From: Haplodiscus bocki
Lineage: Eukaryota
Length of the DNA stretch: 64,000 bases
Reading direction: 5' to 3'
Assembly: GCA_965655095.1 (NCBI GenBank)
Contig: OZ296649.1
Span: 4,650,001 to 4,714,000 of the forward strand
In this document: positions 1 through 64,000 of the stretch, in pieces
Position numbering within the stretch: position 1 is the stretch's first letter
How the letters are laid out: the number at the start of each line of letters is the position of its first letter
Translations under genes and position numbers: made by a program
Notes under the pieces: generated by a model
Database searches by the model: none
What the model was told of the DNA's origin: nothing
What the model saw: the letters and a program-made list of their open reading frames with translations, nothing else

Positions 1-129
1 GAATTACCATTGTTTTCAAATAGTAAACTTTTGTTGTTTATTGTACTATTTTCCAAATTTTTTCTTCAAGTCGGTTTATTTATCAGTATTAGGTTCACAT
101 TACAATCGAAATTGACTTTTATTTTGTCG

Positions 130-420
130 CTATGAAAGATTTGCCGAAGTTCTACACAAGTTAAGTACTCTTTCTCCATTTTTACTTATTAGCTCTAAAG
201 AGTTAATATGAAAAGTTAATTGCTCTTTCAGTTCCTCGATTGCTTTTTTAGTAGACTCACCTTCCTCAGAAAAGTTTTCACTTGTATCTGAAACAGATTT
301 TCTATTTGGTTCAAAAAGTTCTTTTCCATCATGAAGAAAATCCTTTTTACATACTTTATCTTGTACAAGCGCTTCTCGCACTTTAAGTTTTAATTCACAT
401 AGTCTTTTGAAAGCTTGTAG
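130..420 (-). pseudogene. N-terminal part of the Polinton coiled-coil protein (homolog of 23500-24630 and 40595-41535)
   Basis: VQDKVCKKDFLHDGKELFEP aligns with LQAKIGEHDFLHDANELFQA (40595 ORF). Confidence 0.65.
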
Positions 421-523
421 TTTTTTTAGGCTTTTGGCTGAATAAATATTGAAACCAACCTGAAAATAGAAAAAAACGAATTCAATTTCTGAAAAGGGAA
501 ATTTTTTGAGTTTTTTTGGACAC

Positions 524-723
524 NNNNNNNNNNNNNNNNNNNNNNNNNNNNNNNNNNNNNNNNNNNNNNNNNNNNNNNNNNNNNNNNNNNNNNNNNNNNN
601 NNNNNNNNNNNNNNNNNNNNNNNNNNNNNNNNNNNNNNNNNNNNNNNNNNNNNNNNNNNNNNNNNNNNNNNNNNNNNNNNNNNNNNNNNNNNNNNNNNNN
701 NNNNNNNNNNNNNNNNNNNNNNN
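524..723. other. Assembly gap (200 N)
   Basis: Run of N; probably hides the copy 1 membrane-protein and ATPase region. Confidence 0.99.
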
Positions 724-759
724 GTAGCAGCAGACATCTATAAAAACTGTAATTATTTT

Positions 760-990
760 TGTATCTGTACAAACTTTCCTAATTATTTTCCCCTACCAGT
801 ATTTCAAAATTTTATTACATCCGAGGTAAGAGATGAAATTGACTTTGGATTTTTAGAAACAGTTGCGCTACCATTTTTAACACCAATGTCTAAAGCTCTG
901 CTATTTTTCACTAGGTTAAATACTAGTCTGTTAATATTATTACAAGAAATTGATGGTCTCGCCTTTAAAGTCAACTCTATCAACAATCTC
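760..990 (-). pseudogene. Polinton small basic (core-like) protein, C-terminal remnant
   Basis: LVKNSRALDIGVKNGSATVSKNPK matches VMKNPEHAL*IGAKNG (~38900) and the 21805 ORF region. Confidence 0.6.
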
Positions 991-999
991 AGTTTCTGA

Positions 1000-2080
1000 T
1001 TAGACGGTAATAATTTTCAAAGTAGGTTTAATTCTTTTTCTATAATGTATTATTTCAGTTTGGGAAGGAACTTTAAAGCCTGTGGGCTTGTCTGACGCAA
1101 AAATAAAAACTCTAGAATGTTTAATACCGTTCACAAAACTCCCTCCAATACATATTCACTCCCAATTGAACTTAATCGAGAGTGAAAATGTTTGCAATTT
1201 GAATACTGCTTTAAAAGTTTATAAGTTTTCAATCGCAGTATGAATTAAATCCTATTAATAATTTAGAAAAAAGTTTTTCATCAAACCACAAAATTTCAAT
1301 TGTTTCTAATTTTCTTTTCTTAGTTATATCACCTATAGAAATTTTCTTTTCATAGATTTTTAAATTTACAAAAGCCTTATTATTTCATATATTCCTGGTT
1401 CAATTTCATATTCAATGAGAAATATACAATTTTAAAATAAATTTTATAGGATCCGCATCAAATCGGTTTATCCTATGTAAACTTCCAAAATCTTGAAAAA
1501 TAGAAAGATTGTATTCAGCCAAAACGTTTTTTTAGCAATACTACATTCATCATCGAGAAAGCACTTAATTTCTTCTGCTAAAAGTCGTTTTGAGTTCTTC
1601 TTTACATTTATCTGTCTGTCTATCTTTTTTTCCAATATCTTATTTGTAAATGGTTTTAATTCTTCAAAATCTTTTTCAACTAAATCTACTTGATTTTTTT
1701 TTCAGAGTCAACTGAAAGTTTATATATTTTCAAGTTGGAAAAACACGTCCTTGCTTTCAGTAACAAAAATCTTTCAGTTTTTTTCTTCATTTGTAAAATA
1801 TAAAAAAGAAGTGAAATTTTCCAAACTTGTTAGCCCTATTAACGAATCTCCTCCTCATTTTAAAAAAATTGTTCAGCAAAAATGTTCTATTTGATTCATT
1901 CAAAAAATTGTAAAGTTGCCTGTGCTTTGTTTCTCTTTGGTTGATTAAGATCGTTTGTGTTTTTAGCAATTATATTTAACAGATCTTCAATCTTCTTTTT
2001 TGGAATAAATCTAGTTAGGCCCACCTTTATAATTTGAAAATCTTAGAAAAAAAAAGATTTCAATAAACATTGTTTTTTTA
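1000..2080 (-). pseudogene. Minor capsid (penton)-like gene B, copy 1
   Basis: N-terminal LKTQTILINQRETKHRQL block; EIEPGIYE and FDEKTF motifs shared with 37390-38590. Confidence 0.55.
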
Positions 2081-2149
2081 TGGAACCTTCCCTAAACGAA
2101 CTTGTATTCAACTTTATACTCTACTTATTACATATAAGCTTACCCTTGA

Positions 2150-3150
2150 ATATTTTTTTGGAAAATAGTAAAACTTACAGTTTCAACTTGAAAATTAACA
2201 ACATTTTTGTCATCATCTTCTAGATTTAAATTTTGTTATTCTTGTTTTTTTGTACACTTTAATCTTCATTCTTTGATATGAAATTCCTATGTCCTGGGCC
2301 AAGATTTATAGCGAAATTTGTCAAGTAAGAGGTCTTACATCGCTTACTATAATTCTATCAAAACAATCGTTTTTCAAATGAATCTTTCCTGCTGTGGTAA
2401 AACTAACCATGTTATCACTTTTGAAAAATCCTTTAGTGAACATGTTTATCTCTGGAAGAAATCCTAAAATTGCGTGAAAAAAAGAATTGTTATCATATTT
2501 GAATTCCGTACTGTTATTTTCACTGTAAGCTGTCATAATTGCTTTCATTGCTGTATCGTCAGCTTCAGATGTTAAATGAAGGATAAGAGCTTCATTAACT
2601 TCTAATATTGCATAAGTTCCTCCCGGTATGGACAAAATTTGTGCATTTGTCTCATGATATTTTATGTCTATTAATTGTAAAACTTCTTCAAATGTTATAT
2701 TGATTCCCTTAATCACATGCTCATAGTCTTGAGTTTTTTTATTGGTTTGATCAAATGTCTTGTTTCAAGATCTTAAACAAGATCAGATAATCGTTATTAG
2801 GGTGGTTTTCCCTTTTTTATCCTGATTTGATTATCATTGCTTGTTTTATTCTCACTTTCTGTTGCAATTAGATGTTGCATTTTGTTAATTCTAGTAGTAT
2901 CAGCATAGCAACGAGAAAAAAAATTAGGTTTTATGTTCCCATCAGTTATTTTGAAAAAAATGTCCAATTTCTCTGAGTTATTTACTCCTATCATCCATTT
3001 TCCTTCTTCTTTTTCTGAAGTTCTTTTAAAGGAAAAAATTGCTTTGATCTAATCAATATATATTCCAAAAATTTTTTGGTCTTGTTTTGTTCTTTCAATC
3101 AAAATATCACTATTCTTTTCAATCAAAAGTCTAAACTTTGCTGACCTAGT
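2150..3150 (-). pseudogene. Minor capsid (penton)-like gene A, copy 1
   Basis: ORF 2321-2716 (IPGGTY...NSFFHAILGF...KIHLKNDCFDRIIV) plus C-terminal LEDDDKNVVNFQVETVSFTI, a pattern typical of Polinton minor capsid C-termini. Confidence 0.65.
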
Positions 3151-3389
3151 TTGGTTCACTTAGTAAATTTAAAAACTTTGGGAAATACGTTTTTAAGCAG
3201 TTTTATTGTGTTTATTGATTGCTTTTCGAAGGTGTTTAGGTTTGAAATTGTCTTCTGCAGCGATGGAAAACGACTCATATGTTTTGCTATCACTTTTTTG
3301 TATCTCTGACTCATCTATCGGCAGGATATAGCTTTCATCTACAGAAGCGTAATTTACACTGTCAATTGTTTTCATATTGTTTTTTTAAT

Positions 3390-3800
3390 TATAAAAAAAA
3401 TATAATACAGCTGATTGAAAATCTATTTCTATTTTTTTGAGTAAATATAAATCAAACAATAGGCACCGCAGTAACTTTCAATTCCCTCTATCTTTTCCTC
3501 GAAAAAAGCAAATTCTCAATTTCCTTCCTTGAGAAAATCAAATTGTAAACTCGGCAGAAGGAAACCATAAGAATCAAGAATTTTTTCATTGAGTCATGCT
3601 CTCCAATGTAAAACTTTCAAGAGGTGAAGATTAATAAAACCATCTTTTGGTGACAACTTGTTCTCCTATGTCTTTTTAAAATTTTGCATTTAATGCTAAA
3701 TTGTTGAGCACCACATGTTGTAACTTTAAATTTGATGTTGCTTGATTTTTCAAATGAAATTTATTTATAAATTCAGTGAATGTCTTTAACATTATTTTTT
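3390..3800 (-). pseudogene. Adenain-like cysteine protease, copy 1
   Basis: Manual translation gives DGFINL...LHW...LDSYG...IESYCGAYCL, with the adenain His, Asp and Cys motifs. Confidence 0.75.
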
Positions 3801-6541
3801 AGCAACTAATTCTTATTCCATTTTACCTCTTCATTTATTTGTAATAGGTGATATTAATTTTGAAGATTTCATCTTTTTTGTCTAATCTATCAAACAAACT
3901 GACATCATAAAGTACTTGTATTGTAGCTTTAGCCGAATGTTCTAAAAAGTTCTCATAATCTATTTGTAAACAAGATAAAGACATATCAAAGGCCTTTTAA
4001 GATGCTTCTATAGTTTTATTTAGTAAAAATTTAGCTTTTCTGAATTCTATATTCCTGCTTCAAAAAATTTATTTTTTGAAGTCCATGGAATTCTTTTTTA
4101 TGATATTTGTTTTTCTCTGTCTAAGTTTTATTTGCTCTGTTGTTGTGTTGATGAATATTTTCATATTTTCCATGCTTTTATCTGGTAAGTTTTTTCTTCT
4201 GGAAACCTTATGATAAAAATCACTTCCACAAAGTTTGTCATTGCTTATAGAACTCGTAGATAAGTGGAGATTTGTACCAAACAAATCAACGACTAAACAA
4301 GCATGTTAAATTATTGTGTAAATATGAAAAGCAAAAGAAGTGTCAACGTATGCTTTTGGTTAATATTATTGTTTTTTTAGCTATGAATTCAAGTGTTTTC
4401 GTCAGTCTTCTCACGACTCTCACTGTTTTTTTCAGAAATAGGAAATTCGACTGCAGATTCACTATCAGTATCATACAAGTATTTAAAAAAAGATCCACTG
4501 TTGATCGATGGGGACCAGAGATTTTTCACTCTGAAAAAACTCAAAATCAAATCAATAAAGTGAATGATGTTTTCCGAAAGAAAGTTTTGTGTCTTTCTGT
4601 GTTTTCCAAAAAAAGCAACTGCATAATCAATTAAACTTTTTCATCGTGATGATTTTCTTAATAGTTATGATTAAAACCTTTTTCTCTCTGAAGAGAAAAC
4701 ATACATTTTCTACAAAAAAGGTGTTTTATTTTCTTCATAACTTTCATAAACTTTTTCTGTTATTTTGTGATTTTCAAAAGTAAACATTACAACAGCATCA
4801 CAAATTTTACTATAGAAAGTCTTTGTAGTGCAATCATTTTTTTGAATAGCATTAGGTTATTTTTTTCAATTGTAAAATTACGACCTGTACAAGCTACATA
4901 ATTTTTTTATATAGCATATAGTTTTCTGAAAAAATGTTTCGATTCTATAGGCTGTTTATAAAGGTTTGAGTAAAAAATCGAACTTAGAGGTTGTTATAAA
5001 AGCTTTTTAAAGGAAGATGTTTAGTTGGCAAACGGGATCACGCGAAAAGTTGGCCATTGAAAAAATACACAAAAGTTTAGATGGAAAGAACACGGAACAT
5101 TCGAATACTTTTTTTGTTTTATTGCCATGAAAAGAGTTGGATGAAATGTTGTTTTCATAGTTTTACAATTAATGACTTTCACAAATTTCTCGTTGAAATC
5201 AGTAAAAACAAAAAAATCAAGTAAATAGGTTTCGTTGGTTGGTATACTTCTACTGAAAATTAGACAAGCTTTATTTTCATCAGGATCGTTGAAAATATAT
5301 ATAGAAGCTGTTGTTAGATTTCAATCAGACAATTCATAATGGTCCTTTGCAATTTTTTGTAGTTTGATTGCTTGCTGTCACCTAAAAAGCCTTAGTCAGC
5401 CTTTCCCCCGTCTCGCTTGCAGACAGTTATGGTGCGTTAAACCACATTCATTGGTGTACTCCATCGGCATGTGTATAGGATGGTATCCCAGAGAATCTGT
5501 ACCAAAAAATTTTGAATTACGTTTTTTACCAGGAATGCTCAAAAGAGGAGGATTGCTCAAGCCAGTAAGGCTTTATTACCGCAGCGAATTTATGATTTTC
5601 TTTACTACTGGTTTGAAATGTGTGTGTTTGTTTTTAGTCTCAGGCAGGATCAATTTTTTATACATCACTAAGCGTGTATATGCTTCTTATATGAAAAAGG
5701 AGGCAGTTTTTTCAGCAGCGAAAAATTCGTATAAACCGTTTGTAAATGGTTTTAGCCTAATTATGTGATTTTGAAGGTTTTAAATGTTTTTAAGTTAATT
5801 TTAAAAGTCGAAGATACGGTTAGGGGCGTTGTAAGAAGTGTGGTTTAGTTTTAAATACTTGTAGTAGTTTTGTAGTGTTCTTACGGGTAAAATGTTTTAG
5901 GGGGTTGGTTTTTTCGATGATTTTGAGGTTTGTTTCGGAGTTTTCTTTGATTTTTTGAGATTAATCTGGTTTGCAGAGACATTTTTCAAATCTCTGCTCC
6001 CATAGTCAAAAGTCCCATAAAATTTCATTTTTTTTTGGTGATTACATATGTTGAGCCGTACGTGCAACGACGAATTCGGACGTTCCTGGCATGTGTTTTT
6101 TTCTCCCAAAATTAGAAATTTTCAAAGTTTTCCAAAAAATTTTTGATCAAAAATATAGCGTGTTGTTTAAATTTTAGTACTTCAAATGAATTATCATTCT
6201 ACAACAAATTTGCCACCTTTTCTATATTTTGGGAAAACCCAGTATTTTCTCCAAAAGTTATCTATCTCTTTTGTGCGCGTCTGAGAAATGTATTTCAATT
6301 CGAGTTCTAGGTCACGTTTGCTGTAAATTGGATTTGGAACAATTTGAATTCCAAAACTGTGCAATCGTGCTACTGGCAAGAATATGTAAAAAAATGCATG
6401 CAGTGAGAGGTTGATATTTCTCCCATATTGAAATATGACGAAAAATAATGGAGGCGAAATTGAGCTGGAGCTCAATCCATCATAAATGTCCATTTTCAAT
6501 ATACATATCTAATCATCATTAAAAGATGTTCAAAAATTAAA

Positions 6542-6611
6542 AAAATTCAAAACAAGAGGCTTTAGTGCCCATATGTTAGGGTGGGCACTAAAACTTCTTG
6601 TTTTGAATTTT
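6542..6611. repeat. 30-bp inverted repeat with 10-nt loop (hairpin or mini-MITE)
   Basis: Arm 6542-6571 vs reverse complement of 6582-6611: 28/30 identical. Confidence 0.9.
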
Positions 6612-7761
6612 ATGACATCAAAATTTTATGAAATCAAATAACATCAGAAGAAATGAGCAACAAGAATGCTGGCTAACACCGGCACATGCTTCTTCCGACC
6701 AGAATGTTTTATGATCAATTTTTCCCAGTGTTTTTTTGCTGGTATTTCTATGATTTTGAAAACTCCCATCTGAAGAGTAATGATATGGTTAAGAGGTTAC
6801 GTTTTAGTCTGTGAAGTCGCAGATTGGATTATTTGTTTTTTCTGTAGAATAGTATTTTTAAAAATATCAAACGATGCGTTTTATTTGCAATTTTTCTTCT
6901 ATTTTTATTTCCGTAATTCAGACAAAAGAAATAACAATGGACAATGATTTTTCAATAGCCAATGACTAGTTTTCGATTTCGGGCTAGGCTACACAAAATC
7001 GGTCGATTGAGGAAACGGATTGAATTTCGGAGCAAGGCTATTCTTTTTCTTTTGAAAAATTTCTTCCCGTAACTCATAGTTGGGACAGGGGTTCAGTTCA
7101 CTCAGATGCATCCTATTTTCCACTAGTCTTTGCCTGCGAGCTCAATCAACAAAATTGAACGTGCATACATTGAGGAAAGTTGTTTCGCCAAGCCACGAGA
7201 GTCCACAAATTGTGTGTCATCTGGCTTCTCGACATTATTTCTCTAGGAGCCGAACGTTGAATAAAAAACGAATCAATCCACTCTATTCACTTTTTTATTA
7301 GTTTCTGAACGAGGACCATGTGGGAAAACTTAAGAGAGGTAAACAACGTAAAAACAAGTTTCAAAGACAAAGGAGTCCTAATTTTTCCTAATTTCTGGCT
7401 TTTGTGAAAACGTTTTTGCCAATTTTTATCATCTGCAGTTGTGCTCACGATGATTCATTCTAGGTTTTGCTGGTTATCGAAATCACACATAGATGAGCAA
7501 TATTGAACGATATAAAGGAAAAATAATTCGAACGAAGATCAACGAAAGTCCTAGTCTTCTGTTTTACATTGTTTGTGACATTTTTTGTCAAAACAATGAA
7601 AAACAAGATGGCCGGCTAGCACCGGTATATTTTTCGCCCAACTACAAATATTTTGATCAACTTTTGCAAACGGTTAAAAACAAAACTATTGTTTTGAATT
7701 TAGATTTCAAAGAGTTCTTACAAACATCAATTCCACCACTGATTTCTGTACTTTATGCATA

Positions 7762-8230
7762 AGGGTATCACGAATTTCAGTTGAAAAAATTTTGTCTCAC
7801 AGTGCCAAAAAATTTCGTAGGGAAACCATTCTGTGTTTCACAAAGTTTCTGGTATCGAAAATTTTTATGGATGAGGGGGGGGGGAAGGGAGTATCACGAT
7901 TTTCTTTCAAATAATTTTTTGCCTCACAGTGCCGAAAAATTTCGTAAAGGAACCTTTTAGTGTTTCACTAATTTCGGGTATCGAAAAATTTTATGCTTAA
8001 GGGGGTTATGTCACGATATTCTGTCGAATTTTTTTTGCGACGCAGTACCGAAAAACTTCGTAGGGGAACCATTCTGTGCTGTGTTTCAGAAAATTTCCGG
8101 TAGTGAAAAAGTTTATAGATAAGAGGGGGGATTATCAAGATTTTCCGTCGAATGTTTTTTGTCTCACAGTGCCGAAAATTTAGTAAAGGAACCCTTTAGT
8201 GTTTCACTATTTTCGGGTATCGAAAAATGA
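7762..8230 (+). repeat. ~120-bp satellite array (4 units, alternating A/B)
   Basis: Repeated TATCACGA...GTCTCACAGTGCCGAAAAATTTCGTA...GGAACC...GTGTTTCA...GGTATCGAAAA units. Confidence 0.9.
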
Positions 8231-8253
8231 TAGGGATAAATCGTAAAAATATT

Positions 8254-8322
8254 TGGCACGACAGAAACTTGAACCCTGAACCTACTTCCTGAAAACCTTG
8301 TTGTCCTAATCCTACTGCTGTC
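8254..8322 (-). pseudogene. tRNA-like (SINE-head-like) remnant
   Basis: Reverse complement has a B-box-like GGTTCAAG, ends in GCCA, and is related to 10131-10200. Confidence 0.3.
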
Positions 8323-10130
8323 ATTTATTTTTGAAAAAAAAATTGGCAATTTTGGTCTGAAAAGAAAGAAAAGCGACCCTACTGAATGAATATTTTTTGC
8401 ATATTACATACGCGGCGAAAAGTAATAAAATTGGAAAAAATGGGGGTCCTTTCTGAAAAACCACTATGACATTCGAAAGGTTGCGATAAGGGCCACAGGT
8501 ATCAAAATCAAAGGACTAGAATTGAGCAAACCTTTTTGAAAACGAACGAAATTCCACAGAAATTATGTTTTCTGGCTTTTCAAACTATTTATTCCCATAT
8601 TTATTTATTTATTATGAACTTATAATGAAAATTAGAAGTTTAATATCTTAAACACCCTGAATTTATGGTTCAGTTTCAATTAGGTGTTCGACGAACTAAA
8701 AGGAACTAGTAGATTTTGAAGAAAATTGTTCCAAAACCGACGATAGTCCAAAATTTGGTACTCTGGCTTTTTTGAAAATATTTTTTGCTACTTAACTTAA
8801 GGACGAAACTTTCGTTGGAAAGATACAATCTGCTTCTAATTTTTTTGATTGAGTGTTTGCATAACAGAATTGAACGATTGTAACGTTACGAAAAAAATGA
8901 GCCTCCAAATTTTTTTGTTTCGTGTTTTCAGACCTCAAAACAAGCATCAGGTCAATGTTCACTTTAAAAAAGTCCGAATTTGATGTGCTTTATATTGAGG
9001 GATGTGTGAAAAATGAACGCGCAGACATTGCAGAGAAATGAACCAAAAAAGGCAATAAAATTGTGCTTTCTGGCTTCGCTGACGAAAGTTTTCTCAAAAC
9101 TGAACTTGCGGATCGGAGCTTCGCTCGGCCTTATTTTTCATTGTAGTTCTGGTTAGCTTTTGATTGAGAATACGAATTAAAGAATGAACGACCAGGCATT
9201 GAGAAAACAGATTTGTGGGCTGAAAGAAAGTCTACTACTTTCGTATTTTTTGCATTATCTCACAAATATTCAGGTATCTGGACAAAAAAATTGGAAGCCT
9301 GATCACTTCCACTGCAAGTTAAGTTGAGGGCTAGACGAACAGAAATGAACAAATGGGCACTGTGAAAAGTTGTTTTCAAAGTCGACGAAAGCCCAGACGA
9401 CAACTTTTTCTTGTATGATTTTTAGCGGGAAAAAGTTTAAGGTCTAGAACTTAGATCACTTAGCTCCTCTCCAAGTTTGATAAAGTTTTAATTGGGAGCA
9501 CAATGAACGAAATTTAACGGAAAGACACTGACAAAAGTCTTTTTCATCGATGGGTGTTCAAATTTTTGTGTTTTCTGTCCTTTTTGACATCTTTTTCTGG
9601 AATTCATTGTAAAGTCTACAGTTTGCTTCAGTACGGCCAAATCTATTTCTAAATAGTTTTTGATTAAGAATCGGATTGACAAATATGAAAGCATTGACAA
9701 CTGTCTGGAACCTGAAAATAAAGACTAGACATCTCTTTCTTCGCATACATTTACTTTAATTGTGGTTAGGTGTTGACTGAGGTTTCTATGAACAAAATGA
9801 ACGAGGAGGCATTTCGAAATTTGAGAAAAAATCCAATTCTTTTCTAGTATTTCTGATGATATTTTTCGTGGAGTTGAGTTTAATACCTGGAGTTAATTTC
9901 ACTTAGGTTCATTCCACTAGTGCTTAGCTTTTGACAAGGACTTCGGTCTAGAAAACTTAATAATTTTTGTGAGGTTTGCAGTTTTCTGATTTTCGTGAAC
10001 AAGTACGTCAGAAAAGACACTAGATTATCGATAGTTGCTCAGAAATTTCCTCAGGCAAAAACGTGGGCCTCAAATTGGTGAAGTAATATACTATTTTTGT
10101 TGGAGTTTTCAAAATGGTCAAATAAAATAC

Positions 10131-10200
10131 TGGGTAAATACTGGGATTCGACCCGTTCATAGCGCTTCAGAATCCTGTTGTCATACCCACTGGGCTATCG
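10131..10200 (-). pseudogene. tRNA-like (SINE-head-like) remnant
   Basis: Reverse complement has A-box-like TAGCCCAGTGG and B-box-like GGGTCGAATCC at tRNA spacing; no clean cloverleaf seen. Confidence 0.4.
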
Positions 10201-10906
10201 AAATTTTGACAAATTCCAAAAAAAGCATAAAAAATGGAAAGGCTGAGTTTTGTAGCCGGATTCAGTGCTTGAGAAATCTTTGCCCTGAACTCTCCTCAGA
10301 GACTTCAAAACTTTGTTAATTGGCAAAATTGACTGAAGAAAATTGAAAAAAAACAACCCAACTGGTTGAACGATTTTTCTCCCTTATCTAAAATATGGGG
10401 AAAATAGCAAGGAGAAAAGCTTTAGGAGGACCTTTGGAATTTTTACCATGTTCTACTTTTTCGTTTCGGCTAATCTAGGCATTATTAATTTATGTTACTT
10501 ATGATTAGAACTTATTTTTATGGGAAACAAAACAAAGCCTAAAAGCCTCTTGACGCGCTTTTAAGCCTATAGGTGAGCGTAGCCTATAAGCCTACAGGTT
10601 TGCGAATTTGAGAAAAATATTTCAATTACATAGTCAGGTGTCCGGAAATGAAAAAATACGAAAGTAGAACAGATCGAAGTTGATCTTTTGCTGGGTGGCA
10701 GATAACTCTAACAAAGGTTGTTTGCAGGAAACACAACTTTAACTTGGCTAGTAATTTATCTGTCAGAATTTTTCCCTCTGCGATCTACTTTTTTCGCAAC
10801 TTCATTCTCATTTTTCTGAATCTTTCTAAACTTCAGCTTGGAACTTGATTTTTCCTAATTATTTTTTTCAAATTTTTGACGTGAGACAACAACTTTTCAC
10901 TTCAAG

Positions 10907-11320
10907 TTATCGACTGTCAGTGTCATAGTCCTCTTCTAGGCTAACGTTTCGTGTTGTTTGGCCATGGAAGGGACCCGCTTCAGGATGAGGATCAGTCTGG
11001 GAACCGTCCTCATTCGTTCCATGGTTATTATGTGATGTGTTCCGGGTGGGCTCCGGAGTGGTTCCGGAGTGTGCCGGTAATAGTGGGTTCATCAAAAAGT
11101 CATCGAGTCGCGCTAGTGCCCCTAGAATGCGGTTTTCTGTTCTACTGAACTCCTTTGACAGCCTTTTTGTGACCCTTCCCTCAATTTCCTCAGAAACTTG
11201 AGTTATGTAGTCTTCCTGCGATCCAAGAGCGCTTGAGTTTTGTGCCAAGTTGCTCCTAGGATGGTCTTCACAGTTTTCCTTATTCAACGCTGCCAATTTC
11301 CTCTTGTTTCGAGTTGTCAT
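10907..11320 (-). CDS. gag: Gag N-terminal fragment encoded inside solo LTR 1 (open, 137 aa)
   Basis: MTTRNKRKLAALNKENCEDHPRSN...QEDYITQVSEEIEGRVTK matches the gag start at 51701; the ORF runs 14 nt past the LTR end to a flanking stop. Confidence 0.75.
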   Translation of the reverse strand: MTTRNKRKLAALNKENCEDHPRSNLAQNSSALGSQEDYITQVSEEIEGRVTKRLSKEFSRTENRILGALARLDDFLMNPLLPAHSGTTPEPTRNTSHNNHGTNEDGSQTDPHPEAGPFHGQTTRNVSLEEDYDTDSR

Positions 11321-11497
11321 CTCTTATGGGAAAAGTAATGATCAGTCAGTAATACGTGATTATTTCTGTTGAACGAGGAAATCAATTTCGATATTTTAAC
11401 AGTTTTGTTCAACAACGAAGGGAAATACAATACTGCATATTATCATCAGTACTTTACAATAAATAAAAAATTGTGTCCCCTGTACTTTCATTTTTCC

Positions 11498-11505
11498 TAT
11501 TTATA
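11498..11505 (-). promoter_or_regulatory. Candidate LTR TATA box (TATAAATA)
   Basis: ~180 bp upstream of the gag ATG; the same motif is at the equivalent position in solo LTR 2 (14124-14131). Confidence 0.4.
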
Positions 11506-11974
11506 CCTTTTCCTGGCGGGAAACATAGTTGTTTACACGCCAAGTCAAGGTACAAATAGGGAAAAGTACTCTCTAAAAGTATAACATCAAAGTTAGAAAT
11601 GCCGACTCTGGCGGGAAATAAACAACTTTTCCATCCATCTCTTCCATCATAGGACGCGCCTTTTCCATCTTCCGACAGAAAATGGAGGGTCCTAATCCGT
11701 CGGAGATGAACATCAAAGCGTTTATTCCCGCGCCGACATGTTGTTTACAGTATTATTCTACTAATTTCCTTAATTGGGAAAGGAAAATAAAATGAGTAAA
11801 ATGAAAAAATGAAGAAATAAAATAAAATACAAGATTCATGACTTCAGTCTAAAAATACATTAAATCATCATTTCCATGTTCATTTCATCATCACTTGGTT
11901 AATTAGTCTTTTAGTCTTTTGGAAATGAGGAGAAACTAGTATCACTGCTAGTTTACTCCTTGTTCCGATTAGTG

Positions 11975-12279
11975 GCTACTAGTGGTATCCGGAACAACTC
12001 CGTAGCCACTAGTAGTATTAGTTGAATTTCAGGTAGCTACTAGTGGTATCCGGAACAGTTCCGTAGCCACTAGTAGTACTAGTTTCAATTCAGTCTGCTA
12101 CTAGTGGTATCCGGAACAACTCCGTAGCCACTAGTAGTATTAGTTGAATTTCAGGTAGCTACTAGTGGTATCCGGAACAGTTCCGTAGCCACTAGTAGTA
12201 CTAGTTTCAATTCAGTCTGCTACTAGTGGTATCCGGAACAGCCCCGTAGCCACTAGTAGCATTTGTTTCAATTCAGTCA
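11975..12279. repeat. 5 x 61-bp tandem repeat with internal palindromes, inside solo LTR 1
   Basis: Units start at 11975, 12036, 12097, 12158 and 12219; each has a CTACTAGTGG/CCACTAGTAG stem. Confidence 0.95.
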
Positions 12280-24649: not shown

Positions 24650-25893
24650 TTTGGTTCATACAAATGATTTGGCTAAGATAGACCAGCCCTTCAAAGTGAA
24701 AAATTTTGTAAAGTAACTCCAAGTTTAGCTACTAGTGATGAAGTTAGTACCCAAATTTTTTTTGAATTACCAGGAAAAGTTTCAGCAAAATATGTAAAAG
24801 ATAGTTGATTAGAATTAGATGTTGATGCTAGCGATCATACCACTGGTGGTAGATAAAGATGGGCACAAAAAATTTGACTGGTAAACTTTGCGCCGATAAC
24901 TATTTATATAGATAATACATTAACAACCAGTAACAGAAAACAACTATAAACTATCTCTAACGATCATTTTTTTGTTTGATCTATAAATTAACGACAATCA
25001 GCAAAAATAGTGATTTTTCCATTGGTTTTCACCAGGACCCAGCAGAAATATTAAGAGATATTCACGAACATAAGGATGTTAAAATAGGGAGAATTTTTCA
25101 TACTGAGATTTATTTGAAGGATGTTTTCGGATTTGCAGAATTTGAAAAAATTGATTCTTATGGTTTGATGTATCTATCATCAATGCAAAGGAATCCGAAT
25201 ACAAAAGTAGTAGTACAAGGATTAGGAGAAGCTGATGCAGCAGATGTTTTTATAAATGACTTTGGTTGGTATGTACCACAAAAATACTCCTCACATACCT
25301 CAGCAAATATTACAACAGGAACATACTAATTCTACAGCTCCAACACAACTGTCATACATTGAATGATCTGTTTTTGTGGACAAATTATTTGTTTTTTTTT
25401 CCTACTTTGAGAGTGAAAGGCGGATAAAAACGTGCCAGTATATGTTTGTGCTAGATTTCCTAAAAAGAAATAGAAGTGATAACACAGCTAAGGAGAATGG
25501 TGTTTCTATACACCTCATGTTAATAGTGCCCAATGTATTTTTGGAACAGAGATTTATCATGAAACAGGTATACAAACAGATTATGTTAAATCTTAGAATT
25601 TTCAAGCTTATGGTGAGCTCTTATCGTGTTTCAAACATTTATCAGGACATAATAATTTTCAACTTCGCATATCTCAACGTGGTTTCCGGAGAGATGGAAA
25701 TTTTAATTTAAACGTTTTTCATACACGGTACCTAAAGCAAATTTCTAGCCCTCAAAGTGTAAAAATTGCTTTTAAATTTAGTACTAAATCCGCTCTTGCT
25801 ATCCGAGCTGGTACAATTGACTATGCAATATTCCTAATAAAAAAATTTTTTTGAATCAGTAGTGATAGTCGAAGACATTTTGGTTTAATCTAA
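24650..25893 (+). pseudogene. Probable major capsid protein (double jelly-roll), copy 2
   Basis: ~410-codon beta-rich frame (YLKDVFGFAE...YGL...INDFGWYVP) ending ISSDSRRHFGLI*. Size and position fit a Polinton MCP; the fold is inferred. Confidence 0.65.
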
Positions 25894-26720
25894 TTTTATT
25901 TTTTTTCTTGAAAATCTTATTTCCCTCCATTGCTATTTATTTTTTCTGAAGCAAATTTTCGTTAATTCCTTCAGGCAAAAATTCCGTAAGGTAGGTTGAT
26001 ATATTATCATCATTGATTCTTGTAGTTGTACACAGCTTTTAGGACCAGTTTGTTGTAATCACCATTAGAAAAAAGATTTTTCTTTTCTGCAGTCGTAACC
26101 ACATCTGTCTTATAAAACTTTGGTTTTAATTTATGTCTACTGTCTAAATATTTTTGCCAAAGACAAGCTTGATTCTTTTTAAAATTTAGCTTCAATTGGT
26201 GTTGAAGTACGTTCTGTATTAATTATCCGCTTTGTTACTGCGTTTATTTCGTATATCCAGTTTGCATTACGTTTTCGAAAACAGCTTTTATAAGAAGACC
26301 TTTAATAGTTCCAAAAATTTTTCCAGCGATTACCGCTTCTTTTGATGTTTAGCGACTGTCTGTTCTGATTTTTTTCGCTGGAGGAATTGAAGTTTATGTT
26401 GAAAAATTCTTTTCCACCACCAGTGTCTTTTAAATTTGGTGATCTTTTCGAGATTTTAAGGATGTTTTCATAAGAAAATTTTATTGTTCGAGCAATTTTG
26501 TTTTTCAAAGCTACTGTGCATTCAAATTTGCTAATAATGTCGAATAATCCTAAGACATGAAACATTTATTATTTTTTGGCCCAAAAAGGCTTAAGTCTAA
26601 TAAATCCATGCTCCTGATTTCATCTACGTAAAATTTATGAATTTTGTCGGTAGCTTATTTAGTTTTCAGGGCTTGGCATAACTCTCCTTGAAAAAAACAT
26701 TTGTTGTTCTCTTGCCCTTT
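25890..26720 (-). pseudogene. Retroviral-type (rve) integrase of Polinton copy 2
   Basis: VLGLFDIISKFECTVALKNK...KRSPNLKDTGGGKEFFN and C-terminal KPKFYKTDVVTTAEKKNLFSNGD. Confidence 0.85.
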
Positions 26721-28780
26721 TAAATGATTAGGTTCATATCGATGTTCATAAAGACTTCGGTTTACGCTTTCATCTTCCTAAATATAATATCATTCATCAT
26801 TAAGTCTGTGTAAAACCATCTTTGGTTAAAGGTGCCAAGAACAAAACAAAACAAAACCAATACCACTACTATCAGAAACCCTTTTCCTTTGTCCTAACTC
26901 ATCCTAAACCTAACCCGTTTTTTTGTCTAATTGTTTTTTCTCTACTTATAAGCAATCTGTATCCATATAAAAAACACTCTTAGTTTTGAATGCGTTTAAT
27001 ACTTTTATATAAACTTCATTCTTTTTTTTCTGTCGATCAAAACAGCATGTAAAGGCGATGGAATTCTCCTAAGTTTTGAGGTTGCATCATCAACTATTCC
27101 CTACCATTTTCAATTTTGACAACCTAACATCGATTTTCAAAGTTGGGATGATCTTGAAGTCAATCAAGTCGTTCATTTTCCATCTTGCGGTTTTGAAGTC
27201 ATGCTCGTAATCTAAATCTTTCCTAATAAAGGAACAAAATGAAGAATTCATTTTTAACTTTATCAATTCTTGTAATTTTATCTTCCCCTTTTCCTTTATT
27301 TTGTTTTCCGAGGAGAAAACAACTTTTTTAAAATTCTTTTCAATAAAAGAATTTTAAAATAATCTCTATTTAACACTCTTTTATATATCTTAATTTATGT
27401 TCCGCTAATTCTAGCAATTTCCTGAATTTCGATTGATGTTGAAGTATCAATTATAACGCAATTTCTTATCCTGTTAATAATATGTTTTTCCGCACTCTCC
27501 TCAACAGGTACGTGTTGTACGTTTTATTTTTCCAGTAAGTTAAGTCTTTGGAATTCCTGAATTAGCTGCTGAATCTTCCGTACTTTTAACTCCAGACCTT
27601 TTTCTATTAATTCTTTTATCAAGTGTCTCATTCATATCTTTAGTGAAAAGAAAACGCGTTTCAATTTTTTATTAAACTGATCCGATAAAAGACATCGCTC
27701 TAGGACACAAAAACTTAGGATCAAAATAGAATAATAAATCCTCCCTTTCAATTTGTTGAAAATTCTTAGAAAATGGTGATTCTGAAAGTTTTTTGTTGAG
27801 AATTTTTTTTTTCCATCGCTGTTTTTTTTAGTCAGCACATTAACTTTCATGTTCTCTTTCATTTTCATCTTCATTTTCCTTCATGTTTCTTGCCTTTTCT
27901 TCTGAGATATCAAAGATCATAAAATTTATTTAGGATCAGAAAGATCATGAAATTTGATCAAATATCTAGTATAAACTACATCGTCACAATCATATTTCAG
28001 AGAGATTTGATCTATAGAAGCATTGTAAGCTTCAATGTTTTTCGGAGGCATGCATGTTTTGTTAATCGTCGTTCTGATTCTGAGTCTACCTCTTAACAGG
28101 GAAATGGTAGTTGTAGGTTTTATCATTTGTCCCATATCAAAAAAAATTCAGATTTTCATCGGATCTTTCAGTTGTATCTATGTTGAAAAACATACGTATC
28201 TTTGGAACGTCCTCTCTCTTAGGTTTTAATTTCCTTTCTGGTCCTGACTTCGTTTTTTCACTTATTTCATCTAATTTTTTGAACGCTTGATCCATGTTAA
28301 CTGACATGCAATCACTTCCTGAAGGGTCAAGGATCTGTGATCCAGTTTTGTTTTTTGTTCTTTTTTTTTTCAATGCTCTGCATCTTTTCTTCTTGTGTAG
28401 AAGTATATGTTGTTTACTCTTCGGTTGAAACTTTTTCCTTGCAAAATGTACCTTTTTTTCATCTTGTTTTTAAATGGATCTTCTTTTGTTATATCGTTTT
28501 TCCGATCGGTTTACTGGTGAGATTACTTTTTCAAATTAAATTCGTTTGTTTGTTTTCCACATGAAATTTCAATATTTTTTGTGATTTTGGCAATCAGTTA
28601 TCTCAACATGAAGTTCACAAAAAAGTACATTTGAATTGACAAATTTGGTCTTCCTCAAAAATGATTTGACATATTTCACATTTGATTTCATCACCAAATT
28701 TTATGGATGAATATTTCTTTTCAAATGGTTGTGAAAGCAAGTTCTAGTATAACATTTCTTGCAAAAATCAGAAAATAAAT
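26720..28780 (-). pseudogene. Protein-primed family B DNA polymerase, copy 2 (internally deleted)
   Basis: Motif A-like FDPKFLCPRAM (~27720), motif B-like IKLKMNSSF...IRKD (~27250), motif C FYMDTDCL (~26965). Confidence 0.8.
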
Positions 28781-28835
28781 CTTTTCTATTATTTAGAAAC
28801 GGGTTAGTTTTGTGAAAGATGATACCAATTTTTTT

Positions 28836-29729
28836 CTTTTGTACGATTTCCTACTACACACAAATCAGCAGCAGAGAGTGCAGATTTGCGAGTATGTGGA
28901 ATAAAAATAATCATAAATATAAATGGAAAAAACGGAAAAAGAAGGAAAAAATTTGGCCATGGTTAACATTATAGGCAATTGTTTATTGTATTATTTTTTC
29001 ACGCTTGAAACAGAAAAAAAATTGTTACCAGCCGAACAAGATTTTTGAGCAAATTACAGCAGGTATCAGCCCGTCAGGACTCATTTCCACTTACACCTCC
29101 ACAGCAGCTGTAATGCTTTTTAAGAACTGTGAGTTTGGTGATTATCTTCCTACAGCAGGCGCCTATTTCAAAGACTGGGGACGTCAGGCTTACCGGAAGA
29201 ATAAAACCAAAACACTCCGGTTAAGGCCTGAACCGGTCAATGACATTATCACTAAGCTATAGGATGTAAAACTAGACTGGTTCTATTTGTATACTTGCTC
29301 TTAATTTAGTTGATGATGATAGAAGAATACCTTGGCGTAAGTGTATATGCATTCACTTTAAAAAAATGTGTATAAAATTAATAATCAACACAAAAAACGT
29401 GCATAAAAAGCTTATAATGCAAAAAAGAATTCCTGCTTGAAAAAGATCATAGTGCAAAAAATATACGTGGAAAGGTACACAACAGAAATGACCTGTATGA
29501 AAATGTGCATCAACGAAAAAGTATACGTTAAAATTTGCAAAACTCAAAAAATATACGTAACGTAAAAATTTAATAAAGTATGACGTTATATTATGTTTTG
29601 TGGGAGTTTTTTTTTGTATTGGTGTGATTTTCCTTTCGCGTTTTGGTGCGATTTGCGAAAAGTAGTAGTAGTATCGAAAATAGTGGATGTTAGAGGAAGG
29701 CTGAAACATCCGCTGTTTTCTATACTACT
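28836..29729 (-). repeat. Right terminal inverted repeat of Polinton copy 2
   Basis: Inverted homolog of 16085-16960, ending in ACTACT and followed by the TSD. Confidence 0.88.
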
Positions 29730-32700
29730 ATCATTTCCAAAAAAAAAAGGAAATTCATCCAGAATAATAAAAGAATCAACGTTTTTTTCTCGTGGATCTT
29801 CTGATTATATGAGAAAATGAGGTAATCGGATGACAAAGATCCATTCTGAGACAAAAGAAGCGTCTCAAGATTTGGCTCCATTTTTGCAGTAATTTTCTTC
29901 TGATGTGGTTCTCTCAAATTGCTTTTTCAAAGAAGTGAATGTGACACTTTTTGTCGATTTATCTGAAGATACATTTTGAAAGCCTTTGTTCCTGAAGTAT
30001 TTGCTTCGTTTCAACCTGCTGCGTAATTTGAAACTAATCTGGTACCCATATTCTCAGGATTGGTGGAGTTTGGCAATTTTGATTCCGGAATTCTTTTTCC
30101 GGAATATTTTATAGCAAAATTTCAAGCTAAACTGCATGAATTTTTTTTTCATTAGTCACTTCAAAAATTGTCGATTTCCACCGGTGGCTAGAAGTTTTCT
30201 ACCGGTGGACCATCGAGTTTCATTGATGAAAATTTGAATAACCTGCCCCTAACTGACCGGTGGCCAAATATTAACCATACATAGCTACCGGTGGGTTCGA
30301 TGGAATCACTATGGCTATCGATGAGATGCTATGGAGTCTCCGTACGGGCCAGAAATTGAAATAACGTATTCTGTATCGAAGTGGCGCGAAAGATTTGGAG
30401 AACTCAGTTATGTCTCGAAACTCGAGTATGAAATGGTTAATGCAGGTGCTGCGCCTCATAACTAATCCTATACCACCCAAATTACAACAATCGGACAAAC
30501 AAAAGTGAAGAAATTACTAAAACAACAAAGACCACCACTCTCAGAATGCATTAGTGAGTACAAGACGTCAACCCAGAATTTTTAGAAACCTACACAAAAT
30601 TTTTGACGCTATCTTTGTCTCAGAATGCATCTGGAGGCCAAATTTATGGCAAAGGAGAGCATGATCTTCCACAGCAAATTTTGGCCCTTACTACGTTTTT
30701 TGGGGAGATATTAGTTCTTACTGGAAATGGTTTTTGGAGTTTGACAGCTTTGATGTGAATTTTTGGTTTTAATAGTTTCAACTTTTTTGATATGTTGTGA
30801 ATTTAATATTTTCTTCCCTATTTCGTTTTCTGAGAATTAAAAAGCTGATTCCAGAGCGATTAAGTGTTCCCTAAGTTCTTATTCCCATTCAAGGTCCATG
30901 CAATCCCGTGCTTAAAATCGACATGGGCATGCAAGGGAATACATGAGATGTCAGTACGGGTAGACCGTTCCCGATGTTTAACTCGCCTCTACCTTTTTAA
31001 TTTTAGAAGTATATTGAAAATAGATACATGCTCAAATATGCATTGGCTACAAGACAAATATTTGGCTGATCGATCCATGTAAATGGAATGATCTTCAACT
31101 AAAATGCAGTGAGTGGGATGAACTTATTGGTGTCACAGAATGGGACATTTAGGTTTGTTAAGTTGTGCCAGTGTAAAAGTTGAAGGAGCTGAGTGACGTG
31201 TTCCTTTGCACTCATGTTTAGTTGTAAGTATGAAGCTCTTAGGCAAAGACAACAGTCAATTAGAAAAACGCTGGAAGGACTTGTATGGAGACATGTTGAT
31301 GATTATTTCGAGTGTTGGAGATACATTGATCAATCTCTTTGGAGATATTGTTGCAGAATATTGTTTGGCTTGCTATCCAATTAGGTAAAATTGGACAAGG
31401 GTTGCTAGAAATAATTCAAAGTTTTGGGCAAATGAAAGAATCTTCAATTACTATAGCTTTTATGATTTTGTAGCAATATTTTTTCAAGTGGCATGAATTT
31501 TCTTATGCTGCGTCAATGGCCGGGAATCAGCAACAACGCAAACGGAAAAAATAACGACTTCAAACTTTTTGCCTGCTAACAGGGATGACATTTACTCTCA
31601 TTAGTTCAAGTCACGCTTAAATGACGTAACTTTCATTGACGCGGGAATTAACACCCCCGAGAATCTGAATTAATATGTTGCCATTCAATGCAGACGCTGT
31701 AAGCTCAAATAGCTGAATGTATAGAGACTAAAAAATCCTACAATTTAAGTTCAGACACTTCATTTAATTTGGAACCCACACTACATCCCACTCCAATAAA
31801 TGTTCCCTTTTTCACTCCAAGTCATCTTAAGACCTTCATCCCCTTGACAATATTTTCAATGGAAAGTTCCAACAATAATCCTAAGCAGACATGTTCAAGG
31901 CTATCTCAGCTTCTCTGTTTTTCGCTAACCTCCCTCGATAAATGAAAATTGCATTTGCTGCTTGTTTTCAAAACACTTAATTATGAATCATTTGATGTCT
32001 TTACACAGCACTAGTAGCATTTGTGTTTTTAGGAAAAAACAATCAAATTGGAAAATCGAAAATGTGAGGAAAGGACTCAATGAGAAGCGGCTTGCGGATA
32101 GAAAAAAAACAAGTAGAACAGTAGAGAAAGAGGTGAAAATTTGCTCTTTTATTGTAGCTAAGAAGCCAAAAATTTCGACCCGCTCATCAGCTAGTTTTAC
32201 TTCTAGAATGTTGTTACTTAAACAGATATCGATGGCAAATCAAGAATCGATGAATTGACATTTGATTGGTTTAGCAATTTTTATCAATTGAGGAGATCCA
32301 TAGCCGGTTGATTAATATCTACTTCTTATTAAATTTTTTCTTACTTTTGAGAGACCTTTTCAGAAAATAGACTTCAGAATTTGATGTCGTCTGAAGTTCG
32401 AACAGGTCCAGCCCAGCTCAGATTTGGCGCACAATAAATGCAGTGTATTAACGGCAGTATCACTTTAAAAATCTTTACAACCAAGGAAAATGCGAACGGC
32501 TAAAAACACGATTCAGTTAGAAGTTAATTATGAACAGACGACGTATCAGTAACAAAAATAGTCTCCAAATAGTCTGAAAATTATGAAGAAGCAAGCCAAT
32601 AACAGCTCACAATCAGCTTTCTTTGTTTCTTTGGCTCTAAATAGTTTTGGATACTTGGATAACCTAAAAGAATTTGTTTTCTGTAGCTCGAAAAATTACG

Positions 32701-34490
32701 GGTAAACGCCAGCCGCCTATAATCGAACTGCCGAAGCACTATAAAACACTGAATAAAAAACTTGATTTTTTTCGAACTTTTCCGATTCCAATGGCTGCTT
32801 CATCTCATAAAAAACATAAATATAACATAAGACATCTAAACACGATAATCTCGATCGGGACACCCAAAAAGATTGAATGGTTGAAGATTGAGTATAATCA
32901 GTGTTGGAACAACTTCTGAAAAAACTCAAAAGTTAAAGGGGAAGCCTGTATATCGACATATGAACGTTCTCCAGTTCTACTAGAGAAGTTTTGATGATCC
33001 TAAATTTTTATTATTCTGGGACAATTGAGTTGAATTTCAATGGAACAAGAGCCCCTTGCTTTAGCGAAGAGGCTGACGCATCAGGCGAATATTCTAGTTG
33101 TTCACAAATAGGTGTAAACGATTGAACGATGAGACAACGAATGCAGAGTCATGAGATCAGATCAATACTGCATTGTTTCAAAGGCACCGAAAATCATTCA
33201 ATGACAAGGGGCATTACTGGAAAGTGTCCAGCCACGAAAATGTAAGACAATAAACGACAATTAGGAACTTCAAAAACGTGACGCAAATAAGTTAAATGCA
33301 TAAGTGCTTGCTGGCCTAAGAATCTACAGCTTTTTGCTGGCCACGGCTGGAGGAGACAGGCGTGCGATACTGCATTTTTTCGGCATCTTGAAACGCAGAA
33401 GTTTGGAGAGTAGGGAGTTCGACAATTGATCGCGAAATTATACTTCTCGGACAAATTAAAACCCATTGTCAACAACTTTTTAGAATGTTTCTTCGGATTG
33501 TTGTATTCATTCTTATTTGTTCTGTCTATCTTTTCTTCGAGAATAATCCATTTCAATTCAGTGTTGTTACAGAAGAAGAATTCTCTCCTTTAAAGAATCG
33601 ATAATTGAGTTTTGCCTCCATCAAAGACACATGTCACGAAAAATGTTTTTTTCCCGGCACGGCGCAATAGTCAAAAACCAACAGTAAAAGACGTTGGGTT
33701 CGTCCTTTGTCTACGAACCCAACCAGCTTTGAATGGAATTAATTTTTGATTTTTTTTCGCAATATAAAGTTCTTGCAGATGTCAGCAACGTCTCTTGGAT
33801 AGTGGTATTAAGGTTTTGTTGAGTTAGGAAGGAAGATCTTACACTACCTTCACTACTTCTACAAAAATGTGCAGCTAAAATATCCGGCGAAGACCTCAGG
33901 TAAATTGTTCCTCATCTATAGTTACCTGCGTTTACTGGTAAATTTTTGCCGCAGGAATAAAAAATTGCAGCGCTTGCCTGTGAGCCGCTGGAAACAGCCG
34001 CGGCCGCAGATACTCATATCAAAAAATGGCTCGTAAATTTAAAAATGCCAAAAATTACGCACAGGTAAAAAATTGTCAGATCAAATGTGTTTGCCGAAAA
34101 GCAAAGTTTCAGAAAGAAGTTCCAAGGAAATAAATTGAAGTCCACTGCTAACTTGCATTGTCATTCAATGAGTTTTACCGCAATGGCTACAGAGGAAAGA
34201 TGGAATATCATTCTATTTCGACTTTTAAAAGGCAGCAATAGGAGATAAAAGTTGGGATTTTTTGCAAAAAAACACCAAAGAAAATGGAAAAAGATGCTTT
34301 GACACAGTAATAACTCTAAGCGTATGCTGTCAAACATCAAATTCACTCATTTTAAAGCCGAAAGCGAGACAAAACAACATGAACCAACAGCATGAGTTGA
34401 AGAAGATACCATACTTTCCTAAATATTTTCATTTATTGGGCGCTTAATGTCCAACTACTCTATCTTACTCTGTGAAAACAGATAAATTAA

Positions 34491-35200
34491 CCCTGGTTCA
34501 CCACCCCAGGAATAACTTACTAAGGCGCAGCCCTGGACCCCAGCCCTGCCAGCGAGAAAACCCGTAGCAAGATCTTGTTAAGAACGCCCTGCGCGCAGAC
34601 ATGCGACTTAGTAAGAATGCCTTGGGCCCAGAGATGCACCGTAGTAAAAATACTATGCATCCCAAGGGAGAAACTTCGGATCAAGATGCTTTTTTTAAGT
34701 ATGATGTCTTCCTCCACAAAAATGTAGTAGGAATCAAACAGTCGATTCAGAACCAAGCGCTTCGCATCGGTTCAGAAAACGACAAGAATGATCTTATCCA
34801 AAATGACGAGACATGACAATTTTCGGAAAAAAATGTATCATTTTGTATTTATTTTCAGAGAAGTTAAGCCATTATACAACATTTGTTTCTAGAAAATTTA
34901 GAACATGTTCGTTGGCAAAATACCTTCAACAGGTAAAGTTCGTCAAATTTCACATCCAATGGTTGATTCTGCTTGATTTTTGGGGAAATGCATAAATTAT
35001 CAGATCGTTACACAATTATGTAATGTGCACGCACTGGGCCCAGAGATAACTTTCTATGGTCCCAGGGCTGGGCCCAGGGATAACTTAGTAAACCCCATGA
35101 GTGCATCCCTGGGCCCGTACTAAGTCATCATTGGTTTCCCTGTACCCCATCCCTGTCTTACTTAGTATGCCCTATGTCATCCCTGGGTAGTCAACCCGGG
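34491..35200. mobile_element. MITE-like non-autonomous DNA transposon
   Basis: Imperfect terminal inverted repeats (CCCTGGTTCACCACCCCAGG vs reverse complement CCCGGGTTGACTACCCAGGG) and many subterminal CCCAGG/GGGCCC/TTACTAAG motifs; no clear TSD. Confidence 0.5.
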
Positions 35201-35789
35201 AACATGAAAAGGCCGGAAATTTTACCAGTGACCCGCCTGTATTTCGGTCCCACAGGTGGTCTACATGCGGTACATGTAATAGCAGATAATTTTAGATGTA
35301 AGATGTAATAGATCTAGTTTTTTCAGCAATATTAAACTAGCCCCCCTCCCAAAGTTAGTATGTTCAGACTCAAATAAAGTTTCTTCGTTGTCTCCCAAAA
35401 CTTATGAGCAAGAAGTAAGAAATATTTTCTTAGACCTCAAGCTCAGCATAATAAGAGTGCTGCTGTTATGAGTGAACAACGAACTTTCAGTCATGTCAAA
35501 GTTGGTCATGTCAAATAAACACGCATGATGTGTTTTTGTCACACATACTATATTAGATGGCAGGCTTGAAAACACTTGAAAACTTACTTACTTGATTACT
35601 TTTATTGTCGATGCTTTTGCTTTAGAAAAAACTGACTCTTGTGGTCACTTTGTTTTTAAAATTTTTTCAAAATCACAAAAAGTTGTCCCAAATTTTTTCA
35701 TAACATTTTCGAGGTCCCAAAATATTAAAGCTTGCAAGTTGTTTACATGAAGCACGGGCATGTGCTCTGAAACACCGGGAAACTCCTTT

Positions 35790-35960
35790 TTATGAAAAAT
35801 ATAGGTACTGTGAGAAAAACAAAATTTCGACAAAATATTGTGATATCCCCTTATGGAAACAAAATTTTCGATACCAGAAAGTTGTAGAAACACAAAAAGG
35901 GCACTCTCACCAACTTTGTCTGTGAGACAAAAAATTTTTGACATGTGTGTTTTGACCCTA
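35790..35960 (-). repeat. Fragment of the ~120-bp satellite family
   Basis: TTTTCGATACCAGAAA and CTGTGAGACAAAAAATTT are reverse complements of motifs in 7762-8230. Confidence 0.6.
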
Positions 35961-36139
35961 TATGGCTTAATGAATTTTTCGCGAGTGACAGATGGCAGAG
36001 CATTTTTTGTGATGTTCTCAGCTTACTTGAATTTTGAAATACAATATCTGCAAAAAAACTGCCATACAGAAGCACAAACCATTGTTTCAACTGCAACTGC
36101 CAAACAACAGTGAAACGTCCTAAAAATTCGAATTTTTTC

Positions 36140-36400
36140 AAGAAAAAATAGTATTGTCAACTTTCACCAATTTAACGGGACACACTGGATAGCATACATA
36201 TTTGAGAACTACTTTGTGGTTGTCCACCAACAAAATTATTGTCTGATTTTAAATTTAAAAAACTTGGAAATGATGTTTTTTTTCTGAATATAAGATACAA
36301 AGAATTGATAGTTATTGCGGTGCCTATTTTTCATACAATATTTACTTGACTGAAAAGTAAAAAAAGACTTCAAATCAGCTTTGTTATATTTACATTATAA
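36140..36400 (+). pseudogene. Adenain-like cysteine protease, copy 3 (5'-truncated)
   Basis: SIVNFHQFNGTHWIAYIFENYF...GCPP...SEYKIQRIDSYCGAY, retaining the catalytic His and Cys motifs. Confidence 0.8.
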
Positions 36401-36599
36401 TAAAAAAACGCAAAACGAAAAAAGACAACAGTGTATAATTAACCCCTGTAGACAGGAACAATATCCACCCGAGAAATGAACTAGTGACTGAGTCATTTAC
36501 AGGAGACACAGCCAAAAATAAGCGCAAAAGAAAAACAATCAAAAAAGTTATTAAAAGAATGTTGGGCAAAGTATCTCCTGAAGGATTTAGAGTTTTTAA

Positions 36600-37370
36600 T
36601 TGAACTTCAATTTGACATAGGAGTTAATTTTATTGTATAGAAAAAAAATGATACATTAATTGAACAAACAAATACAAGACCGCAGGAGACCCTAAAATTT
36701 AAAATAAACAGATCAAAACAATTTTTTTCATTTAATACACGCTTAGAACTAAAAGACCACAGATGGGTGACGGGAGCAATTAGTTGCGAGGTGTTTAACT
36801 CTATTTTAACATAACATAAAAAAAAAACAAAATTTTTATAACTTTTTCTCCCGGTTATTATGATGATATTACTACAATTAAAGGCATAGAAAAAACAATC
36901 GTCAAAAAGTGGGAACAAAATGAATACGCAAAATGAAGTTGAGACAAAAATAGGAAAACCACCTTATCAATATTTATCTGATATTGATTATAATCTTCCA
37001 AGGAAAATTATTCAAGCAATCTATTGATGAAAAAAATTAAAAAGATTTTGAACATATGATAAACTGAAAGAATTCAATGTTAGAAGGAATTTTTGAAATA
37101 TTAGACGAAAACTATGATGAGTCGCCTACAAAATAATAGTCAATACCAGAAGGAACTTATGAAGATTACTTAAAAATAATGAAGCCCTTCCTCATCTTGT
37201 AACCGTTGAATTTTACACGAGAATATTGAAAACCACTATGACATAATACAGTGGAAAAGAAAAAACGGAATTGAAATTTGAAAGAAAATTCTTTTTTTTT
37301 CAATACGAAAATGGGATTTTCTCCGGATTTAGAAAACAATGCCTGAAAACATAAATGTTTCCGAAAACCT
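36600..37370 (+). pseudogene. Minor capsid (penton)-like gene A, copy 3
   Basis: DTLIEQTNTRPQETLKFKINRSKQFFSF N-terminus and IPEGTYE motif. Confidence 0.6.
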
Positions 37371-37389
37371 ATTTTTTAAACATGATTGC

Positions 37390-38590
37390 AAATAGATATG
37401 CTCCAAATTAAAGATTCGAGATTTTAAAATTTCAACTGTTGAAAGTTAGAGATAGAAATTAACCAAACAGATACGTAAACACAGGAACTTAAGAATATAA
37501 ATTGAATAAATCAGAGGGAACATTTTTTTCACCAGATGGACTTTTTACACCGAAAACTTTGTATTTTTGGTATAAATTTAGTTTTTTCGGACTGAATAGT
37601 ATTTCTTAACAAGAAGAGGGGGAGGCTGCCGAGAGCATTGGAGTTAGAAGAAGACTGGCTGATAAGACTAACAAACTTAGAAGTTTTAAATTCTGTTTTC
37701 AGTATAAAGAATGAAGAAAATAGAAAACTTGTTGCGGCCAGTGGTTCGCAGCGCGGGCATCTATGACAGCGAAAACGAGAAAAAAAATTTGAATGGACAA
37801 ATACCTTCAGGTGAATATGAAAAAGAGTTAAAATGATTTAGGCGAAAAAATCAATGAGACAAATTAAATAATGTAGGTTTATGAGAGCGAAATTACTAAC
37901 TTATAGGAAAAAAGTAATGAAAACTTCTTAAAACTAACAGAAGAAAAAAAAACATTTTAGATGACGAAGGTAGCATTGCCTGCGAAAACAATTTAGTTGA
38001 AAACAATCAGCCTAATTTTCGAATTTTCGAGATATTCCTCGAACAAAACGGATTGAAAAAAAATGTTAATCGTATTTTCAAAATATATAATTCTAATTTT
38101 ACTGGATATGAACTAGGACCGGGAATATATGAAATGAAACAACCGTTTGACGAGACCAAAAAACTGACAACAGAATTTCTGTTACTGGTGTTACTATGAA
38201 AGCAAAATTCGAACCAAGTAGTGTTTTTTGGTTTAATGAAGAAACAGTTTTTGAAAAAAGTTTAGGGTTCAATATAAACTGGGTTTTCAAATCTCCCAAT
38301 AATTATAGTAGTAAAATGTTTGTAGACATATTTAAAAATGATGAAGATAGGTTAAAATCTGATTGTATTGCAGGAAGTATTGTCAATGGTAATAAACAAC
38401 CTATTTTATCTTCTTTTGATTTACAAAAGCCCTCGTGTTTTGAAATTTTTCAGTACCTGAAACAAAACTTTCCAACAAAAAAAACTGTTTTCAATATTAT
38501 CACACTCTTCTACACAATGAGAATAATGGTACGATCGATTTTGATGGCGAAACTATGTCTCTTATTTAAATAAATATTATAAATTTATTT
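37390..38590 (+). pseudogene. Minor capsid (penton)-like gene B, copy 3
   Basis: ELGPGIYE, then ORF 38196-38573 FNEETVFEKSLGF...RLKSDCIAGSIVNGNKQPILSSF. Confidence 0.7.
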
Positions 38591-38629
38591 ATTCTAAATA
38601 CAAAACATAAGAATTATTTCACTCTCTTC

Positions 38630-39050
38630 TTTTATATTTGTTAAAAAAACGTGTCGCAAAAAATTTGAAACTGATTCAATTTGTCCCGGTGCACGGAAAT
38701 ATAGTAATACAATGAGTAGAAAAGGTGATATAAATAGAACTGGTCGAAAACTTTTGATTGGTAAATGTGTCAAATGTAATGGAAAAAAATCAATGTTTGT
38801 CAATGATCATACCATTGAAGCAGAAGGACAAGGTAATTTTTTCAAAAATTTGGAAGCAATTTCACAAAGGCATGTGAAAAAACTAGTTGCAAAGGTAATG
38901 AAAAACCCCGAGCATGCATTATGAATTGGGGCAAAAAATGGTACCTGTGCTTTACGCAAAGATTTCAAGGCAGCTTCATCCACTATTCCAGTGATGACAG
39001 AAATTTATCAAACTGGTGAAGGATTTTTTCTTCAAAAATGTCTAAAAATG
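38630..39050 (+). pseudogene. Small basic Cys-containing (core-like) protein, copy 3
   Basis: LLIGKCVKCNGKKSMFVNDHTIEAEGQGNFFKNL...KKLVAKVMKNP. Confidence 0.6.
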
Positions 39051-39085
39051 CAAACATATTTACAATTTTACAGATATTTACCAAT

Positions 39086-39595
39086 ATGTTACATCCATCT
39101 GCACAATTAGAACCAATTACTAACGATGAAGTGAGGAGACAGAAAAAAAATCAATGTCATTAACAGTTTCAATAACTCTTTTGAGAATCCTAAGAAAATG
39201 ATAAAGTATTTCAAAGATGACCATCGCGAAACAAGGGAGAAATATGAAAAATTTAAAGTTTTATCTACTACATTAAGAATGGTTGACAATTTTGCAAATA
39301 ATGCAAAACTTCGACTTCTGAAACAGTATCTGTTACTGGTTTTGGATTGATAGTTCAACTATTTCCCACTGGAAATGTTTGTGGATTAACAATAATTAAA
39401 AATAACTCACCTAAAAAATTTATGAATAAATAAAATAAAGGTAAGAAAAATTATGAGAGAGCTCAAAAAACTAATAACTCTTTTGCTAACTTATATAAAA
39501 AAGGTTTTAAAGATAATGCAATTGACAAAAAAGAATCTCCATCGAGTGTTTTCTTAAAACACGTAATTGAAATTGAAAATTATTCCTTCTTAGTA
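39086..39595 (+). pseudogene. Membrane protein homolog, copy 3
   Basis: MLHPSAQLEP...FKVLSTTLRMVD...VSVTGFGLIV...YERAQK; homolog of 22085-22600. Confidence 0.55.
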
Positions 39596-39865
39596 ATAAA
39601 GTTATAAACATGAATTTTATTTTAGTAAGATTAGTGTAAAAGTGAAAGTAATCTTTGCTAGAATAAAAAAGCTCTATGAGCTTGTCGAAGGCCCGCGGCT
39701 CTCCCAGCCATGCTAGAACTTTACTGGAAAGGCACCAAGAACAAAGCCTAGAACTCAGACTAGAACTTTCCTATTTTCAAGTAATACTTTGAACTTTTGT
39801 AGGGAATGTAAAAATCGGTTAGATGGTGATAAACTGTATAGAAAAGTGAAAATTGTATGTGAAGA

Positions 39866-40510
39866 TTGCTTGAAAATAAATTAAAGGTCAGTTTGGTGCA
39901 AAACATCTTTAATAAAAAATGGCTGCCAAAACCTAAGCGTGAAAAGAATAAAATTAATAATAATAGATCTTCAATTATAGGTCCTTCTTTTTCTGGCAAA
40001 ACTTACCTTATACTGCGAAAACTAAAACTTGTTATCAACAGGGATAAGTTTGTTATAACTAGAACACCTGAACAGTTTATTGTTGATTTTAAGGTTGAGG
40101 AAGGAAATAGAGAGACACGTGATTTTGAAGCTGGTATTGTAGTGTCTGGTGGTCTGTTAGATTGAAAATGAAAAGCAAACTTCTATTATTGGCAAGAGGA
40201 AAACTTAGAGATACAGTTGTTTAATGTTTATCACAATCATACACTGATCTACCAAAAATGACTGTAAGAAATAAGAGTAACACAATAATCAAATTTGAAC
40301 AAACTTAAAAAGTTGTGGAAAGCCTTTACAGAAAAAATGTTGGGTTTGATATGAGTAGTGATGAATTCAAAAGCCTTTGTTGAAAAACTTGGAAAGATGA
40401 ACATAATTATCTTTATTTGTGAATTAAGTGAAAACAAAATGTTGTAATTCTAACGAAAACAAACCTGAAAGATAAACTGAGTGCATACTTGGAACAATTC
40501 CTCTTCAAAA
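39866..40510 (+). pseudogene. A32/FtsK-like packaging ATPase, copy 3
   Basis: Intact Walker A GPSFSGKT; downstream ARG...LSQSYTDLPKMTVRNKSN typical of viral packaging ATPases. Confidence 0.85.
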
Positions 40511-40594
40511 ACCAAATACGTTTCTATCTACCTAAATATACAGATACCCCTTTACACAAAGTCTATACGATGAAAAATTTTATTTAAAAAAATC

Positions 40595-41535
40595 ATGTTT
40601 TCTGTTGAAAGTAAAGAAGAACTAAACGCTTTAGGAACACTGGGTGAAGTGGAATCTAAAGTACGAAAAATACATTTACAGGCAAAAATAGGTGAGCATG
40701 ATTTTCTTCATGACGCAAATGAACTTTTTCAAGCAATTACAAAAGCTGTCAGATATACAAGTAATAAATTACGTAAGCATTCTAAAGCTACATTTCTGGC
40801 CATTAAAGATAAATATAAAAATTTTCCCGTAAAGACTAATGCTTTAGCTAATACAGAAATACTTTTTGAGAAAAGGCATCCACACCAACTATGCTAAGGA
40901 TTTGATAAACGATGATATGAGAAAAAAAAGATAAAATGATGTCTTCTATGAAAAAAACTCAATTTGCATTAAAATTTGTTGATGATACTAGTGCAATAGG
41001 TGAGAAAACCTTTACCTTTTAGAAAGCCGATCAGTTAAAATTGAGGGAGAAAAATTTATCTTCCAAAAATCCCCCCTTACTGAAACAGAAAAAGTTTTCG
41101 AATTGAAAATTGATCTGTTAAGTATAATGACTAGTATGAAAATCAAAAAAAAAAGACTGAAAGTGGTGACTTTTTACTTCGTTTTAATAGAACGGCTACT
41201 TCTTTTTCAAAAAAGAACACTTGCCTTGGTACCTGCGAATGATGGAAGTTTGAAGGTTTATAGACTAATGATGGAATTTGGGGAAGTGATGAAATTGTTG
41301 ATTAATATGATACCTATGATAAAGATATTTAGGATAGAGAAGTTGAGCAATCTGGTTTTGGCTTAGCAATTTTTCTTTCAGAAAACCCTGATGAAACATG
41401 CAACAGATTATAAATAGTAACACAAGAAAAAGATAGTGTGATTCATATTATTAGATTGGATGCTAAAATTGTTGTTCTAATTGACAAACTATTTTAATAA
41501 ATGTTTTAACTCAGCTCAACATGAAAAATTTGCAG
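40595..41535 (+). pseudogene. Conserved Polinton coiled-coil protein, copy 3
   Basis: N-terminal KVRKIHLQAKIGEHDF and C-terminal FLSENPDETCNRL. Confidence 0.6.
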
Positions 41536-41551
41536 TCGGTTTTATGTTTTT

Positions 41552-42768
41552 ATGAGCAAAAAAATTTAGCTTGAAAAAATTTCAAATAGATAGACCAATC
41601 CTTAACTAACTGTGGTTAAATCCGTTATGTCCCATTATTTTTATTTACTATATATGAATTTAATTCTCAAATTTTTGATGATTTACCAAGATAAAAGTCA
41701 TTATTTTCAATAACAGTTTTGTAGTTAGAATTAGATTTTGATGTTCTTATTGCCGCTAATGAAGATATGGACACCCGCAACATATTTGTATAGTAAGTTC
41801 AGATCCAATTGCTTTATTTAGTGAGTAAAAGTTAACGAGTAGTAGTGGAAAACAGAAATTTTTACTTTTGTTTGTTTATTTAGTTAATGTATAATACAAT
41901 AACAAAGACTAAAATTAGTGAGGACTTGTCTATTGGTTATTACAAGACCCGATTGAAAGAATAGGAAAGTTTCGTAACTTTAGGTACAATATTACAGTAG
42001 GGAAAATTCTTGTTAGGATTTTTTTACAAGATTTCTTTGAATTTGCAGAGCATTAACAAAACGCAACATATTGATTAGGTCTCAAAAAATATTGAGAAAA
42101 AAACGATACCAACGCTATTATCCATGTCTTATTAGCACCAACTAAATAACACACATCACTATAAAAGACATCAGTTGGTTTATCCAACATTATATAACCA
42201 ATCTTTCTCAGCAGACAATATTAGGAAAACATACTATTTCCAAAGCCCCGAAACAATCATCATATACTGAAAGATCGTTTGTAGTAAAACCTGTGGAAAC
42301 ACAACTTATTTGAATGTGTGAGTTCGGAGTAAAGTTTGGTTTTGATATACTTTTTTCTTCATTATTGTGGGGTTCAGAAACATAAATCGAGTAGACAATG
42401 TTGCTCAAATTAAGGATCTTTTCTAAAGATTTTTGCTATTAGAGCGCAATGAATTTTTGAAACCGAAAGACTTCCTGAAACAGGTATAAAAGAAGATTAG
42501 TTTAATTACAAATGTTCTCAAGCATTTGGTGAGCTTCTATCTTGTTATAGACATTTTTGAAAACATAATATTCTTCAATCTTACACCTCAAAACGATTTC
42601 AGAAGGGATGGACACCAAATGTAAAAATCGAATTTAGGTTAAAATGCGAATTTAACCGCAGCTGGTCAGATTGTTGCAGCTGGTAAAACCGGTTATGCGA
42701 TATTATTATCGATTAATTTTTTATCAATCAGCGGTGATGGTCAAAGACAAATTGATCTCAAAAAAATG
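41552..42768 (+). pseudogene. Probable major capsid protein, copy 3
   Basis: Homologous to 24650-25893 (EDLSIG, QDFFEFAE, IKDISWFIQHY, SISGDGQRQIDL). Confidence 0.65.
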
Positions 42769-42769
42769 A

Positions 42770-43580
42770 AGTCATTTCATTACGTTCTCTATTTCTTTCA
42801 TTTATAACTCTGATTGCTTTAGCACTGCACCGTTAAACTTTTGAAGCAAGTTGTTTATATGATAGGTTGGTATGGAACCATCAATCTTTTCTTTAATTAT
42901 GTACAACTTGTCAGACCAACGTCTTTACCACCTCTAGAAAAAAATTTCTTGTCTGCAGTTCTAACTAAAAGTCCTAATTTCAGCTTTGGCTTTCTTTTCT
43001 TTCTTTTGTCTAACAGTTTTTGGTAAACAATTTCTTCATTGTTTTTTGAAGATGCTTCAAATGGTGTTAATTTAAGTATAGTACGTTGTTCTAATATTTT
43101 TGTTTTGTTACTGTGTTTGTTTAAGGATTTGCATTTCCATCCAGTAACTTTCTCGAATACAATTTTTTCAAGAAAATCTCTAACAATTCTACTGAAAAAT
43201 TCAGCGAGAGTTTCACTTCCGATGAATCGCGTCCTATTCTTCTAAGATTATTTTTAAATGGAAAATCAAAAACTTTTCGCTTACAAACTCTTTTCCATCA
43301 TCAGTTTCAACTGAATTCTGTTTTCTCGTTGAAGAATATAAAAGTTTTTTCTGATCACACCTTTTTGTTTGAGGAGTCCATTCGAATTGTGACAAAATAT
43401 CGACTACAATATACCTAAAACTTTCATCATTTTCTGGGCCATATTCGTTTAGATCCTATAAATCAATGATCCAAGAGTCATCTATGAATTGTACATCAAA
43501 TTCTGTGGAAGCATATTTCTTGCTAGGGGGCTTGGTATAGGCTTTCTTTAGAAAACGCTCAATTCTTCCTATTTAACTAG
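42770..43580 (-). pseudogene. rve integrase, copy 3
   Basis: Reverse complement gives IDDSWIIDL*DLNEYGPEND...YIVVD, VETDDGKEF and KPKLKLGLLVRTADKKFFSRGG. Confidence 0.8.
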
Positions 43581-43599
43581 TTATAAAAAACCCGTATTC

Positions 43600-46500
43600 A
43601 CTTCGTGATTTTCTTCTCAATTCATTTATATTAACTATATAGATTTTAGTTTGTTTGATTCTTGCCCTGCATATATCACAAATCTATTGAACAGATTTGG
43701 CACGTTTTTCACACTTTCTGCTCATGTTCGTACAAAAACTCACCTTGAAGCACACTTTTTCTAACTTTTAAAAAAATTTTGTTCAACAGCCGTTCCACTT
43801 TGCATATAAAATCACCTTTTTCAATCTAATTCTCTGGCAACATCTTCAGATTTTTCCCAGACCCTTTTTTCTCCTATAAACTCATCTTGTTTAGTTGCTA
43901 GAAAAAGTTTAATTTTACTCGCCAAAAACAAAACAAAAATACCACGACTACCATAATCATTTTTTCACTGTTGTAACTCATGCTCATCATAACCTGCTTT
44001 ATTTAATTTACCAACATGATTTTTTCCTACTTATAAAGGATGAATGTCCATGTAATAAACACTATAAGTTTAAATGCCGTTTGTTTCTCTTGAGAAATGA
44101 TTCTATTGTTTTTGCTGTTGCTTAAAATAAAATAACCTAAATATGATGACATTCCATTAATTTTGAGGTTTCATCGTCACCTATTCATTCATAATTTTTA
44201 CCTTTCACACTAAAACCTCCATTTTCAACTGTGAGATATTCTTCAATTCTTTGACCACCTTCATGTTCCATACATCTTTTAGTTTCCAATTCATGCTTGT
44301 AATCTATATCTTTCCTAAGAGTGTCGCCAAACAAAAAGTTCAATAAAAAATTTATCCAATAATATATAGTATATTCATCTGTTCCTTACATTGTTTTCCT
44401 GATAAATAAAAATTCTGTTTAACTTCTAAAAAGTGGACATTTACAGTTCTCTTCAAACAACACTCCTACAAAAACCTCAAAAACTGTACCACCAATCTCT
44501 ACAAGTTCTTGGATGTCAAATGATGTTAAAGTATCAGTTATAATTTCACTTCTCAACAAGTTTACTTCTTGGTTTTCGACGTTTTACATAACAGGTACAT
44601 GTTGTAGATTTAAGTCTTCTGGGTAGGTATTATTTTTTATTCTTAATACTGAGTTAAATGTTCCGTATTTTCAGTTCCAATTTTTTCGTATTAAATCTCT
44701 TAACATGTCCTTCATTCATATCTTTATTGGAAACAAAACCTCTTTAATTTTTTTGCAAAAAACTGATTCCATAAGTGACCTTGCTTTAGGACACAAAAAA
44801 TCAGGACCAGGAAGGGGTGTACAAAACCACATGGTTCGTTTGTTGTAACATGGTATCTCTGAAAATCTTTCCTGATATTTTTTCTTTGTCATTTTCATCG
44901 ATGTTTCTATCTTCGTCGAAATTTTTTTCGCAACAGTTTTCTTTATTATCTTAATATTCCGTTAAGTATTTTATATGTTTCTGCTTGATATCAAAGATTG
45001 GAAATTTTCTGTCAAATTTTTTTATTCTTTTCTAAAATTGTTTAAAATAATAATCCAGTTTCCTCTTCTAAATTATTGGTCGAAAGCTCCTCTTCTCTCA
45101 CCTTTTTTACTTTATTTTTCAAAATGACGCATTTTTTTATCTGTGTACGTATATATGGGTTCATCGTCTCTGAACATCATTGAACGAAAAAATTTCTTTC
45201 CTGAAGAAGGGAGAGATGGTCATTTTTTCTTTCCGAATGAAGTATTTTTCGACAAATTCATTGTATATTTTGCATTAAAAACTACAGACAAAATATAGAC
45301 TTTCAAATACGGTACCCTGTCCCCTTTCAAACATTCCCAAAAGTCTTCATATAATTTTTCAAGATCCATGTTTTTTTCCAGTATTTGTTGTTTTAAACCA
45401 AATTCTTTACCAAATTTCCCTAATCACCTTTGCAAGTGCTTCTTAACGGAAACTACTTATATAGATTGTGGTTTCGTATTTGTGCTTTTTTAATTTCTTT
45501 AGCATCGTAGAAACCATTGAGAATTTTCGCACTATTTAAATTTTGGAATTTTGGGCAGTTTTACCTGGGTTGTTTAATCTACAAAAAAGTAGGTACATCT
45601 TTCAAAATATTCCTACTATCAAAAACTTACCCAATATGGGCGTTAAAAGTTTTAGTTTTCAATTAGCAAAAAATGGTATGCACTTATTTTTTATCCATTT
45701 AGGTTCACGTTTACATAGTTTTCAGTATTCAAACATTTCGCTAATACAATCTTCATCTTCCATTAAAAATGGATCACTTTTTTATTTTTCTATCTCTTCT
45801 TTCGCTCAAATCCGATCACAATTTTTGAAATTTTTTTTGATAAAAACAAACTGCATGTGGTATTGCTCTACCTCTATCGTGAAGTTTTACACTATTTAGT
45901 GGTTCTTTCTATTTTTCTTGGAAAAATTTCATCTTTTTCATATGGAGTAATGGTGTCGTAATTAAAACATGCTGCTTGCAACTCAAAATTTTTTCCACAT
46001 CTCCATTAGTATCCAGTCAAAACACACTGCCACGTTTCCCTAATCCACAGAAATGAATTTTATACGAAAAGAAATTATTATATCTTCGTTTACACAATCT
46101 AGGAAATATCTCTTTGCGGATCAGAAATCTAATATATATGCCTATTGTTTCATAAAGTTATTTATGTCGAGCTTCAGTTATAACTGTTCTTCCAGAGTCA
46201 AAACTTTTCATAAATTCAAATTATTCATTGTAGAAACTTTTTCTGCTGAAAACGCGAACACACTTTGCAAAACAATTCTGCTGGTATGCGTGAAAAAAAT
46301 TTTTCCGTCATGTTCTTTGATTTTATAAAGCCAATCACTTCCTTTACCAAATTCAGTACGTTTTACTTTTCCAAAAGGAAGATAAAAAAATTCAACCGAA
46401 TATCCATTAAAAGCCATCATTTGGATTCGGTCTTTATATGCAATGTAAACTTTTATGTTTTTAAAAGGCATAGTTTTTTAATCAGTGTTCCCATTGTAAG

Positions 46501-47060
46501 TGAACCTGATAACAGGAAATTTGTAAACGTAAGTTCTATCATTTCTTTGATTTCAAAAAGATTCAAAAGATTGGCACACTTCATTGTTGTATCTTTCAAA
46601 AAAATACGTTATTTTAGAAGAACGCGTTTTTTGGATTTTTTTCCTTTTGCTTCCGCCTGACTTTCTTTTTACTTTCGTTCCATTTATTTTCCCAAACGTT
46701 TTTTTATTATCAATTGCGAAATTTTAGTTGCTTTTCCTTCTTAGCTTTTTCTCAATGCTCCTCTCTCTTTGTTCTTGCCTAGAATTAACTTTTTCATCCT
46801 GTTTTCAAATGAACCTTCCATTGTTATTTAATATATCTGATGCATTTCATAAGGAGAATACTTCTCCAAAAAACACTAGACAATTGTTATCTTAATCATT
46901 TTTCGATATTTTGTGATCTTCCTAATCAACTATATTAAAAAAAATTTGACAAAAATTAATTTTTTCGGCAGGTGAGATTTTCTTGATGATTTTTTTAAAA
47001 ACACTTCACCTTTACTTTTTTCACTGCTTTTAGTTAGACGAAAATTTCTTTTCAAATGCT
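43600..47060 (-). pseudogene. Protein-primed family B DNA polymerase, copy 3
   Basis: ExoII-like AHIG*VFDS (~45630), motif B-like LLNFLFGDTLRKD (~44330), motif C-like VYYMDI...KNDYG...LASKIK (~43900-44060). Confidence 0.8.
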
Positions 47061-47858
47061 TGTAATAGCCTTTTTCAGAGAACATATCATAAATCTATCA
47101 AAAAATATGTTCGCGTAGTGAACGCTCGGCTGTGACAAGATTTCCATTGTTCTAGTGCTCAATATTTGAAAATTGTTTAGTTATTCAAATCACCATCATC
47201 TTTTTTGGTACAATTTCGTGCTACACTCAATTTTCTATCTAAATGCAGATTTGCCAGTGCGCAAAAAAGCACAAAAAAGTGAAAAAAAGACAAGAAAACA
47301 CACTTATTTTTTCCATGTAAGAATGTATAGGCAATGGTTTTTGTTAATTTTAAATTTTATGCATTTCAAAAGTCTCTCACAACTAAGAGGTGAAAAAAGT
47401 ACAATTTTCATTTCGTTTGTCTATTAAATCAATATTAGGCATTAATAATATGGTGGAAACACATGCATTGATCGAAATCGAGGAAAAAAAGCTGGTATTA
47501 GTGTGAATCACTCGATATACTTTGGTATTGGATAAAATATTGTTATTTGACTGGTTAATATCACCGAAAAGGTTTATCCAGCCCACTTGCGTTTCATTAG
47601 TAGACATTCAAAGTGTATTAGCTCTGATTCTGTGGTTTATCCCATTTGGAGGGGAAAAGAAGGTGTAGTGGCGAATCTGTACAAAAACCAATTAAATTGC
47701 GTTCATCACCAGGAAGGCTCAATGGAGTTGGCGATTGAAGGTTTGGCAAAACTGTGAAAGAACGAAAGACCGTTGGCATGAAGCCTGAGTATAAACAAAT
47801 TGCGTAGTGAAAATGAAGTCAATTATACCCTTGGCACAATGCCTGTGTACATAAGCGT

Positions 47859-48058
47859 NNNNNNNNNNNNNNNNNNNNNNNNNNNNNNNNNNNNNNNNNN
47901 NNNNNNNNNNNNNNNNNNNNNNNNNNNNNNNNNNNNNNNNNNNNNNNNNNNNNNNNNNNNNNNNNNNNNNNNNNNNNNNNNNNNNNNNNNNNNNNNNNNN
48001 NNNNNNNNNNNNNNNNNNNNNNNNNNNNNNNNNNNNNNNNNNNNNNNNNNNNNNNNNN
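47859..48058. other. Assembly gap (200 N)
   Basis: Run of N. Confidence 0.99.
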
Positions 48059-50539
48059 GCTTAAAGTTCTAAAAAACTACAGAGTTTACATCGGTAGTCA
48101 AGTACGCAATATCTCAATGAACACGACCGGGCTTAGCGTCCACCGACAGAGTTGAGGAGTAAAGGAATGTTCAGGACGGGGAATCCGCGCCTTTGAATCA
48201 CTACCAGACCAAAGCGCATCCCGCTCCCCCAAGTCAGCATTCAACTGAATTGATGAGACTTATGCAGTCAGTAACGTCATGAACCCCTAAAACAACCAAA
48301 ACAAGGTCGATTTCCCGATATTCCCCTTCAACTCCAAGAGCATAACACAAGAACTACTTCTTTCTGAAGTTCGTTCAAAGCAAACCAAAAAATACGGGCG
48401 TCACAGCACGTTACAGTTTTCATTTCTCCTCGAGCCAAGGCTTCTTTCTCTGATAATGTGTCACTGGGTAAAATATTTGGTTAATCGGAGGCAACGGATG
48501 TCCAAGTTTTTTGACAATTTGACTGTTTTGTCTAGATGAGTTCAAAAACTCGAAGTGACCTGAACCCTGACCTTGATGACATCTTAAGAACATGGGTAGT
48601 GGCTGGTAGAGAAGAACGCACCTTTGTCTGGGCCTCATAGAGAACAGCACAAAAGAAAGACACGAACAATAGAAGCCCAAAACTATAAAAAAAATGACGT
48701 ATCATTAACTTGAAATCCGGATTTTTTACATCTATTTATCAAGTTATTTTGAACTGTTTATTCCCAGAATGCAAAATCTTCAGATGTTAATAATATTTGG
48801 TGAGAAGCAACTTTTTACGATTTGTATTGAGGTTAGACTAACGATTTGGTCTGAGATCACTAGTTTTTACCCCAAATGGCCAGTGCAATCCCCGCGCTTG
48901 CAGATCCGCTACCCACACGGAAACCTCAGGCTTAAAATTTATTGAGTGTGCAGGACGTAGGGGATCTTCTGTGGTCCCGGGCCGCTTTGTTTGCTTGCTC
49001 ACTCCATCCAATCGTCTTCGCGTAGCACCGCATGTATCTTAGGCATGTCAGCATATAAGAGTTTGTGAAATTATTGATTTTTCCAAACAATTTGGGAGCT
49101 ACTGTGAGATATTTGTGAGGAATTTAATGAAATTAGCAGACAATAAAATAAGCACAACCTATTTAAGCAGAAATTTTGTGATTACTTCAGTGGAATTCAA
49201 TTGATGAGAACACAAACTAAAATTTCAGTGAAAATTTAGGTTTTTGAACGGTTTAAAAATTAATTCAAATTGAACTTCAGAATAATCTGATTTTGAGGGT
49301 AAAAAAGTATATTTTGTGACCTAAAGGTGTTGATGAATCACAGTTCTATCTTGTTTTTTTTTTGTTTTTGGTAGTGTAACGTACCGCAGACAGATTTCGA
49401 TTGAAATTCTAATATCTCAAAAAAGTCATTTTTAAACCAAAATGATCGGTGTTTAACTTTTCCTGAATTTCTGTTTCTCTTATTCGACATACTTAAGCAA
49501 GTTTGGGTAGATAAAATGACTGAGATTTTGCCCCCCCCCCCTCCCCTCGAGTATCTTGCATCGTTTCACCGGCAGATGCAACATGGTGCCATTCTATGCT
49601 TGTCTTTAATTCTTATTATTTTTAAAACTAACTGGAAAAGATGAGTGCAAACACAAAAAACTTTAGCCACAAGTACTCCCTAAACATTTGCTTCAATATC
49701 TCTGTCGTCTGTACCGTGTATTGCTTTCTCTAACAGTATCACAAGTGGGAGAATGTTGGTATGAAGGACTCGAGAAACATTGTACGGCTCTTTGTAGGCA
49801 AATCAAAGTGGTTGTTGCATTGCATCAGTATTCATTCGAATGTTCCCAGCTGGAAAAGGATCGATTTGCAGTCATTATTGATGCTCAATCTTCGGATCAA
49901 TTTCAAAACGATTCTGCATAATGCAGCTCATTACTGACCAGAGAGCGTGAGGTTTTCTGAGGTTTACTACGATACCTATTGTGTTGTAAAAGGATGACTA
50001 TAAAAGGTTGAAAAAAATGCGGAGCTCAAGCAGTGAGAATACCAATTTCATTTGCATGCTAGACACACTTTTTGATATTTACGCAACGGTTTTACCATTC
50101 ATTTAATACTTCTATTGTTATTAATTTTATCGCGCGAGACTTTTGACTATTATTGCTTTGATGATTTTCCACACATTATTTTGTTTTCTGAGAATTTCTC
50201 TGAACCTGAAATTGGGAGGGGGAGTGTGTTCTCAAAAGCTTTTGTTTTTCAAGCTATCAACGTGTGCTTATATCCCTGTATGGAAAATTAATTACATTGT
50301 GTCTCAGTGCTATAAATCGTTGAAAAACTGTTTGCCAGGCTGTCAGGGATTGCATTTCGAAACATTTGCATTGAAAGGGACAAATCTCTGAAACACGAGG
50401 TGCTTTATTAGGTGGAGAAAATGTATTCTATGAATGAATTGAAAAGTTTTAATCCCTCATCACGATTTGTCTATGGATTTAAAACTTTACTTGTCTCCTT
50501 CGCAGAAGAACAATAAACTTTTTTCAGGCGAAAAAAAAA

Positions 50540-52093
50540 TGAAGTAATATGTAAAGTCCTGAACTTCGATCAATATTTCTGATTGCATACGTATTATCTA
50601 CGTATTATCTACGCTTTGTCTATGTATTATTCCGGAGTACTGATCCAGATTGGAACGGAACCGGTACGGAACAAACGGACATTTACTTATTTTTCTACTC
50701 GCCTATTTATATTTTGAAGCTGCTATCTTTATAAGTAAATTATGTAATTATTAGTATAATACCACCATCTCAACAAAGAGAGCAGTAATTAAAAATGGAA
50801 TTGACAATGTCGATGAATTTGCATAAATTAACTGCAGTATATAGAGCGTGACTTTAAAAGTGAATATTTGTTCCGTACGTGTTCCGTCGCTATCAATCTG
50901 GTGACGTCATTTGGAGTAAATCCAAACCACTGTGCTACAATGCTGTGTCATTTTGGCCCGTTACTGAAGGATTCAGTAGTCACTCATTTCATTCATTTCA
51001 GCAGCACTGAGACCAGCAGTGCTAAATGCAAATACCTAACCGTTTCCGAACACATTGATCAAAATGGGGAACCAGCTAGTAGATAAGAGTAACGGACTAG
51101 GAACAAGCCTAGTTTCGCTTCAAAAAGGTATTTAATTGATGAGCAGTCGAATTATATATAGTTTTTTTCATGTAATGATGAAGTTCCTTCATGATTTTAT
51201 TTAGTTTGATGAGTTTTCCTAATTTTCTCCAGTATGGGAAAACTTTTAATCTGCTGTTTAAAAAACATTTCTTGTGTCGTTGCGGGAATAAGCATTTTGA
51301 TGTCCATTTCTGACGGATGAGGCCCGTACTTTTTTCATTTAAATTGGAAGACACGCGGCTTATGAGGGAAGAGATGGATGGAGGGGTGTTTATCTCTCGC
51401 CACACCGGCATTTTTTAATTTATAGTTAATATGATTAAAATACTTTTCCCTAATTGTACCTTCACTTGGCGTGTAAACAGCCAAGGAAAAAAATAAAAGG
51501 AAAGACGAAAGGATTACTAAAAGTACTGTTATATTGATATTGCTGAATGTTATTCCCATTTTGTATTTCAATTAACCGTCATTTGATTGGGAGCTATTCC
51601 GCCATTGCAAAGAAAGCCACTTTTGTGTTGCACTCAAGGATTCAAATTGAAATTTAAAAAAAATCAGACTTCACCGCTGATGAATGTTTTTCCCGACGAG
51701 AATGGCAAGTCTGAGAAACAGGCAAAAACTTGCAGCTCCTAACAAAGGGAAATGGGAGGATCATCCTATGAGCAACCTGCCACACAACACAATTGTTTCC
51801 AGATCACAAGAGGATTATATCTCTCAAGTCTCTGAAAAAATCGAAGATAGAACAAACAAGAAGTTGTACAAGGAGTTCAGTTAGACGGAAAGCCGCAATC
51901 TAGGTGCTATCTACCAACTCCATCAGTTTCTTCTGAACCCACTAATCCAGGGCTACTCCGGACCCACTCCGAAGACATCCGGGAAAGCACTTCGCACAAA
52001 CTAGGGACCGAATGAGGGCGACTCCCAGAGTGATCCTCGTCCTGAAGGGAGTTTCTCTCACAGCTAAACTACCCAAGTTTTTGGCCTACGACA
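50540..52093 (+). repeat. 5' LTR (first ~170 bp missing or unrecognisable)
   Basis: 50540-50810 aligns with 63745-64000; homologous to both solo LTRs; ends TACGACA at 52093, followed by an eroded PBS-like TGAGACAAGAG. Confidence 0.8.
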
Positions 52094-53280
52094 TGAGACA
52101 AGAGCTCAAGAAGAGATTCCCTATTGCTCCCGTGGGACTTCAGGCAAACAAAAGAAAGCGCGCACATTTAGCCACAATTCCGCAGTGAAAACATGCCTGA
52201 GACAATTGAAGCAGACCAGTTTTTGTTGGCCTGTCAGCAGTTGGCGAGCAACAGCGACTCCGGCAAATTTAACAACAACATCAACAGGATTTCAAAACTG
52301 CCCAAATCGCTCACGACAACCATGACCACCTTCTATGGAAAATCAGAGAAATTTGACCTGTTTCAACACCTACTCCAAACAAGTTTAATTTTTCACGATG
52401 AACTCACAGAAGAAAACAAAATAAACTATTTCCACTCTCTCATGCGTGATGATGCACTGCAGACGTTCAGAAACATCAGCAGCCAACGTAGAGAGAATCT
52501 GGGAGCCATTATGCCTGTGTTCCATAGGAAGTGCATGAAACCCCAGTCGATTGTTATGGCGAAACACAAACCTCAACAACTGATTTTCAATCCGACGAAC
52601 CAAAAGTTAATTGATGCTTTGGACGAACTCTAGAAACTAGCAATAAAAGCATTCGGAGTTGCTGTCCAAGCGATCATAGAACATTCTATGTATGCCATGA
52701 TGCCTCCATTCCTGAAGAAATCCGTGATTTAAGCACACTTGGAGATAGAGACCTACGAACAGTTTGCGTCACAGATTGAAGAAGAGTTAGAGCTGAGCAG
52801 CCTGTAGGCCCCGAATGAAAGGCAAATAAATACTGTGACGCAACACGCCTCAAAATCAAACTCTGAAAAACCAAAGCGGACATCTCATCACTTCAAAGAA
52901 CCAGATCACTATCGTGCACAATGCCACCAACTCAACAGAGGAAAAAACCAAACTGAAAACTAAAAAATAGTGCTGTCATTAACAATAACAACAACATTGG
53001 TCAAAAAAACACTAACCCTAACAATAAAAATGGCAATAATAGCAATGCTACCAACACAAACAACTGAAATGACAGGAAACCAAGAACTGTCTATCCACGC
53101 AGTGAGACTCGTGGCAGAACCAACCATTCCTCAGAGAAAATGGTTTTTGGAGCCGATGCAGCTAACAGACTGCCTCCTCGAAATGGCAGACCAATGGGAC
53201 AGAGTCAAAATCAACAACAAGAGACACAAAACAAAATTTATGCAAGTGCCTAGGCTGCAGCCCAATTTTTGGAACAGAAA
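51701..53280 (+). pseudogene. gag: Gag (starts inside the 5' LTR)
   Basis: MASLRNRQKLAA...; capsid-like TTFYGKSEKFDLF...KINYFHSLMRDDAL; eroded zinc knuckle TSHHFKEPDHYRAQC. Confidence 0.85.
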
Positions 53281-53289
53281 TGCCACGTC

Positions 53290-56200
53290 TTTACTCCGAA
53301 ACTGCTTTTGACAGAACGGAGAACACCACATTGACAAAACTTCCACCAAATTGAGACTGTCTGACAGCAACCCACGGATACATCCGCTGACCACCTCAAG
53401 ATAGATAGTACTCATAAAGACTTTGCAATTGAAACTACTCAAAGGACTCTAGAACTCACAGACACAAAACAATATGACGTAGCAAATCAAACGTCGCCAC
53501 TGAAAGGAATCCAACCTCTAAGCTCCGTAACTGCTACGGAACAGTTCCAGGAAAGTCATGCTGGGAAGGGATTGGTACCGTTCCTCAACGGCCCCTATAG
53601 TTGTCCCAACGACATCTAAGATTCAACAAAGCACATAATGACTACCCATTGCGGAGGTAACAATATTCTTCCTCTCACAATAACAACCCGACACATTGAA
53701 CAAAGGTTAGCGAGAGATGAACGAACCATTGAAGTCTATCTCCAGCTAACTTCTACAGTAGTCTTGAAACGCAGAAAAGAAATGCTCTATGTGCTTCTGG
53801 ATTTCACGAACGGCCTAACTAAAGACGCCCTAGCAGACTCAGGAGCTTATGTCAAGGCAATTGCCCAGAATGAATTGGACAGAATAAAACAACAGGCCCC
53901 AAATATTGTTTTCAAAAACGACGACCCTCCCAAATTTCAATTATAAGTAGCAAAGGGACAGTTGGAGAAACCATTAGCAACAGTCAGAGTTAAATTTGGT
54001 CTTGGAGATAACACCTGTGCCGAACATTTTGTTGTAATGAAAAATTTGTCAGGGGCATTTTTCGGAATGCACTTCATGAGACACAATAGTGTAGTCGTTG
54101 ACACGATGCATGGTCTCATACATCTTCCACACTTGACAATGCAAATCAAAATGGCTCCGAACTAAGCAAGGGCAGAACCCCAATCTGTTCACACTGACGA
54201 TACCCTCAGAACACCACCCAGGGCAACGATATTCACTACAGTTTTTGTTGATCATATTCCGGAATGGAAGGCAACAAGGCTGTGACAAGAATTGAGAATT
54301 TTACGGAAACAGCAAGGTTGCTGACTTCCCGCTCAATGTCAACGAGATTAGGCAAAAAAAGTAGCAGTCACAGTAGCCAATACAACGGAATCAGCAACTT
54401 TAGTCAAGAAGAATACACAAATTGCCGATTCTCCGTAGTCACTGCAGAGCAATCGAAATTCATCAAACCGGTGGACATGGCAATCCGCAATATGATTCCG
54501 GAAGACATCCCAATTTGACCACCTACTTCAACTAGATCCTGAGAACGAACAAACTAGAACAGCAAAACAACACTTTCTGGTTTCCTACATCTAAAAATCA
54601 TGGTAAAACTGAGGATCACAGACCAGTACAGACACAAATCCTCAAAGAAAAACTGCAACTACAGCAAAAGTAGAAATCGATCCACAAGACGACACGAAAT
54701 CACATATTCAAATCTTTGAACGATTTCATTGGACAAATACAATGCTTTCAGAAGCTGAAAAACAAGCAATTGAAGATATTTTGACTGAAAATTATGACAT
54801 TTTTGCCAGACACCGAATGGATATTGTGTTGAGCACGGAGTCTTACTTGAAACTCATTCCAAAAAACAATAAAGCCGTTTACTGCTAAAGATAACCAATG
54901 CCAATCCACGTGAAAGAAGATCTAATTGTTGAAATGGCTTTGATGCACCAATATGAAGTTATTACAGTACTGCCTTTTTCCAAGTACAAAAGTCCCATCC
55001 TCGCACAGAGAAAACCCAACAGAAAACCACGTATTCTTGTGGATCTCCGGAAACAAAACAGTCAAATTGCAGATTAAAACAGCAACAGCAATCACCTAGT
55101 CATCACTTTGTCAGGCGCAGCACAACACCTGGCAGGGAAGTCTCTCTTCTGCAAGCTTGATTGCTCCCAGGCGCATCACTGTTGGCAGATGGTGGACCAA
55201 CGGTCAAGGGAAATGCTTGCATTCAATTTTGCTGGGAGTTTTGCCAACAAAGAGCTTGTACAAGGTCTCAGCGTACTTAGTACTTTGTGTTTGCATTCTC
55301 AAGTTTCAATTGTGAGTATTTGGAACCAGTTGTCCAAGCTGACCAATGTGCTCAATACCTGGGCGATTTTGGGATCGCAGAAAACAAGGCTACGGATCTT
55401 ACCCGGAACGGATGGGCAGTCCTCATGTGAATTTGACAAGCAGGGTTTAAACTGACAGAAAACGGTCAGTTTGGAGTCTGACAGGTTGAATTCTCTGGCG
55501 GAACCATTTCACCAGGAAGCAATTCACCTTGAACTCGGAAACCTCAGAACTTTGTTGGCAATCTCAGATAACCCAAATCGAAAAAAGCATAACAACGCTA
55601 CCTGGGACTCGTGAGTTACTACGGAAAATATATTCCCATGATGGCTGAAAAGTAAAATCCCTTCTAGAACTTGCTCAAAAGAGAAACGCTATTAATATCA
55701 CTATATACCTCAGAGAAACATTTGATTCAGTAAACAAAGCGCTCACAACAATGCTTGTGAATTAGCATCAAAATAACCCTTTTGAGTGAAGTAACTAGTC
55801 TTCATGACTCATACAAGCTTCAGAAGCACTGGTTATGCCCTCATGATTGAGAATAACCTAGACCAGAAGATCCAATCAAAGCGGAAAATAATAGCCCCTG
55901 CGGCGTTCAGATCAAATATCATTTCCCCTGCGCAACTCAAAATGCCCATCCACTCGAAAAAAAATTTTGGCAATCAACATGGTTTTTATCAATTTGGCAC
56001 GGAATTTGTGGGAGACAACAAAACCAACGACTGTCCTAACAGATAACGAGTCAGTCACAAATTTTTTTCCAAACAAAAGCAGTTCCATCAGCGTTGAGGA
56101 AGGCATGTGTTTATGTGTTTATGTGTTGCAAATTATCTTCAAAACTGCACACATTGCTGGCTCAGGCAACACAGAAGCTGACCTTCTCTCCACACTAGAG

Positions 56201-58133
56201 CTCAGAGTTACGGAGAGAATCTGTCTCAAAATCCGGGAAGAGATGCAAACAACACCGATTGATTTAACCAAATTTTCCTTGGATGACGCTGACGAAGATT
56301 AGTTCTTATTTGACCTAGCATACATCAAGGACGAGTCAGAGCAACAAACCCTTCAACGAAAAGATCAAAAGATTGGGTAGCAAATGAGGAAACAACCCCT
56401 TTGAAAACTAGTGTCGAAGAATTTACAAAGATCGACGGAAACACTACGTCGTATTCCACCAAGAATGGAATCAAAGCAAATGCACAAATACGAGTAGAGC
56501 TGGACGTTGATCTGTTTCTGATGAATTTAAAACCGAAGATTTTAGGCCAATTTTATGACGAAGTGCCACTGACACCAGATGGACGATACAAGCACTAAAA
56601 AACAAATGAGGATCACATAGTTCTCAAAAAAGGCCTACTGTTCCGGAAAAACTACGGAGAAACTGTTAGCGTCAGATACTACCAAGTTCTCATACCAAAA
56701 CAACTTGCTGATGAAACACTCCGGAACCAACACAAAGAATTTGGTAGACATCCTGCAATTACCATATTAGTAATGGCGTACAGGCGGAAGTACTACTAGC
56801 CAAACATGGCGCAGTTGATAAGGAAGTGGACCACTACGTGTGAACATTACTTCAAGGAATCACGAATTGATAACAGACTCACCCTGCAGAAGCCCAGTGA
56901 ACACATCACAGCACAGAAGAAACCCTGCCAAGTGACCTGGTTCCGGAACTACCTCCGTCCGGTGGCTATCAAAATATCGCTACAGCTATGGATGTCTTTT
57001 CAAGAGATCTGTTTGCCTACCCTACCAAAAGCCAAGATGCTTAAACAGTTGCCAGAGTTATTATCAACATCATGATCAAGCACGCATACTTGCTGACATA
57101 AATCATTTCCGACAAGGGATCTGCCTTCGTATCCCAACTGATAAAAGAAGTAGCAGACGTCCCAGGATTAACTTCAGCATATGCAATTGGCATGCTTGAG
57201 AGAACACATACCTCACGGAAGAAAGTAATTTATATCAAAATAGGCGAACAATGGTGAATGTGGGACAAGTACGTCGACATTGCTGTTTTAAAGTACAACA
57301 CGTCCTTTCACACAACCATTGGGTGTGAACCTAGTCAAGTGTTCCACGGACGTCTTCTGTACAATGTACTTGACTTGAAAAGGGTCATCCGTCGGACAAA
57401 AAAATCTAATCAGATTTCTCGAAATGCCCAAGACGTTCTCGATCAGACCGAAATAATTTTCCAGGATGTACGCAAAATGCAATGCACGCTTACATCAAAT
57501 ACAAAGCCCACTGTGACAAAAAGCAACTGCTTCAAAACTCAAAGAACGCAATTGCGTCTATGTGCCATACCCCGAAACAGATCATCAAGGCAGCAAAATT
57601 TTTTCAAAGACTTCCGTTAGATTGGGCGCTATGTCATCGAGTTTTTTAAACAAATGACAACTAACTTGTCTGCTCGGTTAGAAAACATAAAACACAAGTC
57701 CTTAATCGCATGCGACTATAACTGTTCACGTCCGGAGAATCCATACCTGACGTACAAACCACAAAGCAAGATCTGGAAGTCATCATTAAACATGTTGGTT
57801 TGTACGCCAGAGCATGGGAAACTGATTTTGGAAACCTCGCTTTCGACAACAATCGTGACGGAGCGAGCCCACCTAACCGGCGTGAAGTGACAATAGAATC
57901 TGAGCAAACAAATGGTGAAATGTGTAGCACACCAGGAACCCCACAAGAGGGTTCCCGAGAAATTTTCCCCCAAGGGACGGATCGTGTGACGCAACGGATA
58001 CAAATCCCTACAAGGAACCTGATGCGGAGATGAGTTTGGAGCAACTTAACCCTAACCCTAGCAACCCCCGCAGTGAAAAATTTACCTGCGTCACAATCCC
58101 AAGCCTAACTATCACTACGATTACAGATACTAA
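53290..58133 (+). pseudogene. pol: Pol polyprotein (protease, RT, RNase H, integrase)
   Basis: LADSGA protease site (~53830); RT LVDLRK, KLDCSQAH and eroded YxDD (QYLGD, ~55355); RNase H MTHTSFRSTGYAL; integrase HPAIT and SDKGSAFVS (~57110). Many stops and frameshifts. Confidence 0.92.
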
Positions 58134-58486
58134 ACAGTCCACCTATCTTAGTATACTCCACGGAAAACATAAGTACTCTTTCCAGAAATCCTGCGAACGT
58201 GCCACGGAACCGATACGTACTGATTCAAAGAACTCTTCCTACCTAATTGTGGATACTCCCTGGCGACTTACTACAATTATTACTCAGTGCTACTTGCTTC
58301 AAAACATGGCCAAAAGTGGTAAATTCCTATCTACAAACAGGCTGAGTTCAGACTAACTATGATTTCAAAGTTGACAATACTAATATATACACAAAAAAAC
58401 AGATTAACAGATTGCAGGTAAGTGGAAAATGAAAGACAGTCTGGCAAATTGCGAAGAGGAAACAGTTTGAATTTATGGCAACTCCC

Positions 58487-61400
58487 TTAGAAAAGGCTTG
58501 CAACTCTTCGATCCAGTCCACTTCGGCGCGATTTCTCACGGGAGGACTGCGTTGTCATTGAAGACGCGAAAGTTGGATCTTGAACCAAAAATCCTTTCTG
58601 AGGGTTGACTGGCGGACTGACAACCTCAAACTGACGCGGCAGCTTCGCAGACACCCGCGACACTTTCTTTTTCCTTTTTCCTGGAGGAATAAATTCTGTT
58701 CGGAGCAGGAACATTTCGGGAATGAGCAGTCATAGGCACGTAATCAACCTGCGCGTCCTCGACCACCGTGCAAATACGCACGCCGTATTGTGAGGTGTTT
58801 TCTCTGGATGATGGTCTCACAGCACCCAGTGCATACGACTGCTCGCTTGTATCTTTCGCACTACGACGATCATCGAGCGCTTTCTCAAAACACGCGGGCA
58901 AATCACCCACGAATTGAGCTGATGACTCAGTCTGGACCTGACACTACGCAGCATAAAACGAGCTGCTGGTGATGCTGTCAGAGATGGCTGCTGCTTTGGA
59001 CAACATAGCAACCAAAATCATGGACATAGAGCAGAACACCACGCACTTCCTCTTCATTGACACGCACCCGATCCACGTTTTTGATGAAATTCTAGCCCGT
59101 CGTCACTGGCCCACGAATGACAAGTGCTCCTGATTGAAAGACTTGAAACAAGCTACAAGAAAAACTAACTTTATTAAAAACACTTTTTCCTACATGATTG
59201 AAGACAATACACACTTTACACAGATGGCGCCGAACACGGAAACCAACCTGTGAAGGGCAAAAAATGAAGGAGTTCCTTATGTCAGGGCGGCTCCTCGTTG
59301 AAGTCCAGTCAAGCTGCTTTTGCTCTTGCACAAACTACTGGTACTGGGATGTGCAGGCCTCCATCTCAGCACCTTTTACCTAGAGTTTCTCCAAAAGTCC
59401 AACAAGCAACATGCCACAAAATTGCAGACGAGCATGTTCATCTCCGCCAATTAGTATGGGAGGGCAGAAGCAACTCAACCCTTGGCCTATAACAGACCTG
59501 TTGTCAACAGTAGACAGAACGCAGCTTACAAAGGCCTGAAGAACTTCCTCGCGTCTCGCCGAAACTCGCTTTTCAGATAGTAGCTCCCACTTTCTTCGCT
59601 GGCTACCAGAACTCGTGTGCCAGCAAGGAATCGTTCTTTTTATATGGCGGCAAATTTTGAATGGTTGAGAGTCGTGTAGTAGCCTCACTGCTCCACATTA
59701 GCTAGGGCATTACACTTCTTTATCTTCGAGAAATAAAACAATTCACGAAATGAGCAACTTCACCACAGGCGTAGAACCCATAATCGGCTGCGTACTGAGG
59801 GTGTACAAAATTGGTGACAACTGAAGCAGCAGCATGAGTCAAAAACATGGAACCAACGTCACAATGGCCCAAAAAAGAAGCAAAATGCCTAAGACTCATT
59901 TCACAGAAAACGTGGAACCAATGAGGAACAACACTAGTGAGTTCCTAGAAATTTTCGTGAAACAGATCAGGAACGACTTACTAACAAAAAGTTATATAAC
60001 ATCTGAACACAGCCATAAACTTACACATCTCAAGCATCATGCGGAAAAAAGATAACTTCAGGCGAACGGACTGGTCAAGATAAAAATAGCCATCCAGCCT
60101 CGTCTTCTAAATACCAAAAATTCGATATAGAAGAGTGCAGAAATTTGTTAGTTCGAAAGAGAAAAGAAGACCTTACCACAAGACTGTCGCCATCATCTTT
60201 TAATCCCTTCTCCTTGAGATATAACACGATCAGGGGCATCCCTCTCTCAAAGTCGGTCACGAGTTCAATAACCTGCGGCATGGCGAGGTTGCTGGTAATG
60301 ATGGATTTCTTCAAGGTGGGACAGGAAGCCATCCAATCACAAACCACTGCTTCCTTCAGTCTGTTAACATTGCACTCCGTCAAAGAGTAGGGGTTTAGAC
60401 TGCCAAAGACGCTAGAGGCAGTTCGTTGAAGGCAGCGGTAAACAATCGTAAATCATAGCACTGGAATTCCATCAACTTGTGATGATACCCGCTGCCCAGA
60501 AATGACGCTTACGCCTCAATGAGCGCACGTGGGCCACCATGCAACGACACCACACGAACAATGGTTCCAAAGGCCTCAATGATCCGTCCTAAGGTCCTCA
60601 CTTCCTGGTTGACGTTACCACTGAAACGGCTCAGATTGGCAACGCAGACTCTGTGAAACTCACCCAGCATCGACGGAGAACCCAAATGTGATAGCCGCAC
60701 TCTTCCACATCAATCCCACAGTATCACTGAGCTTTGACCCAGGTGAAAGTCTTGCTGAGGATACGGGAATACATGCCGTTCAAAATGATGGATTGAAAGC
60801 AAAACAGCAAGGAATCAATCTGAACAACTACGTAAAACATGGAACAAGTCAAACACTCACCGGAACGTGATCAGTTGACCATGTCACGTCTACATTCACT
60901 TGCCCGGAGACAAGAGTGGAACGGGACCAGAGCTGGTGGACAATTTCTAAGCTCCCACCCAAACGTAATGCTTCCACCAATGATGATAGCTTTGCCAGCT
61001 CTGGGAGATTGACGTCGACTGTCCCAGAACTTTCCATGATCACGTCCTCATAGAAAACATCTTCCTTGTCCCTAGCCATTTGTGGAGTCTTCAGAATCCG
61101 CTCCCACTGCCACTCTATCTGCTCATCTGTCGTGGGACTCCCTCAGTAATCCAGTGCGCGGCAGCCGGGAGTCTCCAGTCAACACGTTTGCCGCGAGGGA
61201 AGTGCTTTGGCTCCTGAAAATGCGGTAGATATTCGTTCAGCCCATGGGTGAGCTCGGACACTTTCCTCCAGCACACACCGCAAAAAAATGACTGGGTCTC
61301 TTGGAATTATCAGTGGGTCCGGTCACAAAGAAGCGGCCTAACTCAACCGCCCCCACACCTTCTTTATTCTGTCGGTCCACTTTGAACGGACTCGTTCACT

Positions 61401-62470
61401 ACCATCAGTCTCGTCGCCGCTGGTGTCAGTGGTCTCAACCATCCAAGGAAAAGCACTTGGTGGACCCTGATCTAGGCGCTGTACAAGCCCCAAAACGTCA
61501 TCCAACCCTGTAAACAAGCAAACATACAAAGAAGACATGAAAGAAGAACAGGTGGATAATACGGAGACAATACTTACTATTCAGTAGAGATTCCAAAATT
61601 TGTGCCCTCTCCTCCGCGCAAATGGACCGACATAAGATGACAAGTTGATGTCTTGTTGCGTTGATAGTAGTTGCAGCAGGATCAGTTGTGGAATGGTGTG
61701 AGAAAAGAATTAAAATAATGGGGAACTGCTCTGGAACGTCACAACAATTCTCATATAAAACAATACATACCATTGTCGTTTGCGTCCCCTAAAAACAATG
61801 GACTGCGCTCGCGGTCGTCATTTGGAATGGGAACGGCGGTAGTACCAGTGAGGGTCACTAGGCGTCCGGTAACGATCGCACATCGTTGTCTAATCTGGCT
61901 CATGGTCTCAACTTCGGCCGAGATTTCCCCACCTCCGGGACAATTTATGTCAGCTTCAGCCTGACTTGGTAAAGTATCACAAAAATACCATCGTCCGGAA
62001 CTCTGCCGAACGCAATGTATTTATTGCCGCAAACTTGATGTGAAATCAAAGGGAGGACTCTGTGCAAAATTGGGCACCTCGTCACAAGATGTCAGAGGAC
62101 CAACTTCAAACTCGACTCCGGATCCACCCGGAACGTGTACAACATCATCCACCGGAACGGACAGCACGCTCCTCGGAAGAATCGAACACTAATACATAAT
62201 AGTCCCATGATGCCATCTTCATGTAAAAGCGCGCTAAAAACTAGCTGGTGGAAAATATGAATGGTCACTGAATTAGTCCTACAAACAACGAGCTAACGAA
62301 AAGGAGGAAGGAAGACTTTTCTAATGGCAGTTCGGACGTAGTGACAAAACCCTCTAAAACAGACTCTGGAAAAAGGTTTACTGGAACCAAGGTATCTTCA
62401 AGCAAGAATCTTTCAGATTGTGCGCTCTCATCTCCACGTCCATCGCCAACACCATCCACAATACTCCCCC
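58487..62470 (-). pseudogene. Antisense multi-exon gene inside the Gypsy element: zinc finger plus hAT-transposase-like protein
   Basis: GT-AG introns at 61508-61577, 60107-60176 and 59821-60024 join exons in frame; eroded introns at ~61700-61770, 60793-60860 and 59143-59214; motif FFCGVCWRKVSELTHGLNEYLPHFQEPKH. Confidence 0.7.
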
Positions 62471-63550
62471 GCTTCCATCGTGTGCATCATCCACACTTGC
62501 TTACTCAGCTCCAGGAACAATCTCGCCGCCTAATTGCTCAAGCGCTCTCGTGGTACACTCCTCTCATTCTCTATCTGCTGAATTTAAATTGAGGACAAAT
62601 GGGGGATCAAGGGACAACCTTCTCGCAACATCATGTTTAGCTATCGCCAACTGTCTTTCATCCATTACATGGTGGATTTATAGTTTTTTTGTTAAAAAAC
62701 TAAGATAATAATATCTCAAGTCGGCCAGCAGAGACCTCAGCATGTATTTTCAATGACACATTGAAAATTGATGCTGAAATGTTCCTCATTTTCAAATTCT
62801 ACATTTTCAATTTGTTTTTAAAGTATCAACTTCATTGAAGCTCACCGATTACTTGACTCCATGAATCCAATTGCTTACCGCGGGAAGATCAAAGGTTTTC
62901 CAGACTGATGAAAGTTTACTGCCGCTTCCCTGTTCTTCTTCAGTCACTTATTCATGTCAACCTGTCGAACTCAGTAGTTAAACCGTAAATTTCATTTCTT
63001 TGAAAATGAGCAACAACAACTCTTTCAATTCGACAAATTCAGACTTCTTCTGTGTGGAACAATTGTCCGGCGTGCAAAGACCAAAGCGAAATAACACCCA
63101 AGAAATCCTTAAGTCCACGGAACTTTCCGGAACACACACAAGGTAAAAGATCACCATCTCGACCGTGGCGTCCCCGGCACTCCAAAAAACTGACAATCAA
63201 TTCGGACTCAAACGAGCCAACTTCCTTTCTCGCCATGGGAGGCAAGATCCTATAATTACACCCAGTTTAAACGACTTGAATCTGCCGTCTAACTACTTTA
63301 GCAATCGGGCAACGGTGGCGGTTGTACCACCTACAATGCGTCAATGCGAGGAGAGAGAAAACCCACAATCACCGGTGCCGTCAGAACTGTCATCGAGTTT
63401 AACGCCACCAATGAACATTCGTACAGCTAAAAGATGACACGTTCTACTCATAAGAGGAGCCCCGAAGAATAATCCGACTTTCAAGCCCCTCTCCTTCAAC
63501 GCCACCCAGGAAATAGAAACGGAAGCTCAGCATAAGGACGTCCTTTCCCC

Positions 63551-63561
63551 AAAAAAGGGAG
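63551..63561 (+). promoter_or_regulatory. Polypurine tract
   Basis: AAAAAAGGGAG immediately before the TGTCGCAG LTR start. Confidence 0.8.
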
Positions 63562-64000
63562 TGTCGCAGCATGTCTGTGAAGACTGCGGGCAAGCGTTGA
63601 CTGAAGAAAAGGTTATCCCGGGTCACTCTACGAATAAGGATGAGACTTAACAAACACTAAACTCTATATTTATTCTTAAATTCAAAGTTCTGTATAAATG
63701 ATACGTAGCGTCCACGTAATATTCCTTTGGAAATGTGTTCAGGTAAGTGATATGTAACGTCCTCGTATCACTCCTTGGTGAATGTATTTCATGTAATTTA
63801 AACGTAGTGTCTATATATTGTTCCGGCGTATTGATCCACGTTGGTAATGAACCGCTACGGAACGCACGGTCATTTATTTATTTTTCTAATTGCCTGTTTA
63901 TATTTTAGAGCTGCTATTTTTTGAGTAACTTATGCAATAATGATCATAATACCACCATCACAACAAAGAGAGCAGTAATTAAAAACTAAATTGACAATGT
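63562..64000 (+). repeat. 3' LTR (continues beyond the window)
   Basis: Starts TGTCGCAG like both solo LTRs; 63745-64000 matches the 5' LTR. Confidence 0.9.

Follow-up and report, generated by a model that had tools for sequence, protein, structure and literature searches.

From our analysis of a 64,000-nucleotide stretch of DNA (hereafter the window), we found an old, dead copy of a Ty3/Gypsy LTR retrotransposon about 15 kb long, in which the minus strand between pol and the 3' LTR holds the remains of one long, intron-containing gene. The features of this copy, and of the antisense gene within it, are as follows.

50383..52093 (+), 5' LTR (about 1.7 kb), followed by a decayed primer-binding-site region at about 52094-52104
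52193..53310 (+), gag remnant
53620..58350 (+), pol remnant (protease, RT, RNase H, integrase), broken by many stops and frameshifts
58487..59142 (-), antisense gene, exon 9, including the stop codon at 58487-58489, with a 47-nt and a 2-nt deletion and premature stops
59143..59214 (-), intron 8 (72 nt), GT donor kept, acceptor AG changed to AA
59215..59820 (-), exon 8
59821..60024 (-), intron 7 (204 nt), GTAAGT..TTCAG intact
60025..60106 (-), exon 7 (27 codons)
60107..60176 (-), intron 6 (70 nt), GTAAGG..TTTAG intact
60177..60792 (-), exon 6, encoding the predicted RNase H-like core
60793..60860 (-), intron 5 (68 nt), GTGAGT donor kept, acceptor AG changed to AA
60861..61507 (-), exon 5, encoding the C2H2-like zinc finger
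61508..61577 (-), intron 4 (70 nt), GTAAGT..TTTACAG intact
61578..61697 (-), exon 4
61698..61770 (-), intron 3 (73 nt), GTATGT donor kept, acceptor changed to AC
61771..61965 (-), exon 3
61966..62034 (-), intron 2 (69 nt), GTTTG donor kept, acceptor changed to AA
62035..62188 (-), exon 2
62189..62320 (-), intron 1 (132 nt), donor lost (AA), acceptor TTAG kept
62321..62650 (-), exon 1 remnant, with the start-codon region deleted
62651..63005 (no strand), region between the diverging antisense gene and ORF3, putative internal promoter, with a decayed TGACGTCA site at 62732-62739
63006..63650 (+), ORF3 remnant, a second accessory gene on the sense strand, whose 3' end overlaps the polypurine tract and the first bases of the 3' LTR
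63551..63561 (+), polypurine tract (AAAAAAGGGAG)
63572..64000 (+), start of the 3' LTR, cut by the end of the window

The two LTRs lie in direct orientation and align with about 84% identity over the 194 nt of overlap inside the window, and with about 80% over 1.66 kb in a longer contig (L016), while the downstream LTR is followed by a second leader and gag start. The LTR ends and the polypurine tract were placed by analogy with a related element (L001), in which TG..CA ends are seen as in the window. The gag remnant gives only a weak DUF1759 hit, whereas the intact homologue in a second related element (L003) hits DUF1759, with Retrotrans_gag and zf-CCHC just below their cut-offs. Stop-to-stop pieces of the pol remnant carry RT and integrase motifs, and the region is about 70% identical at the nucleotide level and collinear with the intact 1,552-aa pol of L003. 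Pfam scans of the intact pol of L003 and of a very young, more distant element (L013) returned gag-asp_proteas, RVT_1, RT_RNaseH_2/RT_RNaseH, Integrase_H2C2 and rve, in that order, as in Ty3/Gypsy elements. LTR pairs are also present in L001, L003, L004, L012, L013, L015, L017 and L018, the designations being those of related loci retrieved for comparison. Rfam and tRNA scans of the window were empty.

We then aligned the window with three related copies (L001, L003 and L004) to delimit the introns of the antisense gene. A prior sequence-only reading had proposed six introns within 58487-62470, three with canonical ends and three with eroded acceptors, and all six sit at exactly those coordinates. 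The three called canonical (introns 4, 6 and 7) have GT..AG in the window, and the three called eroded (introns 3, 5 and 8) have AC or AA in the window but AG in the other three copies. Two more introns, introns 1 and 2, had been missed, and the gene runs further 5' than had been proposed, to about 62650. This arrangement is far beyond chance. Removing the eight introns of L004 (132, 69, 75, 70, 66, 70, 188 and 70 nt) gives a single stop-free frame of 1,171 codons. The window copy itself is a pseudogene with 13 frameshifting indels, 11 premature stops on the reference codon grid, and 5 of 16 splice dinucleotides lost. In the less decayed copies, GT..AG is kept at all eight positions apart from single lesions.

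The gene has 9 exons and about 1,185 codons in this lineage, and 4 exons in the distant lineage of L013, in which removing three introns gives an intact ORF encoding a protein of 1,291 residues. Introns 5 (phase 0) and 7 (phase 1) align in position and phase between L004 and L013, although protein identity is only about 21-27%, whereas intron 6 is absent from the L013 lineage. These two intron positions predate the split of lineages whose pol proteins are only 52% identical. The dN/dS is 0.17-0.28 in the proposed frame and 0.96-1.67 in the two shifted frames, and third codon positions diverge as much as or more than intron cores. From codon 240 onward (L004 numbering), every 60-codon window with a computable dS gives 0.07-0.37. 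The gene has evolved under purifying selection throughout the diversification of the clade.

The order pol (+), antisense gene (-), ORF3 (+) and 3' LTR is seen in the window, L001, L003, L004, L006 and L015. Although the copies sampled are few (about 13 informative loci) and some were fetched through the antisense gene itself, the loci fetched through pol alone (L012, L013, L014, L015, L017 and L018; pol 52-90% identical to that of L003) all carry the gene in the same place and orientation, six of six. Several carriers are young, with LTR identities of 99.9% (L018), 99.7% (L013), 99.0% (L012), 98.7% (L017) and 96.8% (L004), and clusters of hundreds of near-identical members exist. The interpretation in the sequence-only reading, that the family stably propagates a spliced accessory gene with its own antisense promoter, is supported, although stable propagation holds for the family and not for this locus, and the promoter and the splicing are inferred. 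That the hosts are animals is probable but indirect; near-identical elements occur in a Cyphastrea coral metagenome, and the family is probably from a stony coral.

The genomic RNA that is reverse-transcribed is the sense transcript, on which these introns read as CT..AC, so the spliceosome does not remove them and every new copy inherits them. In the absence of RNA data, transcription and splicing of the antisense gene remain inferences. We infer that the gene is transcribed from an internal promoter in the roughly 400-bp region that it shares, head to head, with ORF3, and that the antisense pre-mRNA is spliced by the host. Such a promoter, if real, is about 0.9 kb inside the 3' LTR and separated from it by ORF3, and not in or next to the LTR; the sequence-only reading had placed it near the 3' LTR. 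ORF3, whose start in the window was read directly from the sequence, is an intact 240-aa ORF in L003 and L004, with dN/dS of 0.16-0.29. A perfect TGACGTCA (CRE-type) site, which hints at a promoter, lies in 7 of 8 intergenic regions, about 115-130 nt upstream of the antisense ATG in L001, L003, L004 and L007, and within the same intergenic region in L006, L012 (three sites) and L015. However, L013 has no TGACGTCA in its intergenic region.

To predict the possible role of the antisense protein, we scanned all window exons, longer exons from L001, L004, L012 and L013, and 74 + 79 aligned homologues against Pfam, and nothing was found above threshold. A CxxC..HxxxxH motif is nearly invariant, and 25 of 74 members give weak C2H2 zinc-finger hits, whereas a weak Hanta_Gn-B hit, in one member only and below threshold, was dismissed as chance. 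Profile searches of PDB sequences with exon 5 and exon 6 alignments found nothing. Three word-indexed protein searches returned only unnamed ENA fragments, although these searches see only 0.55-1.75 times the query length, such that longer annotated kin cannot be excluded from them. An exhaustive search without such a limit did the same, apart from one named fish protein that looks spurious, and found no hit longer than 543 aa; no long, spliced-type protein turned up in these libraries.

The AlphaFold model of exon 5 was poor (mean pLDDT 51), but in the model of exon 6 from L004, residues 10-100 have block-mean pLDDT of 70-93 and the topology b1-b2-b3-a1-b4-a2, indicative of an RNase H-like core. 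Foldseek of this model against PDB and BFVD gave no match at E <= 0.001. The top PDB match was the hAT transposase Hermes, followed by other RNase H-fold proteins, but it is not significant (E = 0.037, TM about 0.25). The position after strand b4, where a DDE enzyme has its second aspartate, is S, H or Q, so nuclease activity is unlikely or of another kind. The inferred product has a variable acidic N-terminus, the C2H2-like zinc finger, the RNase H-like core without a conserved DDE triad, a helical C-terminal half and a lysine-rich tail. We propose that it acts in trans in the nucleus as a nucleic-acid-binding accessory or regulatory factor of the element, and that it was possibly captured long ago from a transposase-like gene, although both the transposase origin and the nuclear or regulatory role rest on weak resemblance.

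Overall, we hold this explanation with fairly high confidence, and the alternatives appear far less likely. A separate transposon with its own intron-containing transposase gene, nested in this one copy, could conceivably account for the loose resemblance of the zinc finger and RNase H-like core to a hAT transposase. However, the region is collinear at the same place in every related element examined, no terminal inverted repeats bound it in the window, and tblastn of all pieces against the rest of the window found no paralogue; such an insertion is refuted for the present elements, although an ancient capture remains possible. A host gene fragment that was transduced and merely hitch-hikes, neither expressed for the element nor useful to it, is unlikely. 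Gene capture by LTR elements is known (PMC7264820) and the origin of this gene is unknown, but transduced genes are normally confined to one or a few copies (PMC7264820), whereas this gene persists across lineages with 52% pol identity, stays intact in the youngest elements and shows dN/dS of about 0.2, and a useless 4.3-kb passenger should decay or be lost.

Conservation could also reflect a function of the sense strand, as the region is part of the genomic RNA and could carry packaging or export signals. Nevertheless, divergence has the three-base periodicity of the antisense frame only, and the sense strand has no stop-free stretch longer than 124-166 codons here, which also led us to reject an env-like sense gene in the 58-63 kb stretch; with the restored antisense ORFs of two lineages, this reading is very unlikely. 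It is similarly improbable, even without cDNA and although some gaps are multiples of three, that the gaps are not spliceosomal introns and that the region encodes several small antisense proteins or is expressed by some other recoding. Each gap begins with GT and ends with AG after a T-rich tract in the less decayed copies, and five of the eight lengths are not multiples of three, yet together they restore one frame. Gaps carry stops, indels and lower G+C (41% against 51%), and two positions and phases are kept in the distant lineage.

Among known systems, the antisense additional ORFs of plant Tat/Retand-lineage Gypsy elements (maize Grande gene23, rice RIRE2, Silene Retand) likewise form a family-wide gene antisense to gag-pol in an unusually long stretch between pol and the 3' LTR. 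In Grande it is transcribed from its own promoter and the product is nuclear, with a regulatory, DNA-binding role proposed but unproven (PMC11963269, PMC7264820). Those elements are from flowering plants, 97% of the Retand clusters encode the Transposase_28 domain (PF04195), which is absent here, and the two papers consulted describe simple ORFs and do not mention introns, whereas the present gene has 3-8 introns and about 1,200-1,300 codons and sits next to ORF3. Deltaretroviruses (HTLV-1 HBZ, HTLV-2 APH-2) also encode a regulatory nuclear protein on the minus strand of the provirus (PMC11963269). HBZ appears to be a small bZIP protein with one intron that starts in the 3' LTR; here there is no bZIP hit, the protein is about six times larger with a different fold, and the gene starts about 0.9 kb inside the LTR. 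In hAT transposases such as Hermes, an N-terminal C2H2/BED-like zinc finger is followed by an RNase H-like core and a large helical part, but no hAT dimerisation domain (PF05699) was hit in the C-terminal exons of L001, L004, L012 or L013, and the gene lies at a fixed place inside the LTR element. The sense-strand ORF3 genes of bdelloid rotifer Vesta, Juno and TelKA are extra genes acquired downstream of pol in animal Gypsy-like elements (PMC5408684), but they are expected to be expressed from spliced sub-genomic messages and encode env-like proteins, GDSL lipases or DEDDy exonucleases. Engineered retrotransposition indicator cassettes probably rest on the same principle of orientation-dependent intron removal, except that their intron is sense to the element and its loss marks a retrotransposition event, of which the present gene is a natural mirror image.

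It is possible, though doubtful on present evidence, that a whole clade of metazoan Gypsy elements has for a long time carried a captured, catalytically altered transposase-like gene on its minus strand and needs it for its own propagation or for dealing with the host. On this reading introns, kept because the gene is inherited only through reverse transcription of its antisense strand, have even been gained and lost inside the element (8 in one lineage and 3 in another, with two shared), which would make it a natural system for studying intron turnover in a retrotransposed gene and a new class of retroelement accessory factor in animals. Antisense accessory genes are known in a few plant Gypsy lineages and in deltaretroviruses, with roles that are still unclear, and in our literature searches we found no animal case and no case with many introns. 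This clade is abundant and apparently active, and keeps a gene of about 1,200 codons with 3-8 introns under purifying selection. It shows in nature that an intron-containing gene can be passed through retrotransposition indefinitely if it lies antisense, and it offers many independent copies in which to study the function of such accessory proteins and intron gain and loss. It also emphasizes to annotators that the multi-exon 'host genes' called by gene predictors inside LTR elements may belong to the element.

We first examined the composition of the window, which is eukaryotic; the background G+C is about 25-32% and rises to 41-48% over 52-64 kb. A direct repeat at 50.7 kb and at the end of the window marks a pair of LTRs, between which the plus strand holds a decayed gag (with a weak DUF1759 hit) and a pol broken into many pieces that still show RT, RNase H, and integrase motifs. 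From 58.5 to 62.6 kb, the longer stop-free stretches were found on the minus strand, and none of them hits Pfam. The three introns that the sequence-only reading had called canonical read as it described; on the minus strand, GTAAGT..TTTACAG lies at 61577-61508, GTAAGG..TATTTAG at 60176-60107, and GTAAGT..CTTCAG at 60024-59821. Elsewhere in the window, a gag-like-looking open frame (RNKRKLAALNKEN...) at 51684-51884 (+) lies inside the LTR rather than in gag, and a related, intact 137-aa version of it at 10907-11320 (-) sits in a second related LTR or element fragment at about 10.9-14.8 kb on the minus strand. We also noticed a diverged tandem duplication with a period of about 17.1 kb (about 20000-28000 against 37000-45000, 71-75% identity), which carries open frames with a recurrent ...SDCI.GSIVNG...PIL.SF... 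motif, while inverted repeats lie at 16.6-17.0 kb and 28.8-29.2 kb.

To determine whether the antisense region belongs to the element family, we performed an exhaustive protein search with one exon piece and found 174 relatives, of which the 19 looked up, other than one apparently spurious fish protein, are unnamed ORF fragments from ENA assemblies. In several of these, the alignment ran on through the intron and into the next exon in the wrong frame, which fits an intron of similar length at the same place in those copies. Fetching their contigs gave L001, a full related element with both LTRs that is about 68% identical in nucleotides to the window and collinear with it from 52.1 to 62.6 kb, as well as three further related contigs, namely L002, L003 (with an intact 1,552-aa pol and a 398-aa gag), and L004 (LTRs 96.8% identical). 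In all of them, the gene lies tail to tail with pol, as in the window. The window's own sequence was found in the same ENA sample, ERZ26859043, where the contig L016 is 99.95% identical to the window over 9,980 nt. In L016 (reverse complement, 9788-11428, beyond the end of the window), the downstream LTR is followed by a second leader and the first 50 or so codons of gag before the similarity breaks off, and L006, an 11.8-kb related metagenomic contig, likewise runs ORF3 (an accessory sense-strand ORF), LTR, gag, pol over 1-4310. These look like tandem elements sharing one LTR, or like assembly of one-LTR circles.

We then built a gene model from a four-way alignment, which shows eight gaps between conserved open stretches. 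In L004 these gaps are 132, 69, 75, 70, 66, 70, 188, and 70 nt, and removing them gives one stop-free frame of 1,171 codons, although L004 has two lesions, as the donor of intron 4 reads TT and a stop lies 14 codons before the end seen in L003. Mapped to the window, the introns are as follows.

Introns of the antisense gene (minus strand) and their state in the window
62189-62320, intron I1, donor lost
61966-62034, intron I2, acceptor lost
61698-61770, intron I3, acceptor lost
61508-61577, intron I4, intact
60793-60860, intron I5, acceptor lost
60107-60176, intron I6, intact
59821-60024, intron I7, intact
59143-59214, intron I8, acceptor lost

The last six are exactly those proposed in the sequence-only reading, which had not listed I1 and I2. 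The sites lost in the window are GT or AG in most of the other copies. Introns have lower G+C than exons (41% against 51% in L004) and also carry stops and indels. In L001, intron 6 is 277 nt (8995-9271) because about 200 bp, including the end of exon 6, is duplicated. The window copy itself has 13 frameshifting indels, 11 premature stops on the reference codon grid, and a deleted start region.

Nei-Gojobori estimates on the exon columns gave dN/dS of 0.17-0.28 for all six pairs in the proposed frame, whereas in the two shifted frames the values are 0.96-1.67. Identity at third codon positions is as low as, or lower than, that of the intron cores. The first 240 or so codons are loosely constrained, but from codon 240 onward every 60-codon window with a computable dS gives 0.07-0.37. 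The sense strand has no stop-free stretch above 124-166 codons in this region. So the constraint is on an antisense protein.

To estimate how widely the gene is distributed, we searched with pol and found only unnamed ENA proteins, of which one group is 75-91% identical and a second is 50-58% identical. Six loci were fetched through pol alone and, although the loci sampled are few, all six carry a homologue of the gene, antisense and just downstream of pol.

Loci fetched through pol alone, with pol identity to L003 and identity of the LTR pair
L012: pol 57%, LTR pair 99.0%
L013: pol 52%, LTR pair 99.7%
L014: pol 88%, LTR pair not seen
L015: pol 78%, LTR pair 93.7%
L017: pol 53%, LTR pair 98.7%
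L018: pol 54%, LTR pair 99.9%

The pol of L018 (5463-10640) carries a dUTPase domain (a weak precomputed hit), and this lineage has an antisense first exon of 724 aa. In L013, removing three GT-AG introns (154, 88, and 70 nt) gives an intact 1,291-aa protein, which aligns with the L004 protein over the conserved two-thirds with 243 identical residues. Two of the three L013 introns fall at the aligned positions and phases of I5 (phase 0) and I7 (phase 1), while I6 is absent from L013 and L013 has one intron that L004 lacks. So some introns are older than the split of these lineages, and others have been gained or lost since. A host-looking gene with an HLH domain (L013:24989-25073) lies next to the young L013 insertion, which comes from ENA sample ERZ25074608.

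A scan of JGI metagenomes found seven loci in Ga0126342 and Ga0126343, and the contig L006 has the same gene order. The gag and pol of L006 are 95% and 90% identical to those of L003, but its antisense protein is only about 50-65% identical to that of L004, which suggests exchange of the accessory module between lineages. Ga0126343 is identified in a preprint as a Cyphastrea sp. coral metagenome (10.1101/391565). The host is therefore probably a stony coral or something living in one, although this is indirect and the low background G+C of the window is probably not what would be expected of a coral.

In our searches, the protein has no Pfam or PDB-sequence relative. Exon 5 holds a nearly invariant C-x2-C..H-x4-H motif, which gives weak C2H2 hits in 25 of 74 members, but its AlphaFold model was poor. 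The fold evidence covers only exon 6, the model of which has block-mean pLDDT 70-93 over residues 10-100, with the order helix, three antiparallel strands, helix, strand, helix; that is the RNase H-like topology. A Foldseek search against the PDB gave no significant match; nevertheless, the list is headed by the hAT transposase Hermes (E = 0.037) and includes poxvirus resolvases, UvrC, RNase HI, Mos1, and retroviral integrases. BFVD gave nothing useful. A glutamate on strand 1 is largely conserved, whereas the position after strand 4 is S, H, or Q, so a DDE active site is not kept. The C-terminus is lysine-rich. Our best guess, which is an inference, is a transposase-derived, nucleic-acid-binding protein.

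Between the antisense gene and the 3′ LTR lies ORF3, a second accessory gene of 240 aa on the sense strand. It is intact in L003 (7668-8390, minus strand of the contig), L004 (7689-8411, minus strand of the contig), and L006, with dN/dS of 0.16-0.29, and it has no Pfam family but has a CxxC near the C-terminus. L012 and L013 have an ORF of similar size and place but without detectable similarity. In the window, the neighbors of the antisense gene are as follows.

62732-62739, decayed TGACGTCA site
63006-63650 (+), ORF3, decayed
63551-63561, polypurine tract, overlapped by the last codons of ORF3
63572, start of the 3′ LTR, also overlapped by the last codons of ORF3

The two genes diverge from a region of about 400 bp, which in 7 of 8 loci holds a perfect TGACGTCA palindrome, a CRE-type site (L004:8689; L003:8674; L001:6323; L006:4586; L007, a further related locus, at 36; L015:18326; and three copies in L012 at 18753, 18921, and 18971). 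The site lies about 115-130 nt upstream of the antisense ATG in the four loci where the ATG was placed. Just upstream of the antisense start there is also a conserved CCACCATGTAAT, which could be a one-codon upstream ORF or a donor-like site. We infer that this region is an internal, perhaps bidirectional, promoter.

The nearest analogues are the antisense ORFs of plant Retand, Grande, and RIRE2 elements (PMC11963269; PMC7264820) and deltaretroviral HBZ, from which this gene differs in protein family, size, intron number, and host. Rotifer LTR elements capture extra genes, but in sense orientation (PMC5408684), and our literature searches for an animal or coral case found none. In the absence of RNA data, we infer that the antisense pre-mRNA would be spliced and translated; its overlap with the genomic RNA could also give double-stranded RNA, as discussed for plants (PMC7264820). 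The sense transcript from the 5′ LTR is the template for reverse transcription, and introns of the antisense gene are not introns on that RNA, so they are copied into every new insertion. This is an established principle, one that appears to be used in mirror image in retrotransposition reporter cassettes.
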